Shown: in pieces, positions 1 through 63,041 of the stretch
How positions within the stretch are numbered: position 1 is the first letter of the stretch
Layout of the letters: every line of letters starts with the position of its first letter
Source: Patescibacteria group bacterium
GTDB taxonomy: Bacteria > Patescibacteriota > Minisyncoccia > 2-02-FULL-40-12
Reading direction: 5' to 3'
NCBI GenBank assembly: GCA_038063995.1
Contig: JBBTUA010000003.1
Coordinates: 1 to 63,041 of the forward strand
DNA length: 63,041 nucleotides
Translations under genes and position numbers: made by a program
Notes under the pieces: model-generated
The model's database searches: none
What the model was told of the DNA's origin: nothing
Seen by the model: the letters and a program-made list of their open reading frames with translations, nothing else

Positions 1-1
1 T

Positions 2-83
2 GCCCGGGTGATGAAATTGGAAACCATGATCGACTTAAGATCGATTGCCGCAAGGCTTGTGGGTTCGAGTCCCACCCCGGGCA
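2..83 (+). tRNA. tRNA-Leu (anticodon TAA), long variable arm
   Basis: Acceptor gcccggg/cccgggc; anticodon arm atcga-cttaaga-tcgat; long variable arm; T-arm gtggg-ttcgagt-cccac. Confidence 0.85.
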
Positions 84-186
84 TTGACTTTAATTTCGTT
101 TTGTGCTAATATTAATAAAGCAACCTTAAAACCCTCCTATCTCATCCCCTCCTCGTTTTTCCCTAGATCCCAGCTAGGGAGGTACT

Positions 187-447
187 ATGCCCAAGTTGAG
201 CATCGGGTTTGTTTCTCTCAACTCGGCCGGGCAGGGCCGGGTTGAAATTCTTGCTGACCGCATCACCGTGATTTTCCGCGGCAACGCGGAAAACCTGGTT
301 GAGGTCGCAAGAAAACAACCGGCAAGAGTACTCGATGATTCCCAGAGCCTTTACTTCTCTCACGAAACAGAAGAAAAAGTAAAGGCTCTGGCCAAACGAG
401 CTCTTGCTGAAGCCGAGCAAAAAATTCTCGCAAAAAGGGAGGTATAA
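187..447 (+). CDS. hypothetical protein (86 aa)
   Basis: ORF with SD-like gggagg a few nt upstream of the ATG, followed by a hairpin; no family recognised; visibly more GC-rich than its surroundings. Confidence 0.45.
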   Translation: MPKLSIGFVSLNSAGQGRVEILADRITVIFRGNAENLVEVARKQPARVLDDSQSLYFSHETEEKVKALAKRALAEAEQKILAKREV

Positions 448-459
448 TAAATGAAGCCG

Positions 460-505
460 ACCCGCCGCGTCTTTCCCAAAAAGATCCGGCGGGTTTCGTA
501 TTTTT
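460..505 (+). terminator. possible terminator hairpin
   Basis: acccgccg (460-467) pairs with cggcgggt (487-494), followed by a T-rich run; the loop is large. Confidence 0.3.
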
Positions 506-569
506 AAATAAAATTGATTAAATAAATTTTTTATGATAAGATCTAGCCGGAACGATCAAATCTTTTAAT

Positions 570-839
570 ATGGCTTTAACTCCTAAAGAAAAAACAAAAA
601 TCGTCCAGCAAAGGTCTTTGCACGAAAAAGACACCGGTTCAGCCGATATTCAAATCGGCATTTTTACCGAAGAAATAAAAAGACTGATCAAACATTTAAA
701 GGATCATCCCAAAGACCACTCTTCGAGGCGGGGTCTTTTAAAAATGGTCTCGAAAAGGAAAAGACTGCTCGATTATTTAAAAAAGGATGACCCTAGAAGA
801 TACAGCACGGTAACAAAGGACCTTGGATTGAGGAAATAA
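570..839 (+). CDS. rpsO: 30S ribosomal protein S15
   Basis: 89 aa; typical S15 sequence (GS..IQI..LT..I..L..HL..H.KD..SRRGLL..V.KR..LL.YL). Confidence 0.95.
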   Translation: MALTPKEKTKIVQQRSLHEKDTGSADIQIGIFTEEIKRLIKHLKDHPKDHSSRRGLLKMVSKRKRLLDYLKKDDPRRYSTVTKDLGLRK

Positions 840-846
840 TTTTTTA

Positions 847-1395
847 ATGAACTCCAGAATAGCCTATTTAACTGCATCGCTGCCAAAACTTTTTATGCCT
901 TCAAAAAAAAATCAAACCGTCGCTGTTTTTGTCGATGCCCAAAATATGTATCATTCGGCGAGAAATCTTTACAAAGCCAGGGTAAATTTTAAAGAACTTC
1001 TGAAGACGGCCATAAATGGCCGAAATCTGGTAAAAGCCAATGCCTATGTTGTTAAAAGCGATGTCCCTGAAGAACAGGGGTTTTTTGAGGCCCTTGAGCG
1101 CTCCGGTTATTACCTAAAGATGAAAGACCTTCAGATTTTCCCGGGCGGGATGAAAAAGGGAGACTGGGATGTAGGAATCGCCATTGACGCCATCAGTATG
1201 ATCCAAAAAACAGAAGTGATGGTTTTGGCTACCGGAGACGGTGATTTCGTGCCTCTTTTAGAGTATTTGAAACATCAAGGCGTAACCGTTGAAGTGGTAG
1301 CTTTTCGAAGAAGCACTTCTTCCAAGCTGATTCAGGCGGCTGATAAATTTTTTGATTTGGAAGAGGATGTAGAAAGATTTTTAATGAAAAAGTGA
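847..1395 (+). CDS. NYN/LabA-like (DUF88) domain protein
   Basis: VAVFVDAQN...GDWDVGIAIDA...ATGDGDFVPLLEYLK motifs; the true start may be the internal Met (MPSKKNQ). Confidence 0.7.
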   Translation: MNSRIAYLTASLPKLFMPSKKNQTVAVFVDAQNMYHSARNLYKARVNFKELLKTAINGRNLVKANAYVVKSDVPEEQGFFEALERSGYYLKMKDLQIFPGGMKKGDWDVGIAIDAISMIQKTEVMVLATGDGDFVPLLEYLKHQGVTVEVVAFRRSTSSKLIQAADKFFDLEEDVERFLMKK

Positions 1396-3500
1396 TACCG
1401 ATGGAAATAAAAAATTATTCAATTGATTACGGCGGCAAAAAACTGGAAGTAGAAATCGGAAAATTGGCCGGCCAGGCAGACGGCTCTGTTTTTGTTAAAT
1501 ATGGAGATACTTCGGTTCTGGTGACCGCGGTGATGAGCAAAAAAGAAAAAGAAGTGGATTATATGCCTCTTACCGTGGATTACGAAGAAAGATATTATGC
1601 CGCAGGAAAAATAAAAGGTTCGAGATGGGTGAAAAGAGAAACCCGGCCGGGCGAAGAAGCGATCCTGCATGCCCGGCTGATTGACCGAACCTTAAGACCC
1701 CGCTTTGACCAAAGAATCAGAAATGATATCCAGATAGTAGCGACTGTCCTTTCTTTTGACGCCGAAAACGATCCTGATATTCCTTCTTTGATCGGAGCTT
1801 CACTGGCTCTTATGATCTCTGACATTCCGTTCGACGGGCCGGTGAGTGGGGCCAGAGTTTCGGAAGTAGACGGGAAATTCGTTCTTAATCCGAATTACAT
1901 TGAGCGGAATAAATCTCCTTTTGACTTGGTTGTCGCCGGAATAAAAGAAAAAGTGAATATGCTTGAATTCGAAGGCGGCGAAACGAACGAAAAAAAAGTG
2001 CTTGAAGCAATAATTTTCGGCCATAACGAATACAAAAAAATAATTGAGTTTCAAAATAAAATAGCGGCCGAATTCAATCCAAAAAAGAGGGAAGTTGAAA
2101 TTTTCGAACCGGATCCGGAAATCAAAAAAACAATTAAAGACTTTTTGGCCGGGAAAATAGAAGAGGCCCTTTATCAAAACAAAGAAAAAACAGAAAAAAG
2201 GAAAAGAATCGACGATCTTAAAAAATCCTTATCCGATTTTATCGAGGAAAAATTTCCCGATCACCCGAAAATCGAAACAATTTTAAGAGAACTTGAAAAT
2301 ATTTTCGCGGATGAAATGGATAAAATTGTCAAAGCAAATATCATCGAAAAAGAAAGACGTTCTGACGGAAGAAAAATGGATGAAGTAAGGCCTTTGATAG
2401 TTCAGGTTGGCGTTTTGCCCCGGACGCATGGTTCGGCGATATTTCAAAGAGGAGAAACCCAGATCTTAAGCATCCTGACTTTGGGAAGCCCGGGCAAAGA
2501 GCAATGGATAGAAGAAATGGAAACCGAAAAAAAGAAGTATTTTATGCATCATTACAATTTCCCGCCTTATAGCTCCGGAGAAACCGGCAGAGTCGGATTT
2601 CCGGGACGGCGTGAAATAGGCCACGGGGCATTGGCTGAAAAATCTCTTGAACCGGTAATCCCCTCGAAAGAAGAATTTCCATACACTATCAGACTCGTTT
2701 CCGAAGCCCTCTCTTCAAACGGCTCAACTTCAATGGCTTCAGTCTGCGCTTCATCAATGTCTTTAATGGACGGCGGAGTGCCTGTAAAAGAACCGGTGGC
2801 AGGAATTTCTATGGGATTATTTGCTTCGCCGGACGAAAAAGAATTCAAATTGCTGACCGACATCCAGGGTGAAGAAGATCACCACGGCTATATGGATTTC
2901 AAAATTGCCGGGACTAAAAACGGAATTACCGGCATCCAGCTGGATGTCAAAAACGACGGCCTGACTCATGAAATAATCGAAGCCGCCCTCGAAGGAGGAC
3001 AAAAAACAAGGTTGGAAATTCTGAAAAAGATGAAGGAAGCGATAGAAAAACCGAGAACCGAACTTTCGCCTTTTGCTCCCCGCGTTTATAAAATTCAGAT
3101 CAATCCGGAAAAAATCAGGAATGTCATAGGTCCGGGCGGAAAAATAATTAATGAAATAGTGGCCCAAACCGGCGTTACCATAGACATAGAGGATTCCGGC
3201 CTGGTTTTTGTTACCTCCGAAAAAGAAGAAGGCGCGAAAAAGGCTCTTGAGTGGATCAATAATCTGACCAGAGAAGTAAAAGCCGGCGAAATTTTCGATG
3301 GGATCGTGGTAAAAATAGCCGATTTTGGCGCTTTCGTTGAACTATTTCCAAACCAAGACGGCTTGGTTCATATTTCCGAGATCTCGGACAAACGGATTGA
3401 AAGAGTATCTGATGTGATGAAAGTAGGAGATGTTGTAAAAGTAAAAGTCAAAAAAATAGACGAACAAGGAAGAGTAAGTTTGACGATGAAAGGAATCTAA
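1392..3500 (+). CDS. pnp: polyribonucleotide nucleotidyltransferase (PNPase)
   Basis: 702 aa; two RNase PH-like halves, then KH (GPGGK.I) and S1 C-terminal domains; directly follows rpsO. The start may be the ATG at 1401. Confidence 0.95.
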   Translation: MIPMEIKNYSIDYGGKKLEVEIGKLAGQADGSVFVKYGDTSVLVTAVMSKKEKEVDYMPLTVDYEERYYAAGKIKGSRWVKRETRPGEEAILHARLIDRTLRPRFDQRIRNDIQIVATVLSFDAENDPDIPSLIGASLALMISDIPFDGPVSGARVSEVDGKFVLNPNYIERNKSPFDLVVAGIKEKVNMLEFEGGETNEKKVLEAIIFGHNEYKKIIEFQNKIAAEFNPKKREVEIFEPDPEIKKTIKDFLAGKIEEALYQNKEKTEKRKRIDDLKKSLSDFIEEKFPDHPKIETILRELENIFADEMDKIVKANIIEKERRSDGRKMDEVRPLIVQVGVLPRTHGSAIFQRGETQILSILTLGSPGKEQWIEEMETEKKKYFMHHYNFPPYSSGETGRVGFPGRREIGHGALAEKSLEPVIPSKEEFPYTIRLVSEALSSNGSTSMASVCASSMSLMDGGVPVKEPVAGISMGLFASPDEKEFKLLTDIQGEEDHHGYMDFKIAGTKNGITGIQLDVKNDGLTHEIIEAALEGGQKTRLEILKKMKEAIEKPRTELSPFAPRVYKIQINPEKIRNVIGPGGKIINEIVAQTGVTIDIEDSGLVFVTSEKEEGAKKALEWINNLTREVKAGEIFDGIVVKIADFGAFVELFPNQDGLVHISEISDKRIERVSDVMKVGDVVKVKVKKIDEQGRVSLTMKGI

Positions 3501-3556
3501 ACTTATTCACAGCTAAGCATTTATCACTTCTCTTAAGAAAAGTATAATTACTTCTA

Positions 3557-4852
3557 ATGGATGAAAAAGAATTTCAAAAGCCATTAGAGCCTCCTACAGC
3601 GATTCCGCAACGAGCCGCAAGCGGCTCGGCGGAACCTTCGACGAGCAAAGATATAGAAGAATTATTAAAAGAGCTCCCGCCTGCTCCTAAAATTGCTTCT
3701 CCGCCTCCTTCTTCCAGCCCTTCTAAACCTATTACCTCTTCTCAACCAAACCCAAATCCTGCAGTAAAACAGGCAGAACCTTTGCCTAAACCAACAAAAC
3801 CGGAACCTTTGACGAGCAGCAGCAACTTCAAATCATTTGTCCGAACAATGGGAGAAGATATTGAGGCCGCGAAAAAGGGTTTAAAACCAGAACCAAAGCC
3901 TTTTGAAATTAAACCGCCTCCCGGCGGTCCGAAAATTGCTCCGCCCCCGCCGCCTCTCAAAATGCCTTCGCCCCAACCCGAAGTAAAGCTTGGGCCGTCA
4001 GAAAAAACAAAGCCTCTGGAATTGCCAAAAATTAACCAGCCAGCCAAAGGACCGGTTCCCATAATTTCTCCTCAAATTGGAAAAAAATCATTCCTGAATG
4101 TAAAACTTTTAATTCTCGTTTTGGCTTTGATTGGTGTTGCTGGCTCCGCCTGGTATTTCCTGACCAGAGGGCCTGAAGAAATAGCCGTCTCGCCTACGCC
4201 TACTCCAACTTCCCTTCCAACGCCCAAAAGCCTTCAAGAATTAATCTTTTCTTCCAACCAAATCGCTGTTCCTTCGACTGCAAACTTTGTAAATTATTTT
4301 TCCAGTGAATTAAAAAACAAGGCTGGCGAATTAAACAGCCAGCCGGGAAAATTCACTTATTTGAATCTTGCGGATGAAAACGGAACGCCTTATTCTTTTT
4401 CACAAATTATTTCAAAATTGAATATTGCTTTGCCCGCTGGATTTCTCGAAAGCCTTAGTCCAAATGAATGGATCATTTCCGCTTACACTCAACAGGAAAT
4501 GTTTGATAGCCAAGGAAATCTTGTATTCAACCAAAACCCAGAGACCAAACTTGCTTTCATAATAAAAATAACGGATCCGACAGTTTTAAGAAGCGCTTTA
4601 AACAACTGGGAGATAACTTTATCTAAAGATCTGGAGAAATTTTTTGAACTGGATTCCAAAAAGGCTACCAGCGACACTTTTCTCGACAATTTTTATAAAG
4701 GAGTTAATGCCCGTTATCGGAATTTCCCGTATGCCGATAAAACTATAGACTATGCTATTATCGATCTGCCTCAATTTAACGCAAGCTACCTTATTCTAAC
4801 CAACTCCCGCGAAAGCATTTACTCGGCCATTGATCTTTTGAAAAAGCAATAA
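3557..4852 (+). CDS. proline-rich single-pass membrane protein, unknown function
   Basis: 431 aa ORF; Pro-rich N-terminal half, one hydrophobic helix (LLILVLALIGVAGSAWYF), then a globular C-terminal half. Contains repeat copy 3596-3648 in frame. Confidence 0.6.
   Translation: MDEKEFQKPLEPPTAIPQRAASGSAEPSTSKDIEELLKELPPAPKIASPPPSSSPSKPITSSQPNPNPAVKQAEPLPKPTKPEPLTSSSNFKSFVRTMGEDIEAAKKGLKPEPKPFEIKPPPGGPKIAPPPPPLKMPSPQPEVKLGPSEKTKPLELPKINQPAKGPVPIISPQIGKKSFLNVKLLILVLALIGVAGSAWYFLTRGPEEIAVSPTPTPTSLPTPKSLQELIFSSNQIAVPSTANFVNYFSSELKNKAGELNSQPGKFTYLNLADENGTPYSFSQIISKLNIALPAGFLESLSPNEWIISAYTQQEMFDSQGNLVFNQNPETKLAFIIKITDPTVLRSALNNWEITLSKDLEKFFELDSKKATSDTFLDNFYKGVNARYRNFPYADKTIDYAIIDLPQFNASYLILTNSRESIYSAIDLLKKQ
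3596..3648 (+). repeat. GC-rich palindromic repeat, copy 1 (forward)
   Basis: acagcgattccgcaacgagccgcaagcggctcggcggaaccttcgacgagcaa; nested stems ttccgc/gcggaa and gagccgc/gcggctc. Confidence 0.85.
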
Positions 4853-4854
4853 GA

Positions 4855-4882
4855 TCCAGTCGCTTACCTGTGAGCGACTGGA
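4855..4882 (+). terminator. stem-loop downstream of 3557..4852
   Basis: tccagtcgct / agcgactgga 10 bp stem with an 8 nt loop; no clear T-run. Confidence 0.35.
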
Positions 4883-4937
4883 CATTGACTTAAACATTGA
4901 AAAGAGTAAAATTAAAGCCAAATAAGGCTAGCTTTTT

Positions 4938-5297
4938 ATGGAACAAGAACAACTCGAACAATTAAAAAATGGGCTCCTCAAAGAAAAGGAGAGAATCGAA
5001 AAGGAGTTAAGCGAGATCGGACAAAAAAACCCAAAATCAGAGGGTAATTTTGATATTCGTTTTCCGCAATACGGCCATAGCAAAGACGAAAATGCCCAGG
5101 AGGTAACCGAATTTGAGAAAAACAAAATTCTTGAAGCAAACTTGGAGCAAAGACTTGCAGATATAAATGAAACCCTCAAAAAAATAGAGAAGGGGGAATA
5201 CGGGATCTGTGAAAATTGTTCCGAAGAGATCGAAGAACCAAGACTAAAAGCAATGCCGACAGCGGCTCTGTGTTTAGTCTGCGTGAAGAAAACCTGA
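4938..5297 (+). CDS. DksA/TraR-family C4 zinc-finger protein
   Basis: 119 aa; coiled N-terminus and C-terminal CENC...x17...CLVC zinc finger. Confidence 0.75.
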   Translation: MEQEQLEQLKNGLLKEKERIEKELSEIGQKNPKSEGNFDIRFPQYGHSKDENAQEVTEFEKNKILEANLEQRLADINETLKKIEKGEYGICENCSEEIEEPRLKAMPTAALCLVCVKKT

Positions 5298-5322
5298 AGT
5301 TTAAACATTTAAATATTTCGTA

Positions 5323-6876
5323 ATGACCTCTAAAATATTCTCTGCCGCCATAATCGGCCTTGACGCCATTCCAATAGAGGTCGAAGTTGATGCCTCGCGC
5401 GGCCTGCCCTCTTTCAGCATTGTCGGCCTGCCGGATAAAACCGTCCAGGAGTCAAAAGACCGGATAAATTCAGCAATCAAAAATTCCGGACTGACCAATC
5501 CCAAAAAAGAAAATCTAAAAATTGTGGTCAATCTTGCCCCCGCGGATATTAGAAAGCAGGGGCCGCTTTACGATTTGCCGATCGCCGTTTCCTATCTTTT
5601 GAACACCAAACAAGTTGAATTTGACCATCAGAAAAAAGTTTTTGCCGGAGAGCTGGCCCTCGACGGCTCTTTAAGAAGCATATCAGCCGTTCTTTTGATA
5701 GCCCTGATGGCCCGCAACCTGGGGTTTAAAGAACTGATTCTGCCAAAAGCCAATGCCAAAGAAGCCGCTTTGATAAAAGATCTAAAAATCATCGGCCTTA
5801 ACAATTTAACTGAAGTAGCCGCCTATCTTTCTGGAAAAATTATAATCCAGCCCGAAAAAAACATTGATTTTTCAAAAATCATTTCCAATTCTGAATACGA
5901 TTTTGATATTTCCGAAATAAAAGGCCAGGAAACCGCCAAACGAGCTTTGTCTCTCGCCGCGGCAGGATTTCATAATGTATTGATGACCGGACCGCCGGGA
6001 GCCGGTAAAACAATGCTGGCCAAAGCCCTGCCCTCGATAATGCCCTCGCTTTCTATGGATGAGGCTCTTGAAATAACCAAAATACACAGCGTGGCCAACG
6101 CTTTCAAGTATTCGGATTCAAACGAACCAAAGAATTACATCATTAATCAAAGGCAGTTCCGGAATCCCCATCATACTGCTTCGGCCGTGGCTTTGGTTGG
6201 CGGAGGAAGCAATTTAAAACCGGGTGAAATAAGCCTGGCTCACCGCGGGATCTTATTCCTTGATGAATTTCCGGAATTTTCAAGAGATGTCATCGAAGCC
6301 TTGCGCCAGCCCCTTGAAGAAGGGAAAGTTTCTCTTTCAAGAGCCAATAATTCAGTTGCTTACCCGGCTAAATTTCTATTGGTTGCCTCAATGAATCCCT
6401 GCCCCTGCGGGAACCACCAAAACCCGCACAAAGAATGCCTCTGTACTCCGGGAGTAATAATGCGATACCAGAAAAAAGTATCGGGACCGATCTTGGACAG
6501 ATTTGATATTAAGCTCGATATACCCCAGGAAAATCCGAAAAAACTGAAGGAAGAGCCGGACTATAAAGAATCCGAAGAACTAAGACAAAAGGTTGAATTG
6601 GCCAGGGAAAAACAAAAAAGAAGATTCAAAGAACTTGGAATTTTAACCAACTCGGAAATGAATAACAAACAAGTGAGACGATTCTGTAAAATAGATGAAG
6701 AGAGCGAAAATTTTCTGGATAATTATGTGATGGATAAAAAACTAAGCCACCGGTCTTATTTCAAAATTCTAAAGTTGGCCCGAACCATTGCTGATTTGGA
6801 AGAAAGAGAAGATATAAGCCGGGAAGACCTCCAGGAAGCGGCAATGTACAAAAACGACTCGGTTCTGACGATTTAA
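5323..6876 (+). CDS. YifB/ComM-family Mg-chelatase-like AAA+ ATPase
   Basis: 517 aa; Lon-protease-like N-terminal domain, Walker A GPPGAGKT, LFLDEFPEF, C-terminal ChlI-type domain. Confidence 0.9.
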   Translation: MTSKIFSAAIIGLDAIPIEVEVDASRGLPSFSIVGLPDKTVQESKDRINSAIKNSGLTNPKKENLKIVVNLAPADIRKQGPLYDLPIAVSYLLNTKQVEFDHQKKVFAGELALDGSLRSISAVLLIALMARNLGFKELILPKANAKEAALIKDLKIIGLNNLTEVAAYLSGKIIIQPEKNIDFSKIISNSEYDFDISEIKGQETAKRALSLAAAGFHNVLMTGPPGAGKTMLAKALPSIMPSLSMDEALEITKIHSVANAFKYSDSNEPKNYIINQRQFRNPHHTASAVALVGGGSNLKPGEISLAHRGILFLDEFPEFSRDVIEALRQPLEEGKVSLSRANNSVAYPAKFLLVASMNPCPCGNHQNPHKECLCTPGVIMRYQKKVSGPILDRFDIKLDIPQENPKKLKEEPDYKESEELRQKVELAREKQKRRFKELGILTNSEMNNKQVRRFCKIDEESENFLDNYVMDKKLSHRSYFKILKLARTIADLEEREDISREDLQEAAMYKNDSVLTI

Positions 6877-6897
6877 GAATCGGAACGAAAAGCTTCC

Positions 6898-7406
6898 CTC
6901 GGCATAATCAGAATCAGAGCTCTCGGCCTGCTCTTTAGAAAGCTTGCGCGAGCAATATAAATTTCTTCATAGGGGCGGCCCTTCTTGGAAATGGCACGCC
7001 ACTTTGCTCGAATTGCCGATAAATCAGGGTACCTCCGCCATAGATTTATATATTCGGCAATTCTTCGCAAAGATACCGGCCATTTCTCAATAAACTTCCC
7101 AATTCAGAAATTTATATTTCTCGCCGCTTTCTAATTTTTAAATTTTCCCAATGAAAAGAAAACCATTTCAGAATCAGAGCCGCAGGGTATGAATAATTTC
7201 TGAACTTCAAGAGAATAGAATACAAATAACTGAAAGATATGAAGAATTGACGGATAACATTAGTGTTATTCTGATAAACAATATAATGGGGTAGGGGTTC
7301 CCCATTATATTGTCGGCAATTCAATATATCTGAAGATTATTTGTTCTATGAGCTTGAGAGAAGAAATTATTCATACCCGAGAGGCTCTGATTATGATTAT
7401 GCCGAG
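6898..7406. repeat. 509 bp non-coding element bounded by ~29 bp imperfect terminal inverted repeats (IR block A)
   Basis: ctcggcataatcagaatcagagctctcgg (6898-6926) matches the reverse complement of 7377-7406 with 1 mismatch and 1 indel. The interior is homologous in inverted orientation to 15237-16065. Confidence 0.75.
7172..7392. repeat. ~220 nt nested imperfect palindrome (copy A)
   Basis: Arms 7172-7253 and 7313-7392 pair (for example gggtatgaataatttc 7185-7200 with gaaattattcataccc 7363-7378). The apex holds hairpins ataaca-ttag-tgttat and acaatataatgggg...ccccattatattgt. Confidence 0.8.
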
Positions 7407-7417
7407 ACGATTTCCCA

Positions 7418-8503
7418 TTAATACCTTGCAAACGGGTTTCGGGCGCCGTGGACTTCGAAATGCAAATGGCAGCCGGTTGAGAGACCGGTTGAACCCATTA
7501 ACCCGACAAGCTGTCCTCGTGAAATATTCTGTCCGCCTAAAACCAAGAGACGAGACAAATGGGCATATAAAGTATATATCTCATTGCCGTGATAAATTTT
7601 AATATATTTCCCGGCTCCGCCATTCCAGCCGGAATTTGCCGCTCCAATTATCACTCCTTCAGCGGCCGAATAAATCGGAGTGCCGCAAAGATTTGCCACA
7701 TCAACGCCGTTGCGGCCATGAATACGGCCCCAATTATGACCTTGCGCAGGCAAAAAAAGCAGTCCGCCTAAATCAGGCAAACGGGCAAATCTTACATTGG
7801 AACGATAAGCCACATACTGACTGCCGATCTGGATTTTGCCGTCAGGAACAATCAATTCCTTGCCTGCCTCAAGAGTTCCGTTTTTTGGCAAACTATTGAA
7901 TTCCACGATCTTTTCTTCGTTCGCCGAATATTTCTTGGCTATTGATTGAATAGTATCTCCCTGCTTCACAAAATGGATAACGCCTGAAACCGGAGGAATT
8001 TTCAATTCTTGACCCGAACTTAAATAATCGCTATCTTTTAGGTTGTTGGCCCAAATCAAAGAACTGACGCTGATGCCGAAATCATTTGCCACCTGACCCA
8101 AGGTATCGCCGGGCTGAACAGTATAATTAACAACCTGATTCCTTTCGCCGTTTTCAAAAACAGAAGCCAGCGTCTGATAAGGCAGAAATGAATCCTGGAA
8201 AACATTGCGGCTGGATTCAACACCAGCTTCCAAAGCCTGATAAACCTGGCCTAAAAATAAATCATTATCGCTTGGAATACGGGAATCAATAAAAGCCGAG
8301 GTTTCTTCAATATAATCTTCCACTGCCAAGCTTAAAAGAGTGGCCTGGCCCTGCCCGGAACTGGATTTAAAAGAAAAAAGAATGACCGTAAGAGCCACAA
8401 AAACAAAAATAACCAGCCTTTCATTTTCAGCATATGATTTGTACTTATTGAAGTTCCTTTTGAATAAACCAAAAAAAAGGACTGCTTGGGGGTTTTTAAA
8501 CAT
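7418..8503 (-). CDS. LysM-domain M23-family metallopeptidase (cell-wall hydrolase)
   Basis: N-terminal TM helix, two LysM repeats (YTVQPGDTLGQVA.., HFVKQGDTIQSIA..), C-terminal M23 motifs (HGRNGVD, HLHFEV). Confidence 0.85.
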   Translation of the reverse strand: MFKNPQAVLFFGLFKRNFNKYKSYAENERLVIFVFVALTVILFSFKSSSGQGQATLLSLAVEDYIEETSAFIDSRIPSDNDLFLGQVYQALEAGVESSRNVFQDSFLPYQTLASVFENGERNQVVNYTVQPGDTLGQVANDFGISVSSLIWANNLKDSDYLSSGQELKIPPVSGVIHFVKQGDTIQSIAKKYSANEEKIVEFNSLPKNGTLEAGKELIVPDGKIQIGSQYVAYRSNVRFARLPDLGGLLFLPAQGHNWGRIHGRNGVDVANLCGTPIYSAAEGVIIGAANSGWNGGAGKYIKIYHGNEIYTLYAHLSRLLVLGGQNISRGQLVGLMGSTGLSTGCHLHFEVHGARNPFARY

Positions 8504-8581
8504 TAAAATCCTCTTGCGAGGACTACAACTATTGTAGGAAAAATGAGCTTAAAGTCAAATAATAATATCCACAATTAAAAA

Positions 8582-8734
8582 ATGACGGTTCCAAGAAAAC
8601 ACACAACCAAAAGCAGCCAAGGTCAAAGAAGACAGCACCTGAAACTAAGAAAAATGAGGCTTTTACCCTGCCCAAAATGCGGGAATTTTAGAATGCCTCA
8701 TAAGATGTGTAAAACTTGTGGGTTTTACAAATAA
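8582..8734 (+). CDS. rpmF: 50S ribosomal protein L32
   Basis: Hand-translated 50 aa: MTVPRKHTTKSSQGQRRQHLKLRKMRLLPCPKCGNFRMPHKMCKTCGFYK, with the CxxC...CxxC zinc ribbon. Below the ORF-track length cutoff. Confidence 0.85.
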   Translation: MTVPRKHTTKSSQGQRRQHLKLRKMRLLPCPKCGNFRMPHKMCKTCGFYK

Positions 8735-8747
8735 AAACCACTAATAA

Positions 8748-9212
8748 ATGGCCTCCAGACATTTAGCCAGATCAATCGCAATCCAGTCCCTTTACGAGTG
8801 GGATTTTAAAAATTACCCTACTGAATTTTTACCCGAAATCATTAAAAGAAACATTGAAGAGTTTGGCCCGGGGCTCAAAGACCAGGAATTTGTTGCAAGC
8901 CTGATAAACGGAGTGGTAAGCCATAGAAAAGAGATCGATAATATCATTGAAAAGGCGGCGCCGATGTGGCCGATTGATCAAATCGATATGATTGACCGAA
9001 ATGTTCTGCGCTTGGGCCTTTATGAACTTATATACGAAAACAAAGAAGAGGTTCCGCCAAAAGTAGCCATAAATGAGGCAATTGAACTGGCTAAGAGTTT
9101 TGGCGGTGAAAGTTCGGGAAAATTCATAAATGGAGTTTTAGGAACTGTCTATAGAGAAATAGAGAAAGGCGGCTCCGAAAATAAGAACAGCGATTCCGCA
9201 ACGAATCGCTAA
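8748..9212 (+). CDS. nusB: transcription antitermination factor NusB
   Basis: 154 aa; RHLAR..A.Q.LYE start and NusB fold motifs. The last 8 codons and the stop lie in repeat copy 9186-9240. Confidence 0.9.
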
Positions 9213-9240
9213 AGCGATTCGGCGGAACCTTCGACGAGCA
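9186..9240 (+). repeat. GC-rich palindromic repeat, copy 2 (forward)
   Basis: aacagcgattccgcaacgaatcgctaaagcgattcggcggaaccttcgacgagca. Confidence 0.85.
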
Positions 9241-9938
9241 TGGAGACAAACAAAATATTTGAATTTGAAAAAAAACTCGGCATCAATTTTAAAAACCGCG
9301 ACTTATTGCTTGAAGCCTTAACCCATCGTTCTTATCTTAACGAGCGGCCCGACTGGCACATCGACAACAATGAAAGGCTTGAATTTCTTGGAGATGCCGT
9401 TTTAGAATTGATCGTCACCGAAAATCTTTTTAAAAACCACAAGGAGCCGGAAGGAATCTTAACTTCCTGGCGGGCGGCTTTAGTAAATTCCGACATCCTG
9501 GCCGAGATTTCTAAAAAATTGGATCTAAATGAATATGTCTTGCTTTCTCAAGGCGAAAGAAAAGATAACGGCCGAGCTAGACAATATATTTTGGCCAATG
9601 CCTTGGAAGCTGTCATAGGAGCCGTTTATTTGGATCAAGGCTATGAAGAAACCAGAAAACTTGTTGAAAAAAACATCCTTTCTGAATTTTCCAGAATCCT
9701 GGATCAAAAATTGTATAAAGACTCGAAGTCTCTTTTTCAGGAAAAAGCCCAGGAAATAGAAAACACAACTCCTTCTTATAAGGTCTTGGACGAATGGGGG
9801 CCGGACCATTCCAAAACTTTCAAAGTCGGCGTTTATTTGAACGAGGAATTGACCGGAGTCGGATTAGGGCCTTCGAAACAGGAAGCCCAGCAGAAAGCCG
9901 CCGAAGAAGCTCTTCACAAAAAAGGATGGGAATGGTAA
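9240..9938 (+). CDS. rnc: ribonuclease III
   Basis: RNase III signature ERLEFLGDAVLEL plus a C-terminal dsRBD. Confidence 0.95.
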   Translation: METNKIFEFEKKLGINFKNRDLLLEALTHRSYLNERPDWHIDNNERLEFLGDAVLELIVTENLFKNHKEPEGILTSWRAALVNSDILAEISKKLDLNEYVLLSQGERKDNGRARQYILANALEAVIGAVYLDQGYEETRKLVEKNILSEFSRILDQKLYKDSKSLFQEKAQEIENTTPSYKVLDEWGPDHSKTFKVGVYLNEELTGVGLGPSKQEAQQKAAEEALHKKGWEW

Positions 9939-10012
9939 GGTAAGTAAATAAAGGCTTTTACTTGCCTTAGAATGGTCAAGAAAGAACAAGAAAGACAGAA
10001 TAGATAGAAATT

Positions 10013-10321
10013 ATGGCTGAAAAATACAACGATCAAGAATTCGTAGAATATATTGTCAAATCATTAGTCAATCATCCTGACGATGTTATGGTGGATAGGC
10101 GCGTAGACGAAATGGGTGTTCTTTTAACCTTAAAAGTTAATCAAGCTGATATGGCCTTGATAATCGGCAAAAAAGGTTCTACGGCAAGAGCCATAAGAAC
10201 CTTAGCAAGAATAGTCGGTCTAAGAAACCACGCCAGAGTGAATTTCAAGATTGAAGAGCCCGAAGGCTCAATGAGAATGCAAAAAGGAGAAATGGAATCA
10301 GTCGTTGACGAACTTAAATGA
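10013..10321 (+). CDS. KH-domain RNA-binding protein (UPF0109/YlqC-like)
   Basis: IIGKKGSTARAIRTL KH motif; located upstream of trmD as in rpsP-ylqC-rimM-trmD operons. Confidence 0.75.
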   Translation: MAEKYNDQEFVEYIVKSLVNHPDDVMVDRRVDEMGVLLTLKVNQADMALIIGKKGSTARAIRTLARIVGLRNHARVNFKIEEPEGSMRMQKGEMESVVDELK

Positions 10322-10429
10322 TTTTAGTTAAATAGACCTTTCTACTGCAATCTGTAAATTTACGAAAAGCTATCTAACTAAAATCATAGAAAATTAAGGG
10401 GCTGGGTTAGCCCTTTTAATTTAACGGAA

Positions 10430-11065
10430 ATGAGGTTTGATGTCATCACAATCTTCCCTGAAATTTTTGATTCTTTTCTTAAAGAGTCGCTTTTAGCTAA
10501 GGCCATTGATAAAAAAATAATCAAAATAAATATTCATAATCTAAGGAATTTTGCTTACGGCAAACACCAAATAGTGGATGATAAGCCCTATGGCGGCGGG
10601 CCGGGAATGGTCTTGAAAATTGAACCGATTCACAAAGCAATCAAAAAGATAAAAAAGAAAGACTCAAAAGTAATATTTTTATCTCCCCGGGGCAAAAAAT
10701 TCAACCAAAGCCTTGCGCGAAAATGGGCTAAAAACTTAAAACAGCTGATAATAATTTCAGGCCGCTACGAAGGCCTCGATGAAAGAGTTAAAAAAATGGC
10801 TGACGAGACTATAAGCGTTGGTGATTTCATAACCCTTGGCGGCGAAATTCCGGCAATGGCGATTATCGAAGCCGTGGCGCGGCTTAAACCTCGCGTAGTC
10901 GGTCGCGTAGAATCAATAGAAAAACTGGATTTCCCCCAATACACCCGGCCTGAAATTTTTTCTCCTAAAAAAGATGTCAATTGGACTGTCCCCAAAGTTT
11001 TAGTTTCCGGAAACCACAAAAAAATAGAAGAATGGAGAAAAAAACAGGCTAAAGAAATCAAATGA
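10430..11065 (+). CDS. trmD: tRNA (guanine37-N1)-methyltransferase
   Basis: MRFDVITIFPE..., DDKPYGGGPGMV, GRYEGLDERV motifs. Confidence 0.92.
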   Translation: MRFDVITIFPEIFDSFLKESLLAKAIDKKIIKINIHNLRNFAYGKHQIVDDKPYGGGPGMVLKIEPIHKAIKKIKKKDSKVIFLSPRGKKFNQSLARKWAKNLKQLIIISGRYEGLDERVKKMADETISVGDFITLGGEIPAMAIIEAVARLKPRVVGRVESIEKLDFPQYTRPEIFSPKKDVNWTVPKVLVSGNHKKIEEWRKKQAKEIK

Positions 11066-11472
11066 GCACCAGGGAGTTTGGACTATTTGCCGAAGGTATT
11101 GCCAGGCATTATCTTATTAAAAAAGGCTATAAAATCTTGGCCTCGAACTTTAAACTAAAATTTGGCGAGCTGGATATTGTCGCCCAAAAAGAAGATAAAA
11201 TAATCTTCTTTGAAGTAAAGGCCCTTAAAAACTCCTACGAAGACTATAATCCCGAAATGAGGGTTGATTACAAAAAGAAAAATAAATTAATTAAGCTTGG
11301 TCAAGCTTTTATGCTGTATAAAAAGCTGGATGATGTGCCCTGGCAGATAGATGTTATTTCGGTCACCTTGGATCCAGAAAATAGACCCGAAAAGTCCCGT
11401 GAGGGACCTCGGGTCACCTTTACGGGAAAAGCGAAAATAAAACATTTTAAAAATGCGTTCAGTGATAACTGA
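11062..11472 (+). CDS. YraN-family (UPF0102) endonuclease-like protein
   Basis: GE..A..YL...GY.IL..N.....GELDIVA......FFEVK motif. Confidence 0.75.
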   Translation: MSTREFGLFAEGIARHYLIKKGYKILASNFKLKFGELDIVAQKEDKIIFFEVKALKNSYEDYNPEMRVDYKKKNKLIKLGQAFMLYKKLDDVPWQIDVISVTLDPENRPEKSREGPRVTFTGKAKIKHFKNAFSDN

Positions 11473-11965
11473 AAATCAAAAAGAAACAAAAAAAATTGCC
11501 GGCGAGCTGGCTAAAAAACTGATTAGAAAAAAACCGGAAAAAGCCCTGGTTATAGCTTTATCCGGAGAGTTAGGAAGCGGCAAAACAACTTTTGTGAGCG
11601 GTTTTTCAAAAATACTGGGAGTTAACGAAAAAATCTTAAGTCCTACCTTTATTATAATGCACAAACACGAATTAAACCCTGGCAAAAAACCAAACAGCGA
11701 TTCCGCAACGAGCCGCAAGCGGCTCGGCGGAACCTTCGACGAGCAACATAAAACCTATAAATTTCTCTATCATATTGACGCTTACCGGCTAGAAAACAAA
11801 AATGACTTATTAAAACTCGGAGTTAAAAAACTTTTTTATAATCCTGAAAATATCGTTATGATCGAGTGGGCTGATAAAGTTAAAAAGATAATACCAAAAA
11901 GAACTGTCTGGATATATTTTAAACATTCAGGCAAAAATAAAAGAACAATAAATTATCACCTTTGA
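11453..11965 (+). CDS. tsaE: tRNA t6A37 biosynthesis ATPase TsaE, carrying an in-frame repeat insertion
   Basis: Walker A GELGSGKTTF, SPTF, LYHIDAYRL motifs. The 18-codon segment NSDSATSRKRLGGTFDEQ is encoded by repeat copy 11693-11746. Confidence 0.8.
   Translation: MRSVITENQKETKKIAGELAKKLIRKKPEKALVIALSGELGSGKTTFVSGFSKILGVNEKILSPTFIIMHKHELNPGKKPNSDSATSRKRLGGTFDEQHKTYKFLYHIDAYRLENKNDLLKLGVKKLFYNPENIVMIEWADKVKKIIPKRTVWIYFKHSGKNKRTINYHL
11693..11746 (+). repeat. GC-rich palindromic repeat, copy 3 (forward)
   Basis: aacagcgattccgcaacgagccgcaagcggctcggcggaaccttcgacgagcaa; the core is identical to copy 1. Confidence 0.85.
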
Positions 11966-11966
11966 A

Positions 11967-14336
11967 ATGAAGAAATTGATACTTGTCGATGCAAACGCAG
12001 TGATCCACCGAGCTTTCCATGCCTTGCCGCCTCTTAAAAGCCAAAAAGGCATAGTGACCAACGCGGTTTTCGGATTTTCCTCCATCCTCTTAAAAATGCT
12101 GAAAGATCTGGAGCCAGACTACGTTGTCGCGGCCTATGATCTTCCTGGACCGACTTTCCGCCACGAAGCTTACAAAGAATACAAAATCCACCGGGCAAAG
12201 ACACCGGATGAACTTTCAAACCAAATGCCTTTAACCAAAGATGTGCTTAAATCATTTGGCATTCCGGTTTTGGGAAAAAAGGGGTACGAAGCCGACGACA
12301 TCATTGGCTCCCTCGTGGAAAAATTCAAAAAAGAAAAAGATTTAAAAATAATCGTGGTGACCGGAGATTTGGATACTTTGCAGCTGGTAAAAGACAAAAA
12401 AGTTGTAGTCTATACGATGAAAAGAGGGCTTTCAGACACGGTAATTTACGATGAAGATACGGTAATGGAAAGATTCAACTTAAAACCTGAACAGCTAACC
12501 GATTATAAAGGACTGAAAGGGGATCCTTCAGACAATATTCCGGGAGTTAAAGGCATCGGCGACAAAACCGCTTCTGAACTGATCAAAGAATACGGCTCCA
12601 TTGAAAATCTTTATAAAGAAGCCAAGTCTCCCAAAACTAAAATCAAGGAATCGATAAAAAAGAAGCTTCTTGAGTCAGAAGAAGAGGCAATTTTTTCAAA
12701 ACACCTGGCAATGATGGTCAAAGATCTGGAAGTAGACGTAGATCTAAATCAAGCTGACTGGAAAAGCAATTTTAAACGGGCGGATTTGGAAAATTTGTTC
12801 AAAGAATTCAGCTTTTCGAGTTTAATTGCCAGAATTCCTGATTTAAAAAAACAGACTTTGTTCCCTGCGCCCCAAAAACTGGAACTGCCAAAATCAAGTG
12901 AATTCCCCGCTGATTTAAAAGATGGGGCCAAAAAAATACAAATTGCGGCTTGGCTCCTCAATTCAGAACTAAAGGAACCGATTTTGGATGAGGTTTATTT
13001 CGCCGAATTCGGCCAGTCAGTTCCTGATGGCCAATACAAAGAAAAAGATATTTCCAAACTATATGAAAGCTTGCAAAGAAAACTTAAAGACGCGGGCCTG
13101 AATAAAGTCTTTGAAGAAATTGAGTTGCCTTTAATTCCGGTCCTGGACGAAATGGAAAAAAACGGCATCAAAATTGATGAAAAGGCCATAAAAGAACTTG
13201 ACCGATTCGCCAAAAAAGAAATCGAAAAACTGGAGGATAAGATTTTCAAGCTTGCCGGAATTAAATTTAATATCAACTCAACCCAGCAGTTAAGCGAAGT
13301 CCTCTTTAACCGTTTAAATATCAGCGGCAAAATAAGAAAGACTCCCAAAGGAAAACTTTCAACCAAAGCCGCAGAGCTTGAAAAATTAAGAGAGGCTCAT
13401 CCGATAATTCCCCTGCTCCTTGAATACCGGGAATTGCAAAAACTCAAAACGACCTATATTGATCCGTTCCCCAAACTTACCGGGAAAGACGGCCGAATTC
13501 ATACTACTTTTATCCAAACAGGCACAGTCACCGGCCGTTTGGCTTCCCAAAATCCAAATCTTCAGAACATTCCCATAAAAACCGAGCTCGGCCAGAAGTT
13601 CAGAAAGATCTTTATCGCCGAAAAGGGCTACAAACTAGTTTCGCTCGACTATTCCCAGATTGATTTGAGAATCGCCGCTCATATCGCCGGCGACCAAAAA
13701 ATGACAGCCGCTTTCAAAAAAGGAGAAGACATCCACTTAAGAACCGCGGCCGAAGTATTTGAAATTCCACCGGAAAATATAACTCCGGCAATGAGAAGAA
13801 AAGCCAAAGCCTTGAATTTCGGAATAATCTACGGGATGGGGTCCCAAGGATTCGCCCGCTCCGCCGGAATAAAACAGGCTGAAGCAAAAAAATTCATAGA
13901 GAGATATTTTGAAGAATTCCCGAAAATAGCCGAATATATGGAGGAAATGAAGAATGAAGCCCACGAAAAAGGAATGGTCAAAAATCTTCTGGGAAGAAGA
14001 AGGCAGTTAAACGAGATCTATTCTTCAATTCCGGAAATGGTCAGACAGGCAGAACGGATGGCCATCAATTTCCCGGTTCAAAGCATGACCAGCGATATAA
14101 CAAAAATGGCGATGATAAAAATTTATGATTACATACAAAAAAATTATAAAAAAGAAGATATTAAAATACTGCTTCAGGTGCATGACGAAATTGTTCTGGA
14201 AGCTAAAGAGGACGTCGCCGAAAAGGCGGCCGAAGAATTAAGAAAAATTATGGAGAGTGTGTACGAGTTAGATGCATCGCTAGTCGCCGAAGCAAAGGCC
14301 GGAGACAACTGGCATGATCTAAAACTAATAAATTGA
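11967..14336 (+). CDS. polA: DNA polymerase I
   Basis: 789 aa; 5' nuclease domain (LVDANAV.HRAF, GDPSDNIPGV.GIG.KTA) and family A polymerase motifs (DYSQIDLR, NFGIIYGM, QVHDE). Confidence 0.95.
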   Translation: MKKLILVDANAVIHRAFHALPPLKSQKGIVTNAVFGFSSILLKMLKDLEPDYVVAAYDLPGPTFRHEAYKEYKIHRAKTPDELSNQMPLTKDVLKSFGIPVLGKKGYEADDIIGSLVEKFKKEKDLKIIVVTGDLDTLQLVKDKKVVVYTMKRGLSDTVIYDEDTVMERFNLKPEQLTDYKGLKGDPSDNIPGVKGIGDKTASELIKEYGSIENLYKEAKSPKTKIKESIKKKLLESEEEAIFSKHLAMMVKDLEVDVDLNQADWKSNFKRADLENLFKEFSFSSLIARIPDLKKQTLFPAPQKLELPKSSEFPADLKDGAKKIQIAAWLLNSELKEPILDEVYFAEFGQSVPDGQYKEKDISKLYESLQRKLKDAGLNKVFEEIELPLIPVLDEMEKNGIKIDEKAIKELDRFAKKEIEKLEDKIFKLAGIKFNINSTQQLSEVLFNRLNISGKIRKTPKGKLSTKAAELEKLREAHPIIPLLLEYRELQKLKTTYIDPFPKLTGKDGRIHTTFIQTGTVTGRLASQNPNLQNIPIKTELGQKFRKIFIAEKGYKLVSLDYSQIDLRIAAHIAGDQKMTAAFKKGEDIHLRTAAEVFEIPPENITPAMRRKAKALNFGIIYGMGSQGFARSAGIKQAEAKKFIERYFEEFPKIAEYMEEMKNEAHEKGMVKNLLGRRRQLNEIYSSIPEMVRQAERMAINFPVQSMTSDITKMAMIKIYDYIQKNYKKEDIKILLQVHDEIVLEAKEDVAEKAAEELRKIMESVYELDASLVAEAKAGDNWHDLKLIN

Positions 14337-14337
14337 T

Positions 14338-15237
14338 GTGCCCGAACTTCCAGAAGTAGAAACAATCGCAAAATATTTGAGGCCAAAAATAGTTGGTTTA
14401 AAGATAACCGATGTTTGGGCTGACCGTGAAAAACCGTTAAGACAGGCCGGCGGGCTTAAAAAGTTTTTAAAAGAAGTTAAAAACAAAAAAATCAAAGAGG
14501 TAAGGAGAAGAGCCAAATTCATTATTATTGATCTTGAAGGGCCTAAATCAATTTTTATTCATCAAAAAATATCAGGGCATCTGCTTTACGGAAAATGGAA
14601 GAAAAACAGAAACACTTGGAATTCTTTATCAAAAGGGCCGCTTCGCGATGACCCGCAGAATAAATACTTGCGGATAATTTTTTCATTGAATAACGGGAAT
14701 CAGCTTGCCTTATCGGATTTGAGAAGATTCGGAAAAGTACTACTTGTGGGAAATAAAGAAATAGAAAATTTGAATGAAATCAAAAAACTCGGGCCAGAAC
14801 CATTTGAAATAAATTTTGAAGAATTTAAAAATTTATTCAACCCTTCGATAAAACTCAAGGTAAGGAAAAAGGGACGGCTAAAACCTGTTTTGATGGATCC
14901 TTATTTTATCGCCGGGATCGGCAATATTTATTCAGACGAAATTTTGTGGGACGCCGGCTATCATCCCCTTTCCAGAGTTGAGAAACTAAAAGAAAAAGAT
15001 TTAAAAAAGGTATTTGACTCGACTATTAAGATTCTTAAAAAGGCAATCGAAAGTCAGGGTTCAAGCATAGATGACTACCGACTCCCGTCCGGCGAAAAAG
15101 GACATTATCAGGAAATTCAAAATGCTTACCAGCAGACCGGGAAAAAGTGCAAAAAAAGTGACGGCGGAGTAATCCAGCGTCTTAAAATCACCGGCCGCTC
15201 CGCACATTTCTGCCCGGTGCATCAAAAGAGACTATAG
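14338..15237 (+). CDS. mutM: formamidopyrimidine-DNA glycosylase
   Basis: N-terminal (M)PELPEVE, H2TH region, C-terminal zinc finger C..x..C...C; GTG start. Confidence 0.9.
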   Translation: MPELPEVETIAKYLRPKIVGLKITDVWADREKPLRQAGGLKKFLKEVKNKKIKEVRRRAKFIIIDLEGPKSIFIHQKISGHLLYGKWKKNRNTWNSLSKGPLRDDPQNKYLRIIFSLNNGNQLALSDLRRFGKVLLVGNKEIENLNEIKKLGPEPFEINFEEFKNLFNPSIKLKVRKKGRLKPVLMDPYFIAGIGNIYSDEILWDAGYHPLSRVEKLKEKDLKKVFDSTIKILKKAIESQGSSIDDYRLPSGEKGHYQEIQNAYQQTGKKCKKSDGGVIQRLKITGRSAHFCPVHQKRL

Positions 15238-15444
15238 CAAAAGTATAACCAATTTCTTCTCTCAAGCTCATAGAACAAATAATCTTCAGATATATTGAAT
15301 TGCCGACAATATAATGGGGAACCCCTACCCCATTATATTGTTATTGAAGAAAAAGAAAGTAAGGTAGCAATCCGTCAATTCTTCATATCTTTCAGTTATT
15401 TGTATTCTATTCCCTTGTAGTTCAGAAATTGGTTATACTTTTGC
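15237..15444. repeat. ~208 nt nested imperfect palindrome (copy B)
   Basis: gcaaaagtataaccaatttc (15237-15256) is the perfect reverse complement of 15425-15444. The interior matches copy A except for the outer stem and one apical sub-hairpin. Confidence 0.8.
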
Positions 15445-16065
15445 CAGTCTTTTTTGAGATTCCGTCTCGGCAGACCTCACCGGCGAAGCCCAAAGAAAAA
15501 AGCGGTTTGATGTTATCGTACCGCTTTGGAAGCTACATAAAGACCTCTGGCCTCTTCGGATTTTAGAACTTCTTTTGCATAGAACTGCAAGATATAATCC
15601 TTAGCTCACCTCCATATTAAGAACTCAACAAAACCAATATTTAACTAAGTTTCTAAAAGGCCTGAAAAAATGGCTTGATGCGCCTGTGCCTGAAATATTA
15701 GTTAGAATCTACTAGAGATACAAAATACTGGCTTTATTGAGCCCTAAATGCCTCAAAGAGAGAAATTTAACTATACCTACATTATAGCACTAAGATATAT
15801 AATTTGTCAAATGCAAACTTTTGGTCTCTGTTTTAGTATAGAAAGCAGATTAAAAAAGAAAAATAGAAAGCGGCAAGGCGTATCAATTTCTGAGTCGGGT
15901 AGTCGTCTTAGAAAATGGCCGGTATCTTTGCGAAGAATTGCCGAGCTTTAATAAATCTATAGTGGAGGTATCCTGATTTATCGGCAATTCGAGCAAAGTG
16001 GTGAGCCATTTTCAAGAAGGGCTCCCAAACGAAGAAATTGATATGCCTTGCGCAAGCTTTCTAAA
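15237..16065. repeat. IR block B: inverted-orientation copy of 6934-7378, with a ~400 bp extra insert
   Basis: 15251-15342 is a 92 nt perfect reverse-complement match to 7277-7368. 15855-16065 matches the reverse complement of ~6934-7140 with scattered mismatches. It lacks the terminal inverted repeats of block A. Confidence 0.8.
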
Positions 16066-16071
16066 TTCCTA

Positions 16072-17013
16072 ATGATCATCTTTCTCCACGGCCAAGACTC
16101 ATACAGTTTAATTCAATACGTAAACAATCTTATCGCCAGATACGAAAAAAAATATCCGGGCAGTTTTAATTTCCATCGCTTCGACTTGGAAGAAGACGAT
16201 CCTGCCGAAATCAAAAATGTAATCAAGAGTACATCGTTTTTCAAACAGGTAAAATTCGCAGTCGTCAAAAATCCATTTGCCAAAAGTGAAGTTATGGAAA
16301 AATTGATAAAGGAAAATAGCCTGGAAAAAGACAAAGATTCGGTTTTGCTTCTTTATCAAACAGGCGAAGAAGAAAAGTTTAAAAATTTGAAGTTATTTGA
16401 TTTATTGAATAAAACGGCTCAAATAAAAGAATTCAAACCGCCGGAACGGCCAAAAGCCGCGAAATTCGCCTCTGATTATCTTTCAAAAAACCAGATATCA
16501 ATAGAAAGAACAGCCTTGAATAAGTTAGTCAAAGAAGGCGGCTCTGATTTTTGGAGGCTTAAAAATGAACTTGATAAACTTATTAATTTTTCAAAACAGA
16601 ACAAAGCCATAAATCTAAAAGAAGAAGATCTTTCAAAGTTAGTCAGTTTTAAACTTGACCAGAATATTTTTAACATCCTTGACTCTCTTTTTTCAAACCA
16701 AAGCAAAGCTTTGCTTCTTCTAGAGGATTATTTTTCTTCCGGCGGCGACCCTCTTTACCTTATTTCAATGATTGCTTTCCAGCTAAAAAATATGCTAATA
16801 GTTCGAGAGTTGATAGACAAAAAAATGCAGTACGCCCAAATCCTTAAAAAGACCGGCATGCATCCGTTTTTCTTCAAAAAAATTTACGAGGCATCTAAAA
16901 AATACAGCCTTAGCGACTTAAAAAATATTTTCCGAAAAGCAGTTGATTTTGAAATGGCTTTAAAAACAGGCCAGGCTGAAGCTGAAACCGCTTTTTTCAA
17001 AATTTTTCTTTAA
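16072..17013 (+). CDS. holA: DNA polymerase III delta subunit
   Basis: N-terminal IIFLHGQDSY start and overall delta-subunit layout. The ORF track starts at a TTG (16048) inside the repeat; the ATG at 16072 is more plausible. Confidence 0.7.
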   Translation: MIIFLHGQDSYSLIQYVNNLIARYEKKYPGSFNFHRFDLEEDDPAEIKNVIKSTSFFKQVKFAVVKNPFAKSEVMEKLIKENSLEKDKDSVLLLYQTGEEEKFKNLKLFDLLNKTAQIKEFKPPERPKAAKFASDYLSKNQISIERTALNKLVKEGGSDFWRLKNELDKLINFSKQNKAINLKEEDLSKLVSFKLDQNIFNILDSLFSNQSKALLLLEDYFSSGGDPLYLISMIAFQLKNMLIVRELIDKKMQYAQILKKTGMHPFFFKKIYEASKKYSLSDLKNIFRKAVDFEMALKTGQAEAETAFFKIFL

Positions 17014-17066
17014 CAGCGATTCCGCTACGATTCGCTCCGCGAATCGGCGGAACCTTCGACGAGCAA
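17012..17066 (+). repeat. GC-rich palindromic repeat, copy 4 (forward)
   Basis: aacagcgattccgctacgattcgctccgcgaatcggcggaaccttcgacgagcaa; it begins inside the holA TAA stop. Confidence 0.85.
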
Positions 17067-17076
17067 TGGAAATGGT

Positions 17077-18606
17077 ATGGAAGATTACTTAAAAATAGGA
17101 AAAGCAAACGAGCTAGCAAACAGAAAAGACCGAATAATTTATCGGTCTTTTGAAATTCTGCCAGGATTTCTGGCTTATTTTAGCATCGCGGCTCTTATCC
17201 TTCTTTCTTTTAAAAGGCCATTTTGGGCCGCGGTCTTTATAATCGCCTTTGATATTTATTGGATTATCCGAATTGCTTATTTTTACTCTCACCTTGCCGC
17301 CGCTTTCAAAGTAATGAAAAAAGTGAAAAAAACGGACTGGCAGGAAAAACTTAAATCAGAAAACCTGGATTGGCAAAAAATTTATCATCTGGTCATCCTT
17401 CCATTCTATAAAGAAGGGGAAGAAGTGGTTATTCCTTCTATCGAATCTTTGGCTGAATCCAATTATCTGGTGAAAGAAAAAATGATCGTGGTCTTGGCCA
17501 GCGAAGACAGAGCCGGCGAAGAAGCTGAAATAATTTCAGAAAAAATAAAAGAGAAATACGGCGGTAAATTTTATCAATTTTTAATTACCAAACATCCCAA
17601 AGATTTGTCCGGCGAATTAGCCGGAAAAGGCTCGAATACTGCCTGGGCCGGAAAAAAAGCCAAAGAATTGATAAATCAGCTTGGTATTCCACATCAAAAT
17701 ATAATTGCTTCATCTTTCGACATCGACACCGTTGTCCCTCCTGATTATTTCAGCCGCTTAACTTACGTATATCTAACTACCGAAGACCCGCTTCACGCCT
17801 CCTATCAGCCGGTGCCTCTTTATTTTAATAACATCTGGGAAGCGCCTTTTCTTTCAAGGATTGCCGCATTTTCAACAACCTTCTGGTCTCTTCTCAACCA
17901 GGAGCGATCCAAAAGACTTAAAACTTTTTCGAGCCACTCGATGCCCTTCAAAGCCTTGGTTGATGTTGATTTTTGGATGACGGATATAGTTACGGAAGAC
18001 AATATTATATTTTTTCAATGCTTTCTTAAATATGACGGCAATTACCGCGTAATCCCTTTGTATTACCCGGTTTATATGGATGCGAATATCGGGGAAAACT
18101 TTTTCCAGACAACAGCCAATGTTTATCGTCAGCACCGCCGGTGGGCCTGGGGCGTTGAAACAATCCCTTATATGCTTTTCGGTTTTCTAAAAAACAAAAA
18201 AATACCGCTTAGAAAAAAAATTGCTCAAGGCTTTGATTACATTGAAAGCTTCTGGTCCTGGGCCACCAGTTCTTTCATTATCGCGATATTTGGATGGCTG
18301 CCGGGAGTGGTTGGGGGCATAGAATTTAAAACCAGCATCTTGGCTCTTAATCTGCCGGATATTACAGGAGGAATCGGGAGTATCGCTATTATTGCCTTGA
18401 TCTTTTCAGCTTTTTTCTCAATCAACCTCTTGTTGATAAAATTCGAAGGATATAAGAAAAGCAGATTTGCCTGGCTGGCCCTTCAATGGCTCTTTACTCC
18501 TTTAATTATGCTCACTTTAATCGCAACTCCGGCTATCGACGCTCAAACCAGATTGATTTTTGGAAAATATATGGGATTTTGGAACACTCCCAAACCAAAG
18601 AAATAA
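17077..18606 (+). CDS. polytopic membrane glycosyltransferase, family 2-like
   Basis: 509 aa; N- and C-terminal TM bundles around a cytoplasmic GT-A-like domain, with a QHRRWAWG motif resembling Q(R/Q)xRW of processive GT2 enzymes. Confidence 0.55.
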   Translation: MEDYLKIGKANELANRKDRIIYRSFEILPGFLAYFSIAALILLSFKRPFWAAVFIIAFDIYWIIRIAYFYSHLAAAFKVMKKVKKTDWQEKLKSENLDWQKIYHLVILPFYKEGEEVVIPSIESLAESNYLVKEKMIVVLASEDRAGEEAEIISEKIKEKYGGKFYQFLITKHPKDLSGELAGKGSNTAWAGKKAKELINQLGIPHQNIIASSFDIDTVVPPDYFSRLTYVYLTTEDPLHASYQPVPLYFNNIWEAPFLSRIAAFSTTFWSLLNQERSKRLKTFSSHSMPFKALVDVDFWMTDIVTEDNIIFFQCFLKYDGNYRVIPLYYPVYMDANIGENFFQTTANVYRQHRRWAWGVETIPYMLFGFLKNKKIPLRKKIAQGFDYIESFWSWATSSFIIAIFGWLPGVVGGIEFKTSILALNLPDITGGIGSIAIIALIFSAFFSINLLLIKFEGYKKSRFAWLALQWLFTPLIMLTLIATPAIDAQTRLIFGKYMGFWNTPKPKK

Positions 18607-20691
18607 CTACTCCAGATGTATTTTTTTGTTAAACTCCTCAAGTTTTTTTAGAATTAAAGGGTATCTTGCGATCTCTTTTAAAATAAGCTTTGACTCTGAT
18701 CTCGCCTGTTTTATTAAATTCACATCAGCCAAAGAAGCCATTGCCAGATCTGGGATTCCTGACTGCTTCGTGCCTGTAAATTCACCCGGACCCCTGATTT
18801 TTAAATCCATTTCCGCCAGCTTGAAGCCGTCGTTGGTTTTTAAAAGCGCCCGTAGCCGGCGAGTCTCCCCGACTAAAGGCGACTCCGTAAAAAGCAGGCA
18901 ATAGCTTTTGTGCTCTCCGCGGCCAACTCTCCCTCGAAACTGATGAAGCTGGGCCAAGCCGAATCTTTCCGCTCCCTCGATCATCATAATCGTGGCGTTG
19001 GGAACATCTACCCCGACTTCGATAACAGATGTCGAAACAAGAATATCAAAATCTCTGTTTTTAAATTTAGACATTATTTCTTCTTTCTCCTTAGACTTCA
19101 TTTTCCCATGCAGCATCGCTACTCTTAAATCCTTAAAAACTTCTTTTGAGAGTTTTTCATATTCTGCCTTTACGGCCTTGACTTCGTATTTTAAGTAATC
19201 TTTAAGAGACAGCTGTTTGTTCTTCGGCTGAAGCTTACTAACAGAGTTTTCGGTGATTTCTATCCTCGGACAAATCACAAAAACCTGCCTTCCTTCTTTG
19301 ATCTGTTCCCGGATAAAATCCTGGGCTTTTTTGCGGTCATCAGGCGGGATCAATTTCGTTTCAATTGGGGTCCGGCCTTTAGGCAGTTCATTTAAAATAG
19401 AGATATCCAAATCCCCGTATATAGTTAAAGCCAAGGTCCGGGGAATCGGTGTGGCTGTCATACTCAAAAGATGAGGCAGAAAAGAACTGTTTTGTTTTTT
19501 CAAAAGAGAGGCTCTCTGCTCGACTCCGAAACGGTGCTGTTCATCAACCACAACCAGCGCCAAATTTTTAAAATCAATGTTTTCCTGAATCAAACTGTGA
19601 GTGCCGATAACAATATCGGCTGAAATCCCTTCTCCTTTTTGGCCTGAAGAAGTTAAAAGCCCTATTTTCAAGTCAAAATCTTTTAAGGCCTTGGAAAAAC
19701 TTTGAAAATGCTGGTTAGCCAGCACTTCTGTCGGCGCCATAATGGCTGACTGATAGCCTGCTTTGGCCGTTTCTAAAGCCGCGGCCATGGCCACAGCGGT
19801 TTTGCCGGATCCGACATCTCCATTCAAAAGCCGGTTCATTGGCCAAGGCTTTTCCAAATCTTTCAATATCTCCCACAAAGCGATTTTCTGGGCTCCGGTA
19901 AGCTCAAAAGGCAAAGAAGAAACAAAATTCTTGATTGCCGCCTGGTTAAATTTTATAGACACCGATTTTTGCCTCTGCATTTTTCTTCTTTCGCTCAAAG
20001 CTTTTAACTGAAGCATAAAAAGCTCGTCAAAGGCGAAACGTCTTCTTGCTTCTTCAGCTTTTTCTAAAGACGAGGGGAAGTGTATTTCTTTCAAAGCAGT
20101 TCTGACATCAAGAATCTTCTGTCTTTCAATAATCTCCTTTGGCAGAAATTCAGGAACTTTATCGGAAAATTTTATTAAAAGAGGCTTGATTAAAAAACGG
20201 AGATAACGGGAGGTAAGACCTTCTGTTTCAGGATAGACCGGGATCAAACCAGCAGTATGTTTTAAATTATCATCTCGAATCTCTGATTTTACCATTTCAT
20301 AAGCCGGATTTTGAAGATACATCCCATATTTATCCGATTTTACTTTTCCTGAAAGACTGAATAATTTTCCCGGCTTTATTGTATTAACCAAAAAAGGCTG
20401 GTTATACCAAACAGCTTTAACCCGGCCCGTTTCATCTTCAATAGAAGCAGTGGTCAAAACCATTCTTCTTGGAAAAATCCTCTTGTTTTCTATCTTTGCC
20501 ACTTTTCCGATTATGGAGATTTTTTCGTTCGGTTTAATATCTTCCACTTTTCCGCTTTCAGTCCAATCATCATATCGAGCCGGAAAATGCCACAGCAAGT
20601 CTTTAATTGTCTTGATGCCCAGCTTTTTTAACTTAGGCAAATAATTCTTGCCTGCATACCTTAAATTTTCAATGGGAGTTTCGAGATTCAT
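18607..20691 (-). CDS. recG: ATP-dependent DNA helicase RecG
   Basis: 694 aa; wedge/OB N-terminus, helicase motifs GDVGSGKT, VVDEQHRFGV, MTATPIPRTL, QLHQFRGRVGRG. Confidence 0.95.
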   Translation of the reverse strand: MNLETPIENLRYAGKNYLPKLKKLGIKTIKDLLWHFPARYDDWTESGKVEDIKPNEKISIIGKVAKIENKRIFPRRMVLTTASIEDETGRVKAVWYNQPFLVNTIKPGKLFSLSGKVKSDKYGMYLQNPAYEMVKSEIRDDNLKHTAGLIPVYPETEGLTSRYLRFLIKPLLIKFSDKVPEFLPKEIIERQKILDVRTALKEIHFPSSLEKAEEARRRFAFDELFMLQLKALSERRKMQRQKSVSIKFNQAAIKNFVSSLPFELTGAQKIALWEILKDLEKPWPMNRLLNGDVGSGKTAVAMAAALETAKAGYQSAIMAPTEVLANQHFQSFSKALKDFDLKIGLLTSSGQKGEGISADIVIGTHSLIQENIDFKNLALVVVDEQHRFGVEQRASLLKKQNSSFLPHLLSMTATPIPRTLALTIYGDLDISILNELPKGRTPIETKLIPPDDRKKAQDFIREQIKEGRQVFVICPRIEITENSVSKLQPKNKQLSLKDYLKYEVKAVKAEYEKLSKEVFKDLRVAMLHGKMKSKEKEEIMSKFKNRDFDILVSTSVIEVGVDVPNATIMMIEGAERFGLAQLHQFRGRVGRGEHKSYCLLFTESPLVGETRRLRALLKTNDGFKLAEMDLKIRGPGEFTGTKQSGIPDLAMASLADVNLIKQARSESKLILKEIARYPLILKKLEEFNKKIHLE

Positions 20692-20762
20692 ATTTATCTT
20701 TGATTTAGCATAAATTTCAGAAAATCAAAACGGCTCAATACGTTGAGCCGTTTTGATATTTA

Positions 20763-20834
20763 CGCCCTCGAGAAGAATCGAACTTCTATTTTGGGATCCG
20801 CAATCCCATGTCCTATCCGTTGAACGACGAGGGC
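20763..20834 (-). tRNA. tRNA-Arg (anticodon GCG)
   Basis: Reverse complement folds: acceptor gccctcg/cgagggc, D-stem gttc/ggac, anticodon arm tggga-ttgcgga-tccca, T-arm agaag-ttcgatt-cttct. Confidence 0.8.
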
Positions 20835-21298
20835 TACAATCCTAGTTTTTTCCTCAATATATCTTCTAATCCTTCTTCGTGTCTTTCTTCGGGCAGATAT
20901 TTTGCCAAAATATCCCTAACTTCCAAAGGATCTAATCCTGGAAGAGGAATTTTAATATAGTAATTGACTAAATTGCCGGTGCATAGACTTAACTCGTGAA
21001 AACCTTCCGGATGATGCTCTATCCAAAAAGAACTCAAATCGCGGTAGTGGTAAAAATTATCTCCGGCTAAAATTCCATGCGGATGAATTTCATACTCCTG
21101 ATGAACCGCTTCCCGCCAAAAGTGCATTGATGTTACCACGGCTAAAGCAAAAAAAGTAATGGCCGTAAGAATACTGGCTTGCCAAAAAAGAGCTAAAAAA
21201 GCCATTGCCACCAATAATATTATTATCCCTTTTCTCCAGGAATGGCTGATAAGTTCATGGTGCTTATCAGGGCCAGTCCAGCTTAAAATACTAGACAT
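20834..21298 (-). CDS. hypothetical membrane protein (154 aa)
   Basis: ORF with two adjacent hydrophobic helices followed by a soluble domain; no family recognised. Confidence 0.55.
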   Translation of the reverse strand: MSSILSWTGPDKHHELISHSWRKGIIILLVAMAFLALFWQASILTAITFFALAVVTSMHFWREAVHQEYEIHPHGILAGDNFYHYRDLSSFWIEHHPEGFHELSLCTGNLVNYYIKIPLPGLDPLEVRDILAKYLPEERHEEGLEDILRKKLGL

Positions 21299-21362
21299 TT
21301 TGATTTACTATGGACTATCAGACTATTATACCTTATTTTTATTGAATAAAGAAACAAATTTT

Positions 21363-21433
21363 GGGCTCGTAGTATAGTGGTAATACACCGCATTCGCATT
21401 GCGGAGACGGCAGTCCGATTCTGCCCGAGTCCA
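21363..21433 (+). tRNA. tRNA-Ala (anticodon CGC)
   Basis: Acceptor gggctcg/cgagtcc with the G3:U70 Ala identity pair; anticodon arm ccgca-ttcgcat-tgcgg; T-arm ggcag-tccgatt-ctgcc. Confidence 0.85.
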
Positions 21434-21498
21434 CTGCTTCGCTAAAGCTACGCAGTGCGCAGCATAAATCCAAGGGATTTTTTTAATTCCGAAGTAAC

Positions 21499-23484
21499 GT
21501 GGAGGAGATTTTCAAAGAACTGAATCAAGGCCAGATTGAAGCGGTCCGGACCACAAAAGGGCCGGTTTTAATTATCGCCGGACCGGGCGCGGGAAAAACA
21601 AAAACCCTAACCCATAGAATCGCTTTTATGATTGGCTCGGGAATCAAACCGGAAAATATTCTAGCTGTTACCTTCACTAATAAAGCCAGCCAAGAAATGA
21701 AAGAACGAGTTAAAAAACTGCTGGGGACTCATCCTTCGACAAGCTCAGGCCGACTAACGGCGATGCCGTTAGTCGGCACATTCCATTCAATCTGCGCAAA
21801 GATCTTGCGAAAAGAAGCTAAAGCTTTGGGCTTTACTAAAAATTTCACTATTTACGACGAAGAAGATCAGTTGAATTTGATTAAAAAAGTTATAGAAGAA
21901 TTGGGGTTCGGGCAGAAAAATTTTAATCCCTACTCGATTCTAAACCGGATTTCAAAATTAAAATCTACTCTTATCGGCCCGGAAGAGTACGAAAAAGAGG
22001 CTGGAAATTATTACGAAAAAACAGTAAGCCAAATTTATTCTGCTTACAAAAAAGAACTTAAAAAAACCAATGCAATGGATTTTGACGATCTTATTTTAAT
22101 GACAGCCAATTTATTTCAAAACCATCCCCAAATTCTAGAAAAATACCAAGAACAATTTAAATATATTCTAGTTGATGAATATCAGGATACCAATGTAAGC
22201 CAGTATTTTTTGGTAAAGATGCTGGCTGGAAAATACGGGAATCTCTTTGCCATTGGAGACACTGACCAATCAATTTATACCTGGCGCTACGCCGACTTCC
22301 GCAATATGCTCAATTTTGAAAAAGATTTTCCGGAAGCCAAAATTATTAGGCTTGAGCAGAATTACCGCTCGACCAAAACAATCCTAGCCGCCGCCCAATC
22401 CCTGATTAAAAATAACAACTACCGCCACGAGAAAGAACTTTGGACTGAAAACGCTGATGGAGAAAAAATCCTGATCGCCAATCCTTACGATGAAAGAGAA
22501 GAAGCCAAATTCATCATTGAAGAAATGAAAGAACTGGTGAAAAAGGGCTATAAGCTCAAAGATTTTGTGATTCTTTACAGAACCCATGCCCAGTCGCGGC
22601 CGATCGAAGAAGAATTTTTAACCCAAGGATTTCCTTATAAAATTATCGGCGCCTTAAAATTCTACGAAAGAAAAGAAATAAAAGACATCTTGGCTTATTT
22701 GAGAATTTTGGCTAACCCAAATGACTTTGCCGCGATGCAAAGAATCTATAATGTCCCGGTCCGGGGAATCGGAAAAACGGCTTTTTTGCGGCTGACCGAA
22801 TTCAGCCGAAAAAATAACTTAGATTTTTTTGAATCCTTATTAAAATCAAAGGAAATCGAAAATCTGCCGCCGAAATCAAAATTCGCCTTATACTCTTTAG
22901 GCAAAACATCGGAAAAAATGGGTAAAAAAGCAAAAGAACTCCAGCTAACTAAACTAATAAAATTCATTACTGACGAAATTGGCTACAAAGAATACTTGGA
23001 CACTAAAACCGAAGAAGGGTATATGCGCTGGGAGAACGTAAAAGAGCTTTTAACCGTGGCTAAAAAATACGATTCTATTCCACCGGAAGAAGCGCTGGTT
23101 AAATTTCTTGAGGAAGTGGCTCTGGTCCAGGAAACCGAGAATATCGACGAAGACCAAAATGTGATCCATATGATGACTCTGCATTCAGCCAAAGGTCTGG
23201 AATTTCCGGTGGTTTTCTTGGTAGGGCTGGAAGAAGGCCTCCTGCCTCACTCGAGAAGTCTTGATAATCCGATTGAAATGGAAGAAGAAAGGCGGCTTTG
23301 CTATGTCGGGATAACCAGAGCCAAAAGAAGGTTATTTATCACTTTCGCCCGCTCAAGAAATATTTTCGGGACATCTTCCAAGGGCATCTCCTCAAGATTT
23401 TTAAACGAGATCCCTCACGAAACAATCGAAACCGCATCTAGCCTGGATCTTCCAAATGACGATGAAATCATTAATTACGCTTAA
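21499..23484 (+). CDS. pcrA: UvrD/PcrA-family ATP-dependent DNA helicase
   Basis: LNQGQIEAV, AGPGAGKT, VTFTNKAS.EM, VDEYQDTN, TLHSAKGLEF, YVGITRA motifs; GTG start. Confidence 0.93.
   Translation: MEEIFKELNQGQIEAVRTTKGPVLIIAGPGAGKTKTLTHRIAFMIGSGIKPENILAVTFTNKASQEMKERVKKLLGTHPSTSSGRLTAMPLVGTFHSICAKILRKEAKALGFTKNFTIYDEEDQLNLIKKVIEELGFGQKNFNPYSILNRISKLKSTLIGPEEYEKEAGNYYEKTVSQIYSAYKKELKKTNAMDFDDLILMTANLFQNHPQILEKYQEQFKYILVDEYQDTNVSQYFLVKMLAGKYGNLFAIGDTDQSIYTWRYADFRNMLNFEKDFPEAKIIRLEQNYRSTKTILAAAQSLIKNNNYRHEKELWTENADGEKILIANPYDEREEAKFIIEEMKELVKKGYKLKDFVILYRTHAQSRPIEEEFLTQGFPYKIIGALKFYERKEIKDILAYLRILANPNDFAAMQRIYNVPVRGIGKTAFLRLTEFSRKNNLDFFESLLKSKEIENLPPKSKFALYSLGKTSEKMGKKAKELQLTKLIKFITDEIGYKEYLDTKTEEGYMRWENVKELLTVAKKYDSIPPEEALVKFLEEVALVQETENIDEDQNVIHMMTLHSAKGLEFPVVFLVGLEEGLLPHSRSLDNPIEMEEERRLCYVGITRAKRRLFITFARSRNIFGTSSKGISSRFLNEIPHETIETASSLDLPNDDEIINYA
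21734..21776 (+). repeat. GC-rich hairpin segment in frame inside pcrA
   Basis: ccttcgacaagctcagg followed by a perfect 13 bp stem gccgactaacggc-gat-gccgttagtcggc. It shares a 15 nt string with 52723-52737. Confidence 0.6.
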
Positions 23485-24274
23485 AAAATCTCTTGGCCAG
23501 AATTTTTTAATCAATCCCCGGATTCTTGATAAAATTGTCAAGACGGCCGAGATTTCAAAGGAAGATATTATCCTGGAAGTGGGCCCGGGAACTGGAAACT
23601 TAACCGAGAAATTAGCTGAAACCCTTCGGCAAAGATCAGGACAAGGAGCCGGAAGAATTATCGCCATCGAAAAAGACCGAAGGCTGATTGAACCGCTTAA
23701 AGAAAAGTTTAAAAACACAAATGTAGAAATAGTTGAAGGCGATATACTCAAATTCAAAAATCAAATTTTAAATTTTAAAGATAATAAGTATAAAATAGTG
23801 GGGAATATCCCATATTATATAACGTCACGTTTCCTTAGGACTATATTTGAAAAATGGCCGCGACCTAAATTAGTTGTGTTAACTATTCAAAAAGAAGTCG
23901 CCCAAAGAATAGTCGCTAAACCCCCGCATATGAATCTACTGGCAGTTTCAATCCAATTCTTCGCTGAACCAAAAATAATCTCTTATATTTCGAAGGAAAA
24001 TTTTAGACCGATTCCAAAAGTTGACTCGGCGATAATAAAACTGACGCCAAGATCTAAATTCTATATTCTAAATTCTAAATCCTTCTTCAATGTTGTCCGA
24101 GCCGGATTTTCTCAAAAAAGGAAATTGCTCGTTTCAAACCTCGAAAAATCAGGCTTTAACAAAAACAGCCTCACGGCAAATTTTAAAAAACTAGGAATAA
24201 ATCCTGAATCCAGGGCCGAAAACTTAAGTATAGGCGAGTGGATAGAACTTTCGAAAATTCTTATAATTAAATAG
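23456..24274 (+). CDS. rsmA: 16S rRNA (adenine1518/1519-N6)-dimethyltransferase
   Basis: LGQNFL, EVGPGTGNLT, GNIPYYITS motifs. Confidence 0.92.
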   Translation: MTMKSLITLKKSLGQNFLINPRILDKIVKTAEISKEDIILEVGPGTGNLTEKLAETLRQRSGQGAGRIIAIEKDRRLIEPLKEKFKNTNVEIVEGDILKFKNQILNFKDNKYKIVGNIPYYITSRFLRTIFEKWPRPKLVVLTIQKEVAQRIVAKPPHMNLLAVSIQFFAEPKIISYISKENFRPIPKVDSAIIKLTPRSKFYILNSKSFFNVVRAGFSQKRKLLVSNLEKSGFNKNSLTANFKKLGINPESRAENLSIGEWIELSKILIIK

Positions 24275-24877
24275 ATGACCCGGAAAAGCATCGTTCTTCT
24301 TACAATTCTTTTTGCGGTTTTCCTGGCGCTTTCCATTTCTGGAAATAGCCCCTCGACTCAAAATCAATCTTTCAAACCCAAGACAGCTAACACTCCGAAA
24401 CCGAATCTTCTGCCTTTAGACTTTAAGACAGACATTCAAGCTGTAAAAAATTTCATATCTCCAACTCCTAGACCGGTTTCAACTCATTCTTTAGCTAATA
24501 AATCGGCCAGCAAATCTTTTGAATCATTAAAAGAATTGCAGAATTCACTGAATATTTCTTTGGATTTAACCAGTGGCGGCAGTCCTTTTGGCGGGAAAGT
24601 AACTTATCTAACAGGCTGCGATAACTATTGCGGTCCGCTTTTTTGCGGCCTAGCCTATGAATTAATTTCTGTCGGCCCTCCAGTTGGCGGCTCATTCACA
24701 TTAACCTATGGAACTTCGGTTTACAGAGAATTCGACGAATCAGTGGGGAATTGGGTTTTGGGCTTAACTACCGGAAACTCTGAAACTTGTTGGCAATGTA
24801 TAGTCACTTTTGAAGGACCGATTTGTGTACCCATTGGAGGAGGAGAAGAAATAAATATAATGGGCACAAGCAACTAA
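24275..24877 (+). CDS. secreted Cys-rich protein, unknown function
   Basis: 200 aa; signal-peptide-like N-terminus (LLTILFAVFLALSISG) and a C-terminal domain with 8 Cys; followed by a terminator. Confidence 0.55.
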   Translation: MTRKSIVLLTILFAVFLALSISGNSPSTQNQSFKPKTANTPKPNLLPLDFKTDIQAVKNFISPTPRPVSTHSLANKSASKSFESLKELQNSLNISLDLTSGGSPFGGKVTYLTGCDNYCGPLFCGLAYELISVGPPVGGSFTLTYGTSVYREFDESVGNWVLGLTTGNSETCWQCIVTFEGPICVPIGGGEEINIMGTSN

Positions 24878-24903
24878 ACTAGCCCTGTTTAGATTATGTT
24901 TAT

Positions 24904-24927
24904 AAACAGGTGACAACCTGTTTTTTT
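24904..24927 (+). terminator. rho-independent terminator
   Basis: aaacaggt-gaca-acctgttt followed by a T-run. Confidence 0.7.
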
Positions 24928-24935
24928 GATATAAT
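24927..24935 (+). promoter_or_regulatory. extended -10 promoter element TGATATAAT
   Basis: TGnTATAAT consensus match immediately after the terminator, ~50 nt upstream of the ATG at 24988. Confidence 0.45.
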
Positions 24936-24987
24936 CAAAGATGTAGATAAACTGCGGGAAAGCGGTGGTTTTTGCCATAGACAGCAT

Positions 24988-26721
24988 ATGCCAACCAAAA
25001 TAAAAATTCTTCTTTTTACAATGATTGCCGGAGCGGGAATAATTGTTTTTTCTGCTTTCACCAATATTAAAAATTACGCAAATTTGGGAGCCAGTATAAA
25101 TAAGACAATTGATGGAAAAACCGTAAATTCTGCAAACCAAATAAATGAATTAAACAAACCGCTTAGCCAAAAAAGCGACATAGACAAAGACGGGCTCTTT
25201 GATGAAGAAGAGCCAATCTACCGGTCAGATCCGTTAAACCCGGATACTGACGGTGACGGCTTTCTTGACGGCGAAGAAGTTGCGGCCGGGTGCAGCCCTA
25301 TTTCCGCATCACAGAAAGATTGCCAGCTTAAACCGGGAATCAGCCAGACCAATCTCAACCTAACTGAATATTTTACTTCTCTCATAGTCGGCGGCTTTTT
25401 ATCCAAAGATCTTGATAAATCGGATCCTGGCTACTTGAAACATATTGATTCATTGGTTCAAGAAGCTTCCCAAATTAAAAAAACTCTTCTTTCCGCAGAT
25501 CAGCCTGATTTTGAAAAACAGAATTCAAATAAGCCGGAGTTATCAAATCAGGAATACCTAAATCAGTTTGAAAATATTTTAAGAAACCATTTTTTAAAAA
25601 AGAAGCCCAAAGGAATTCAAGCAAACTCTGACTTTGATTACTCGCCGTATCTGAAAGATGCGGGAACAACTTATGAAAAGCTGGCTAAGCTAAACTCGCC
25701 CAAAGAACTGGCTGAATTTCATAAAGAATCTCTGAATTTCTTTTATCAGCTGAAAAGTTATTTTTCGAATCTTCAAAATAAAGATGGGGACCCGATCAAA
25801 GCGCTTTTAAGTTTAGAGCAAACCGAACAGCTAACGGATAAATATAGAGCTTTCTTGAGTATCCTTCCGTTGCCAGGGATAGTGGTTCCGGTTGATGATG
25901 CCAGAGCAATACAGCTTTTGCATAATTTAAGAGATAAAGAACTAATAGACGATCCTGCTCAAAGAGCATTAGCCTCGGAAAACTTAAATTTAGCTACAAC
26001 TGAAATAATCCGCTTACTTCAGGCAATGGGCAGAAAAGGAGATATAAATGATACCGGCACTTTAAATATTTTCGTAGATAACTGGAGAAATTTTTCTCTT
26101 GAGGGCCAGTACCGGGCCGAAGATTTCTGGAGAGGCCTTCTTGATATAGCAGCAAACGGAACAGACACGGGAGTCCCCCCTCTGCTTTGCGACCATATAA
26201 GGAACAGCGAGGCCTTTAATGCGCTCCGTCCAAGAAAAATTGATAACCTAATCGAGAGCGGAATTCAAAGAAGAGTCGGTTCCTTACAGGAATACCTTGT
26301 CGCAACAAAATGCGATACTTTTGTTGATAAAAACTATGATATTTTTATGCAAGACTTTTCTGCCGGCGGAGGCTGGGATATGTGGTTTAAGTTAATTGAA
26401 CCGCAAAACAATATTTTCGGGGCAATTGATCTTGCTCTAGGTGAATTGAATCGACAAAGACAGGTCGAAGAACAATCTGATCTCCAAGAAGCAAATTCAG
26501 GCAGCGGCTATCTAGGCAGAAGACAATGTCTCTCCACTGGCTCCTCGGGGCAATGTGTCATATGGAGTCCTGTTAATATTCCGGCAAATCTAGCGGTCGA
26601 GGTATTGGGAGCGCTATTAAATCAAAATCTGGGCTGGATAGTTGCCACAGATGAAGCCGGGGAAGGATTTGGAATCGAAATAAACCAGGTAATAGAAGCG
26701 ATTTTCGGACCGCAGGAATAA
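24988..26721 (+). CDS. large membrane-anchored/secreted protein with acidic Ca-binding-type repeats
   Basis: N-terminal TM helix (ILLFTMIAGAGIIVFSAF). DKDGLFDEEE..DPLNPDTDGDGFLDGEE resembles thrombospondin type-3-like repeats; the rest is unassignable. The track start 24910 (GTG) lies in the terminator, so the ATG at 24988 is preferred. Confidence 0.6.
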   Translation: MPTKIKILLFTMIAGAGIIVFSAFTNIKNYANLGASINKTIDGKTVNSANQINELNKPLSQKSDIDKDGLFDEEEPIYRSDPLNPDTDGDGFLDGEEVAAGCSPISASQKDCQLKPGISQTNLNLTEYFTSLIVGGFLSKDLDKSDPGYLKHIDSLVQEASQIKKTLLSADQPDFEKQNSNKPELSNQEYLNQFENILRNHFLKKKPKGIQANSDFDYSPYLKDAGTTYEKLAKLNSPKELAEFHKESLNFFYQLKSYFSNLQNKDGDPIKALLSLEQTEQLTDKYRAFLSILPLPGIVVPVDDARAIQLLHNLRDKELIDDPAQRALASENLNLATTEIIRLLQAMGRKGDINDTGTLNIFVDNWRNFSLEGQYRAEDFWRGLLDIAANGTDTGVPPLLCDHIRNSEAFNALRPRKIDNLIESGIQRRVGSLQEYLVATKCDTFVDKNYDIFMQDFSAGGGWDMWFKLIEPQNNIFGAIDLALGELNRQRQVEEQSDLQEANSGSGYLGRRQCLSTGSSGQCVIWSPVNIPANLAVEVLGALLNQNLGWIVATDEAGEGFGIEINQVIEAIFGPQE

Positions 26722-26725
26722 ATTT

Positions 26726-28852
26726 ATGTGGATTTGGCTTTTAGTTACATTAGGTGTTCCCCTTCTGCTTTTTATGTTTAAAATAGGCATAGTTTTAGCT
26801 TTTGCTGAAATCATTATTGGAATATCAGGAAATCTTATTAATCAAGCAATCTATGCGCAGGACTTTTTCTTAAATCCGGAACTGCTTCAAACTATTTGGG
26901 CTCTTATTCGTGATTTTATAAATATCTTTTTTATTCTTATTCTCTTGGTCATCGCTTTTGCCACGATTTTTAATAAACCGACAGAATATACGGCAAAACA
27001 ATTACTTTCAAAACTTATCATCGCAGCTCTTTTGATAAATTTCAGTTTAGTCATCGGACTTTGGGTTATAGATATTCTTTGGACTCCGGCACAAATTTTC
27101 TATAACCCCTTAAGCAAGATTGAATCTGACGGCCAAAGAACTCCAATAATCACCGAGAAACTGGGTCAAGTACTGAAAATACAAGAATTTTTTGGAATAG
27201 AAAATTTAAACCCGAAAGATTTAATAATAGAGAAAATGACACCCCTAGGCCTTGGGGGAGTTGTTAACTTTGTATCTAGCCCTATAGAAAATAGCCTCAC
27301 CTTAATAATAAAAGGTTTCCTGATTGTTTTAGAAGCATTTATTTATGCCTGGATAGCTTTGATTCTTTGGGTAAGAATCCCGGTGCTTCTGGGGCTCATG
27401 CTAGTTTCTCCAATTGCCTGGCTCGGATACACTGTTCCTAATATTAAAAAACAGACTTGGAGCGCCTGGTGGCAACACTTATTCTGCTGGGCCGCGATTC
27501 CAATGATTATTTTCGGCCTTATTTACTTTACGATTCTTTTAGGCAATCAATTATCGCTGAAAATAGAAAATTTAAAGAGCACGACTCAAGGATCATTTTT
27601 AATAAAAGAGGTTCCCTATTTAGGCCTTGAAACCGGTACATTTATGGTATGGCTGATTACTTTTGGCCTTTTGTGGGGAGGTATGATTTATGTAAGAAGT
27701 TTGTCCTGCGGTTTATATGGTTGGGCGGAAAAAGGACTGAAAAAAACATGGGGATGGGCTGGAAAAACGAGGGATTGGGCTTATACTGCTTCAGGAGCTA
27801 AAGCCCCGATTGAAAAAGTCCAAAAAGAATTCAAAGAAGGAGGAATCCCGATCGCAGGAAGAAGATTCTTAGGAACTGCCCAAAGAGAAGCACGCGAGAC
27901 AAGAATTGAAGATCGGCTTAGAGCCTGGGCCGGTTTGGGCCCGACCTTCGCGGCCCAGAAAAATCTTTTAGATTCCGCGGAAAAGCAAACTAAAGATGTC
28001 GAAAATAGAATTAAACAGGCCCGGAATACTGATGAGTTGAAAAAAATTACTGATGAACTTAAAGAGACGGCTAAAAAAGGAAAAACGGATCCAGAAACTC
28101 TAGCCACGATCAATACTTTGGCTAAAAGAGGTGAATTGGATGTCGATTTGTTCAACCAAGCGGTTAATAATTTCAAAAATATGCCTCTGGCTTTAAGCAA
28201 AGTGATGACCGAATGGAAAGAAGGAAAGTTTGGCGGTATAACTTTGGATCAATTTATAGAAAAAATGAGAGATGAAGAAGGAAAACTATCACTTGATGCA
28301 AGAAGAGTAATGTACAGCTTCGCCGCTTCTGATGATGGTAAAAAAGTAGCAGAAAAAATGGAATATGAAGATTTTGATAAAGGCATACAAATCGTAGGTC
28401 AGCATACGAAAGCCGGCAGAGATTTCACTAAATTCTGGGGCGATTCCAATCCGCTTTATGTAGCAAAATATAGATTTGATAATATAACCGACCCGATAAA
28501 ATCTGGATATAGCCAAGAAGATCTGCAAAAAATTCAATCCCTTCAGGATGCAATCAGGGAACAGATGAAAAAAGCAAGCGTTAAAAATATCGGAGATTAC
28601 TTTCCCAAGACTTGGGACGGCAGCGAAGATATTGATGGTATAAAAATGGGAGAACGATTTGAAGGCGCGCTAGCGGCGATATTAAGAGAAAAACAAAATA
28701 GAGGGACGGCTACACAATTCGTTTCCGAGTTAAGAAGGAAGTTGCGTCGCGAAGGAAAAGACAAACAATTAGAAGTACTGAATGGGGTTATGAGGGATAT
28801 AGGAATGCAAGCCCCTGAAGTTATATACCAAGGGGAACAAACAGAATTATAA
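26726..28852 (+). CDS. polytopic membrane protein, VirB6/TrbL/PrgH-like position
   Basis: 708 aa; N-terminal ~350 aa with many hydrophobic helices, C-terminal ~350 aa charged and coiled. Located just upstream of the PrgI-like and VirB4-like genes. Confidence 0.5.
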   Translation: MWIWLLVTLGVPLLLFMFKIGIVLAFAEIIIGISGNLINQAIYAQDFFLNPELLQTIWALIRDFINIFFILILLVIAFATIFNKPTEYTAKQLLSKLIIAALLINFSLVIGLWVIDILWTPAQIFYNPLSKIESDGQRTPIITEKLGQVLKIQEFFGIENLNPKDLIIEKMTPLGLGGVVNFVSSPIENSLTLIIKGFLIVLEAFIYAWIALILWVRIPVLLGLMLVSPIAWLGYTVPNIKKQTWSAWWQHLFCWAAIPMIIFGLIYFTILLGNQLSLKIENLKSTTQGSFLIKEVPYLGLETGTFMVWLITFGLLWGGMIYVRSLSCGLYGWAEKGLKKTWGWAGKTRDWAYTASGAKAPIEKVQKEFKEGGIPIAGRRFLGTAQREARETRIEDRLRAWAGLGPTFAAQKNLLDSAEKQTKDVENRIKQARNTDELKKITDELKETAKKGKTDPETLATINTLAKRGELDVDLFNQAVNNFKNMPLALSKVMTEWKEGKFGGITLDQFIEKMRDEEGKLSLDARRVMYSFAASDDGKKVAEKMEYEDFDKGIQIVGQHTKAGRDFTKFWGDSNPLYVAKYRFDNITDPIKSGYSQEDLQKIQSLQDAIREQMKKASVKNIGDYFPKTWDGSEDIDGIKMGERFEGALAAILREKQNRGTATQFVSELRRKLRREGKDKQLEVLNGVMRDIGMQAPEVIYQGEQTEL

Positions 28853-28854
28853 AA

Positions 28855-29292
28855 ATGCCGACAACAATATACGAGTATAAAACTTACAATCCATATGATG
28901 TTTATTTAAACAGCAAGGGTCGAGATCCAACAAAAAATCTTCCCGAAAAATTTCAGGATTTTATTTTTGATGCCACACCAGCGGATTTCATTAAAGACCA
29001 AATTTCTGCGCCTTTAATCTTGAATGAAAACCAATCCCAAGAATTGGCAAAAATTGTTTTAGAACTGATTTTGGCCGACATTTATCTAGGAAATATAGTC
29101 CAAGAAATTAAAAATCGGCTGAAAATAACCGACGACCAGAAAGCGAAAACCATCGCCGGTTTGATTGTGAATGGCTTATTCGCTCCGATTCTGGAAGAAT
29201 TAAAGAAGATGCACATAGAGAAGTTTGCAAAGAACCTGCCAAAAACACCGCAGCAGGACGATAGAATAATTGATTTAAAAAATAACGTATGA
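28855..29292 (+). CDS. hypothetical soluble protein (145 aa) in the T4SS-like operon
   Basis: ORF abutting both neighbours (2 nt gap upstream, 4 nt overlap downstream); no family recognised. Confidence 0.55.
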   Translation: MPTTIYEYKTYNPYDVYLNSKGRDPTKNLPEKFQDFIFDATPADFIKDQISAPLILNENQSQELAKIVLELILADIYLGNIVQEIKNRLKITDDQKAKTIAGLIVNGLFAPILEELKKMHIEKFAKNLPKTPQQDDRIIDLKNNV

Positions 29293-29570
29293 GATTCCAA
29301 GTTCCCCAATTCATTGAAACTGAAACAAAAATAGTCGGCCCCCTGACCTGGAAACAATTCATCTGGGTGGCTATCGGAGTTGGCCTTTTGCTTCTTTTGT
29401 TCCGAATTGCTTCGGGCACTGTTTTTGTGTTTCTTTCGATCATAGTCATTGCCGTTTTCGGCGGCTTGGCTTTCCTTAGAATAGAAAACCTGCCTTTGAT
29501 AGAATATCTATCAAGGGCTTTGGGTTTTGCTTTAGGACCCAAAAAATACTTATTTAAAAAAGGAGAGTAA
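29289..29570 (+). CDS. PrgI/VirB3-like small two-TM protein
   Basis: 93 aa; MRFQVPQFIETETKIVGPLTWKQFIW N-terminal motif followed by two TM helices; directly upstream of the VirB4-like genes. Confidence 0.6.
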   Translation: MRFQVPQFIETETKIVGPLTWKQFIWVAIGVGLLLLLFRIASGTVFVFLSIIVIAVFGGLAFLRIENLPLIEYLSRALGFALGPKKYLFKKGE

Positions 29571-29574
29571 TGAA

Positions 29575-30177
29575 ATGGCAAAAGCCGCAACAACCACGCA
29601 ATTTGTAGAAATAAAGGAGATCCGAGACGATGTTTTGATTTTAAAAGACGGCTCTTTGAGACAACTCATCAAAATCGGCTCGACAAACTTTGAATTAAAA
29701 TCCCAGGATGAGCAAGCCGCAATTCTTCAGGGTTTCCGAGATCTGCTCAATGCTTTGGATTTTTCTTTGGAAATTATGGTGATGTCGAGAAAACTGAATA
29801 TTAACAAATATCTCGAATTTCTGGACGAAGTGGCTGAATCACAGCAAAACGAACTAATGAGGATCCAGGCCATTGAATATTCCAGATTCGTAAAAGAATT
29901 GACCCAGCTGGCTAACATTATGTCAAAGGATTTTTTCGTGGTTGTTCCATTTTATTTAGGCCCCCGAACAAAAGGAGGTATCAGGGAAATTTTTAAAAAT
30001 ATTTTTAAGCCGGGCCGAATTATCAGCCAATTGACGCCGGAAGAATTTGAATCGTATAAATCCCAGCTCAATCAAAGAGTTTCTCTGATTTATGAAAATC
30101 TGGCCGGCCTCGGACTTGGGGCAAGAATTTTAAAACAAGACGAGCTATTGAGTCTTTATCAACGGCTCTACGATTAA
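29575..30177 (+). CDS. VirB4-like N-terminal domain protein (separate ORF)
   Basis: 200 aa; pattern V.I..I.D..L..KDGS....I......F.LKS..EQ..I...F...LN.L.F...I resembles the N-terminus of VirB4/PrgJ-type ATPases. TAA stop immediately followed by the ATG of the next ORF. Confidence 0.5.
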   Translation: MAKAATTTQFVEIKEIRDDVLILKDGSLRQLIKIGSTNFELKSQDEQAAILQGFRDLLNALDFSLEIMVMSRKLNINKYLEFLDEVAESQQNELMRIQAIEYSRFVKELTQLANIMSKDFFVVVPFYLGPRTKGGIREIFKNIFKPGRIISQLTPEEFESYKSQLNQRVSLIYENLAGLGLGARILKQDELLSLYQRLYD

Positions 30178-31935
30178 ATGGACGAACAAAAAAACCAAAC
30201 CATAGACGAAATTCTGGCCCCTTCGGCAATAAGCGTTGCTTCAAACTACATTCAAGTGGGCGAGAAGCTTTCGAAAACTCTTTTTATTTCCGGCTATCCA
30301 AGATACCTGAATTCGAATTGGTTTTCGCCGGTGATAAATTTGGATCAGGAGTTAAATATCTCCTTTTACATCCATCCCGAGGATACGGTTAATATTTTAA
30401 GGAAATTAAGAGACAGGTTGGCCAAGCTTCAGGCCCAGGCAATCGAGGAACAGGAAAAAGGCAAAGTCCGCGACCCGGTTCTGGAAACAGCCATAAACGA
30501 TATCGAAATTCTGCGCGACAAGCTCCAGCTTGGAACCGACCGTTTTTTCAGATTCGGCCTTTATGTAACGATCTTGGGGAAAGACCAAAAAGAACTCGAT
30601 GAGACAGAAAAGATAATCAAGAACTCTTTGGAATCACAGCTGATTACGGTTAAACCGGCTACTTTCCAAATGAAAGAAGGATTTACATCTTCCTTGCCTC
30701 TGGGCAAAGATGAACTGGGAATCTCTTCACCCTTGAATACGGAACCGATTTCCTCAAGCTTCCCGTTTGTCTCGTATGATCTAACCCAAGATCAGGGTCT
30801 CCTTTACGGCATTAATATGCACAATAACTCTCTTATTCTGTTTGACCGGTTTAGCCTCGAAAATGCGAATCAGGTAGTTTTTGGAACGAGCGGCGGAGGC
30901 AAATCCTACACCGTTAAGCTGGAAATTCTCCGCTCTATTCTTTTCGGGACGCAGATTTTTGTTATAGACCCGGAGCACGAATACAAGCACGTGGCCGAAA
31001 CCCTCGGGGGCTCTTTTATAAAAATATCTATCGCCTCTGACAGCCATATCAATCCGTTTGACCTACCCAATCCCCGCGAAGACGAAAGTCCGGAAAATGT
31101 TTTTAGAAGCCACACTCTGGACTTGACCGGATTGATGAAAATAATGCTTGGGGAAATGACTCCTGAAGAAGAATCTATTCTTGACGAAGCCTTGATCCAA
31201 ACTTACGCCGCAAAAGATATTTATCCGGATAGGGATTTTTCTCAAAAAGAACCTCCTTTGATGAGCGACTTGCAAAATATCCTTGAGAGCATGACCGGAG
31301 CCCAGTCTTTAGCCACAAGGCTTAGAAAATATACTGAAGGGACTTTTGCCGGATTCCTCAATCAGCCGACTAATGTAATGCTTGATAACCAGCTGGTTGT
31401 ATTCTCAATCAGAGATATGGAAGACGAATTAAAACCCATAGCAATGTATCTGGTTTTGAATTTCGTCTGGACAAAAATCAGAAAAGAATTGAGAAAAAGG
31501 CTTTTAGTCGTAGATGAAGCCTGGTGGCTTTTAAAAAACGAAGCCGGCGCAAATTTCCTTTTGAATACGGCTAAAAGAGCCAGGAAATATTTCTTGGGCC
31601 TCACAACTATTTCCCAAGACGTCCCCGATTTCATAAATTCTCCTTACGGCAAACCCATTGTGACGAACTCGGCTTTGCAGCTTTTAACGAAGCAGAGCCC
31701 TGCCGGGATCGAAACAGTGAAAGAAACATTCAATCTTACCGAAGCCGAAAAAATAACTTTGCTGGCATCCCGAGTGGGGCACGGACTCTTTTTTGCCGGG
31801 CCAAACCACGTCGCCATTAAAGTGGTGGCTTCCTATACCGAAGACCAGATAATCACCTCTGACCCAAGACAGATACTGGAAATTAAGGAAGCGAAAAGAG
31901 CCTGGCTGAAAGATAATAGCGAATCGCATGCCTGA
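30178..31935 (+). CDS. VirB4/TrbE/PrgJ-like type IV secretion ATPase (C-terminal ATPase part)
   Basis: Walker A FGTSGGGKSYTV, Walker B LLVVDEAWWLL, GYPRYL motif near the N-terminus, ISQ sensor-like motif. Confidence 0.8.
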   Translation: MDEQKNQTIDEILAPSAISVASNYIQVGEKLSKTLFISGYPRYLNSNWFSPVINLDQELNISFYIHPEDTVNILRKLRDRLAKLQAQAIEEQEKGKVRDPVLETAINDIEILRDKLQLGTDRFFRFGLYVTILGKDQKELDETEKIIKNSLESQLITVKPATFQMKEGFTSSLPLGKDELGISSPLNTEPISSSFPFVSYDLTQDQGLLYGINMHNNSLILFDRFSLENANQVVFGTSGGGKSYTVKLEILRSILFGTQIFVIDPEHEYKHVAETLGGSFIKISIASDSHINPFDLPNPREDESPENVFRSHTLDLTGLMKIMLGEMTPEEESILDEALIQTYAAKDIYPDRDFSQKEPPLMSDLQNILESMTGAQSLATRLRKYTEGTFAGFLNQPTNVMLDNQLVVFSIRDMEDELKPIAMYLVLNFVWTKIRKELRKRLLVVDEAWWLLKNEAGANFLLNTAKRARKYFLGLTTISQDVPDFINSPYGKPIVTNSALQLLTKQSPAGIETVKETFNLTEAEKITLLASRVGHGLFFAGPNHVAIKVVASYTEDQIITSDPRQILEIKEAKRAWLKDNSESHA

Positions 31936-32380
31936 TATTAGAAAAAATCTCATTATAATTTGTTTTCTTTTAGTCGGGTTAGTCCTGATTCTTGTTTATC
32001 TTAACTTTAATACTCCCAGAAAAACCCAATCAGCCCAAATATTGGATAGCACTCCTGAACTAAAAGCTCTGCCTGAAAAAGAAACGGTAAAAGATGAATT
32101 TCTTAAAAACTTTGAGGAAGCGGTTTTTTCTCCAGACAGAAGAAAAATAGCTTACTTAAATCAAGGAGCTATTTACATATCTAATCCTGACGGCTCTGAA
32201 TCAAAAGAAATTCTAAAAACCAGAATAAAAAACCTGGAACTATTATGGCCGAAGCCAGAATTTCTTGTTTTAAAATCCGGAGAAAACGGCGGCCAAACAA
32301 TATTTTTAATAAATCTTGAAGACGGTAGCCTGAAAAAATTAGACGAACAAACTGGTTTTCCTGTAGAGAACCGAGAATAA
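31928..32380 (+). CDS. single-pass membrane protein, unknown function
   Basis: 150 aa; N-terminal TM helix, and an extracytoplasmic segment with a TolB/beta-propeller-blade-like SPDRRKIAYLNQGAIYISNPDGS. Overlaps the previous ORF by 8 nt. Confidence 0.55.
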   Translation: MPDIRKNLIIICFLLVGLVLILVYLNFNTPRKTQSAQILDSTPELKALPEKETVKDEFLKNFEEAVFSPDRRKIAYLNQGAIYISNPDGSESKEILKTRIKNLELLWPKPEFLVLKSGENGGQTIFLINLEDGSLKKLDEQTGFPVENRE

Positions 32381-33568
32381 GGCAATCGTAACCAAAATTT
32401 CAGTAACTAAAGTGGTGAAAGAAGCGCCGATATAAGAATATCTTGGGATTACCAAGAGATTGGCAAAAATGTTTAAGGCCGCTCCGGAAAGATAGATCCA
32501 CATCCCGAATTTTTGAAGCTCCAAAGCGATTAAAGCTTTCCCTGCCAAGTTATTCAAAAAAACCATACCAACGACAACAGCCAGAATTTTCAAAGGCAAG
32601 GCTGAATCCGCAAAACCCTGCCCTCCAAGAAGCAAAACAATCAGATCGGCAAAAACAATTAACCCGATAACAACCGGAATGGCCATTAAAAAAAGAAGCT
32701 TGAATGTTTTTTTAAATGCCCTATTAAAATCGTCCGCCTTTTTAAAAGCAAATTGAGAAAGCGAAGGCATAGACAATTCAACCAGCAGAGCCGGGAAAAA
32801 AATCAGTGTTTCGATAAGCTTGGCGGCCAGCCTGTATATCCCGACGTCAGAAACCGGCTTCATAAAAGAGAGCATTATGGCGTCGGTCCTAATGTAGATT
32901 GCGGTGAAAAGAATAGACAAGGCGACGGGCAGGGAACTTTTTAAGATTTTCCCGGCATAGGAAAAATCCAAACCGAGCCTGAATCGAATAAAACGGCGCG
33001 AGAAATAAAATACTAAAACGAATTGGACTCCGGCGGTTAAGGCGAGAACCCAAACAAAGGCCAAAAGATCAAAACCTGCTTTGACTCCGTAAAATACAAG
33101 ACCAAGCTGAATAAGTCTGGTCAGAACGTCTGAAAAGGAAACAAGGTAAAAAGTGCTGTATTTTTGGAATATGCCGCCTAGCACTTGGCTCAAAGACGAG
33201 AAAAATACAAACAAGGAAGCGACAATGATTCCGGTTTTTATTTCAGAAGAATACGGCAGGAAAAGAGACAAAGCTATAGCCAGTAAAACTACCAGCCCAA
33301 GCAAGATCAGCCTAAGAGTAAAGATATTCCCTGAAATAAATTCCTCTTTTTCAGGATGACGGGAAATCTCTCTAACATGAATAATATGAAGCCCGAAATC
33401 GGCTAAGATCGTAAAAATAAATAAATACGAGAGTATTGTCTCGTAAGCGCCGAAGCCCTCTTGCCCCAGATGCCTGGTTAAAAAACCTATGACGGCTAGG
33501 CCGATAAAAGCCGTTATTACTCTTGAAACCGAGGCGGCAAAAAAATTTTTGTAGATTGAGGTATTCAA
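32339..33568 (-). CDS. MOP-superfamily polysaccharide/lipid flippase (Wzx/MurJ-like)
   Basis: 409 aa; ~12 hydrophobic helices with typical polysaccharide biosynthesis protein layout. Confidence 0.7.
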   Translation of the reverse strand: MNTSIYKNFFAASVSRVITAFIGLAVIGFLTRHLGQEGFGAYETILSYLFIFTILADFGLHIIHVREISRHPEKEEFISGNIFTLRLILLGLVVLLAIALSLFLPYSSEIKTGIIVASLFVFFSSLSQVLGGIFQKYSTFYLVSFSDVLTRLIQLGLVFYGVKAGFDLLAFVWVLALTAGVQFVLVFYFSRRFIRFRLGLDFSYAGKILKSSLPVALSILFTAIYIRTDAIMLSFMKPVSDVGIYRLAAKLIETLIFFPALLVELSMPSLSQFAFKKADDFNRAFKKTFKLLFLMAIPVVIGLIVFADLIVLLLGGQGFADSALPLKILAVVVGMVFLNNLAGKALIALELQKFGMWIYLSGAALNIFANLLVIPRYSYIGASFTTLVTEILVTIALFSVLYRKTSLFV

Positions 33569-34047
33569 ATAGGCCTTATCATTACCCTTCTCCTCGGCTC
33601 TTCGCCGATGCTTTCAGTTTTGATATCCGGCCAGGAAGAAAGTTCCAGATGCACAAGCCTTCTTTCATAAGCAGACATTGGTCTTAGAGTAAATGACTTT
33701 TGAGTAGTCTGAACTTTTTCAGCCACCAGTCTTGCCAGCTCGGATATACGGCCATTCCTCTTCTCCAGAAAATTATTTAAATCCAAAATTAAACCAACTC
33801 TTTGATCCAAATCTTTTAAAGCGGTGAGCCTTACAAGATGCTCCAAGGCCTTCAGGTTTCTTCCTTTCTCATCTAAAAGCAGGGAGCAATCATCATTTGA
33901 ATTTATTTTCGCTATATAAACGTCTTGACCTTCTAAATTAGAGTTTCTTTGAATACTTATTTCGTCAAAACTAAAACCGGCTTTTTTAAAAAGGTTTTCA
34001 ATCGCGCTTCGAATCAAGTTTTCTATCTGATTCTCCTGATTTTCCAT
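33565..34047 (-). CDS. jag: Jag/SpoIIIJ-associated KH-R3H RNA-binding protein
   Basis: C-terminal R3H motif (ERRLVHLELS) and a position downstream of yidC. Confidence 0.8.
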   Translation of the reverse strand: MENQENQIENLIRSAIENLFKKAGFSFDEISIQRNSNLEGQDVYIAKINSNDDCSLLLDEKGRNLKALEHLVRLTALKDLDQRVGLILDLNNFLEKRNGRISELARLVAEKVQTTQKSFTLRPMSAYERRLVHLELSSWPDIKTESIGEEPRRRVMIRPI

Positions 34048-34705
34048 AAATCTTGTTAATATAGACCTGCTCCAGAATGGAAAAAACCGTTGTGGTTATC
34101 CAGTAAAGCGGCAGGCCGGCAGGAAAACTAATCGAAATTATTATAGTGATTAAAGGGAAAAAGTACAACATCTGCTGATTCATCGCGCTAAAAGGGCTGG
34201 AATTTGGGCTTTTTTTCTCTAGAATTTGGCCTTTTTGCGATGAGATATTTGTCTTGGCCTGGAAAAATTGGGTTATCCCGGCAACCAAAGCTAGCGGGAT
34301 ATTTCTTTTGGTCAAATCTATAAAACCCAATGAAATAGGATCAGCCTGAAATCCGGCAGTAGAAACCTGATATAAGGCTATAAGTATTGGGAGCTGGATC
34401 AAAAGAGGCAAGCAGCCTGAAAACGGATTAACTTTATTCTCGCGGTAAAGTTCCATTGTTTTTTGGGCTTGTTTCTGCGGGTCTGCTTTATATTTTTCCT
34501 GAATTTCTTTTATTTTGGGCTGAAGTTCGGCCAAGGCTTTTTGCGATTTAATCGTCTTTATCGAAAGAGGACTTAGGATAAACCTGATAATCAAGGTCAA
34601 TAAAATTATGGCGATTCCAAAATCGTTAAAAGCGGCAGTACTATATAAAAAAACAAGAAAATTAAATAAGGGAGTGAAAAAAAATGTATTAAACAGCCCG
34701 CTCAT
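33998..34705 (-). CDS. yidC: membrane protein insertase YidC (short form)
   Basis: PL.IK..KSQ.A...LQP...EIQ.KYK.D.Q......M.LY.....NP..GCLP.LIQ.PI..ALY. Confidence 0.92.
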
Positions 34706-34932
34706 AGAAAATCAACGCCCCCGGCTGACCAAGGGCCGCATCTTAAGATTCTGAAAAAAGATTTCCAAAGCCCTTTTGCAAGGCCGTATTTATTTATAGC
34801 CCGGATAGAATATTCAGAACAAGACGGGTAAAAACGGCAGCTATTCAAAAGACTAAAAAAACGACCCGGCTGATGATCGGGTGAGATGGTTTTTTGATAT
34901 AAACTTATGAATTGAATGACAATCTCTTTCAT
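34702..34932 (-). CDS. yidD: membrane protein insertion efficiency factor YidD
   Basis: YQ..ISP.....CRF.PSCS.Y...A....G...G.......RI.RC.P. Confidence 0.9.
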
Positions 34933-35264
34933 TTAAGCTTGCCTAAATCTTTCAAAAGGTTGGTTTTCAAAGAATTTTTATCCAAGATCAGAGCCTTTTC
35001 TTTTGCTATGACCAAAATCACAAAACCTGGCTTTACCCGGGAAATATTAATTCTTATTATTTCCGAAATTCTCCTTTTTATTTTATTGCGTGAAGCCGCA
35101 TTTTTAAAATTCTTTGCTCTGGCTATTACCGCAAACTTGCTTTGATTATTTTCTGAAAAATTGAACTTGATTTGAAAAAATTCAGAATTAATGCTGCGGC
35201 CGTATCGAAAAATCTTCCGAATCTCCCGCTCGTCAGATAATCTAAATTTTCGGCTCAAGGCCAT
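34929..35264 (-). CDS. rnpA: ribonuclease P protein component
   Basis: 111 aa basic protein between rpmH and yidD; A..RN..KR..RE motif. Confidence 0.85.
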
Positions 35265-35407
35265 TAAAGTGCCAGTCTTTTTCTATTTTTCCTCCTCCTT
35301 CTCTTTAAGACGTTTCTTCCAGCCCGGGTTTGTCTTCTTTTTCTAAAACCGTGCTTTCTTTTTCTTTTTTTCTTGGAAGGATGAAAAGTTAAGGCTTTTG
35401 ATTGCAT
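35264..35407 (-). CDS. rpmH: 50S ribosomal protein L34
   Basis: Hand-translated 47 aa MQSKALTFHPSKKKRKRKHGFRKRRQTRAGRNVLKRRRRKNRKRLAL. The TAATG overlap joins its stop to the rnpA start. Confidence 0.85.
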   Translation of the reverse strand: MQSKALTFHPSKKKRKRKHGFRKRRQTRAGRNVLKRRRRKNRKRLAL

Positions 35408-35567
35408 AGTTTTTAGATTAACCTTTTTCTTTTGTCTGGTCAATTGTCTGGTTTGACAAACAAGAATACAATATGTTTGTTAATCAACCTGATATTAACA
35501 AATTTTCAACTTAACTAAATTTGTTATTTAAGCAATCAATAAAATAGAATTATTAAGCAAAGCGAAA
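35408..35567. other. rpmH-dnaA intergenic region, candidate part of oriC / dnaA promoter
   Basis: Canonical rpmH/dnaA divergent arrangement; tandem ttgtctggt repeats and inverted taacaaattt/aaatttgtta. I found no perfect TTATCCACA box. Confidence 0.35.
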
Positions 35568-36938
35568 ATGACTAATTTAACCAACGAGGAAATTTGGAAA
35601 ACCGTCCTTAGTGAAATGGAAATGTCCTTAAGCAAGGCGAGTTTTATCACCTGGTTTAAAGACACCAGGATAGTTTCAAAAGAAAACGGCCAGATCGTAA
35701 TAAGTGTTCCTAATGGTTTTGTGAAGGAGTGGGTTCAAAATAAATTCAACAAAAGGATCTTCCTGTGCCTGAAGCAGATGGATGAGAATATCAGGGAAAT
35801 AAATTATGTTGTTGGCAATCCTTTTATCAAACTCCCTGATTCAAAGATTCTGACAAAGGAAATACAGCTTGAGCAAATTCAAGAAATATCTGTTGACGCT
35901 GATATTGACCCGAAAACAAATCTTAACAGAAAATATACTCTGGATAGTTTCGTGGTCGGAACCAGTAATGAGTTGGCTTACGCAGCCAGTTTTGCCGTAG
36001 CTAAAAATTTAGGCAAAGTCTATAATCCTTTATTTGTTTATGGGGGGGTTGGTTTAGGCAAGACTCATTTGCTCCAAGGTATTGCCAATAAAATACTGAA
36101 AGAAAGCCCCGACAAAAAGATTCTTTATATACCCACGGAAAAAATGGTTAGCGAGCTTATTGAGGGGATTAAAAATAAAACCATTGAGGATATTAAGATG
36201 AAATATGCCCAAAAAGATGTGCTAATAGTAGATGATATTCAATTTCTGGCAGCTAAAGAATCAACCCAGGATATATTTTTCGCCACTTTCAATAATCTTT
36301 ATAACCGCAATAAACAAATTATTTTGTCCTCGGATCGGCCCCCAAAGGCGCTTTCCGCAATGGAAGAAAGATTAAAATCCAGGTTTGAGGGGGGAATGAT
36401 AGCCGATGTTGGAATTCCGGATTATGAAATGAGGCTCGCTATTTTAAAAACCAAAATGAGGGACAAGCCGATTTCCCTGCCCGATGAAATTCTTCAGTAC
36501 ATCGCCACCAATATCCAGAAGAATATAAGAGAACTGGAGGGCGCCCTAAATAGAATAGTCGCCGTTATAGACCTTACCGGAAGAGAACCTAATTTACGCG
36601 ACGTAGAAAAACTTTTAAAAGCCTACATCCAGGCAAGCTATCGAAAAACAAGCGCTCAGACAATAATTAAAACCGTTTGTGATTTTTATGGAATTTCTTT
36701 GAATGAGCTCCTTAAAAAAAGCAGGAAGACTTTTTTGGTTAAACCCCGTCAAATTGCAATGTACTTATTGCGCGAGGATACAAAATCATCTTTCCCTGAT
36801 ATTGGAAGCCGTCTCGGAGGAAAAGACCATTCGACGGTGATTCACGCCTACAGGAAAATAATCGAAGAAGTAGACAGCAATGAAAATTTAAAACAAGAGA
36901 TAAATTTAATAAGAGAAAGGATATATAATAAGGCTTGA
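35568..36938 (+). CDS. dnaA: chromosomal replication initiator protein DnaA
   Basis: Walker A GGVGLGKTHLL, DDIQFL, C-terminal DNA-binding helix (GGKDHSTVIHA). Confidence 0.96.
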   Translation: MTNLTNEEIWKTVLSEMEMSLSKASFITWFKDTRIVSKENGQIVISVPNGFVKEWVQNKFNKRIFLCLKQMDENIREINYVVGNPFIKLPDSKILTKEIQLEQIQEISVDADIDPKTNLNRKYTLDSFVVGTSNELAYAASFAVAKNLGKVYNPLFVYGGVGLGKTHLLQGIANKILKESPDKKILYIPTEKMVSELIEGIKNKTIEDIKMKYAQKDVLIVDDIQFLAAKESTQDIFFATFNNLYNRNKQIILSSDRPPKALSAMEERLKSRFEGGMIADVGIPDYEMRLAILKTKMRDKPISLPDEILQYIATNIQKNIRELEGALNRIVAVIDLTGREPNLRDVEKLLKAYIQASYRKTSAQTIIKTVCDFYGISLNELLKKSRKTFLVKPRQIAMYLLREDTKSSFPDIGSRLGGKDHSTVIHAYRKIIEEVDSNENLKQEINLIRERIYNKA

Positions 36939-37153
36939 TAAGTTGTAAATAAAGTTGTTGGTTTCTACTTGTTAATTCTGGATTGAAAGTTATTAATATT
37001 GAACAGGCTTTTAAAAAATTAAACAAAGTAAGACTTTTATGAATAACTTATTAAGAAGCAATTAGATCGATTTTTCTTCTTGAAATCTGAAAAAAATAAA
37101 AATATGATCACTTATAAACAATCCTTATTATTATAAATCTGAATATAAATTAT
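36939..37153. other. AT-rich dnaA-dnaN intergenic region, candidate DNA-unwinding part of oriC
   Basis: 215 bp of very AT-rich non-coding DNA between dnaA and dnaN. Confidence 0.3.
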
Positions 37154-38254
37154 ATGAAAATAATAATAACAACTAAGAATCTTCAACGGGGGTTAAATGC
37201 GATAAAAAATATTACAGGCAAAAATTTAAATTTGCCTATTTTGAATACAATCCTTCTTTCTTTTAAAAACAGTCAATTAAATCTTTCGGCTACAAATTTG
37301 GAACTCGGAATAAATTATTATTTAAGCGCTTCCACCGAAGGCGAAGGTAAAATTGCTGTCCCGTCAAAAATATTAGCCGATTTTGTTTCAAGCATCAGGG
37401 ATGAAAAAGTCGAAATTACCCAAAAAGAAAACTCTTTGAACATTCAAAGCGCAAATTTTAAGACCAAAATAATAGGCTTTGATCCCAAAGATTTTCCTTT
37501 GATTCCGAAACTAAAAAAAGATTCTTTGGTGGCCTTGCCTGCCAAGATACTAAAAAACTCACTAGCTTCGGTTTTTGATTCAATATCTCTTTCCCAGACA
37601 AGGCCGGAATTGGGCGGAGTTTTTATTAATATAGACAAATCAAAAATATTTTTTGCTTCAACCGACAGTTTCAGGCTTACCGAAAAAATTATTTCTTTGC
37701 CTTCCAGAAAGACAATTTCCGTAATAATTCCAAGAAATACAGTAGCCGAACTCATCAGAATTTTAAGCGATTACGAAAAAGAGGTTTCCGTAAATATAGA
37801 AGAAAATCAAATCCAGTTTTTTTCGGAAGATTTTGATATAGTTTCAAGGCTTATAGACGGCCGCTACCCGGATTATCAGAAAGTGATTCCTTCCAGGTCA
37901 ATTTCGCAGATATTCTTTAAAAAAGAAGATCTTAATAACAACATAAAAATGGCCGGCTTATTTTCCAGCAATATAAACGACGTTGGTTTAAGAGTTGATA
38001 AAAAAGAAGCCGTCGTTTTTTCAAAAAATTCAGACAGAGGCGAGTTTAACTCAAGAGTTAAGAGCACGGCCGCTATCCAAATTGAAGAACCATTCGAAAT
38101 TTTATTGAATTACAATTATCTGGTAGACGGCCTTAAAAACATTCCTTCGGAAGATGTTGTTTTGGAATACACCGGGGAGGGAGCTCCCGTAGTTTTAAAG
38201 CCAAAAGAACAGGATCTTAGTTTCACCTATTTGATTATGCCCCTTAAAACGTAA
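37154..38254 (+). CDS. dnaN: DNA polymerase III beta sliding clamp
   Basis: 366 aa; three-domain clamp pattern, follows dnaA; C-terminal MPL.. Confidence 0.93.
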   Translation: MKIIITTKNLQRGLNAIKNITGKNLNLPILNTILLSFKNSQLNLSATNLELGINYYLSASTEGEGKIAVPSKILADFVSSIRDEKVEITQKENSLNIQSANFKTKIIGFDPKDFPLIPKLKKDSLVALPAKILKNSLASVFDSISLSQTRPELGGVFINIDKSKIFFASTDSFRLTEKIISLPSRKTISVIIPRNTVAELIRILSDYEKEVSVNIEENQIQFFSEDFDIVSRLIDGRYPDYQKVIPSRSISQIFFKKEDLNNNIKMAGLFSSNINDVGLRVDKKEAVVFSKNSDRGEFNSRVKSTAAIQIEEPFEILLNYNYLVDGLKNIPSEDVVLEYTGEGAPVVLKPKEQDLSFTYLIMPLKT

Positions 38255-38285
38255 TAATATTTCGATATATCGATATTTCGAGTAA

Positions 38286-39344
38286 ATGGAAATAAAAAAT
38301 TTAAAAGATGAAGAAAGGGGCCTCTATTCAGATTTTTTATTCAATTCCAAATACAAAGATATTCTCCAATCCTGGGAATGGGGGGATGTTAAATCTAAAT
38401 TTAACTGGAAAGCCGAAAGGCTCGGTTTTTTTAAAGACGGAAAACTGATCGGAGTAGCCCAGATTTTGGAAAGAAGACTGCCTTTAGGTTTTTCGATTTT
38501 TTATATGCCAAGAGGCCCGATTTTCGACTGGGAAGATAAAGAACTGATTAAAAAAGCAATTCCCCTTCTTGCAAAAGAAATAAGAGAAAAAGCTAAAACA
38601 AAAAAAACTCTTTTTCTTCGACTCGAACCGCCGATAAAAAAAGATGAGGATATCGAGCTTCTTTTCAAAGAGCAGGGCTTTAATAAATATTTTAAGACAG
38701 TTCAGCCTCCCTCAACCCTATTGATTGATCTAAGCCCGGCCGAAGAAGAGCTTTTTAAAAATTTAAGAAGAACAGCCAGGAATTTGATAAACCGGTCTGA
38801 AAAAGAAGGTCTTTCTGTGGATGTTTTGACAGGAGATCAGATAACGGAAAATCATTTAAAAAGTTTTTACAATCTTTATCGAATCACAGGGAAAAGATTT
38901 TCTTTTCCCTTAAGACCATACAGGCAGTTTTCAACTATTGCCGGGGAAATGTCAGAAGGCGGCCGGATCAGATTTTATTTAGCAAAAGTAAAAGGCCTGA
39001 CTTTGGCCTATGGGATTGTTCTTTTGTCCAAAGATAAGGCTTTTTACATTTGGGGAGGTACGGTCAGGCACCCAGATTATAGTAAATTTTTAAATTACGG
39101 TTATATTTGGGGGATGCTTAGGGACCTAAAAAAAACAGGCGTTAAGGTTTTTGATTTTTGGGGATTGGGCCCGGAGAATGATAAGAATCATCCCTGGCAA
39201 GGTTTTTCCCTTTTTAAGACGGCTTTTGGCGGAGAGCGATTCGACTATATCGGCGCTTTTGATCTGCCTCTTTCCAGATTTTATAACCTGTTCAGGCTGG
39301 CTGACAGGATTCTCACGCCTAAATACAGGGCTACTAGCAGCTAG
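38286..39344 (+). CDS. FemAB-family peptidoglycan interpeptide-bridge peptidyltransferase
   Basis: 352 aa; FLQSWEWG-like motif (ILQSWEWGDVK) and two GNAT-like halves; adjacent to a class A PBP. Confidence 0.75.
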   Translation: MEIKNLKDEERGLYSDFLFNSKYKDILQSWEWGDVKSKFNWKAERLGFFKDGKLIGVAQILERRLPLGFSIFYMPRGPIFDWEDKELIKKAIPLLAKEIREKAKTKKTLFLRLEPPIKKDEDIELLFKEQGFNKYFKTVQPPSTLLIDLSPAEEELFKNLRRTARNLINRSEKEGLSVDVLTGDQITENHLKSFYNLYRITGKRFSFPLRPYRQFSTIAGEMSEGGRIRFYLAKVKGLTLAYGIVLLSKDKAFYIWGGTVRHPDYSKFLNYGYIWGMLRDLKKTGVKVFDFWGLGPENDKNHPWQGFSLFKTAFGGERFDYIGAFDLPLSRFYNLFRLADRILTPKYRATSS

Positions 39345-39345
39345 T

Positions 39346-41538
39346 TTATTCCGGTTCTTGTTGTTGAAACCCTGTTTTCTGAAATTCTGTTTGGAAATCA
39401 GTATCAATTATTTCGTTTCCACTTGAACCCCCTTGAATATAAGTTCTGGCTGACCATTCCCAGTTTCTGTATTGAGAGTCTTGCCCGGGATTAGATGGAA
39501 ACTGTTCCCTGGGGCCATTTTTATCCAAATAATGGAGGATTGAGTGAGCCTCTCCGTTCCCGTCCAAATATGTTCCGTTGAGCATAATTTTGTCGACAAA
39601 AAGAGGCGAGGGTTTTAAAAATTCTTCTACTGGTTCGTTTTTTAAGGCCTCAATTATAAATTCTCTCCAAATCGGTCCTCCGGCAGAGATTCCCCCTCCT
39701 TCCTGGGTCATTTCGGCATTATCGTTATTTCCCACCCAGACTCCGACAGCCAGGGAAGGTGTATAGCCAATGGTCCAGGCGTCGCGGAACTTTTGAGTTG
39801 TTCCGGTTTTTACGGCGACTTGCCGGTCAGAGATGTAAAGCGGGCTTGATAGACCAAAAAGAAGACCCCTCGCCGAATTATCCGATAATATATCATTAAT
39901 CATTCTGGCTGTTTCCGTCGAAATCCTTCGTTCCGGTTCTGTCCTGTTTTCCTCGATTATGTTTCCTTCCGAATCTTCAATTCTAAGGATCAAAGAAGGC
40001 GGATTATATATCCCGTCATTCGCGAATATTCCGTAGGCTGAAGCCAGATCAATTGGCCGGACGTCAGCTCCCCCCAATACCAAAGAAAGTCCGAAATCTT
40101 TTGTATTGCCTAAAAATTTTATTCCCATTTCTTTGGCTCTTTGGATCGCGTTTTCAATACCGGCGAGATAAAGAATCTTAACCGAAGGTATGTTCAAAGA
40201 ACTTCCAAGGGATTGCCTTAAGGTCACCGGACCCCTGAATTTTTCGTCAGAATTTTGGGGATGATAGCATTCAAGTCCGTACTGGTCTTTAATCTGACTG
40301 CCGTCGGGCGAACAATTCGGATTAAATTCTGTTTTTATGTCAAATAAAATTGTCTTGTCCGTCAGGCCCTTATCTAAAGCAGCTGAATAAACGAGAGGCT
40401 TAAAGGCTGAACCAGGCTGCCTGAAAGAAGTAATTACATTAAAGTTGCCGTCATTCTCTATGTCGAAATAATTTCTAGAACCGACCATCGCCAAAATTCC
40501 CCCGTTTTTAGGATTTAGAGCGACTAAGGCGGCATTGCCGGCTCTAAAAAGTTTTTCATTTCTGTCAGCGTATTTCTCTACTGTTTTTTCGGCTTGCTGC
40601 TGCAATTTCCAGTCCAAAGTCGTATAAACTTTAAGCCCGCCGTTTTGAACCAGATCTTCGCCGTATTTTTCAACCAGATACTCCCTGACCATCATCACAA
40701 AATGAGGAGCGCGAAGGCCGCCGTTTGAAGGAGAGGCAAGTTTTATTTCTTCATTTACGGCCGTATCAAATTCTTCTTTAGTTATTATTTTAGATTTCAG
40801 CATCTTTTCCAAAAGGGCATTTTTTCTGCTTAACAAAGCATCCTTATGGGATCCGTAGGGAGAATAATAGCTGGGAGCTTTAAGCATGCTGGCCAGAATA
40901 ACAGACTCATTCAAAGTAAGATTTTTTGCCGATTTTCCAAAATAACCTTGGCTGGCTTCTTCTATGCCGAAGATATTTGATCCGAACGGGACTTGATTCA
41001 GATACATCCAAAGAATAAGATCTTTCTCGAATTTCTGCTCAATCTGAAGAGAGATAATCAATTCTTTGAATTTTCTTGAAAAAGTTTTTTCATAAGTAAG
41101 CAGGGAGTTTTTAACCAGTTGCTGGGTTATTGTCGAGCCGCCTTGAGAAAAAGCCCTTTCTTTTATATTAATGAACACTGCTCTTAGCACTCCTCTTATA
41201 TCCAGCCCCTGATGATCATAAAAATTTTCATCTTCTGCGGCGACTACGGCATTTTTTGCATAGGAAGAAATTTCTTCAAGCGGGATGATTGTCCTTTTTT
41301 CTTCTCCATGAACGCTGAATAAAACGGTTTCTCCTTCCCGGTCAAAAATCTTCGTAGCCTCGTTGACCCGTCTTGTGATGATGCTTTGGGGATCCGGAAT
41401 CTGGGGCGAGAAGTACGCAAATGCAGCCAAAAATGCGGTTACGCCGATAATAAAAAGCCAAAGCAGGCCGATCAGAAGAAATCTTAATTTCAAACTGGAT
41501 GGATTTATTTTAGACAAAATCATCCTTTTCTTTTGCAT
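39346..41538 (-). CDS. class A penicillin-binding protein (transglycosylase/transpeptidase)
   Basis: GT51 motifs EDENFYDHQGLD and GGSTITQQL; transpeptidase SAFKP (SxxK) and KTGT. The ATG at 41538 is preferred over the upstream track start 41640. Confidence 0.9.
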   Translation of the reverse strand: MQKKRMILSKINPSSLKLRFLLIGLLWLFIIGVTAFLAAFAYFSPQIPDPQSIITRRVNEATKIFDREGETVLFSVHGEEKRTIIPLEEISSYAKNAVVAAEDENFYDHQGLDIRGVLRAVFINIKERAFSQGGSTITQQLVKNSLLTYEKTFSRKFKELIISLQIEQKFEKDLILWMYLNQVPFGSNIFGIEEASQGYFGKSAKNLTLNESVILASMLKAPSYYSPYGSHKDALLSRKNALLEKMLKSKIITKEEFDTAVNEEIKLASPSNGGLRAPHFVMMVREYLVEKYGEDLVQNGGLKVYTTLDWKLQQQAEKTVEKYADRNEKLFRAGNAALVALNPKNGGILAMVGSRNYFDIENDGNFNVITSFRQPGSAFKPLVYSAALDKGLTDKTILFDIKTEFNPNCSPDGSQIKDQYGLECYHPQNSDEKFRGPVTLRQSLGSSLNIPSVKILYLAGIENAIQRAKEMGIKFLGNTKDFGLSLVLGGADVRPIDLASAYGIFANDGIYNPPSLILRIEDSEGNIIEENRTEPERRISTETARMINDILSDNSARGLLFGLSSPLYISDRQVAVKTGTTQKFRDAWTIGYTPSLAVGVWVGNNDNAEMTQEGGGISAGGPIWREFIIEALKNEPVEEFLKPSPLFVDKIMLNGTYLDGNGEAHSILHYLDKNGPREQFPSNPGQDSQYRNWEWSARTYIQGGSSGNEIIDTDFQTEFQKTGFQQQEPE

Positions 41539-41562
41539 ATCGTTTATATTATTATACGGATA

Positions 41563-42741
41563 GTGAAGATTATAACAGATGAGAGCAAAATTCAAGAATT
41601 GCTTACAAGGGGCGTAGAAGAAGTTATCGAATTTGAGCATTTAAAAAAACGCCTCTTGGCCGGAGAACAGCTAAGAGTTAAACTCGGCATTGATCCGACA
41701 AGTCCTAATATTCACATAGGGCGCGCTGTTATTTTGTGGAAGTTGAGAGAATTTCAGGATTTAGGCCATAAAGCCGTTTTTATTGTTGGCGATTTTACGG
41801 GCCAGATCGGGGATACTTCGGATAAAGAGTCCGAGCGGTCAGGACTTTCTGAAGAAGAAGTTAAGCGAAATATGAAAACTTATTTCGATCAGGCATTTAA
41901 AATTCTTGATAAAAATCGAACAGAGGCACATTACAATTCAAAATGGTTATCCGCGATCGGCTACAGAGACATTGACGAAATGCTGGAATTATTTAGTTTG
42001 CACGAGTTTGAAGCTCGGGAAAATATTGCCAAAAGATTAACTGCCGGAAAGCGTGTTTCACTTCGGGAACTGTTATATCCATTAATGCAAGGGTATGATA
42101 GCGCGGCTATAAAAGCTGATGTGGAGTTGGGGGGCACTGATCAGAAATATAATTTGCTTGCCGGGCGCGTTATACAAAAACACTACGGTCAATCGCCGCA
42201 AGATATTATGACAATGAAGTTCCCGCTTTTAGGACCGGATGGCCGCAAAATGAGCTCTTCTTGGGGCAACGTCATAAATATTACCGATGAGCCGAATAAT
42301 ATGTTCGGTAAGGTTATGAGCATAGGCGACGATCTTATCGTTCACTACTTTGAAATGGCGACTCAAGTACCGGCTAATGAAATAAGGGAATTTGAACAGA
42401 GCATTAGAAGAGGAGATAATCCGAGGGATATTAAATTGCGCTTAGCTTGGGAAATTGTAAGGATGTATCACGGTGATAGGGAAGCAACTAAAGCCAGAGA
42501 CGAGTGGGAGAGGGTTTTTTCCAAAGGGGAATTGCCCAGCGAAATGGAAGAAGTTGAAGGCGGCAAGTTGGTTGATGTGGTTGGATTAGGCGCCGGGGTC
42601 AGTTTAACTCAAGCCAAGAGATTGATTGACGAAGGAGCGGTTAAAGTTAATGGAGAAGTTATCAAAGAATGGGAGAAGTTGGTTTCAAAGAGTGATGTGA
42701 TTCAGATCGGTCCTAAAAAGTTTGTTAAAATAAAGAATTAA
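41563..42741 (+). CDS. tyrS: tyrosine--tRNA ligase
   Basis: HIGH-type PNIHIGR, KMSSS (KMSKS) and a C-terminal S4 domain. The start is uncertain: GTG 41563, or ATG 41533 which would overlap the divergent PBP start. Confidence 0.88.
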   Translation: MKIITDESKIQELLTRGVEEVIEFEHLKKRLLAGEQLRVKLGIDPTSPNIHIGRAVILWKLREFQDLGHKAVFIVGDFTGQIGDTSDKESERSGLSEEEVKRNMKTYFDQAFKILDKNRTEAHYNSKWLSAIGYRDIDEMLELFSLHEFEARENIAKRLTAGKRVSLRELLYPLMQGYDSAAIKADVELGGTDQKYNLLAGRVIQKHYGQSPQDIMTMKFPLLGPDGRKMSSSWGNVINITDEPNNMFGKVMSIGDDLIVHYFEMATQVPANEIREFEQSIRRGDNPRDIKLRLAWEIVRMYHGDREATKARDEWERVFSKGELPSEMEEVEGGKLVDVVGLGAGVSLTQAKRLIDEGAVKVNGEVIKEWEKLVSKSDVIQIGPKKFVKIKN

Positions 42742-42744
42742 ACA

Positions 42745-42768
42745 AAATCCCGCGATTCGCGGGATTTT
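42745..42768. terminator. bidirectional rho-independent terminator
   Basis: aaaatcccgcg-attc-gcgggatttt, a perfect stem flanked by A-run and T-run. Confidence 0.8.
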
Positions 42769-42776
42769 GTTTAAAA

Positions 42777-42896
42777 TTACGCCTTCTTCTCCTCTTCTTC
42801 TTCTTCTTCCTCTTCTTCTTCTTCCTCCTTTTTTTTCTTCTCCTCCTCTTCTTCTGTGTCGTCTTGCAATAAATACTTAAGTAAGTCTTTTTCCAT
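42777..42896 (-). CDS. possible 39 aa hyper-acidic micro-protein
   Basis: Hand-translated MEKDLLKYLLQDDTEEEEEKKKKEEEEEEEEEEEEEKKA, encoded by a ~90 nt homopurine tract. The SD is weak and a terminator follows. Confidence 0.3.
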   Translation of the reverse strand: MEKDLLKYLLQDDTEEEEEKKKKEEEEEEEEEEEEEKKA

Positions 42897-42996
42897 AATG
42901 AATAACCTGTAATTTAATCAATCTTTTCGACCTAAAAATTATTGCTATTTTAAATCTTCTTCTACATTTTATTTATTCAAAGAACTCTGTCAAGCC

Positions 42997-43449
42997 TTAA
43001 CCTAAAATAGCTAAGGCCAGAGCATCGGCGGCATCGTCTGGTTTAGGCTCTTTTTCAAGGTTAAGCAGGAGCTTTACCATTTTTTGGACATTCCCTTTTG
43101 AGGCGCGGCCATAGCTGGTTATCGATTTTTTAAGTTCAAGAGGCGCCACTTCAAAATAAGGTATATTTCTTTGGCTTAGAGTAAGAATTATAACTCCCCT
43201 GGTTTCAGAAACCGCTAAGACTGTCTTTCTGTTTTTAAAGAAAAACAATCTTTCTAGAACAACCTGGTCCGGTTTTATTTTTTCAATAAGTTTGACCAGC
43301 GATTCCCGTACTTCCATTAACCTCAAGCCGGTTTCCTTGGCTTTTATTTTTATGGCCCCGTATTCTAAACAGGAAAATTTTCCGCGGTCTTTTCTTACCG
43401 CGCCATAACCGATCAAAGAAGAGCCGGGGTCGATTCCTAAAATAACCAC
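42997..43449 (-). CDS. ruvC: crossover junction endodeoxyribonuclease RuvC
   Basis: ILGIDPGS...GYG N-terminus and C-terminal DAADALA. Confidence 0.92.
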   Translation of the reverse strand: MVILGIDPGSSLIGYGAVRKDRGKFSCLEYGAIKIKAKETGLRLMEVRESLVKLIEKIKPDQVVLERLFFFKNRKTVLAVSETRGVIILTLSQRNIPYFEVAPLELKKSITSYGRASKGNVQKMVKLLLNLEKEPKPDDAADALALAILG

Positions 43450-43450
43450 C

Positions 43451-43966
43451 TTAAGCGATGTCTTCCTTTAGATTAGTGCTTACTTCTTCGACTTCTTCTT
43501 GGTCGTCCAGAGCTTCGATCAGCTTATCCAGTTTTTCTTGATTAGACGCGTCAATCGCGGCTGGCTGGCTGAACATCCATGAGAGGCTGTCGGGCTGGAC
43601 CATTTTAGAGCCGAAGTCATTAAGTATTTTTTTAACTTCGGAAATAGTCCGGTTTCGGCTATCTGTTATCGCTCTTATTCTCAAAGCCGTTCCGCCGGGC
43701 CCCAAGGCTTCAATCGTCAGCTCTTCTAACTGGGCTTGGTCTTTGTCTGAAATTTTTTTGATCGCCCTCTCGATATTTTCTCCCGGCATATTATTGGTTT
43801 TTGCTTGTTCTATTGCCTGGGCCAGCGCTTGATTTGTTTTGGGGTCAGCGCCCTTTTTGGCGGCCAAAGTTATTAATCTGGATAGTTTAGAAAAAATCTG
43901 ACCTTTCTTTTTGTCGGTTAGGGCTTTTTTATGACGAATTTGCTGCCAGCGATTATGTCCGCTCAT
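43451..43966 (-). CDS. YebC/PmpR-family protein (short, 171 aa)
   Basis: MSGHNRWQQIRHKKA..D.KKG..F.KL...I..AAK.G.DP..N..L motif. It is shorter than the usual ~240 aa. Confidence 0.8.
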   Translation of the reverse strand: MSGHNRWQQIRHKKALTDKKKGQIFSKLSRLITLAAKKGADPKTNQALAQAIEQAKTNNMPGENIERAIKKISDKDQAQLEELTIEALGPGGTALRIRAITDSRNRTISEVKKILNDFGSKMVQPDSLSWMFSQPAAIDASNQEKLDKLIEALDDQEEVEEVSTNLKEDIA

Positions 43967-44001
43967 AGAGGAGTATATTTAAATATTTAAATATATAAAT
44001 T

Positions 44002-45027
44002 TCAAACTTTTAAAGTTCTTTCGGCCCCGATTTTTAAATGTTCAAAGGCAAGTCTGGTAGCCATTCTGCCTTTGGGTGTTCTCGTTAAAAAGCCTATTTG
44101 CATAAGGTATGGTTCAAAAACTTCTTCAATTGTTTCTTCATCTTCGGCAATCATAGCGGCTATGGTTTTTATCCCGACGGGCCCGCCGCCGAAATTATTT
44201 ATGATTGCCTCGAGTATTTTTTTATCGGTGGCTTCCAGGCCAAGTTCATCAATTTCAAGCATTTTTAGAGTTTCTTTTACGGTAAGGGCGTCTATTTTTT
44301 TATTTCCTTGGACTTGAGCCAGATCGCGACTCCTTTTTAGAAGTTTATTGGCGATCCTTGGGGTATAGCGGCTTGCTTTGGCTAGCAGTTCTTTACCTTC
44401 TTTTTCTAAATCTATGCCTAATATTTTTGCCGATCTTTGAATTATCTCTTCGATATTTTTGTGGCTGTAAAAGTCGAGTCTGTAGTTAACGCCGAATCTA
44501 GACCTGAACGGGGAAGACAGAAGCGCGATCCTTGTCGTAGCGGCGATCAAGGTAAAGCGGGGGAGTCCTATTTGTATTGTTTTTGCGGAAGCGCCCTTGC
44601 CAATAATGATATCAAGATTAAAATTTTCCATAGCCGGGTATAGGACCTCTTCTATTAGTTTGTTGAGGCGATGAACCTCGTCGATAAATAGAGTGTCTCC
44701 TTCCTGAAGATTAGTGACGATTGCGGCTATGTCGCCGGCTTTTTCAAGCGCTGCTCCGGAGGTAATCTTTATGCCAGAGCCGCGCTCTTTGGCAATTATA
44801 TGAGCAAGAGTTGTTTTACCAAGGCCGCTCGGGCCGTAAATTAATATGTGCTCCAAAGGCTCCCGCCTTTCTTTGGATGCATCGATCATTACTTTTAAAT
44901 TGTTTTTTATTTTTTCCTGACCGACGAATTCTTTAAAATTTCCGGGTCTTAGGGTTTGATCAAACAACTGATCTTCCGGCTGGACCAGGGGAATATTCTT
45001 TTTCTCTATTTTTTGATTCTTATCCAT
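44002..45027 (-). CDS. ruvB: Holliday junction branch migration helicase RuvB
   Basis: LRP..F.EF.GQ, Walker A GPSGLGKTTLA, FIDEVHRL. The ATG at 45027 is preferred over the TTG at 45051. Confidence 0.93.
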   Translation of the reverse strand: MDKNQKIEKKNIPLVQPEDQLFDQTLRPGNFKEFVGQEKIKNNLKVMIDASKERREPLEHILIYGPSGLGKTTLAHIIAKERGSGIKITSGAALEKAGDIAAIVTNLQEGDTLFIDEVHRLNKLIEEVLYPAMENFNLDIIIGKGASAKTIQIGLPRFTLIAATTRIALLSSPFRSRFGVNYRLDFYSHKNIEEIIQRSAKILGIDLEKEGKELLAKASRYTPRIANKLLKRSRDLAQVQGNKKIDALTVKETLKMLEIDELGLEATDKKILEAIINNFGGGPVGIKTIAAMIAEDEETIEEVFEPYLMQIGFLTRTPKGRMATRLAFEHLKIGAERTLKV

Positions 45028-45082
45028 ATATTTTAAACAATTAATCCACAATTTGTGATCATTATATCCTTACTTTCCCTAC

Positions 45083-45111
45083 TTGACAATCTTAGGGGCT
45101 CGATATATAAT
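45083..45111 (+). promoter_or_regulatory. consensus sigma70-type promoter (TTGACA-17 nt-TATAAT)
   Basis: ttgaca 45083-45088, a 17 nt spacer, tataat 45106-45111; it points away from ruvB into non-coding DNA. Confidence 0.6.
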
Positions 45112-45117
45112 GTATCT

Positions 45118-45350
45118 ATACTTAATATATACCCAAATCGGGTTATTTTATTTCGTGTTTATTCGGCAAAACTCCTGACAGGACGCAGTCAATTGGTCTT
45201 TGATTAAACCCTTGGACTGATACCGGAATATTTTTTCTACGGGTAATTTGGAAGAGCTTGTCTCTTTCTAGATTATTCCTGGATAGTATTCTACCCCTCG
45301 CATTTCCCAAGATCGAGGATTTGACTGCGTCCTGTCAGGAGTTTTTTATT
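45118..45350 (+). ncRNA. candidate structured non-coding RNA of unknown class, or a MITE-like element
   Basis: Lies downstream of the consensus promoter. 45168-45192 and 45321-45345 form a perfect 25 bp stem enclosing 128 nt, followed by TTTTTTATT. No ORF is present. Confidence 0.4.
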
Positions 45351-45361
45351 CTCCATCCAGC

Positions 45362-46789
45362 TTAGCTGGATCCAAGAACCCTGTGAATCTCATCAAGATC
45401 GGTTATTCCTTCCAAAACTTTTAAATATCCGTCTTGAAGCATTGTTATCATTCCTTTTTTATCAAGCAGGCCTTTAAATTCAGTAATATTCGGGGTTTGG
45501 AGAATGAATTTCTCTATTTCCGGTTCCATTTCAAAGGCTTCAAAAATTCCTATCCTGCTTTTATAGCCTGTAAAATTGCATTTCTCGCAGCCAGCCGCTT
45601 TAAAAATCATAAATTTGTGTTTTTTAGGCACTGGATTTTTATCCAAATTTTTTAAAACAGAATTTATTTTTTCGATTTCGGCATCTTCGGCCGAAACTTC
45701 TTTTTTACAATCTTCGCATAATTTTCTGACCAGTCTCTGGGCCATGGCGATATTCATCGCTGGAGCAATTATTTGGGGTTTAACGCCCATATCAATCAAT
45801 CTTGGAATGGCTCCGGCCGCATCGTTGGTGTGCAGAGTCGAAAAAACTAAATGTCCGGTAAGGCCTGCGTGCAGCGCTGTTTCGGCGGTTTCAGCATCTC
45901 TTATTTCTCCAACCAGAATAACGTCAGGGTCCTGTCTTACTATGGATCTTAGCCCGTTTGAAAAATCATATCCCTTTTCCGGTTCAACTTGAGTTTGTGA
46001 TACTCCTTGAATTTTATATTCAATGGGGTCTTCGATGGTTATTATCTTCACTCCCGGTTCGTTCGCAAAATTAATAAAAGCATAAAGGGTCGTAGTTTTG
46101 CCTGATCCTGTCGGCCCGGTCGTTAAAATCAAACCAGTAGTTTTTTTCAGTCCTTTCTTAATTTTCTCAAGCAGGCCGCTCCTTATGCCTAATTCTTCCA
46201 AGCTTTTTTTGATAGTCTTGGGATCCAGGAGCCTCATTGCAATGCTTTCGCCGTAAGCTCCCGGAAGTGACGAGACCCTTACTTCAATATCGCCGCCGCT
46301 TCTTTTAACGGTGAATCTTCCGTCTTGGGGCGCCTCTCTTATGTTTATTTTCAGGCCGGCGATGAGTTTGATCCTATTTAAAAGAGCTGGATAGTCGTTT
46401 TTAGGAAAGTCCAGAATATCCTGCAGGACTCCGTCTATCCTGAATCTTAACCTAATACGTTTGTCTTCAGGTTCAAAGTGGATATCCGAAGCTTCAATCG
46501 AAATTGCTCCGCCAAGCAGGAATTCAAGGCTTTCCGTTGTCTGTGTCTGGGCTATTTTAGTCTTGAGATCCTGTATATTTTTTACTTCTTTTTCAAATTG
46601 ATTCAGCTTTTCCTGGCCAAGATTTAACTCACCAAGCCTGGTTTCTTTGAATTGAACTTTGGGAGGACTTGCCTTTTCGGTTAATTGGGTCGTTTCCCCG
46701 CTTTCCCGTCTTCTTATTTCCTGGAGCTTCAATTCTAATTTTCTTTCTTTTTTAGGATCCGGGAATTTCGGAGTTGGAGTGCTAGACAT
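45362..46789 (-). CDS. GspE/PilB-family type II/IV secretion (pilus assembly) ATPase
   Basis: Walker A TGPTGSGKTTTL, Asp box, Walker B ILVGEIRD, His box and a C-terminal tetracysteine C..C...C..C. Confidence 0.9.
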   Translation of the reverse strand: MSSTPTPKFPDPKKERKLELKLQEIRRRESGETTQLTEKASPPKVQFKETRLGELNLGQEKLNQFEKEVKNIQDLKTKIAQTQTTESLEFLLGGAISIEASDIHFEPEDKRIRLRFRIDGVLQDILDFPKNDYPALLNRIKLIAGLKINIREAPQDGRFTVKRSGGDIEVRVSSLPGAYGESIAMRLLDPKTIKKSLEELGIRSGLLEKIKKGLKKTTGLILTTGPTGSGKTTTLYAFINFANEPGVKIITIEDPIEYKIQGVSQTQVEPEKGYDFSNGLRSIVRQDPDVILVGEIRDAETAETALHAGLTGHLVFSTLHTNDAAGAIPRLIDMGVKPQIIAPAMNIAMAQRLVRKLCEDCKKEVSAEDAEIEKINSVLKNLDKNPVPKKHKFMIFKAAGCEKCNFTGYKSRIGIFEAFEMEPEIEKFILQTPNITEFKGLLDKKGMITMLQDGYLKVLEGITDLDEIHRVLGSS

Positions 46790-46844
46790 ACCTATTTAAT
46801 ACAGGAATTATTTTTTTTGGAAAGAGGATAACTAAGTTATCCTC

Positions 46845-46872
46845 TTGACCTCTATCTTTATTCTGATATAAT
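46845..46872 (+). promoter_or_regulatory. candidate nusA promoter (TTGACC-16 nt-TATAAT)
   Basis: ttgacc 46845-46850, tataat 46867-46872. The -35 box overlaps the 11 bp hairpin aagaggataac-taa-gttatcctctt (46822-46846). Confidence 0.5.
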
Positions 46873-46928
46873 TATGTATATATGATGAAAGAGAGTCCGT
46901 TACTAAGCGGGCTTCTATTTTTAAATTT

Positions 46929-48152
46929 ATGCTTTTAGACATCAAGCAGTTTATGTCAGCCATAAAGCAGATTGCCGAAGAAAAAGGGATTAGCGAACAA
47001 AAAATAATCGATACGATAAATGCGGCGCTCGCCTCAGCCTATAAAAAGGATTACGGCAGGAAAAGCCAAATAATCAGGGCAAAATTAGATCCGTCAAGCG
47101 GCCATATTTCTGTGTGGCAGGTTAAATATGTAGTTGAAGGAGTTGATGAAGAAGGCTACATCACCGGTTTTTCTTTGAAAAAAGATTTAGCCCCGGGCTT
47201 TGCTTTTGATGAGGAAAGCGGTTTAAGACTTGAAGGAGAAGAAGGAGAAATAAGAGTTAAGTTTAATCCTGAAAAACATATTCTTGTTGAGGAAGCGAAA
47301 AAGGCAGACGCTTCTTTAAAACCGGGAGACGAATTGGTTCTTCCTTTGGAAGAGAAAAGTGATTTTGGAAGAATTGCTGCCCAGACGGCAAAACAGGTTA
47401 TTGTCCAAAGGCTTCGCGAAGCGGAAAGAGAATCGGTGGCAGAGGAGTATAAAAAGATGATTGGTTTTTTGGTGAGCGGAACGGTTCAAAGGCGCGAAGG
47501 GAGGCATATTTATCTTGATATCGGAAGGGTTTTAGGCGTTCTCCCTCCTGCTGAACAGAATTATTTAGATAATTATTCAGTAGGCCGGCGTTTTAAAGCT
47601 TTGATCTTGGCTATTGAAGAAACTTCAAAAGGCCCGATGATTGTTTTGTCTCGTTCTCATCCCAAGCTTTTAGAGAAGTTGTTCGAACTGGAAGTGCCTG
47701 AGATTTCAAACGGCTCTGTTTTGATTAAAGGAGTAAGCCGCGAATCCGGCTCCCGTTCTAAAATCGCTGTTTGGTCAAAAGATGCTCATGTTGATCCAAT
47801 TGGCTCCTTGGTTGGCCAGAAGGGGATCAGGGTTCAGACTGTTATCAATGAACTTTCGGGCGAGAAGATAGATATTGTTGAGTGGTCGGAAGACCCGGCC
47901 AAGTTTGTTGTTGGCGCGATGTCTCCTGCCAAAATTTCCGATGTCAGAATTTTAGATGATAAGAAAAAGCATATTTTAGTTGAAGTTCCGGATGACCAAT
48001 TTTCGTTAGCTATCGGAAAAAGAGGCCAAAATGTCAGGCTGGCCGCAAAACTTACAGGCTGGAAAATAGATGTTCGTTCTCCGAAGGAGGAAATGAAAGC
48101 CGAAGAAGCAGATCTCGTCGAAGGTTCCGCCGATTCGCGGAGCGAATCGTAG
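46929..48152 (+). CDS. nusA: transcription termination/antitermination factor NusA
   Basis: N-terminal domain, S1, and two KH domains (IGKRGQNVRLA..TGWKIDV). The last ~12 codons and the stop come from repeat copy 48114-48164. Confidence 0.92.
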   Translation: MLLDIKQFMSAIKQIAEEKGISEQKIIDTINAALASAYKKDYGRKSQIIRAKLDPSSGHISVWQVKYVVEGVDEEGYITGFSLKKDLAPGFAFDEESGLRLEGEEGEIRVKFNPEKHILVEEAKKADASLKPGDELVLPLEEKSDFGRIAAQTAKQVIVQRLREAERESVAEEYKKMIGFLVSGTVQRREGRHIYLDIGRVLGVLPPAEQNYLDNYSVGRRFKALILAIEETSKGPMIVLSRSHPKLLEKLFELEVPEISNGSVLIKGVSRESGSRSKIAVWSKDAHVDPIGSLVGQKGIRVQTVINELSGEKIDIVEWSEDPAKFVVGAMSPAKISDVRILDDKKKHILVEVPDDQFSLAIGKRGQNVRLAAKLTGWKIDVRSPKEEMKAEEADLVEGSADSRSES

Positions 48153-48164
48153 CGGAATCGCTGT
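48114..48164 (-). repeat. GC-rich palindromic repeat, copy 5 (reverse)
   Basis: ctcgtcgaaggttccgccgattcgcggagcgaatcgtagcggaatcgctgt is the reverse complement of the family consensus. Confidence 0.85.
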
Positions 48165-48170
48165 CTGTAA

Positions 48171-49178
48171 ATGAAGTACAACCTGAAGAAAAATAAAAGC
48201 TGCGAAATAAGCCTTGTCGTCACTTTTGATAAAGAGGACCTCGATTATTACGTCAATGAAGCCCAAAAGAATTTGGCCAACAATTTAAAGATCGAAGGTT
48301 TTAGAAAGGGCAAAGTTCCTTTAGAGGTGGCCAAAGACAAGCTGGATAAAAACGAAGTTTTAAAAATAGCTTTTGATCTAGCTTTCAGGCAAAGCTTCAG
48401 TGATATACTGTTCAAAGAAAAGCTCGAGCTTATTGATGCGTCTAAATTCGAAGTTAAAGAAAATTCCTCTGACATGATGGTTTATTCAGTCATCCTTATA
48501 ATTTTTCCGGAGTTCAAAGTAGCAGATTATCACGATATGAGAATTAAAAGAAATGCTGTTTCTGTTTCCGAAGAAGAAATAGACAAAACCGCGGAATCCA
48601 TAAGAGATTCCAGGAAAAAAGACGGAGTTATTCCGGAGCTCAATGACGAATTTGCCAGAAATCTTGGCCAATTCAACGATTTAAAAGAGTTTAGAGTCAG
48701 CATTGGCGAGGGTTTGAAGCAAGAGAAAGAAATTAAGGAAAGCCAGAGGATTCAGAGTGCCATACTGGATAAGATTGCAGAAAAAACCAAGGTAGAGTCG
48801 CCTTCTTTGTTGATTGAACGCCAATTGGACCAAATGATGCTTGAACTCGATGCCGATCTTCACCGGCAGGGTCTGGAACTCGGTTTGTTTTTGGCCAAAA
48901 TCAAAAAAACCAAGGATGCTTTAAGAAGCGAGTGGAAGCCTAAAGCAGAATTATTGGTTAAAAAGGCCTTGATTATAAAAGAAATTTCGAAAAAAGAAAA
49001 TATAAAAACCGATGAGCAGGAAGTCAAAGAAAAAATGAATCAGCTTCTTCAGGGTTTCGGCAATCCGGAGCAGGCTGAAAAAAACATAGATCTTCCAAAG
49101 CTTGCCGAGCAAATGAAGCAAATTATCTTAAACCAAAAGGTTTTGGTGTTTTTGGAGAAAAAAGCCACTCAAAATTAA
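48171..49178 (+). CDS. tig: trigger factor, short form apparently lacking the PPIase domain
   Basis: N-terminal ribosome-binding motif GFRKGKVP and C-terminal arm domain. It is 335 aa against the usual ~430. Confidence 0.8.
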   Translation: MKYNLKKNKSCEISLVVTFDKEDLDYYVNEAQKNLANNLKIEGFRKGKVPLEVAKDKLDKNEVLKIAFDLAFRQSFSDILFKEKLELIDASKFEVKENSSDMMVYSVILIIFPEFKVADYHDMRIKRNAVSVSEEEIDKTAESIRDSRKKDGVIPELNDEFARNLGQFNDLKEFRVSIGEGLKQEKEIKESQRIQSAILDKIAEKTKVESPSLLIERQLDQMMLELDADLHRQGLELGLFLAKIKKTKDALRSEWKPKAELLVKKALIIKEISKKENIKTDEQEVKEKMNQLLQGFGNPEQAEKNIDLPKLAEQMKQIILNQKVLVFLEKKATQN

Positions 49179-50710
49179 ATCAGGTCTAAGCCGGTCATCT
49201 CCGGAGGTTTCTCAATTTTCATCAGTTTTAAAATAGTCGGGGCAATGTCTTGAAGCATTCCTGCAATCCGGCTTTCCTCATAAAGTATTTCTTCTTCATT
49301 TTTATCTTTTTTAAATTCCTGGCCGACAATAAAAAGAGGCACGGGATTGGGATTATGTTTCGATTCTTTTTCTCCGGTGCCAAGATAGGTGAGAGTTTCG
49401 GCGTTTCCGTGGTCGCCGGTGATGAGAATGACCGGATTCGATATAAGACTGGCTTGATAAATCTTTCCGACTGCCTGATCCACTGCCTCGACTCCTTTGG
49501 TGGTCGCTTCAAAATTGCCGGTATGGGAAAGCATATCGGCGTTGGCGAAGTTGGCGACTATGAATTCGAAATTTTGATTCCGCATCTCCTCGATTATTTT
49601 TTCGGCTATTTCTTCGGCTCTCATTTTTGGATTTTGCTCAAACTCTTTTAGGGAAGGGATAAGCAAATCCGTCTCGCCTTCAAACTCTTTTTCTCTTAGT
49701 CCGTTAAAGAAATAGGTCAGATGGGCGTATTTGGCGGTTTCGGCTATGCGGGCCTGCTTAAGGCTGCTTTTTTCAAGCACCTCTCCTAAAGTATTTTTTA
49801 TTTCCGGCCTTTTAAAAAGCGGCTCTATTTTTAAACCATTTCCATAATTAGTCATAGTGGCCAAAAATAAATTTCCGAATTTCTTTGTTTCAAAAACATC
49901 AAAGTTTTGATCGCCAAAAGCCATTACAAGCTGTCTCATACTGTCTTCTCTGAAGTTAAAAAAAAGAATGCCGTCCTCGTCTTTGATGAGAGATGACTGA
50001 TTACTGGCCATTGGCGGCATCAGGTCGTCCGGCGTGCCGCTTGAGTGGTGATTTTTCACGGCTTCTTTAAAATCCGAAACCTTTTCTCCTTTTCCGAAAA
50101 CAAGAAGTTCATAGGCCTGCTCGGTCCGGAGCCAGTTTGTGTCTCTGTCCATCGCAAAGTCCCGTCCGATTATTGAACCTATTTTGATTTTGCTGTTTTG
50201 GATGGCTTTTTCAATTTTTTCCAGAAGGAACAAAGATTCTTTTTTGCCCGAGTCCTTGCCGTCGGTGAATAAGTGAAGGAAAACGTTTCCGGACAGTTCT
50301 TTTGTTTTCAAGTATTCAGTAATAGAAAGCAGATGGTCAATGGAAGAATGGACCTTGCCTGAAGTTAAGAGTCCGGCTATGTGCAAATTTGATTTATTTT
50401 TTTCGATATGCCCGCAGAGCTTTTTAAAGTTTTCGTTGCTGAAAAAGGAGCCGTTTTTAAAACTCTCATTTATTAAAGTTAGATATTGGATAATAATTCT
50501 GCCTGACCCTAAAGTCAAATGCCCCACTTCAGAGTTCCCTTCTTCCAAGGGCGGCAGTCCTACCGCTAAACCAGAAGCCTGCAAAAGAAAAAAAGGATAA
50601 CTCTGCCTCAGGTGATTAATATTTGGAGTATCGGCTGCAAGTATCGCGTTGCCGGTCGGATTTTTAGACCAGCCCCACCCGTCAAGAATCAAAAGAATAA
50701 TCTGTCTCAC
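49175..50710 (-). CDS. gpmI: 2,3-bisphosphoglycerate-independent phosphoglycerate mutase
   Basis: LILDGWG, NSEVGHL.LG.GR, ITGDHGNAE motifs. Confidence 0.93.
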   Translation of the reverse strand: MRQIILLILDGWGWSKNPTGNAILAADTPNINHLRQSYPFFLLQASGLAVGLPPLEEGNSEVGHLTLGSGRIIIQYLTLINESFKNGSFFSNENFKKLCGHIEKNKSNLHIAGLLTSGKVHSSIDHLLSITEYLKTKELSGNVFLHLFTDGKDSGKKESLFLLEKIEKAIQNSKIKIGSIIGRDFAMDRDTNWLRTEQAYELLVFGKGEKVSDFKEAVKNHHSSGTPDDLMPPMASNQSSLIKDEDGILFFNFREDSMRQLVMAFGDQNFDVFETKKFGNLFLATMTNYGNGLKIEPLFKRPEIKNTLGEVLEKSSLKQARIAETAKYAHLTYFFNGLREKEFEGETDLLIPSLKEFEQNPKMRAEEIAEKIIEEMRNQNFEFIVANFANADMLSHTGNFEATTKGVEAVDQAVGKIYQASLISNPVILITGDHGNAETLTYLGTGEKESKHNPNPVPLFIVGQEFKKDKNEEEILYEESRIAGMLQDIAPTILKLMKIEKPPEMTGLDLI

Positions 50711-50788
50711 TTTTTGTATTTTGACATATTAGGCCGTCTTTGTTAATCTGAATTAGGTCAGTTAATTTTAATATGAATTTAATCTATT

Positions 50789-52288
50789 ATGATTTTGGGA
50801 TTAAATCCGCTTTTAGCGGCTATTTTAGCTTTAGTTTTCGGAGGAGTTCTCGGGTTTGCTCTAAGATATTTCTTAGCTAAGAAAGAAGCTCAAGATGCAA
50901 AGCTTTCTGCCCAGGAAGTATTATTAAAGGCCAAGGAGCAAGCTCTAAAAATTCTTGATGATGCGAAAAAGGACGAAAAGCTCCGGCAGGAGCAGTTCCT
51001 TAAAATTGAGAACATACTTTCAAACAAGGAGAAGGAATTAGAAGAGCAGAAAAAGAAAATCTCTGTTGATTCAGAGGCCGTAAAAACAAAAGAAAAGGAG
51101 ATCGAGGAATTGAAGGGAATTCTTTTGGCAAAAACCGAATCGAAAGTCAAAGAGCTTGAAAAAATCTCGGGCGTGAAAAAGGAAGACGCCAAACTTATTC
51201 TTTTCAAGCAGGTAGAAGACGAGTATAAGGATGATATTTATCAAAAGATTAAAAAGATCGAAAGCGAGGGCAACGAGTTGATCGAGAGGCGCGCCAGAGA
51301 ACTTTTGATCTCGGTCATTCAAAGATACGCTCAATCGCAGATCGCCGATGCGACAACCTCGACTGTTTCTCTGCCGTCAGACGAAATGAAAGGAAAAATA
51401 ATCGGCAAGGAAGGGAGGAATATAAAAACGATTGAACGGCTTACCGGCGTCGATGTAATAATTGATGAGACTCCAGAAACCCTGGTGATCTCCGGTTTTG
51501 ATCCCATAAGACGCCAGATCGCCAAAATGACCCTTGAAAAATTGATAGCCGACGGCAGAATTCATCCGGCCAGAATTGAAGAAACCGTCGAGCTGGCCCG
51601 GGTTGAATTGGAAAAAAAGATAAAAGAAGCCGGCGAGAATGCCCTTTTTGAAACAGCCGTCGGGCCGCTGGATCCCAAACTGGTTTATCTGCTCGGCCGG
51701 CTTGCCTTCAGGACAAGTTTCAGCCAAAATGTTCTTCAGCATTCAATCGAAATGACTCATATCGCCGGAATGCTTGCCCAGGAGCTTAAGGCTGATGTGG
51801 CAGTTGCCAAAACCGCAGCCTTGCTGCATGATATTGGTAAAGCCGTGGATCATGAGGTTCAAGGAACCCATATCGAGATAGGCCGCCGGATTTTGGAAAA
51901 ATTCGGAGTAGATAGAAAAGTCATTACGGCGATGGAGTCTCACCATGAGGATTATCCTTATGCCTCACTGGAAGCGAGAATCGTCCAGGCCGCTGACGCC
52001 ATTTCGGCAGCGAGACCCGGAGCCAGACGCGAAACAGTCGAGTTCTATCTTAAACGGCTTGAAGACCTTGAACGAATCGCTTCTTCATTTGAAGGAGTTG
52101 AAAAGTCTTACGCGGTTCAGGCAGGAAGAGAATTAAGAGTATTTGTTCTTCCAACCAAGATTGATGATCTTGGGGCTATCAAACTAGCCCGGGACATTGC
52201 CAAGAAAATAGAGGAAGAAATGAATTACCCAGGTGAAATTAAAGTTAATGTTATTAGAGAAACAAGGGCAGTAGAGTATGCCCGGTAG
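50789..52288 (+). CDS. rny: ribonuclease Y
   Basis: N-terminal TM helix, coiled coil, KH (GKIIGKEGRNI) and HD domain (LLHDIGKA). Confidence 0.93.
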   Translation: MILGLNPLLAAILALVFGGVLGFALRYFLAKKEAQDAKLSAQEVLLKAKEQALKILDDAKKDEKLRQEQFLKIENILSNKEKELEEQKKKISVDSEAVKTKEKEIEELKGILLAKTESKVKELEKISGVKKEDAKLILFKQVEDEYKDDIYQKIKKIESEGNELIERRARELLISVIQRYAQSQIADATTSTVSLPSDEMKGKIIGKEGRNIKTIERLTGVDVIIDETPETLVISGFDPIRRQIAKMTLEKLIADGRIHPARIEETVELARVELEKKIKEAGENALFETAVGPLDPKLVYLLGRLAFRTSFSQNVLQHSIEMTHIAGMLAQELKADVAVAKTAALLHDIGKAVDHEVQGTHIEIGRRILEKFGVDRKVITAMESHHEDYPYASLEARIVQAADAISAARPGARRETVEFYLKRLEDLERIASSFEGVEKSYAVQAGRELRVFVLPTKIDDLGAIKLARDIAKKIEEEMNYPGEIKVNVIRETRAVEYAR

Positions 52289-52326
52289 GTCGAAATTTTT
52301 ACGTTGTTTATCAATTAAAGATTCAA

Positions 52327-52605
52327 ATGCCAATAAAAAAGAATCAGTTAACCCAGAGTTTGGCCGATAAGCTTGGTGTAACCAAGAAACAGGGAGCCGA
52401 TTTTTTGGATGCGTTTGTCGAGCAGATCACCGACTATATGAGAAAAGGAGAAAAGGTAAATATCACCGGCTTCGGCATTTTCAAAGTTGCCGATAGAAAA
52501 GCCAGGGAAGGAATAAATCCAAAAACCGGCGAAAGGATTCACATTGCAGCATCTAAGAAACCTAGATTTACTGCCGGCAAAGCTCTCAAAGAAGCCGTCA
52601 AATAA
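52327..52605 (+). CDS. hup: HU-family DNA-binding protein
   Basis: 92 aa; GFG.F.V..R.AR.G.NP.TGE.I.I motif. Confidence 0.92.
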   Translation: MPIKKNQLTQSLADKLGVTKKQGADFLDAFVEQITDYMRKGEKVNITGFGIFKVADRKAREGINPKTGERIHIAASKKPRFTAGKALKEAVK

Positions 52606-52625
52606 TTTTAGAGGGCAGTAGAGAG

Positions 52626-52689
52626 TGTTCGTCGAAGGTTCCGCCCCCGTAGAACCTAAAGGGTTTTTACGGGGTTGCGAAATCGCTGT
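52626..52689 (-). repeat. GC-rich palindromic repeat, copy 6 (reverse, different inner hairpin)
   Basis: tgttcgtcgaaggttccgcc...ccccgta..tacgggg...ttgcgaaatcgctgt; the family termini are retained but the inner stem is replaced. Confidence 0.7.
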
Positions 52690-52707
52690 AGTTTTGAATT
52701 CAAAATT

Positions 52708-52749
52708 AACTAAAACCGCCCGTTCGACAAGCTCAGGGCGGTTTTAGTT
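52708..52749. terminator. 14 bp stem hairpin, terminator-like
   Basis: aactaaaaccgccc (52708-52721) pairs with gggcggttttagtt (52736-52749). The loop contains ttcgacaagctcagg. Confidence 0.55.
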
Positions 52750-52816
52750 TTAATAAGATTAGTTTGAAAAAAAGTGAAAATTTTGATAAATTTAGCCGTG
52801 AGTGTCTAGATAATAA

Positions 52817-52898
52817 CGGGCTGTGGTGTAACGGCTAGTCTCGATATCGCCTTGCGATATCGAGGATCCTCGATTGCGAAGCAATCGGGACACGAGTC
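52817..52898 (+). repeat. diverged duplicate of the tRNA-Pro 5' portion plus two hairpins
   Basis: cgggctgtggtgtaacgg (52817-52834) versus cgggctggcgtatgacgg at the start of the tRNA. Between them are hairpins tcgatatcg-ccttg-cgatatcga and cgattgc-gaa-gcaatcg. Confidence 0.65.
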
Positions 52899-52969
52899 CG
52901 GGCTGGCGTATGACGGTGGTACGACTGCTTTGGGAGCAGTTAGACTGGGTTCGACTCCCAGCAGCCCGA
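52899..52969 (+). tRNA. tRNA-Pro (anticodon TGG)
   Basis: Acceptor cgggctg/cagcccg, D-stem gtat/gtac, anticodon arm actgc-tttggga-gcagt, T-arm ctggg-ttcgact-cccag. Position 8 is G rather than the usual U. Confidence 0.7.
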
Positions 52970-52980
52970 CTGATTAAAAT

Positions 52981-53051
52981 GCGGGTATAGTATAGCAGCA
53001 GTACAACACCCTTCCAAGGTGTGGGCAGGGGTGCAAATCCCCTTACCCGCT
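52981..53051 (+). tRNA. tRNA-Trp (anticodon CCA)
   Basis: Acceptor gcgggta/tacccgc, anticodon arm acacc-cttccaa-ggtgt, T-arm agggg-tgcaaat-cccct. Confidence 0.85.
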
Positions 53052-53057
53052 CTGATT

Positions 53058-53129
53058 GCCCCCGTAGTTCAATGGATAGAATGAGAAACTTCTAATTTCT
53101 AGATGGAGGTTCGATTCCTCCCGGGGGTA
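53058..53129 (+). tRNA. tRNA-Arg (anticodon TCT)
   Basis: Acceptor gcccccg/cgggggt, anticodon arm agaaa-cttctaa-tttct, T-arm ggagg-ttcgatt-cctcc. Confidence 0.85.
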
Positions 53130-53143
53130 TTAGAAAATCCGAC

Positions 53144-53216
53144 CCGCCCATAGCTCAATTGGCAGAGCAAATCCCTCTTAAGGATAAGGTTCCAGGTTCG
53201 ACTCCTGGTGGGCGGA
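53144..53216 (+). tRNA. tRNA-Lys (anticodon CTT)
   Basis: Acceptor ccgccca/tgggcgg, D-arm gctc-aattggca-gagc, anticodon loop ctcttaa, T-arm ccagg-ttcgact-cctgg. Confidence 0.85.
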
Positions 53217-53366
53217 CGAGCGAAGCGAGGACGACCACAGCACGCAAACTGCTTTGCGTGCGTTAGGAGTCGAAGGGCGGAACGATGTATTTGCCAGCAG
53301 GCAAATACCGTGAGCCCAGTCCGAAACTAAAGCGAGCGGCGGCGAGCTTTAAGTTGAGGAAGACAT

Positions 53367-53380
53367 TCCTGGTGGGCGGA
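53367..53380 (+). repeat. 14 nt direct repeat of the tRNA-Lys 3' end (att-like)
   Basis: tcctggtgggcgga at 53367-53380 is identical to 53203-53216. Confidence 0.8.
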
Positions 53381-53451
53381 TTACAAAAAGAAAAGAGCCC
53401 GTATTCATTTGGTAATAAACACGGGCTGGCGTCGGCGAAAGAGCCTGCGGT

Positions 53452-53559
53452 CTAGGAGGAGATTATCCTCCAAAGCCAAAGGGCTGCAGTAATTACCCCT
53501 GTGGCAAAGACAATGCGATAGCCCCATTCCACAGAACGTTCGTATCTTTCTTGTTCCAT
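53452..53559 (-). CDS. possible 35 aa small membrane protein
   Basis: Hand-translated MEQERYERSVEWGYRIVFATGVITAALWLWRIISS; SD aaggagtga 5 nt upstream. It follows 53595..54092 and precedes a minus-strand terminator (agcccgt...acgggct + T-run, ~53390-53425). Confidence 0.45.
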   Translation of the reverse strand: MEQERYERSVEWGYRIVFATGVITAALWLWRIISS

Positions 53560-53594
53560 GATTTCTCACTCCTTTATCACTGGTCATTATACCA

Positions 53595-54092
53595 CTATAT
53601 TGATAACCAGTAAAGGTAGGCCCAGATTAATACCAGAAGTTCGTAAAAGAACGAGATTACTCTGGTGTGTGTTATAAACTTCAGAGGTTGAGGAGTTGTT
53701 CTAAGTCGGGAGATATGGGCGTCATCCAAGCCCAATGCTTTTTCAATGGTTTCTCCCCTCTGCAGACAGCTGTGGAAGTATAGCTTCCTAATTCTCCAAT
53801 CAAGGAGTTGAAGAGCTATCGTGGTGAGAACGCCGATAAGCGGGATAAACTGAAGAGCTAGGGTCCTCAAATCTCTTAACAGTGCTCCTTCTCCAACTTG
53901 AATACCAAGCTGTTCCTCCGGCATCGTCAGCACATACTGATAGACGCCGACAAGGAACGCCAGCAGGGTGATTGAGAATGCGAGGGTCGCAAATCTCACT
54001 ACCATGAACTGCCTGATAAAAGCCGCCACCTCCCTGTATTCAGTCTGGAGTGATTGTTCTATGTTTCGAGCTTCATTTCCGCTAGGCATCAA
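53595..54092 (-). CDS. hypothetical membrane protein (165 aa)
   Basis: ORF with SD (aaggaggg) and 3-4 hydrophobic helices; GC-richer than the flanking genes; no family recognised. Confidence 0.6.
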   Translation of the reverse strand: MMPSGNEARNIEQSLQTEYREVAAFIRQFMVVRFATLAFSITLLAFLVGVYQYVLTMPEEQLGIQVGEGALLRDLRTLALQFIPLIGVLTTIALQLLDWRIRKLYFHSCLQRGETIEKALGLDDAHISRLRTTPQPLKFITHTRVISFFYELLVLIWAYLYWLSI

Positions 54093-54257
54093 GCCCTCCT
54101 TTGTTAAGTATTTCCGCAGGAAGAGTATATCTTTTCAAGATAAAAATCAATTGTTTTAATCTGCTGCCAAACCCTCAATTCTTCTATAATCTGGTTCCAA
54201 GTGGCTCCTACTGTGTCCTTTCGAAGCTTTAGCGGAGGAGGACGAGGCGGACAATAA

Positions 54258-54641
54258 TCAAAGGCAGGGATTAGAAAACAAATTCCGAACTCCTTCTTTC
54301 AAATCTTTTAAATTTTCAAAGGTTTTTTGAATTAAAGCGGCTCCGGAGTTTTTGTTCTCTTTTATCTCTTCTAGTTTATCTTTAGTATTTTCTAACTTTC
54401 CTTTAGTTTTTTCTGCAGTTTCAATACTTTCTTTAAATCTTTCTTCAATTTTTGATTTTTGCTGTTCCAAATCAATGTTTGCAAGTTTTTCTTTGGCTTC
54501 TTTAGCTAAATTCCCGGCTTTATCGAAGCCGTTTTTTAAAGAATCAAAAATTGGGGCTTTAGTGTTCCAAATATCGCCGCCATACAGTGCTGCGCCGCTT
54601 ATTAGAATCAATGTCAGTATAAGTTTAATCAACCCGGCCAT
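54258..54641 (-). CDS. small membrane-anchored coiled-coil protein
   Basis: 127 aa; N-terminal hydrophobic helix, then Lys/Glu-rich coiled coil. Confidence 0.55.
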   Translation of the reverse strand: MAGLIKLILTLILISGAALYGGDIWNTKAPIFDSLKNGFDKAGNLAKEAKEKLANIDLEQQKSKIEERFKESIETAEKTKGKLENTKDKLEEIKENKNSGAALIQKTFENLKDLKEGVRNLFSNPCL

Positions 54642-55836
54642 AATAATGCTTCTTTAATTCTTCCGGATAAAGCTTCTTTATATTTTTTACCACTTTCGGC
54701 AGAATTTTTAAAACATATTTAAGTTCATCAAGGGTTGTTTGCTTGCCTAAAGAAATGCGGATTGTAGAGCGGGCCTCGGAATCTTTAAGGCCTATCGCTT
54801 TTAAAACATGTGAAGGTTCTATCTGCCTTGAGGTGCAGGCCGAACCTGCCGAAGCGTGGATTCCGGCTTTATCAAGCTGGAGAAGCAGCTGTTCATTTTC
54901 TATTCCTTCGAACGCGGCGCTAATAATATGAGGAACTCTGTCGCGAGGGTTTTCCGGCCCGTTTATTTTTAGTGATGGAAAATTTTTTCGGAGCTCGCTT
55001 ATGAAATAGTTTCTTAGACCTTCTTGTTTTTCTAAATTTTTTTTCTTTTCTGCGTCCGCCAGATCAAAGGCTTTGGCAAAACCGGCGATCAAAGGAGTTG
55101 GTTCAGTTGAAGAGCGCAAACCCCATTCTTGATTTCCGCCGTGAATCAGGGGTTCGACTTTTATTCCCTGTCTGATATACAAAGCGGCAATTCCTTTAGG
55201 GCCGTAAATTTTATGACTTGAAATACTCATCAAATCAACCCCGAGATTATTGACCTTCATGTCCAGGTGGGCGCCGGCTTGGGCCGCGTCAATATGAAGA
55301 TAAGGATAAGTCAAGCCGCTATTTCTAATTTCTTTTATTATCTTGGCGATTTTTTTAATCGGCTGAATAGAGCCGATTTCATTATTGGCATAAATAATCG
55401 AAACTAAAATAGTTTCGGGTTTGATGAATTTTTGAAATTCATCAAGATTAATTAGACCTTCTTTATTGACCGGAAGATAAGTAATCTTAACCCCCTCTTT
55501 TTCAAGGGATTTTATTGTGTTTAAAACAGACGGGTGTTCTATTCGAGTAGTGATAATATGAGATTTTTTGGTTTTATTCAGTGCCCGGATTAGCCCAAGT
55601 ATGGCCAAGTTGTTCGATTCGCTTACCGATGAAGTGAAAGTCAACTCCTGTTTTTTTGCCCCGATAATGCCGACGATTTTTTTTCTGGCTTCTTCAATCG
55701 CTTTTCTAGCTTTCCGGCCGGCTTCGTTAAAAGAAGAAGGATTGCCGTAAATCTTTCCACAATAAGGCTCCATTTCTTTTAAAACCTGTTTGTCGCACGG
55801 AGTTGTAGCGGCATTGTCTAAATACGTCTCTTTCAT
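54625..55836 (-). CDS. cysteine desulfurase (NifS/IscS family, PLP-dependent)
   Basis: YLDNAATTP, the SSHKIYGPKG PLP-lysine motif, and active-site GSACTS. Confidence 0.9.
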   Translation of the reverse strand: MKETYLDNAATTPCDKQVLKEMEPYCGKIYGNPSSFNEAGRKARKAIEEARKKIVGIIGAKKQELTFTSSVSESNNLAILGLIRALNKTKKSHIITTRIEHPSVLNTIKSLEKEGVKITYLPVNKEGLINLDEFQKFIKPETILVSIIYANNEIGSIQPIKKIAKIIKEIRNSGLTYPYLHIDAAQAGAHLDMKVNNLGVDLMSISSHKIYGPKGIAALYIRQGIKVEPLIHGGNQEWGLRSSTEPTPLIAGFAKAFDLADAEKKKNLEKQEGLRNYFISELRKNFPSLKINGPENPRDRVPHIISAAFEGIENEQLLLQLDKAGIHASAGSACTSRQIEPSHVLKAIGLKDSEARSTIRISLGKQTTLDELKYVLKILPKVVKNIKKLYPEELKKHYYGRVD

Positions 55837-55907
55837 ATTTACAAGTGAGGCAGAAATTATAACTTAGAGTTATTTATTTCTGCCGAACGCAGTAAATATA
55901 TGAATTC

Positions 55908-56723
55908 TTATTCATATATTCGAAATAATTCTTTGGTATTTTTAGTTGTCTGTTCAGCGACGAGATTATAGCTTACATTTTTTATCTGGGCAATTTTTTC
56001 GGCCACATATTTTACGTAAGAAGGCTTATTTCTTTTGCTACGGAAAGGCAAAGGCGTAAGATAAGGTGCGTCAGTTTCAAGAAGTATTTTTTCAAGAGGA
56101 ATATACTTTACTATTTCCTCGTATTGTTCGGAGAAAGTGATGATTCCATTCAAGCCAAGACAAAAATCAAGCTCTAAATATTTTTCAGCCTCTTTTTGTG
56201 TGCCGGTGAAGGAATGAATTACGCCGGTCAATTGTTTCCCTTTTATCATATCGGTAAGTTCCCGGTGGGCGTTGCCCAAAGAACCTGTTTTGGCATCCCG
56301 GCAATGAAAAACTACTGGCTTGCCGATTTTTACAGCCAGTTCAATCTGCTGTTCCAGCCTTTCTCTTTGGATTTTTTGGTCTTCTGGTTTTTCGGTTCGA
56401 TAATAATCAAGGCCGATTTCGCCAAAGCCCACAACTTTGTCTTGGTTGAGCAGGGCTTCGTACTTTTCAGGGTTGAATTTTTCTTTGAGATTATTGTTCG
56501 GATGAAGGCCGGCTGTCGCCCAAATGCCGCCTGCCCCGTAGTTCGCCGTAAGCGATGGTTCAATGTCGTATCTTTTTGCCAATTCCAGAGCCTGTTTTGA
56601 TGTTTCAAAATCCGTACCTACGCAAATCATAAAAACACCCTGTTTGAGCGCGTTCTCGATGATTTCATCTCGATCTTTGTCAAAATGCGGAAACTGGGGA
56701 TGGCAGTGAGAGTCAATTAGCAT
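55908..56723 (-). CDS. TatD-family metal-dependent hydrolase
   Basis: LIDSHCH, GEIGLDY, VFHCRDA, ETDAPYL motifs. Confidence 0.9.
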   Translation of the reverse strand: MLIDSHCHPQFPHFDKDRDEIIENALKQGVFMICVGTDFETSKQALELAKRYDIEPSLTANYGAGGIWATAGLHPNNNLKEKFNPEKYEALLNQDKVVGFGEIGLDYYRTEKPEDQKIQRERLEQQIELAVKIGKPVVFHCRDAKTGSLGNAHRELTDMIKGKQLTGVIHSFTGTQKEAEKYLELDFCLGLNGIITFSEQYEEIVKYIPLEKILLETDAPYLTPLPFRSKRNKPSYVKYVAEKIAQIKNVSYNLVAEQTTKNTKELFRIYE

Positions 56724-56741
56724 GTTTATCGATTTCCAAGA

Positions 56742-57116
56742 CTAATACTTTTTTCTGCCGTTCCAGAAAAGTAAAGCCAGGGCTGAACCGATAAGACCGA
56801 TATCGCGGACAGTCACTTCATTCAGGCCAAAGGAAACAATCACGGTTAAAAGGAATAAAACTGCAAATAAAGCGAGCAGTTTCACAAAGATATTGAATAC
56901 AAAACCAAGCCCCAAAACTATTTCGAATATCCCGTTGGCATAGATAAAGTTCAGGGCTCCGATATTGAACCGGCTAAGCAGGGATTGAAACCATAAAGGC
57001 GTCCAGGCATTGATCCAGTAGTCGGGATGGATGAATTTATCTATGCCAAGCCAAAAAAAGACAAAGGCGAGGCCAAGGCGCAGGAACAGATTAGAAATTT
57101 TAGTCGAGTTGAACAT
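56742..57116 (-). CDS. DoxX-family membrane protein
   Basis: 124 aa; four hydrophobic helices with an RLGLAFVFFW.G.DKF motif. Confidence 0.65.
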   Translation of the reverse strand: MFNSTKISNLFLRLGLAFVFFWLGIDKFIHPDYWINAWTPLWFQSLLSRFNIGALNFIYANGIFEIVLGLGFVFNIFVKLLALFAVLFLLTVIVSFGLNEVTVRDIGLIGSALALLFWNGRKKY

Positions 57117-57180
57117 TTAAATTATTTCTTGAATTAAGAATACAAAAAATCAGAGATTAAGAGAATGGTTGAAAAGCTTG

Positions 57181-57254
57181 GGTGAGTGATGGGATTTGCA
57201 CCCATGATCTCCTCGGCCACAGCGAGGCGCTTTGGCTGCTAAGCTACACCCACC
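57181..57254 (-). tRNA. tRNA-His (anticodon GTG) with encoded G-1
   Basis: Reverse complement: G-1 + acceptor gtgggtg/cactcac + C73, anticodon arm cctcg-ctgtggc-cgagg, T-arm atggg-tgcaaat-cccat. Confidence 0.85.
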
Positions 57255-57257
57255 ATC

Positions 57258-57329
57258 CGCCCCTGGAGGGATTTGAACCCCCACTAACTGCTCCGAAGGC
57301 AGTCGTGATATCCGTTTCACTACAGGGGC
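57258..57329 (-). tRNA. tRNA-Arg (anticodon TCG)
   Basis: Reverse complement: acceptor gcccctg/caggggc, D-arm gtga-aacggata-tcac, anticodon arm actgc-cttcgga-gcagt. Confidence 0.8.
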
Positions 57330-57349
57330 ATTTACAGATTTTCTATTTT

Positions 57350-57442
57350 AAAACAAAAACTCGGTTTTTTCAATCCCGAACGAAGCCGCGAGGGCTCGCA
57401 GCGTGCCTCTGCTTCGTACGGGATCAACCGAGTTTTTGTTTT
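57350..57442. terminator. 93 nt long hairpin (bidirectional terminator-like)
   Basis: aaaacaaaaactcggtt (57350-57366) is the perfect reverse complement of 57426-57442. An inner stem atcccg.acgaagc/gcttcgt.cgggat surrounds a GC-rich core. Confidence 0.55.
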
Positions 57443-57447
57443 CTGAT

Positions 57448-58029
57448 TTACGAGACGATTTCAATTCTAACCACTTTTATTCCGAATTCCTTGGCTAGTT
57501 CTCTTTCTGGAAACCAGATGTCAATATTCAGCCAATAGCGGCTGTTCATCCGGTCTTCGACAATAAAGGTTTTGTCGCCGAAAAGATCCGGCATTTTGAT
57601 TATCGTACCAAGAGGCAGAAAGTTGGCTGCGATAACTCCTTCCCGGACATGAGTTCCCGCGGCCGTAATAAAGGGTGTATGGTCGGTTTGGTCCGGAGTC
57701 GAAGAATAAGCTGTGGCCGCGACAGTATAGAACCTTTTCGGCATATAGGTTTTAGGCGTTTTAATTGGCAGGCTGGCTAAGACGCTGTCATTCTGGATAA
57801 GCGGCAAACCAAAGTAATTCTGATTTTCCAAAAACAGAATTTCGTTTATTTTCTCTTTAGCCAAAGTCTTAGCCATTCCAAGGGGGTTAAAAATATCCCA
57901 AAACCCAGCTTGGGCGTATAAAGGATTAACCATGGAGCTGGCTATTAAAACCGCCGAAACTATAAGTTTTCTAGTATTCATCCCGTTAGAAGTTTTACAG
58001 ATCGTCCACCGCTTTAAACTGGTGACCAA
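57448..58029 (-). CDS. 3D-domain (MltA/RlpA-like double-psi beta-barrel) cell-wall protein
   Basis: Signal-like N-terminus. C-terminal ATAYS....QTD..P.ITA.GT.V..GVIAAN.LP.GT.I......G...F.VEDRM motif typical of 3D domains. Confidence 0.7.
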   Translation of the reverse strand: MVTSLKRWTICKTSNGMNTRKLIVSAVLIASSMVNPLYAQAGFWDIFNPLGMAKTLAKEKINEILFLENQNYFGLPLIQNDSVLASLPIKTPKTYMPKRFYTVAATAYSSTPDQTDHTPFITAAGTHVREGVIAANFLPLGTIIKMPDLFGDKTFIVEDRMNSRYWLNIDIWFPERELAKEFGIKVVRIEIVS

Positions 58030-58104
58030 AGTTATAAAACTTCATATTACTTAATTCGTGTTTATTCCCGTTAGGGTTAACTTCTAACGGGATTCATTTA
58101 AGTT

Positions 58105-58131
58105 AAAAAGCCTGTTTCTAACAGGCTTTTT
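58105..58131. terminator. bidirectional rho-independent terminator
   Basis: aaaaagcctgt-ttcta-acaggcttttt. A second hairpin aaaagcgc-ctta-gcgctttt lies just downstream (~58137-58157). Confidence 0.7.
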
Positions 58132-58185
58132 CCACTAAAAAAGCGCCTTAGCGCTTTATACCTTCATATTAGCAGAGGGGGTGCC

Positions 58186-58668
58186 TTATGTCAAATTTTG
58201 TTTTCTTCGGAAGGGCCAGAAGATTTTAAGCATTTTTACGCCGGGTTTGGCGGAAATAATCAGAAAAAAGACTCCTAGTATTATTAGAATGCCGTCATAA
58301 CTCCATCGTGCCGGGTCGCTTTCTTCAAGATTAAGCCACATAGCGAATTCGTCAAAAGCAAGGCCCAAACCAAATCCGTGCAGAAGAGATATTAAATATT
58401 TGTTTCGAGGACTGCTGAATACCAGAGCTAAATATCCGGAAATAGCCAAAAAAATAATTCCATATGCATAATGATGGATGCGAAAATTGGCAGTGGGCAA
58501 GAACAGAAATTGCACTTCAGGGGCAAAATAACTCAATAATCTAGCGATACTGAAAGTCAAAATAAATGTTATAGCAATCGGGAATATTAGATATAAGTAA
58601 AGACCGGGTTCATTGTTTTCAACTCGGTGATGGATGGCTGTCCTCATTTTTCGAAAAACAAATAGCAT
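58186..58668 (-). CDS. hypothetical polytopic membrane protein
   Basis: The ORF track start 58737 overlaps tRNA-Gly, so the internal ATG at 58668 (MLFVFRKM..) is preferred; 4-5 hydrophobic helices. Confidence 0.55.
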   Translation of the reverse strand: MLFVFRKMRTAIHHRVENNEPGLYLYLIFPIAITFILTFSIARLLSYFAPEVQFLFLPTANFRIHHYAYGIIFLAISGYLALVFSSPRNKYLISLLHGFGLGLAFDEFAMWLNLEESDPARWSYDGILIILGVFFLIISAKPGVKMLKIFWPFRRKQNLT

Positions 58669-58680
58669 TTTGTTATTTTG

Positions 58681-58751
58681 AGCGGGCGAGGAGGATCGAA
58701 CTCCCGTACCCGGCTTGGCAAGCCGGTTCATTACCACTATGATACGCCCGC
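58681..58751 (-). tRNA. tRNA-Gly (anticodon GCC)
   Basis: Reverse complement: acceptor gcgggcg/cgcccgc, anticodon arm ccggc-ttgccaa-gccgg, T-arm gggag-ttcgatc-ctcct. Confidence 0.85.
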
Positions 58752-58766
58752 AATTTTAAAATCCAG

Positions 58767-58838
58767 TGCCGGGACGGTGAATCGAACACCGGACGCCATC
58801 CTCTTCAGGGATGCGCTCTACCACTGAGCTATCCCGGC
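58767..58838 (-). tRNA. tRNA-Phe (anticodon GAA)
   Basis: Reverse complement: acceptor gccggga/tcccggc, D-arm agctcagtggtagagc, anticodon arm catcc-ctgaaga-ggatg. Confidence 0.88.
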
Positions 58839-58846
58839 TCATGCAT

Positions 58847-59086
58847 TCATATTTTATATGTTTTTTCTGTTCTTCTTTCAATAGCTAATATAAAAATAAT
58901 TTTATTTTTTGTTCTAAAAATTATTCGCAGATTTCCTTTGCGGACTCTGTAAATGTCTTGATGGCCCTTTAGCTTTTTAATATTCAAGCCGCGCCATTTA
59001 AAAGAAATAATCTTTTCAACCAAGAGTTCTAAAAGTTTTCTTTCCTTTTTGTTGAACTTGGAGAGAAGCTTGTTTAAATCAGGCAT
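58847..59086 (-). CDS. RelE/ParE-family type II toxin
   Basis: 79 aa; C-terminal pattern YRVRKGNLRIIF......I.ILAIERR...Y. It overlaps the upstream antitoxin ORF by 8 nt. Confidence 0.7.
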   Translation of the reverse strand: MPDLNKLLSKFNKKERKLLELLVEKIISFKWRGLNIKKLKGHQDIYRVRKGNLRIIFRTKNKIIFILAIERRTEKTYKI

Positions 59087-59321
59087 TCAATTTGCGGAGT
59101 TCTTTCAATATTTTCCGGGCGGATATGCCATTTTTATTTATATTCGTAAAATCAATCACGGTTTCCCATTTTTCTTCTGATTCGGGCGGGATGATTTTAA
59201 AAACCGGTTTCGATTTTTTAACAACAATAAAAGATTCCCCCTTTTTTATGCGGTTAAGATATTTTTCCAGATTTTCACGCAGTTCTTTGACGCCGATCAG
59301 ATGTTCCATAATTTGATTCAA
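59079..59321 (-). CDS. Phd/YefM-type antitoxin
   Basis: 80 aa; N-terminal IGVKELRENLEKYLNRIKKGESFIVVKKSKPVFKIIP, typical of prevent-host-death antitoxins. Confidence 0.7.
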   Translation of the reverse strand: MNQIMEHLIGVKELRENLEKYLNRIKKGESFIVVKKSKPVFKIIPPESEEKWETVIDFTNINKNGISARKILKELRKLNA

Positions 59322-59356
59322 GTTTAACTTAAGTTAAACTTGAAGTCAATAAATTA

Positions 59357-59428
59357 AGCCGGAGGCGAGATTCGAACTCGCGACTTGCTGTTTACGAAAC
59401 AGCTACTCTACCACTGAGTTACTCCGGC
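59357..59428 (-). tRNA. tRNA-Thr (anticodon CGT)
   Basis: Reverse complement: acceptor gccggag/ctccggc, anticodon arm gctgt-ttcgtaa-acagc, T-arm gcgag-ttcgaat-ctcgc. Confidence 0.85.
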
Positions 59429-59499
59429 AGAAAGGAATACAGATATATCAAAATTTAGAGCAAGATAATTCTAGCCGTTTTTTGAGATTTTTTCAACCT

Positions 59500-62400
59500 T
59501 TATTCCGTTGGAGTTGGTTCTGGAATAGGTGTGGCTGTAGGTTCCGGCGTGGGTTCCGGGGTTGGACTCGGGGTGGGTTCTGGAGTAGGAGTTGGTTCCG
59601 GGGTTGCCGAAGGCGAAGCCGTAGATTCTGGGTTTATCGAAGGAGTGATTTCAGACGTTGGTTCTGGAATAGGTTCTGGCGTGGGCGATTCGCTTGGCAC
59701 TGGCGCCGTCAACGGCTCAACGGGTTGAGCCGTTGGACTTGGCGTTGGAACCGGCGTCTGGATTATTTGGCTGCTGTTTTCCAATAATGCTTTCAACTGT
59801 TCCTTACTCACGCAAACTTCTTCAAGGCATAATTCTTTGGCCGTTATTTTATCCGTAAAAATCTCCGCTACTTTCAGCAGCCCATTCTCAAACACTATAT
59901 TCATCGCTTCATAGAATTTCTTGACGATGGATTTGAAAAGGATGTCAAGATCAAAAATTGCTCCTGAATCAAGGCCGAGAGAATCATTTTGGGCCGACAA
60001 CGAAGCTATTTTTAAATCAAGTTCCTGGATTGCTTTGACCGTTAAAGCGGTGAGATGGGCGTAGTCTATACTCTCAACTTGTCCGTTCTGCCAGATGATT
60101 GCTTCGGGAATAATTTCGTTTAATTCTTCGGCGATGAAGCCGATTCTTCTCTTGGTTCGGTCATCGATCAGGGAAAGACTGGAGGAGGCAGTGGAGTCTT
60201 TGATGTAGTTGAAGAAGACCGGATTGAGCTTGGTTATTTCTTCAAGGCCATATCCCAGGCTCTCAATATTCTCTTTATACCGGCGGGAAGAAATCCCACA
60301 GGCGCCGTTCACCAGCTCCAATTCTCCGGTGGAAGCGATGGCGCAGACGGTTCTATCATCAGTTACAGAACTTAACTTGGTTAAGAAAACCCTTCCTGAT
60401 ATTGAGGCTACTCCTGCAAATGAGGCTGAACCGTCGATTTCAAGGTCTCCAGAGATCAACAGATCATTGGAAGAGGAAATATAGTTTGAATGGCCGGTGG
60501 TTGATGAGCCGAAACGAGAATATGAGGCAGTTGCCGTATTTCCTACCTGCAGACCTTCCCTGAAGATGACATCGCTTACTACATCAAGCTTGGCTCCGGG
60601 TGCCGTCGTCCCGATGCCTATATTCCCTGCCTCTGTTATTCTCATTCTTTCTGATGGCGTCGCGGCAACATCAGTAGATGTTGTTCTGAAGATCAGTCTG
60701 CCCGGATTTATATCTGTTGAAATAGTATTCGTGGCCTGGGCTTCGATATCGGCAACTACAAAGTTGGTGGTAGATTGGGTGTCTATCGCATAGAATTGAA
60801 GTTTGCCTACTGAATCGTTAGCAGTCACTGTAATATCTGATCTTTTTGCGGTAATGACACCCCCGGTTCCGGCAGCTACATCCAGCAAAGAAGCCGGTGC
60901 CGTGGTCCCGATGCCGACGTTGCCGGCGGATTCTATTCTTATCCGTTCCGCGAATGTGCCGCTGCCATCCGGTACAGTGGAGAACGTCAAATACCCGGGG
61001 ACATCGCTTGTATCCCCGGCTGTTCCATGTTCAGCCGCAGCGTATCCTATAATGGCGGCAGCAGAGCCGAATCCATCGTCGTATCCCATAAAACCTAACT
61101 GACCGAGTACATCATCAGTCTGTGGAGGAGTTGGGGCGGATAAGGTACCTCTGGCATTGGCCATTTCTACAATAGCCCTTATACTAGTTCCGTAGCTTGT
61201 GGAACGGATTCTTGCTGATGTTCCATTAGGAGCGGTGACTTCAAGGTGAGTCGCCGGTGCTGTCGTCCCAATTCCCACATTCCCGGTTTTCCCTCCTGTT
61301 CCGACAAAAAGCGCATTGGAAATGGATGCCGGTCCGGCGAAAGCAATCGAACCGACCCCGTATAAATCACCGGAAATAAGAAGATCACTGCTTCCGGTTA
61401 TCCAATTACCGGCTGGGTTGGTAGTAAGAGTTGATGTCCCAAACCTTGAATATGCCACCGAAGCAAAACCTCCGACTTGCAAAGTATTCCCAGTGAGAAG
61501 GTAAGAGGAAGAGGCTGTTCCTTGGACTTCGAATTTGGTTTGAGGGGTGGTGGTGTTAACACCGACATTGCCACCTGACAAAACATTAAACTTAGTATTT
61601 ATATCAAGTAAGCCGACTGGGCTTGTCGTCCCTATCCCAACATTCCCATCACTCAATATCGTCAATCTCTCACTGCCCAAGGTAGAGAACCCCAGAGCAT
61701 TAACTGCACGTCTGAACATCCCCGTGTCTTGGTCAATGGCAAAAGCAAAGGAAGGAGAAGCGGCGGTGCCGGGTTGAGCGTAGAAAAGAGAAGCAGAAGC
61801 AGTTCCTCCAAAGTTGGCTGTGCCGTCAAAGTAACTATTGCCGTCAACTTCAAGATCTCCAGAGATTAAGAGATCATTTGTGGTGGTGATGTTTCCTGAA
61901 TGAGTAGTCGTATTTGTCCCAAACCTTGAATACGCCACCGAAGCAAATCCTCCGACTTGCAAAGTATTCCCAGTGAGAAGGTATGATGCAGAAGCCGTAC
62001 CTTGGACTTCAGCTCTGCCAGCAGAGACTAAGAGAGCCAGACCAGTAGAAGAAAAGGTGGTTGAACCAGAAAAGGTATTAGCCCCGGTCCCGGTTTGAGT
62101 GTAGGCTCCGTCAGCAGCAATGGTTCCGATACCAGAAAGATTACCGGTATTGGTAATATCCCAATCCGAGGTATTAATCTCTCCAGTATCACCACTATCC
62201 CCAAAGATGAATCTGCCTGCTGTTTGGAAGTTGCCAGAGACAGAAGCCTTGCCGTCAAAGAAAGTGTTGCCGTCTACTTCAAGATCTCCAGAGATTAAAA
62301 GATCATTAGTAGTGGTTAGGTCATTTGAGTAAGATGTTGTCCCCGTCCCAAACCTTGAATATGCCGCCGAAGCAAAACTCCCCACTTGCAGAGTATTTCC

Positions 62401-63041
62401 TGTGAGAAGGTAAGAGGCCGAGGCAGTGCCTTGGACTTCGAAGACTGTTGATGGAGCAGTGGTGTTGATGCCAATCCTGTTATTGGTTGCGTCAACAGAG
62501 AAAGTTGATGTATCAAAAGAAAGACCATTGACTCCGCCGGATAGAGTAAGGTTGGTATCATTGGCCAAAGTCCAGGCATCGGCATTAAAGGTAACCGTAT
62601 CTCCAGAAGCATCACCAATGGTAGAGTTTCCGTTGACCGAGAAGGTACCAGTGGTTGACTGGTTGCCGTTGACAGTTAATCCGGTTCCAACAATGGCTTG
62701 AGCATTGAGTCCCTTGGAAACAAGGAGAGACCCGGCAAAGGAAGATGAACCAGTTCCAGAGAAAGTGTTGGTCCCATAGGTGAAGAAGTTGCCCGAGACC
62801 GAAGCAACACTGGCAAATGAAGCAGTGGCGTCTACTTCCAGATCGCCGCTTATCAAGACGTCATTAGTCGTTGAGATGTAGTTTGAATGTCCTGTAGTGC
62901 CAGTCCCAAACCTTGAATACGCCACCGAAGCAAATCCTCCGACTTGCAAAGTATTCCCAGTGAGAAGGTATGATGCAGAAGCCGTACCTTGGACTTCAGC
63001 TCTGCCTTGGACAGTAAGAAGAGATGATGGTGTTGTTGTCC
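59500..63041 (-). CDS. giant repetitive tail-fibre-like surface protein with an S74-type intramolecular chaperone domain and a Pro/Thr/Glu-rich C-terminal tail (5' end outside the window)
   Basis: The frame stays open to the window edge. Five or more repeats of (V)[29 protein letters not shown]...[12 protein letters not shown] and six repeats of GN(V/I)GIGTTAP. Near the C-terminus: SSRRYKENI...[11 protein letters not shown]......[17 protein letters not shown]. Confidence 0.85.

Follow-up and report, generated by a model that had tools for sequence, protein, structure and literature searches.

A chromosomal VirB6-PrgI-VirB4 operon in a Paceibacteria-like genome, probably a reduced form of the Patescibacteria T4SS

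Described systems and the composition of the locus

The T4SS of Patescibacteria was described by Wang et al. 2023 (PMC10633639) and Quiñonero-Coronel et al. 2025 (PMC12102498); the latter study reported a component set of VirB4, TrsD, PrgI and VirB6, encoded without a relaxase near dnaA, dnaN, ksgA and rnpA, found relaxases in just 103 of 3,035 genomes of Patescibacteria, seldom close to virB4, and proposed the import of DNA or other macromolecules. Repurposing away from conjugation is a hypothesis already published for these systems (PMC10633639, PMC12102498). The sole experimentally tested member is that of Southlakia epibionticum, in which the T4SS is essential for epibiotic growth (PMC10633639) and ComEC-dependent DNA uptake is dispensable (PMC12857230). 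The Patescibacteria VirB4 clade is nested within the monoderm MPF-FATA class, and CD1110, the best curated family of the VirB4 protein analyzed here, is of the MPF-FATA type.

Here, we analyzed a 63 kb window (the whole stretch of DNA, 63,041 nucleotides of one genome), to which all absences reported below refer; a T4CP, relaxase or pilin gene could sit elsewhere in the genome, beyond these 63 kb. The locus belongs to a Paceibacteria-like Patescibacteria (CPR) chromosome of ultra-small genome size and adjoins the replication origin, with dnaA starting approximately 3.2 kb downstream of the last operon gene. Seven tightly packed ORFs on the same strand (24988-32380; Table 1) encode an inner-membrane and ATPase core, consisting of a VirB6-like protein, PrgI/VirB3 and a VirB4 that is split into TrsD and a 585 aa ATPase, together with three lineage-specific partners, namely a 145 aa protein, a Ca-binding 577 aa protein and a propeller remnant. 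As a whole, the operon is very probably a reduced, Paceibacteria-type version of the Patescibacteria T4SS. This kind of system is already known (2023-2025), and what is specific here is the pared-down form without a pilin gene in the locus.

Table 1. Features of the operon and its flanks in the window
Feature	Coordinates	Strand	Remarks
rsmA/ksgA	23456-24274		upstream flank; housekeeping
Secreted Cys-rich protein, 200 aa	24275..24877	+	abuts ksgA, precedes terminator
Terminator-like hairpin	24904..24927	+	8 bp stem, loop of 4, T-run; hairpin proper 24904-24923; consensus match only
Extended -10-like box TGATATAAT	24927..24935	+	putative operon promoter; consensus match only
Membrane-anchored protein, 577 aa	24988..26721	+	fusion of two genes; probably extracellular
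VirB6/TrbL-like polytopic membrane protein, 708 aa	26726..28852	+	extended, divergent member
Soluble all-helical protein, 145 aa	28855..29292	+	no signal peptide; conserved lineage-specific T4SS partner
PrgI/VirB3-like two-TM hairpin protein, 93 aa	29289..29570	+	start overlaps 145 aa gene by 4 nt
TrsD-like protein, 200 aa	29575..30177	+	VirB4 N-terminal domain as separate polypeptide
VirB4 ATPase, 585 aa	30178..31935	+	middle and C-terminal P-loop domains
Beta-propeller (TolB/PD40-like) partner fragment, 150 aa	31928..32380	+	TM-anchored; assigned by family HMM
Polysacc_synt/MurJ-type flippase	32339-33568	-	downstream flank

Like the described Patescibacteria systems, the operon encodes VirB4, a separate TrsD, PrgI/VirB3 and VirB6 and is chromosomal; it neighbors ksgA, rnpA, dnaA and dnaN, and a relaxase or T4CP is lacking nearby. 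It differs from them in that the 63 kb contain no VirB2-like pilin gene, which is frequent in the clade but not universal, virB4 is not followed by three genes usually located behind it, the propeller gene is shortened, and two upstream genes are fused. In Southlakia epibionticum ML1 (SEML1_0006-0019), the genes of VirB6, PrgI, a TrsD-like protein and VirB4 follow one another as they do here and are located at the chromosome start. Beyond these core genes, Southlakia encodes lysozyme/CHAP proteins and peptidases, an NTF2-like protein, six VirB2-like pilins and a further large VirB6-like protein, none of which is found here.

Compared with conjugative MPF-FATA systems of monoderms, the B6-B3-B4 core order is like that of prgH-prgI-prgJ in pCF10, a separate TrsD precedes VirB4 as in pGO1 (trsC-trsD-trsE of pGO1/pIP501), and VirB4 belongs to the CD1110 family; unlike those systems, the locus is not carried by a mobile element, and it lacks an adhesin as well as a relaxase, T4CP, PrgK-type hydrolase and PrgL/VirB8-like protein. 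VirB4 and VirB6 are homologous to TrwK and TrwI, and the inner-membrane logic of VirB3, VirB4 and VirB6 is common to our locus and the diderm MPF-T systems (R388 Trw and Agrobacterium VirB), whereas the outer-membrane core (VirB7/9/10), VirB2/5 pilus, VirB8, VirB11 and VirD4 of the latter are absent here, VirB4 is split, and VirB6 carries a hydrophilic extension of approximately 390 aa.

Chromosomal slot and operon boundaries

A tblastn search confirmed 590 relatives among the candidate stretches, and synteny was compared in the best 80 of them, all of which are MAGs of uncultured bacteria with titles that mostly name Patescibacteria or one of its groups; their VirB4 identities range from 54 to 87%. 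Common to these 80 loci is the slot uvrD-ksgA-[T4SS]-yidC-rnpA-dnaA-dnaN, and the gene order in them reads uvrD-ksgA-[577a-577b]-VirB6-145fam-PrgI-TrsD-VirB4-...-yidC-rnpA-dnaA-dnaN. Because the same slot is occupied across 80 related genomes, the cluster is vertically inherited and not an ICE, in line with the chromosomal location proposed by a sequence-only reading of this DNA; among its partner proteins, those of 145 aa and 577 aa are conserved in the related loci. That reading had also named rsmA and a flippase gene as flanks, which is confirmed, and noted no relaxase, coupling ATPase, integrase or pilin nearby; none of these four was found anywhere in the 63 kb. The window additionally encodes ComM-like and PilB-like proteins, and its sole M23/LysM peptidase lies 17 kb from the operon.

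The same evidence makes it highly improbable that the operon is a remnant or part of a conjugative element, either an ICE or a plasmid, with its DNA-processing genes beyond the window. Such an origin would fit the VirB4 score above the curated cut-off of CD1110, a family named for conjugative elements, and the pCF10-like gene order. Against these points, the ksgA to yidC/dnaA slot is filled in dozens of species-level genomes, the flanking genes are housekeeping genes, G+C and composition are uniform, neither integrase, relaxase nor T4CP (VirD4/TcpA) was found among the Pfam domains of large ORFs and no repeat borders were found in the 63 kb, and relaxases are as scarce in Patescibacteria genomes as noted above (PMC12102498).

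The seven ORFs agreed in coordinates and junctions with those first read from the letters. In operon order, the gaps or overlaps are +4, +2, -4, +4, 0 and -8 nt; the TAA stop of the TrsD-like ORF directly abuts the ATG of the VirB4 ORF, and none of the seven ORFs is interrupted, their junctions being coupled. The upstream terminator and extended -10 box were likewise recovered as consensus matches. In the scan, 26 terminator-like sites were found against 14.2 expected, and promoter-like sites showed no enrichment. The hairpin is not kept in the closest relatives, L001 and L003, and a TATAAT-like box is present in the same spacer of each. This hairpin probably ends the unit formed by ksgA and the gene of the secreted 200 aa protein. 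Since the latter gene abuts ksgA and lies 5' of the terminator, it is probably outside the operon, contrary to its earlier listing as a component; the protein, a possible accessory, has no Pfam or NCBIfam match, as that listing had implied, and homologues in the same orientation are confined to L001 and L003, related genes elsewhere being on the opposite strand.

Inner-membrane and ATPase components

The 585 aa protein has intact Walker A (GTSGGGKS) and Walker B (LLVVDEAWW) motifs and exceeds the curated cut-off of the NCBIfam profile conju_CD1110 (361.7 bits, cut-off 325; E 8e-108), covering profile positions 182-733. It also matches P-loop_TraG, AAA_10 and CagE_TrbE_VirB of Pfam and, among solved structures, the VirB4 C-terminal domain 4AG5 (E 1.5e-44) and TrwK (2e-8). 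By these matches, it is a VirB4-family ATPase, as had been proposed from its Walker motifs.

The preceding 200 aa ORF, left unnamed in the sequence-only reading, matches NCBIfam VirB4_plasma at positions 101-230 (E 5.8e-11) and CD1110 at positions 4-112, in addition to TrsD; in its 27 orthologues, these three profiles were matched by 27, 24 and 21 members, respectively, and TrsD is a separate ORF in 79 of the best 80 related loci. The ORF scores 19.6 bits against the NCBIfam curated TrsD cut-off of 200, so the match signifies homology and not equivalog membership. Judging from these profiles, the ORF is TrsD, the detached N-terminal domain of VirB4.

For the 93 aa protein, the earlier assignment to PrgI/VirB3 was borne out by a match to PF12666 (E 3.2e-12, 47.3 bits against a gathering cut-off of 27). 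PrgI is found in 74 of the best 80 related loci and here stands beside VirB4, with TrsD as the sole gene between them.

The 708 aa protein is predicted to have six to eight TM segments in residues 13-321, followed by a charged C-terminal domain of approximately 390 aa. Pfam gave no match for the protein itself; PF19590 or PF04610 is found in its homologues, the latter being matched by 6 of 35 aligned members. The best PDB match of the family profile is R388 TrwI/VirB6 (7o3v), at a marginal E of 8e-4, and hhalign against PrgH of pCF10 gave an E of 0.07. The VirB6/TrbL-type assignment, also made in the sequence-only reading, is supported indirectly, purely through transitive homology and profile evidence.

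Lineage-specific partners, reduced layout and possible function

The 577 aa protein, previously taken as a single partner matching nothing, is a fusion of two genes: its homologues cover one half or the other and are fused only in P0122 and P0123, and the counterparts of both halves are separate genes in most relatives, upstream of VirB6 in most loci. Its start at ATG 24988 is backed by homologues that begin with MPTKIK, and the alternative upstream GTG (24910) falls within the hairpin. In the N-terminal half, a TM anchor (one segment, residues 7-25) is accompanied by a helical domain and two Ca-binding TSP3 repeats; the C-terminal half is helical and contains Cys, and the protein matches PF18884 (E 3.8e-7). 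Its AF2 model is all-helical (pLDDT 69), and Foldseek found nothing similar in PDB or BFVD. The 145 aa family, with 459 representatives in a library of 1.84 billion proteins, is always located between VirB6 and PrgI, where the family HMM finds a member in 59 related loci; one representative, P0283, is a natural fusion in which the family member is joined to the C-terminus of a VirB6. The AF2 model of the 145 aa protein has seven helices (pLDDT 80.6, pTM 0.70), the predicted fold has no PDB match, and the family shows no similarity to PrgE/F/G of pCF10. Neither predicted fold thus far described matches a solved structure.

The 150 aa protein had likewise been said to match nothing; a propeller-family HMM matches 31910-32377 (E 2.8e-16), and the protein has weak matches to TolB, DPPIV_N and beta-propeller. 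In most loci, a member of this family separates the T4SS genes from yidC. The protein is shortened to 150 aa compared with 277 aa in L001 and a family median of 420 aa, and its gene has the highest dN/dS of the seven (approximately 0.4, with dS saturated); this shortening and relaxed ratio could mean partial decay. Three families located after virB4 in about 62-64 of the best 80 related loci, c14, c4 and c5, the last of them T4SS_pilin-like, are absent from the whole window, and the pilin-like family HMM was silent on its six-frame ORFs. No small TM ORF of the window matches PF18895 or PF04956 as a VirB2-like pilin, and none of the seven products matches a hydrolase (VirB1/PrgK/TrsG) or a VirB8-like NTF2 protein.

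These losses, together with the truncated propeller gene, would fit a decaying system that has lost its pilin and extracellular parts and whose core is nearing pseudogenization or has been put to minor use. We consider such decay improbable: the ORFs, coupled junctions and Walker motifs are intact, VirB4 and TrsD are 87% and 80% identical to those of L001, and the dN/dS values of the seven ORFs against L001 are 0.02-0.42, well below 1, albeit rough because dS is saturated. Moreover, several diverged relatives (L001-L005 and L073) have kept this reduced layout, which argues for a stable, selected state.

In the reduced Patescibacteria T4SS that we favor, PrgI and VirB6 would be the docking site of a cytoplasmic motor made up of VirB4 and TrsD, the 145 aa protein may act in the cytoplasm with the C-terminal domain of VirB6, and the 577 aa and 150 aa proteins may reach through the wall towards the host cell. 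Such a machine would transfer macromolecules between epibiont and host, would perform no conjugation and, by analogy with Southlakia, may be required for host-dependent growth. Uptake or cell-to-cell delivery in place of conjugation, as suggested by the sequence-only reading, is the hypothesis already in print for these systems (PMC10633639, PMC12102498). Extrapolating essentiality or mechanism from Southlakia is weak, since the window is without its VirB2-like pilin, hydrolases and NTF2/VirB8-like protein.

As to the direction of transfer, a DNA-import machine, i.e., a reversed T4SS, comparable to archaeal Ced or to ComB of Helicobacter, that would salvage DNA or nucleotides from the host for a genome with no means of making them, is possible but doubtful. 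Import would agree with the lack of a relaxase or T4CP in the 63 kb, the weak similarity of VirB4 to CedB (E 1.6e-13), the ComM-like and PilB-like proteins and the published proposal for DNA or other macromolecules (PMC12102498). However, CedB reaches 50.2 bits (cut-off 700), far under the CD1110 score, and CedD 21 bits (cut-off 600), no other Ced/ComB family was matched, and no CedA or ComB-specific partners were recognized. In Southlakia, the T4SS is essential while uptake through ComEC is not (PMC12857230), which neither proves nor excludes import via the T4SS. We give protein export or surface assembly a slight preference over import.

Tentatively, the window and its relatives L001-L005 and L073 may represent a natural minimal Patescibacteria T4SS that works without a VirB2-like pilin, dedicated hydrolase or VirB8-like subunit and in which two Patescibacteria-specific families, the cytoplasmic seven-helix 145 aa family and the extracellular Ca-binding helical 577a/b pair, are true core subunits. 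If so, this operon would define the smallest gene set that supports the host-dependent lifestyle.

Operon layout and core components

The locus is a new, reduced member of the Patescibacteria type IV secretion system (T4SS) rather than a novel type of machine. It comprises seven intact ORFs on one strand, and the junctions between them (in order, +4, +2, -4, +4, 0 and -8 nt) are exactly the short gaps and overlaps claimed in the sequence-only reading. The terminator hairpin and extended -10 box that this reading placed ahead of the operon are both present in the raw sequence, as consensus matches only: the hairpin AAACAGGTGACAACCTGTTT is followed by a T-run, and the -10-like box TGATATAAT lies at 24927-24935. 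The closest relatives do not share this hairpin, although each has a TATAAT-like box in the same spacer. Translation of the 577 aa ORF probably begins with the ATG at 24988, because the upstream GTG falls within the hairpin and homologues begin with MPTKIK. The G+C content over the cluster (0.38-0.43) is no different from that of the flanks.

Operon ORFs and other features located in the window
Feature	Position	Strand	Source
577 aa ORF	24910/24988-26721	+	ORF listing
708 aa ORF	26726-28852	+	ORF listing
145 aa ORF	28855-29292	+	ORF listing
93 aa ORF	29289-29570	+	ORF listing
200 aa TrsD-like ORF	29575-30177	+	ORF listing
585 aa ORF	30178-31935	+	ORF listing
150 aa ORF	31928-32380	+	ORF listing
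Hairpin in prgI	29492-29518	+	
Antisense ORF, 161 aa	29108-29593	-	
ComM/Mg-chelatase-like protein	5323-6876	+	
LysM+M23 peptidase	7418-8503	-	
YebC/TACO1-family gene	43451-43966	-	
PilB-like T2SSE ATPase	45362-46789	-	
Peptidase_S74 ORF, 1149 aa	59500-62949	-	

For comparison, a VirB4 scan of genome contigs gave 590 relatives confirmed by tblastn, of which the best 80 loci were compared. A strong hairpin inside the 3' end of prgI, just ahead of trsD (12 bp stem, then a T-rich stretch; about -21 to -23 kcal/mol, z about -7), was dropped as a candidate regulatory element; it is conserved neither in loci L001-L005 of this set nor in more distant loci, and is therefore probably incidental. No relative of the antisense ORF that overlaps the 145 aa and prgI genes occurs in the 80 loci; we regard this ORF, by which a simple longest-ORF gene caller was misled, as spurious.

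The 585 aa product matches the NCBIfam profile conju_CD1110 over positions 182-733 with 361.7 bits (E 8e-108; curated cut-off 325), carries the Pfam domains P-loop_TraG, AAA_10 and CagE_TrbE_VirB, and matches the solved VirB4 C-terminal domain 4AG5 (E 1.5e-44) and R388 TrwK (2e-8). Profile and solved domain thus both identify it by homology as VirB4, in line with the VirB4-like ATPase first proposed. The PrgI/VirB3-like assignment of the 93 aa product is likewise borne out, with 47.3 bits against PF12666 (cut-off 27). The 200 aa ORF between these two genes, left unnamed in the sequence-only reading, is by homology TrsD-like and corresponds to the N-terminal part of VirB4: it matches VirB4_plasma positions 101-230 (E 5.8e-11), CD1110 positions 4-112 and the TrsD/TraD family, and its 27 orthologues match VirB4_plasma (27/27), CD1110 (24/27), TrsD (21/27) and VirB4_CagE (10/27). 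This assignment rests on the NCBIfam matches, because neither the family profile nor the single sequence matched a VirB4 structure among solved structures. A full-length VirB4 is covered jointly by TrsD and the 585 aa protein, and the TAA of the former directly abuts the ATG of the latter; the two ORFs are separate in 79 of the 80 loci, and the split is therefore ancestral and not an assembly error.

The 708 aa product has no Pfam match of its own; among its 193 homologues, many have a PF19590 (TrbL_3) or PF04610 (TrbL/VirB6) domain, the latter matched directly in 6 of 35 aligned family members, and the top solved-structure match of the family profile is R388 TrwI/VirB6 (7o3v; E 8e-4), in the conserved TM region. 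With 6-8 TM segments within residues 13-321 and a charged tail of about 390 aa, the protein is predicted to be a divergent, extended VirB6/TrbL, and the earlier VirB6-like claim holds through these homologues and the profile. The match of the family to PrgH (E 0.07) is not significant alone.

Partner proteins

Judged by its homologues, which cover either the N or the C half and of which only two are fused likewise, the 577 aa protein is a fusion of two genes. The N half (about 320 aa) combines a helical domain with a TM anchor and TSP3 Ca-binding repeats (PF18884); the C half, also about 320 aa, contains conserved Cys residues and a TM segment of its own. In most loci reaching that far upstream, separate genes for the two halves (577a and 577b) are adjacent and immediately precede VirB6. 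In some relatives, discoidin and Ig-like surface domains are present on the C-half protein and argue for an extracellular role.

The 145 aa protein has no signal peptide. An HMM of its family shows that 59 related loci have a member between VirB6 and PrgI; these are nearly all the loci whose upstream DNA is long enough. A profile search of 1.84 billion representatives yielded 459 members. A role in the cytoplasm beside the C-terminal domain of VirB6 is compatible with a single case, the 748 aa database protein P0283, in which the 145 aa domain is fused to the C-terminus of VirB6. An apparent 145-PrgI fusion in L034 (950-2230) was rejected as an artefact, in which a masked N run bridges both parts in the stored contig. 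Comparison of the family with PrgE, PrgF and PrgG of pCF10 by hhalign gave no similarity, the single-sequence targets giving this comparison low power.

The AF2 models of the 145 aa protein (pLDDT 80.6, pTM 0.70, seven helices) and the 577 aa protein (pLDDT 69, all-helical) found no Foldseek match better than E 2.4 in the PDB, nor, for the latter, better than 0.4 in BFVD. The predictions suggest that these two conserved partner families have folds without a solved relative; to this extent both proteins remain unassigned, in line with the first description, the one now placed in a conserved family and the other recognised as a fusion. The 150 aa product no longer belongs in that class: it matches the HMM of a propeller family (E 2.8e-16), with weak TolB, DPPIV_N and propeller matches, and is by homology a TM-anchored, shortened member of this beta-propeller family; the L001 member has 277 aa, and the median length elsewhere is 420 aa.

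Further upstream, a 200 aa secreted Cys-rich protein abuts ksgA ahead of the terminator-like hairpin; same-orientation homologues are found only in the closest relatives.

Genomic context and the reduced layout

The best 80 of the 590 loci all come from MAGs of uncultured bacteria, most titled Patescibacteria or one of its groups, with Parcubacteria/Paceibacteria-type names dominating and a VirB4 identity of 54-87%. Across them the gene order is strikingly constant: uvrD-ksgA-[577a-577b]-VirB6-[145 family]-PrgI-TrsD-VirB4, followed by [c14]-[c4]-[c5]-[propeller family]-(jag)-yidC-rnpA-dnaA-dnaN, where c14 (about 168 aa, TM), c4 (about 341 aa, secreted) and c5 (about 310 aa) are protein families. 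The window is flanked accordingly by uvrD/pcrA, rsmA/ksgA and the flippase gene (the latter two being the flanks first named), jag, yidC, yidD, rnpA, dnaA (35568) and dnaN, and housekeeping genes fill the remainder of the 63 kb (PNPase, RNase III, TrmD, PolA, Fpg, RecG, RuvABC, TyrRS, PBP1, NusA, trigger factor and others). No relaxase, T4CP or integrase is found in the 63-kb window, in line with the sequence-only reading, which saw none nearby. This gene content and the constant synteny show vertical inheritance near the dnaA/dnaN cluster; on the same grounds we reject an ordinary ICE or plasmid, an ICE origin being very improbable. Proximity to the origin rests only on the dnaA/dnaN/rnpA/yidC cluster, because the count of DnaA boxes (TTATCCACA with at most 1 mismatch; 15 matches, 12.5 expected) is not informative.

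Several other genes deserve mention. In the window, the 1149 aa ORF with an S74 chaperone domain (endosialidase intramolecular chaperone, Peptidase_S74; residues 887-951, E 9e-12) could be a large surface protein of fibre-like character, encoded by a reduced genome. The PilB-like ATPase (E 2.5e-115), the ComM-like protein and the LysM+M23 peptidase are type IV pilus/competence and wall-remodelling parts that might cooperate with the T4SS. The YebC/TACO1 gene directly upstream of ruvC encodes only 171 aa and looks C-terminally truncated, its second Pfam domain being matched over positions 1-61 of 160 only. Two kinds of gene, each carried by many related loci, are absent from the window: PF05635 genes (23S rRNA-intervening-sequence proteins, four-helix bundle; E 4e-28) inserted between 145 family, PrgI, TrsD and VirB4 (L012 7746-8117 and 8696-9082; also L008, L009, L025, L027 and others), and, between ksgA and the T4SS genes, an opposite-strand gene whose secreted product contains PG_binding_1 and IPT/TIG domains (L015 2055-3134 (-); equivalents in L017, L019, L023, L030, L080 and others).

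In about 62-64 of the 80 loci, virB4 is followed by members of c14, c4 and c5. These families are absent from the whole window, L001, L003-L005 and as much of L073 as is sequenced, its contig stopping just past the propeller gene; L002 and L005 retain a small c14-like TM protein. The c5 representative matches T4SS_pilin (PF18895) at E 9e-6 and 26.1 bits, just missing the cut-off of 26.6, and since c5 is missing, this lineage lacks the VirB2-like pilin gene found at this locus in most Paceibacteria. A Pfam search of small TM ORFs in the window returned no pilin, only DoxX and unrelated weak matches, and the locus has no hydrolase or VirB8-like gene, so that the lack of a nearby pilin and dedicated hydrolase was correctly noted at the outset. 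Such reduction could be read as decay of the system, but all seven ORFs are intact despite it, and dN/dS against L001 runs from 0.02 (VirB4) to 0.42 (150 aa), values readable only as well below 1 because dS is saturated; decay is thus improbable. At the sequence level, these data show a sub-lineage that keeps only seven genes under purifying selection.

Relation to known systems and proposed function

The T4SS of Southlakia epibionticum (SEML1_0006-0019) is unusual, is essential for epibiotic growth and resembles Gram-positive conjugation systems, although it has no coupling or relaxase proteins (Wang et al. 2023, PMC10633639); the tables of that study list VirB4, a TrsD-position gene, PrgI, VirB6-like, NTF2-like, lysozyme and peptidase genes, and six pilins. 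A survey of 3,035 genomes found VirB4, TrsD, PrgI/VirB3, VirB6 and VirB2-like proteins to be widespread, the VirB4 proteins to group as a Patescibacteria clade nested within MPF-FATA, relaxases to be rare, and the Paceibacteria locus to lie near dnaA, dnaN, ksgA, rnpA and rpmH; its authors suggest that the system was repurposed, perhaps for import (Quiñonero-Coronel et al. 2025, PMC12102498). A 2025 review gives the same picture (PMC12857230). Because these studies describe the system, the identification and functional guess of the sequence-only reading coincide with published work. What the present locus adds is a reduced layout without a pilin, the fusion in the 577 aa gene, the assignment of TrsD, and the two conserved partner families with predicted folds unmatched among solved structures.

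Homology of four core parts, gene order, conservation and the lack of DNA-processing genes nearby are established here. From established T4SS knowledge (the R388 structure and monoderm systems), VirB4 and its detached N-domain TrsD would form the cytoplasmic ATPase, seated on PrgI/VirB3 and the channel of VirB6; the 145 aa protein would be a cytoplasmic accessory of VirB6, and the 577 aa and 150 aa proteins would extend outward. A role in host interaction is suggested by analogy with the Southlakia system, many parts of which are absent here. The main rival, import of DNA or other molecules, is possible, though we consider it doubtful.

Among T4SSs, to our knowledge, only that of Patescibacteria has been reported as essential for the cell that carries it. 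A seven-gene locus without pilin, hydrolase or VirB8-like protein narrows the candidates for its minimal functional core, and the 145 aa and 577 aa proteins are pointers for structural work together with VirB6, PrgI, TrsD and VirB4.

Follow-up and report, generated by a model that had tools for sequence, protein, structure and literature searches.

The locus and its transcription signals

In the 63,041 nt stretch of DNA analysed here (the window), the gap between ruvB and the convergent gene of a T2SSE/PilB-like ATPase contains a 25 bp inverted repeat, the arms of which lie 128 nt apart (Table 1). A NusA gene lies beyond the ATPase gene, on the same side of the element. A preliminary description of this DNA had reported a perfect promoter pointing away from ruvB, a perfect 25 bp stem enclosing 128 nt, and a U-tract 12 nt before the PilB-like stop codon, and the sequence was found to be as described in each of these respects, with the promoter matching the sigma-70 consensus at 12/12 positions. 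Transcription is predicted to start near A45118. Folding predictions gave -89.8 kcal/mol (z = -9.6) for the plus-strand transcript and -70.1 kcal/mol (z = -5.6) for the minus strand, a difference of 20 kcal/mol that gave a first hint of G.U pairs favouring the plus strand. The 25-mer arm was unique in the window, even allowing 3 mismatches (0/100 shuffles). Just past the U-tract, a palindrome (CCAGCTTAGCTGG, 45357-45369) gives the T2SSE gene its stop codon; two related loci, L010 and L014, are without this insertion of ~15-19 nt, and T2SSE ends at TTATTCTCC or TCATTCGCC there.

Table 1. Positions of the element, its predicted helices and signals, and the adjacent genes, in window coordinates
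Feature	Position	Strand	Remarks
ruvC, downstream of ruvB	42997-43449	-	
yebC, downstream of ruvB	43451-43966	-	
ruvB, divergent neighbour	44002-45051	-	Present in every locus examined
Back-to-back promoter TTGTCA-17-TATAAT facing ruvB	45061-45089	-	11/12; consensus match only
Sigma-70 promoter	45083-45111	+	-35 TTGACA 45083-45088, 17-nt spacer, -10 TATAAT 45106-45111; 12/12 consensus
5' leader	45118-45167	+	Small hairpin ACCCAAAUCGGGU 45131-45143, then U-rich run 45144-45153
P1 5' arm	45168-45192	+	AAAACTCCTGACAGGACGCAGTCAA; 25 bp in the window, 23 bp in the family model
P2 hairpin, 5' side of the junction	45195-45218	+	Loop invariant among close relatives
P3, long irregular apical arm	45225-45292	+	Base GGAAUA/UAUUCU and wobble block UUGG/CUGG (near-)invariant; tip variable
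P4 hairpin, 3' side of the junction	45296-45318	+	CCUCG C AUUU CCCA AGAU CGAGG; invariant in close relatives
P1 3' arm	45321-45345	+	Perfect complement of 45168-45192
U-tract TTTTTTATT / UUUUUUAUU, directly after P1	45342-45350	+	Likely transcript 3' end in this genome
T2SSE/PilB-like ATPase gene, convergent neighbour	45362-46789	-	Stop codon 45362-45364

Perfect TTGACA-N16-18-TATAAT sites numbered only two in the 63 kb window, against a chance expectation of 0.04. The other of the two, a TTGACA-N18-TATAAT site running from 15810 to 15781 on the minus strand, points into ~540 nt without a convincing ORF (15445-15810 region, minus strand), a gap bounded by ORFs that by eye are Fpg/MutM-like (14338-15237) and HolA-like (16048-17013). 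The block 15451-15504 is common to other metagenome organisms at 4-13 times baseline depth, and the 15445-15810 region had no Rfam match. This region may represent a second unannotated RNA, the 3' part of which is the repeat element at 15237-15444 described below.

Homologues, fold and covariation

A contig of a groundwater MAG (GCA_964361065.1) and Logan contigs from groundwater metagenomes also encode the T2SSE protein, and contigs of those metagenome runs were mapped onto the region. Exact contigs crossed the element at flank depth (e.g. 8.85 in X1), that is at 1x, which indicates that it is single-copy in this genome. Diverged contigs kept the inner blocks 45191-45217 and 45287-45322, and their flanking arms differed yet complemented each other, suggesting that the core is conserved and its closing helix covaries. 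With an exact 21-mer taken from the P4 block, matches were obtained in three GTDB genomes, all CPR MAGs, once per locus fetched, and a gapped two-block pattern returned seven true homologues together with 12 chance matches (JGI/ENA metagenome contigs). The homologues found by motif were laid out alike, with ruvB divergent, followed by TTGACA-17-TATAAT, the leader hairpin and U-rich run, a variable insert, the helices P1-P2-P3-P4-P1' and the T2SSE 3' end.

As these first matches had been ascertained on P2/P4 sequence, and were biased accordingly, a second set of loci was fetched independently of the motif through T2SSE protein homologues (43-73 % identity) and searched with the covariance models R1 and R2. 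Every T2SSE-fetched locus gave exactly one strong match, in the ruvB-side gap and on the strand reading away from ruvB. The covariance scores ranged from 206 bits at the top to 35 bits at the bottom; L029 (T2SSE labelled Yanofskybacteria) and L030 scored 68-70 bits, L034 (protein labelled Moranbacteria) 44 bits (E 2e-12) and L035 35 bits (E 9e-10). The reverse-strand model scored 4-5 times below the forward-strand model.

Our family sample comprised 16 sequences, all from Parcubacteria and hence from one superphylum (CPR), and in 16/16 loci the element was single-copy, in the same orientation and next to ruvB. The gene downstream of the RNA was the convergent T2SSE 3' end, the place of which is taken in L034 by a Gmad2/Germane-domain gene. 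A TTGACA-17-TAnnAT promoter lies upstream in 15/16 of the Parcubacteria loci and its stricter form, TTGACA-17-TAnAAT, in 14/14 homologous loci checked; the L034 promoter is a 10/12 site with an extended -10. The leader hairpin and U-run were found again in most homologues, the distant L029 and L035 included. From the leader hairpin to P1 the distance ranges from 0 to ~190 nt among homologues, and from the -10 box to P1 from ~19 to 214 nt, and so variable a leader can probably be dispensed with or is cut back to the P1 clamp.

The part of the leader that lies between its 5' hairpin and P1 was also seen to be a hotspot of lineage-specific insertions. L004 carries an insert of ~170 nt closed by its own 18 bp stem (GUCUGGUUGUCCACAGGA / UCCUGUGGGCGACCAGAC), and L010 one of ~100 nt with three hairpins. 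A 3' extension in L015 (AGTCCGGTCGCTCACAGGAGCAAATC) is similar to the L004 insert arm in reverse complement.

The predicted RNA, ~180 nt in length, is a four-way junction in which an end clamp, P1, encloses the hairpins P2, P3 and P4, with a P1-to-P1 span of 175-204 nt among the 15 aligned members. In the window, P1 consists of 25/25 Watson-Crick pairs, and across the family its cells comprise 316 Watson-Crick pairs, 19 G.U pairs and 9 others, with no conserved bulge. Its length is kept while its sequence drifts, although the inner half (GCRGGNAA / UUNCCYGC) is conserved in sequence. P2 is flanked by linkers of just 2 and 5-9 nt. The tip of P3 is cut down to a short tetraloop-capped stem in L029-L031 and L034, and from this comparison we take the tip to be dispensable, whilst P4 is compensated in L029, L030 and L034 (e.g. 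CUCGG/CCGAG). Little or no variation is seen in the junction linkers AAUUG and UUUG. These linkers, the base of P3, its UUGG/CUGG block and, among close relatives, the loops of P2 and P4 are the likely recognition surfaces of the RNA.

Two tertiary contacts, a kissing interaction between the P2 and P4 loops and a CUUGG/CCAAG pseudoknot, were considered and rejected, neither being conserved in L029, L030 or L034 (alignment by eye). In L026 the P2 loop carries a 36-nt insertion, 21 nt of which (GATATATTGATATTTCGATAT, RNA-orientation 2806-2826) pairs perfectly with 2971-2991, a stretch that starts 2 nt after the 3' end of the model, which suggests a possible long-range pairing with the 3' trailer. 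A related motif (ATATCGAAATAT) flanks the L027 copy as well.

Covariation in homologues, a test that the preliminary description had proposed, revealed compensatory changes in all four helices. A plain MAFFT alignment of nine sequences (A1), analysed with RNAalifold, gave 64 pairs in four helices, 22 of which had changes on both sides. A second alignment of 14 sequences (A2) was made with the covariance model, and here 97.5 % of cells were standard pairs, compared with 85.2 % in shuffles and 36-52 % when the partners were slid. Changes on both sides were seen in 39/64 pairs of A2, which 0/500 shuffles reached, with 19/23 in P1, 3/5 in P2, 13/25 in P3 (helices 4 and 5) and 3/9 in P4. The A2 counts lean towards structure, since that alignment was fitted to the model, but the independent A1 alignment and the slid controls argue that the covariation signal is real. 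Across 15 sequences, G.U cells outnumbered A.C cells by 132 to 7 on the plus strand, and by 19 to 4 in P1 alone, and selection therefore acts on the plus-strand RNA. Such a G.U/A.C asymmetry would not arise from symmetry at the DNA level, as when a single protein binds both terminal inverted repeats. An internal palindrome in each arm (CCTGACAGG) was examined as a DNA operator and discarded, as three homologues (L011, L027 and L031) lack it and yet retain the pairing.

Proposed function and competing explanations

Taken together, we consider it very likely that the element is a real structured ncRNA gene that acts as RNA, single-copy, stand-alone and conserved in Parcubacteria (CPR/Patescibacteria). 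The preliminary description had proposed an independently transcribed structured RNA of ~230 nt, and this proposal is supported by synteny, the promoter, covariation and the G.U excess; from these sequence features we infer that the gene is transcribed, where its transcript ends and how abundant it is, and the RNA is probably abundant. RNA polymerase would start near 45118, transcribe a dispensable leader and stop at the U-tract that follows P1, so that the primary transcript would measure ~230 nt. Trimming of the 5' leader to the P1 clamp would leave a nuclease-protected RNA of ~180 nt, in which P1 would shield both ends and set the junction geometry. A conserved partner in the cell, most probably a protein, would then bind the invariant surfaces in trans, namely the linkers AAUUG/UUUG, the P2 and P4 loops, the GGAAUA/UAUUCU base of P3 and the UUGG/CUGG wobble block. 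No gene for such a partner was found linked to the RNA gene in the loci examined.

As to what this RNA does, we tentatively favour a subunit or regulator of a Parcubacteria-specific RNP, which would make it neither a diverged 6S RNA nor any other known RNA type but a new class of CPR housekeeping RNA. Beyond the 6S and RNase III readings considered next, it is with such a Parcubacteria-specific RNP or regulator that the remaining probability mostly lies. Structure, promoter and position are kept out to the loci with Yanofskybacteria- and Moranbacteria-labelled T2SSE, which suggests that the role of the RNA is likely to be a basic one. In a more speculative variant of the RNP reading, and a very improbable one, the four-way junction would imitate a Holliday junction and so titrate what the neighbouring ruvB-yebC-ruvC operon encodes.

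The likeliest specific function, to which we nevertheless give somewhat less credence, is that of a 6S-type RNA, which would mimic an open promoter, sequester the sigma-A/sigma-70 holoenzyme and be released by pRNA synthesis. P1 would then represent the downstream duplex and P3 the irregular upstream duplex, with P2 and P4 filling the bubble. Canonical 6S RNA comprises a closing stem, an internally looped apical stem and, 3' in its central region, a hairpin (PMC8414754). The element resembles it in its length of ~180 nt, its 5'/3' closing helix, its irregular apical stem (P3) and its 3'-side hairpin (P4), and it is single-copy, conserved like a housekeeping gene and provided with a consensus promoter, as would be expected of a very abundant RNA. 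6S RNA, alone among widespread bacterial RNAs, is commonly missed by homology searches, and none was reported for CPR in the literature searched or detected in the window, although the window covers 63 kb of the genome and a canonical 6S RNA may exist elsewhere. However, the 5' central region of the element is not open, being occupied by the covarying hairpin P2 between its short linkers; P1 is uninterrupted, without the usual bulges; and no Rfam 6S match was obtained at E<=10. With a covarying hairpin in place of the open bulge and no bulges in the closing stem, the RNA is not classed here as a 6S member, and 6S membership is not supported. Its architecture is nevertheless nearest to that of 6S RNA among known mechanisms. 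Should it be the CPR equivalent of 6S RNA, then RNA-polymerase decoys would extend to CPR in a new structural form; should it not, it would represent a new class of large structured RNA, and such classes are rare.

Uninterrupted helices such as this one, of 23-25 bp, are typical targets of RNase III, and the mature form of the RNA may for that reason differ from the one proposed here. It is rather unlikely, if only slightly more so than a 6S function, that the transcript is primarily a precursor processed by RNase III, with P1 as the processing stem and a functional core of ~130-150 nt (P2-P4) freed by cleavage. The drifting sequence and conserved length of P1, nearly all of it Watson-Crick paired, would fit such a stem, as would the freely varying lengths of the leader and trailer, which look as if the ends were set by processing. 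The inner sequence of P1 is conserved, however, which would be needless for a pure processing stem. A form processed by RNase III is compatible with the structured ncRNA gene proposed above rather than opposed to it.

We regard as improbable that the element acts in cis only, either as a bidirectional terminator or insulator or through a promoter that occludes that of ruvB, with an RNA that has no function of its own. In the window, P1 is indeed followed by U6 on the plus strand and UUUU on the minus strand, and two promoters overlap back-to-back, with the -35 palindrome TTGACAA/TTGTCAA common to the RNA promoter and the ruvB-facing promoter. However, this back-to-back geometry is not kept in L006, and not obviously in homologues generally, and a U-tract directly follows P1 in only ~6/15 members (the window, L010, L014, L030, L031 and, weakly, L029, being absent in the others), whereas no conservation is seen for the minus-strand U-run. 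In L034 a separate hairpin of terminator type lies just downstream. A terminator can explain P1 but not P2-P4, which are conserved and covary and would be needless for termination, and the long bidirectional terminator offered as an alternative in the preliminary description is disfavoured on the same grounds. A probable bidirectional terminator elsewhere in the window is a perfect 18 bp hairpin with a 1-nt loop (TTAAACAAAATCCCGCGA / TCGCGGGATTTTGTTTAA, 42738-42774), just past a tyrosyl-tRNA-synthetase-type ORF (41533-42741, plus strand) and ~220 nt from the end of ruvC.

There is very little to commend the other alternative of the preliminary description, a MITE with 25 bp terminal inverted repeats. 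Long perfect inverted repeats do surround a short non-coding core, and a real multi-copy hairpin element of this style is present in the same window. A search for further copies of the 25-mer, which would have pointed to a MITE, found none in the window; the element was present once in each relative locus, including the loci from the three GTDB genomes in which the core motif occurs, and exact contigs were at 1x depth. Position and orientation are fixed in the 16 loci, arm sequences diverge between species and compensate with a G.U bias, and no match of the element was found in phage records or viral contigs that would suggest a mobile or phage origin. There is no target-site duplication either: the TTATTC near both flanks, which had been taken as a sign of a MITE, is not one, since the right-hand copy corresponds in L010 and L014 to the T2SSE stop and last codons, and their left flanks are without the motif.

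The multi-copy hairpin element of this window lies at 15237-15444 and has 21 bp perfect arms (15237-15257 / 15424-15444) set 166 nt apart, as well as nested imperfect repeats and an apical hairpin of 14 bp, and both strands fold at ~-83 kcal/mol (z ~ -11). A second copy, 89 % identical and with outer arms that differ with compensation, is found on the opposite strand at 7187-7376. In the source metagenomes its exact unitig reached 1.5-4 times the flank depth, and related contigs brought the total to 7-30 times; no Rfam or viral-contig match was found. This element is probably a multi-copy MITE-like or repeat-RNA family. It served as a positive control for multi-copy behaviour, of which the ruvB-side element shows none.

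We judge the remaining two explanations to be negligible. An invertible DNA switch (inverton) that recombines at the inverted repeats would be in keeping with a ~130 bp segment between such repeats next to a promoter, but the core has the same orientation in 16/16 loci, the arms covary as RNA, the neighbours (RuvB, YebC, RuvC, T2SSE and NusA) include no recombinase gene, and no strand-changing joints were seen in metagenome contigs, a weak argument as contigs drop rare variants. A small protein gene, such as a 55-aa ORF at 45143-45310 on the minus strand, was the other; the preliminary description had found no ORF here, and whilst mechanical ORFs of 31-55 aa do occur in the gap, no frame or strand is conserved, as the open stretches switch strand and frame between homologues, 1-2 nt indels are common and substitutions track base pairing rather than codons.

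Comparison with known RNAs and elements

Scans with Infernal/Rfam, as the preliminary description had recommended, at the gathering threshold and at E<=10, found no family of Rfam 15 in the surrounding region, on the element alone or on its L034 version, and ARAGORN found no tmRNA, in agreement with the earlier remark that no diagnostic motifs of SRP RNA, RNase P RNA or tmRNA could be found. Over the whole window at E<=1, Rfam returned tRNAs only and otherwise noise. This included a match at 23257-23360 to RF03531, an sRNA lying within a Clostridioides difficile helicase gene, with a score of 38.7 bits (E 0.01) that falls short of the gathering score of 65; the match probably reflects conserved coding sequence and not RNA.

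Several further candidates were tried and rejected. The flanks of L015 and L004 looked like CR-I/CR-II of RNase P RNA, and the P1 5' arm like CR-III, but this lead was dropped because there was no RNase P match, and the CR-I-like string of L004 is one arm of the separate 18 bp hairpin in its lineage-specific leader insert. Diverged RNase P RNAs of CPR are reported to be still detectable with RF00010 at low thresholds (PMC8172020). A CsrA-type sponge was rejected as the 7 GGA motifs sit in stems, not loops (alignment by eye), and strings resembling hammerhead (CUGAUGA-like) or hairpin (UGACAG) ribozymes occur in only some members, where they are paired.

CPR bacteria have tiny genomes and, to our knowledge, almost no described regulatory RNAs, and our search for literature on 6S or other structured sRNAs in CPR, Patescibacteria or Saccharibacteria found no paper. 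The covariance model generated during this study gives a handle for the annotation of MAGs, for metatranscriptome searches and for synthesis of the RNA for binding and probing.

Among known elements, Correia/ERIC-type hairpin MITEs are likewise ~130 bp of non-coding DNA with long inverted repeats at gene ends, but the ruvB-side element is single-copy, syntenic in distant relatives, has its own promoter and covaries at the RNA level. The RNase III stems of rRNA precursors are near-perfect helices of >20 bp that flank a conserved core and drift by compensation in their outer part, as P1 does; here the enclosed RNA is ~130 nt, the inner P1 sequence is conserved and any processing is putative. Retron msr-msd ncRNAs are similar in having their own promoter and terminal inverted repeats (a1/a2) that close a multi-hairpin RNA. 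In a retron, however, a reverse transcriptase gene follows, whereas none was present in any locus and the downstream gene is convergent. Y RNA and YrlA share with our RNA the long helix of the RNA ends around a multi-hairpin, cloverleaf-like module that presumably binds protein, but have a bulged Ro-binding helix, a tRNA-like T-arm and linkage to rsr, whereas P1 is without a bulge, no T-loop-like sequence is present, no Rfam match was obtained and the flanks contain no rsr-like gene. Closest is 6S RNA (ssrS; RF00013 and related), another stand-alone gene with a strong promoter and an RNA of ~180 nt with paired ends, an apical stem with a dispensable tip and a 3'-side hairpin. It differs in its large open 5' bulge, the pRNA template, and its bulged closing stem, in place of which the Parcubacteria RNA has a compact junction, a covarying 5' hairpin and an unbroken P1, and the two have no sequence or profile similarity. 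Because there is no match in Rfam 15 even at E<=10 and no paper was found, the family appears to be undescribed: an end-clamped, stand-alone sRNA like the 6S and Y RNAs, but one built on a four-way junction and an unbroken clamp.

Follow-up and report, generated by a model that had tools for sequence, protein, structure and literature searches.

The minus strand at the end of the window (the whole stretch of DNA analysed, 63,041 nucleotides) encodes the C-terminal 1179 residues of the product of a chromosomal gene of very large size, from a groundwater Patescibacteria (CPR) bacterium. On balance, we favor the view that the product is a membrane-anchored, trimeric surface fibre built of phage-tail-fibre-type modules, with a self-cleaved S74 domain and a likely role in host attachment. 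The open frame (59500-63039, minus strand) comprises 1179 codons and a stop codon, contains no internal stops and is still open on its 5' side at the window edge. This translation bears out a sequence-only reading, which had described a repetitive frame of more than 1180 residues open at the edge. The full gene product probably has at least 2,700 residues. The features of the gene are as follows.

59500..63041, minus strand: 3' part of the large fibre gene (1179 codons and stop), from translation; its 5' end is outside the window
62815..62991, minus strand: repeat module copy 1 (aa 17-75), from protein and DNA repeats
62260..62433, minus strand: repeat module copy 2 (aa 203-260), from protein and DNA repeats
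61825..62004, minus strand: repeat module copy 3 (aa 346-405), from protein and DNA repeats
61345..61524, minus strand: repeat module copy 4 (aa 506-565), from protein and DNA repeats
60400..60582, minus strand: the most C-terminal repeat module, copy 5 (aa 820-880), which has diverged more and lies shortly before the Cys-flanked loop C899...C914
60817..61200, minus strand: fibre segment (aa 614-741) with a GN[VI]G[IV]xTT.P motif at its end, aligning with Bdellovibrio MAT structures and phrog_9942
59986..60291, minus strand: S74 intramolecular chaperone and auto-cleavage domain (aa 917-1018), consisting of a Pfam core (aa 917-981) and, after it, a long helix at the C-terminal side
60274..60291, minus strand: predicted catalytic motif S917-S-R-R-Y-K922, from residue-for-residue alignment with S587...K592 of MyRF
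59764..59964, minus strand: EXT module (aa 1026-1092), from alignments, profile search and AF2
59503..59757, minus strand: Pro/Thr/Glu/Ser-rich low-complexity tail (aa 1095-1179), up to the stop codon, from composition

The fibre region contains five copies of a module of about 60 residues, starting near residues 17, 203, 346, 506, and 820, and five GN[VI]G[IV]xTT.P motifs, at residues 465, 490, 586, 706, and 805. Repeats are also detected at the DNA level, as three to four copies of 122-193 nt with 76-83% identity. PHROG tail-fibre families match the protein (E 1.7e-37), and so, at 25-30% identity, do tail fibres from phages of Pelagibacter, Synechococcus, and Thermus. Both the repeated modules and the origin of the protein from phage-fibre parts, as proposed from the letters alone, are thus supported. 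The best stretch for the tail-fibre family phrog_9942 is residues 624-732. Residues 614-741, in the same part of the protein, align with the PDB sequences 8OL4/8ONF (E 1.6e-5), 8ON4 (E 1.1e-3), and part of 8OML, all structures of the MAT fibres of Bdellovibrio. Over the whole protein, the phmmer search of PDB sequences gave the MAT structures 8OND (E 1.9e-7), 8OML (3e-6), 8OL4 (1.6e-5), and 8ON4 (1.1e-3). The Cys pair of the loop C899...C914 is conserved, both in the alignment and in the motif windows of relatives. As an AF2 monomer the fibre part was modelled poorly, with pLDDT below 50. About 500 homologues were found, and nearly all of the named ones are from Patescibacteria.

Directly after the Cys-flanked loop, the Pfam family Peptidase_S74 (PF13884) matches residues 917-981 with an E value of 9.5e-12 (45.5 bits, against a cutoff of 22). 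The AF2 model of the domain has a pLDDT of 88-96 and includes a 28-residue helix at the domain end (model residues 174-201). With this model as the query, the best Foldseek match is the ICA domain of MyRF (7DC3; probability 1.0, TM-score on the target 0.58-0.63), while 3GW6 and 3GUD match weakly. The S74-type domain suggested from the sequence alone is therefore recovered by HMM search and backed by its predicted fold. By alignment to 8JOV, a phage fibre that ends with its own S74, the domain canonically finishes around residue 1011-1018. S74 is not terminal here: 161-168 residues follow, made up of EXT and the Pro/Thr-rich tail, close to the roughly 150 first estimated. The accompanying statement that S74 is normally the last part of the protein is true of phage fibres without being universal: MyRF continues beyond the domain, and EXT with its tail is recurrent and conserved in the present family.

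The alignment with MyRF predicts the scissile bond between Ile916 and Ser917. In MyRF, S587 and K592 are catalytic and equivalent to S911 and K916 of endoNF, and the chain is cut at P586|S587 (PMC8326128). In all S74 proteins studied, trimerisation comes first and cleavage after (PMC10769870, PMC8326128). The second position of the motif is Ser, where the usual SDxxxK has Asp; this Ser variant is common across the family. The S-x4-K motif is kept in essentially all relatives that combine S74 and EXT, and the retention of Ser and Lys argues that cleavage is under selection despite the appendix.

EXT is a module of about 67 residues, laid out as a helix, a beta hairpin, a linker, a second beta hairpin containing C1071-x4-C1076, and a final helix, with a mean AF2 pLDDT of 74.6. 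Both Cys residues of the C-x4-C motif are invariant in three EXT alignments (A1, A2, and A5). An exhaustive profile search identified 1007 cluster representatives at E<=1e-3; this search was used for the count, as the EXT profile is short and a word-indexed search with it yielded no more than eight small fragments. Every named EXT-bearing protein is from Patescibacteria. The module always lies near the C-terminus, 13-257 residues from the end (median 84), and is followed by a tail rich in Pro, Thr, Ser, and Glu. In the window gene this tail has the approximately 85 residues noted earlier (aa 1095-1179), with 31 Pro, 18 Thr, 12 Glu, and 9 Ser, and relatives carry the same type of tail after EXT, with a median of 84 residues. 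No relatives of EXT were found in Pfam or NCBIfam, and no fold match in the PDB or BFVD (all E>1).

Among the proteins long enough to judge, EXT stands behind S74 in 21 of 81 and behind other domains in the remainder. In the related neighbourhood L023, too, a different domain occupies the S74 position. A Peptidase_G2-type autochaperone was considered for the non-S74 domain of the relatives (motif D-x-A-E-[WYF]); of three sequences searched, a single one matched PF11962, with an E value of 0.22 that does not reach the cutoff, which makes it a lead only. EXT and the Pro/Thr-rich tail are a lineage-specific, conserved appendix of the proposed pro-domain, combined with differing C-terminal chaperone or tip domains. 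Our best guess is that the appendix helps in export or assembly, as a spacer or tether outside the mature fibre, and it might give the chaperone the reach to get past membrane and wall and meet its two partner chains. Speaking against the favored reading, discarding the whole C-terminal fragment offers no explanation for a conserved module with two invariant Cys residues and a long tail.

The same appendix can be read as part of the mature protein. S74 would then only trimerise the chains, remaining uncleaved or being cleaved but still bound, and EXT and the tail would be functional, for example as a glycosylated or wall-embedded stalk by which the C-terminus is held in the cell wall or the S-layer, or as the real binding tip. 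EXT is strongly conserved (invariant C-x4-C and Gly) and widespread, which is unusual for a throw-away peptide, and it also occurs behind non-S74 domains. The Ser in place of Asp at the second motif position would suit a domain that is not cleaved, but the Ser/Lys pair is present in essentially all proteins with S74 and EXT. In Gram-positive surface proteins, Pro-rich regions are classic wall-spanning segments. The tail has a weak low-complexity match to the proline-rich region of PspA, yet no anchor motif and no hydrophobic or TM-like segment was found in residues 1095-1179. Furthermore, family members already have an N-terminal TM anchor, and it is hard to picture the fibre being attached once more at its opposite end. 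Together with the order of events in every studied S74 protein, where cleavage follows trimerisation (PMC10769870, PMC8326128), these observations lead us to regard retention of the appendix as unlikely.

The closest solved relatives of the fibre, as judged by sequence comparison, are the MAT prey-recognition fibres of Bdellovibrio bacteriovorus. These are surface-exposed, carry S74 in 13 of 21 cases, and have been shown to self-cleave in the case of Bd3182 only (Caulton et al. 2024; PMC10769870). The likeness has three sides: both the MATs (8OND, 8OML, 8OL4/8ONF, 8ON4) and the present family are chromosomal, phage-tail-fibre-like fibres of bacteria living on other bacteria; fibre segments with the GN[VI]G[IV]xTT.P-type motif are directly similar in sequence; and the C-terminus is S74 or an exchangeable tip domain, with S74 in the window gene and other domains in L023 and many relatives. 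In contrast to the Patescibacteria family, MATs have about 1000 residues, a signal peptide, a conserved beta-rich N-terminal domain of about 130 residues, and S74 at the end (PMC10769870). Proteins of the latter family begin with an HTH_17-like domain and a TM helix, can exceed 2,700-3,900 residues, and carry EXT and the tail after S74 or another domain. With the phage ICA fibres (endosialidase K1F, 3GW6; T5 pb1, 4UW8; PF13884), the window gene shares the Ser-Lys pair at the S74 start, the long C-terminal helix, and a beta-rich fibre upstream. It differs from them in its location outside a phage, in its non-terminal S74, in having SSxxxK rather than SDxxxK, and in a sequence identity of no more than 25-30%.

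These relationships also bear on whether the fibre recognises anything at all. It could instead be a structural, envelope or S-layer-like fibre, a spacer or a glycocalyx element with no specific host-recognition role. Such a role would agree with the very large size, repetitiveness, and low sequence complexity of the protein, and with the presence of fibre proteins of this family in each of the related MAGs. In addition, no receptor-binding domain of known fold was found at the tip by Pfam or PDB sequence search. However, recognition or adhesion is the role of all the closest characterised relatives (phage fibres and Bdellovibrio MATs), and C-terminal domains are swapped between close loci (S74 in the window, another domain in L023), a pattern of diversifying recognition tips. 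We therefore consider a purely structural function improbable, about as much so as retention of the appendix.

For the missing start of the gene, a DNA pattern scan identified a contig (L024) from the same well as the window (H51, 0.1 um fraction) that shares the terminal 55 nt of the window exactly and probably carries the 5' part. Beyond these 55 nt of identity, synonymous differences set the two sequences apart, and a simple suffix-prefix join failed. The join is not unique; further repeats may lie between the two, or L024 may come from a paralogue. The repeat modules have a depth of 3-6x in Logan unitigs, which explains the contig break inside the fibre gene, and the unitigs are too fragmented there to give the junction.

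L024 encodes P0002, a protein of 1580 residues in which an HTH-like domain is followed by a TM helix and then by the same repeat modules. Family members with an intact N-terminus likewise begin with an HTH_17-like domain and continue with one transmembrane helix. This type of N-terminal domain is common to about 37 of the 265 proteins collected, and Pfam HTH_17 is matched by 24 of 29 aligned N-termini (best E 2.3e-8); P0002 alone scores 18.6-23.8 bits, under the Pfam cutoff of 27. A TM-like hydrophobic segment follows the HTH domain in all four members scanned (P0001, P0002, P0003, and P0038), and in P0002 it is preceded by a Lys/Arg-rich stretch. These four N-termini thus have an HTH_17-like domain and a TM helix instead of the signal peptide of MATs.

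MyRF, whose ICA is the best structural match, is a precedent for a chain continuing past its S74/ICA domain, and it is likewise a membrane protein, one that carries a DNA-binding domain. In MyRF, the DNA-binding and ICA domains are on the same side of the membrane and cleavage frees a transcription factor. In the Patescibacteria family, the TM helix lies between HTH and S74, which means that a cut by S74 leaves the HTH domain at the membrane. A bolder proposal, to which we give a low probability, is that the family connects the cell exterior with the chromosome across the membrane. The giant host-contact fibre would bind DNA or a regulator through its cytoplasmic HTH_17-like domain, and EXT and the tail would be a new export or assembly pro-domain specific to Patescibacteria fibres. 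If this were true, what happens to the fibre at the host surface (engagement, tension, or loss) would be signalled directly into the gene expression or DNA handling of an ultrasmall episymbiont.

The surroundings of the gene are those of a bacterial chromosome. A tRNA-Thr gene lies 70 nt downstream, with tRNA-Phe, Gly, Arg, and His close by, and a PhdYeFM-type antitoxin gene near the fibre gene overlaps a partner gene of 79 residues. An exact look-up of the 80-aa antitoxin ORF gave no match, probably as a result of a different start codon call. The exact match of the 79-aa partner led to the same stretch in another assembly (L001), which also breaks inside the fibre gene. Cellular genes in the window include those for PBP1, a PilB-like ATPase, NusA, trigger factor, iPGM, RNase Y, and TatD, a cysteine-desulfurase-like gene, and tRNAs. 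Of the ten ORFs scanned (39-59 kb of the window), none is a phage gene for structure, packaging, lysis, or integrase, and the called genes with Pfam hits on L001 include no phage genes. The neighbours described earlier, tRNAs and a toxin-antitoxin pair without phage genes, were thus recovered over the regions scanned. No transcript of the fibre gene was found in RNA runs.

At three loci with homologues (L021, L022, and L023), the neighbouring genes encode tRNA synthetases, glycolytic enzymes, and glycosyltransferases, with no phage structural, packaging, lysis, or integrase genes in the retrieved flanks (up to 10 kb per side). The sequence-only reading had left room for a prophage module on the upstream contig; the probable one, L024, carries housekeeping genes before P0002 instead (an oxidoreductase, an Fe/Mn superoxide dismutase, a transketolase, and a hydrolase), and the same four classes of phage genes are absent from these 5.8 kb. 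Housekeeping flanks thus take the place of a phage structural block in the window, L024, and L021-L023, and the chromosomal context at four loci supports the earlier suggestion that the fibre gene is cellular and not phage. Annotated relatives in phage databases are tail fibres only and S74 is best known from phages, but an origin as tail fibre of a prophage or of a tailocin, eCIS, or other phage-derived particle, or from a phage contig wrongly assembled onto the chromosome, is highly improbable given the absence of phage genes from all of these regions, an N-terminal TM anchor and cytoplasmic HTH domain that would be senseless in a virion protein, and the absence of EXT from 50,697 phage records (tblastn), BFVD, and an exact peptide pattern scan of IMG/VR.

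For the membrane-anchored, self-cleaved host-contact fibre that we favor, the following sequence of events can be proposed. The family members and the probable 5' contig suggest that a small cytoplasmic HTH_17-like domain and a single TM helix would anchor the protein with its N-terminus inside and its C-terminus outside. By homology to phage fibres and Bdellovibrio MATs, the long repetitive part would be exported and form an elongated trimeric fibre. The C-terminal helix of S74 would nucleate the trimer, after which the chain would be cut at Ile916|Ser917 through Ser917 and Lys922; the S74 domain, its catalytic residues, and its fold are in hand for this step, and the activity itself is predicted from them. 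A 263-residue fragment comprising S74, EXT, and the tail may then be released in one piece, leaving as the distal tip a small disulfide-bridged loop (...C-x14-C-G-I). Finally, the episymbiosis of cultivated Patescibacteria and the MAT precedent suggest that the fibre would contact host or partner cells.

Cultivated Patescibacteria live attached to other microbes. In the part of the literature considered here, host binding has so far been tied mainly to type IV pili (PMC12206443). Our literature search, of limited coverage and thus no proof that such proteins are undescribed, returned no paper linking Patescibacteria with S74 or tail-fibre-like proteins. EXT, present in about 1000 protein clusters and without annotation, and the HTH-TM N-terminus provide well-defined, testable targets. 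A large, diversifying, chromosomal family of phage-fibre-like proteins with exchangeable C-termini would offer candidate host-recognition molecules in a very large and mostly uncultured group, and would extend the idea behind the MATs, that bacteria living on bacteria re-use phage receptor-binding hardware, to a second, unrelated lifestyle.

The product of the fibre gene at the window edge is clearly modular. Four features of the window are listed here:

59500–63039, minus strand: 3' part of the fibre gene, 1179 open codons; the window edge truncates the frame and the 5' end is absent.
60292–60345 (aa 899–916), within this gene: loop flanked by C899 and C914, directly before the predicted cleavage site.
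58847–59321: PhdYeFM-type antitoxin and partner, an 80-aa ORF (76 aa in L001, the same stretch in another assembly) overlapping a 79-aa ORF by 8 nt.
45362–46789: T2SSE/PilB-type ATPase (E 2.5e-115), 13 kb from the fibre gene.

Counted from the window edge, the fragment contains five copies of a ~60-aa module (starting near aa 17, 203, 346, 506, and 820) and five occurrences of the motif GN[VI]G[IV]xTT.P (aa 465, 490, 586, 706, and 805). At the DNA level, too, repeats are visible, as 3–4 copies of 122–193 nt with 76–83% identity. In PHROGs, the fragment matches the tail-fibre families phrog_9942 (E 1.7e-37), phrog_18345, and phrog_8443. An NCBIfam scan gave no meaningful match, and the sole Pfam domain is the self-cleaving chaperone Peptidase_S74 (PF13884) at aa 917–981 (E 9.5e-12, 45.5 bits, cutoff 22). 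The last 85 residues, extending to the stop codon, include 31 Pro, 18 Thr, 12 Glu, and 9 Ser, and no hydrophobic segment was found in them. The sequence-only reading had described a repetitive, phage-tail-fibre-like protein with an S74 domain and a PTPEP-type low-complexity tail of ~85 aa, and each of these elements is recovered here. Opposite the tail (PT tail), long plus-strand ORFs at 59482–59787 and 59531–59728 encode Arg/Trp/Gly-rich products and are almost certainly artefacts of low-complexity coding sequence.

The Pfam model spans the conserved core of S74 alone. Alignment to a phage tail fibre with a terminal S74 domain (PDB 8JOV) places the canonical domain end at about aa 1011–1018, leaving 161–168 residues beyond it, close to the ~150 estimated previously. 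An AF2 model of aa 820–1100 has a pLDDT of 88–96 over aa ~919–1019, including a 28-residue terminal helix. Its S74 part best matches the intramolecular chaperone auto-cleavage domain of MyRF (7DC3, prob 1.0, TM 0.58–0.63 on target); 3GW6, an endosialidase chaperone, and 3GUD come next, both matching weakly. The segment S917-S-R-R-Y-K922 aligns residue for residue with S587-D-L-R-A-K592 of MyRF, where S587 and K592 form the catalytic Ser-Lys pair, equivalent to S911/K916 of endoNF, and the cut falls just before the Ser (PMC8326128). By analogy, the window protein would be cut between Ile916 and Ser917, freeing a 263-aa fragment. Its second motif residue is Ser, versus Asp in the usual SDxxxK motif (PMC10769870); the variant SS[IL]R[FY]K is frequent among relatives, and the Ser/Lys pair is kept family-wide. 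A Cys pair at the position equivalent to C899 and C914 recurs in relatives (e.g., P0065, P0119, P0037, and P0175), suggesting that a disulfide-bridged loop may form the tip of the mature fibre.

Between the S74 domain and the PT tail lies a further module, EXT (aa 1026–1092), which aligns with the sub-terminal region of 21 among the first 120 homologues; both Cys of its C-x4-C motif and one Gly are invariant in this alignment. When 1.84 billion cluster representatives were searched exhaustively with an EXT profile, 1007 proteins scored E ≤ 1e-3, and 114 of them E ≤ 1e-10; all members with names are Patescibacteria. In 174 proteins, EXT always lies 4–257 aa from the C-terminus (median 84), with a P/T/S/E-rich tail behind it. 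More than 250 aa precede EXT in 81 proteins; S74 stands immediately before it in 21 of these, and the others carry different domains. We found no match to EXT in Pfam, NCBIfam, PDB, BFVD, 50,697 phage records, or, by pattern scan, IMG/VR. The AF2 model (61 sequences, mean pLDDT 74.6) predicts a helix, a beta hairpin, a linker, a Cys-bridged beta hairpin, and a helix. Given this recurrence and conservation, EXT and the PT tail form a conserved, lineage-specific, so far unannotated C-terminal cassette and are not an accident of the window gene.

P0010, P0017, P0023, and P0037 have another short motif, ...D..TGE.YC[VI].[VI]..G..., in place of the C-x4-C half, which suggests that EXT consists of two exchangeable halves. 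In non-S74 relatives, EXT is preceded by a ~170-aa domain starting D-x-A-E-[WYFE] (e.g., PSDIAEWYP), carried by P0010, P0018, P0025, P0057, P0100, and the homologue locus L023 (~20900–21500). It may resemble the Peptidase_G2 autochaperone of phi29 gp12, a lead only, the one Pfam hit to Peptidase_G2 being sub-threshold (E 0.22).

The window's last 43 nt have one exact match in the metagenome collection, contig L024 (10,561 nt, well H51). It encodes P0002 (5821–10561), which begins with a TTG codon at nt 5821, is 1580 aa long, and is still open at the contig end; its last 32 residues match residues 1–32 of the window fragment exactly. Exactly 55 nt are identical, and the last 44 nt of L024 diverge from the window at synonymous positions, about as much as repeat copies do from one another. 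Logan unitigs from three runs are shattered over the junction region, with repeat modules at 3–6x depth, indicating that the contig break is a repeat problem. L024 very probably carries the 5' part either of the window gene or of a paralogue from that population. Joined directly, the two contigs would give 2,727 aa, but at least one additional repeat unit may separate them.

P0002 starts with a ~60-aa domain (...INELAEEHGYAIDHISRLCRQGRIQAIRKENGRWFATRKSLIEY...), followed by a Lys/Arg-rich stretch, a hydrophobic helix (LRFALLGIFIFAMISSAIAFG), and fibre modules. This N-terminal domain occurs in about 37 of 265 collected proteins, and 24 of 29 aligned N-termini match Pfam HTH_17 (best E 2.3e-8), the score of P0002 itself lying under the Pfam cutoff. 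The HTH_17-like (excisionase/MerR-type) domain and single TM helix are shared by P0003, L023 (~9700–10000), and P0038, a complete 988-aa member with HTH, TM, fibre, S74, EXT, and PT tail. The domain is of a DNA-binding type and presumably cytoplasmic and, judging from domain order only, might couple the giant fibre to DNA or gene regulation.

L023 (related MAG H51-bin030_1, GCA_038062015.1) has a neighbourhood like that of the window (DoxX 79%, aminotransferase 63% identity). Its fibre gene (10001–21917) is interrupted by a run of N (assembly gap) and encodes more than 3,900 aa, with a large internal tandem duplication, an intein directly after a GNVG.GTT.P motif (Pfam Intein_splicing, P0001 aa 1334–1561), and a non-S74 domain before the final EXT and PT tail. 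Precomputed annotation weakly assigns PF26696 (PTL_trimer) to P0001, P0019, P0020, P0047, P0056, P0059, and P0113; a Pfam scan of P0001 at E ≤ 0.01 gave no match to it.

We infer that the window protein is probably a membrane-anchored, exported trimeric surface fibre. S74 would first promote trimerisation; its own cleavage would next remove it, EXT, and the PT tail from the fibre, leaving the Cys-bridged loop (C899...C914-G-I) as distal tip. In the reading that we favour, EXT and the PT tail would help in assembly or export and be shed along with the chaperone. The main rival, in which the Pro/Thr-rich tail and EXT are retained as a wall-embedded or glycosylated stalk, seems unlikely to us. 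We give equally little credence to a purely structural envelope fibre.

The best PDB sequence matches of the fragment are the mosaic adhesive trimer (MAT) fibres of Bdellovibrio bacteriovorus, namely Bd2133 (8OND), 8OML, 8OL4/8ONF, and 8ON4. The MATs, which already established that S74 fibres can be cellular, are 21 trimers that resemble phage tail fibres, are encoded on the chromosome, and sit on the surface of the predator; 13 end in S74 and 8 in other adhesive tips, and self-cleavage was demonstrated for one S74 member, Bd3182 (PMC10769870). The Patescibacteria family shares their fibre modules and the choice between S74 and another tip. Where every MAT begins with a signal peptide and an N-terminal domain shared by all of them (PMC10769870), the Patescibacteria proteins begin with HTH-TM, and their C-terminus is extended by EXT and the PT tail. 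Phage fibres lie further away, at 25–30% identity to the window protein. In MyRF, S74 is not terminal either; its cut frees a DNA-binding domain, whereas that of the fibre family cannot, because the TM helix lies between HTH and S74. We found no publication linking Patescibacteria with S74 or tail-fibre-like proteins, which does not prove them undescribed; some family members already carry the PGAP name "tail fiber domain-containing protein".

The window is chromosomal. It carries 12 tRNAs and genes for PBP1, the PilB-like ATPase, NusA, trigger factor, iPGM, RNase Y, DoxX, TatD, and a class V aminotransferase, in keeping with the cellular gene proposed earlier. The neighbours named then, tRNAs and a TA pair, are also found: tRNA genes flank the antitoxin and its 79-aa partner, which has no Pfam hit on record and by eye looks like a RelE/ParE-type toxin. 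No second fibre, S74, or EXT sequence was found elsewhere in the window. Housekeeping and envelope-biogenesis genes also lie on both sides of the homologues at L021 and L022. Upstream of P0002, L024 carries genes for an oxidoreductase, an Fe/Mn superoxide dismutase, a transketolase N-subunit, and an alpha/beta hydrolase, and no prophage module, as the cellular reading anticipated; despite the tail-fibre likeness, a phage or tailocin origin of the window copy is thus very unlikely.

The sequence recurs in assemblies of the 0.1 µm fraction of Hainich groundwater well H51 (L001 and, in part, L024). Among about 500 homologues, many flagged partial, nearly all named ones come from Patescibacteria/CPR MAGs (e.g., Yanofskybacteria, Paceibacterota, and Parcubacteria). 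Two contigs of MAGs labelled uncultured Gammaproteobacteria (L016 and L017) have short stretches 64–65% identical to one fibre module of P0002, which could reflect mis-binning, transfer, or a shared module.

Host interaction in Patescibacteria episymbiosis is reported to have been tied so far mainly to type IV pili (PMC12206443). By analogy with phage and MAT fibres, and given that cultivated Patescibacteria live as episymbionts and that C-terminal domains are swapped between related loci, the window fibre might serve in host attachment.
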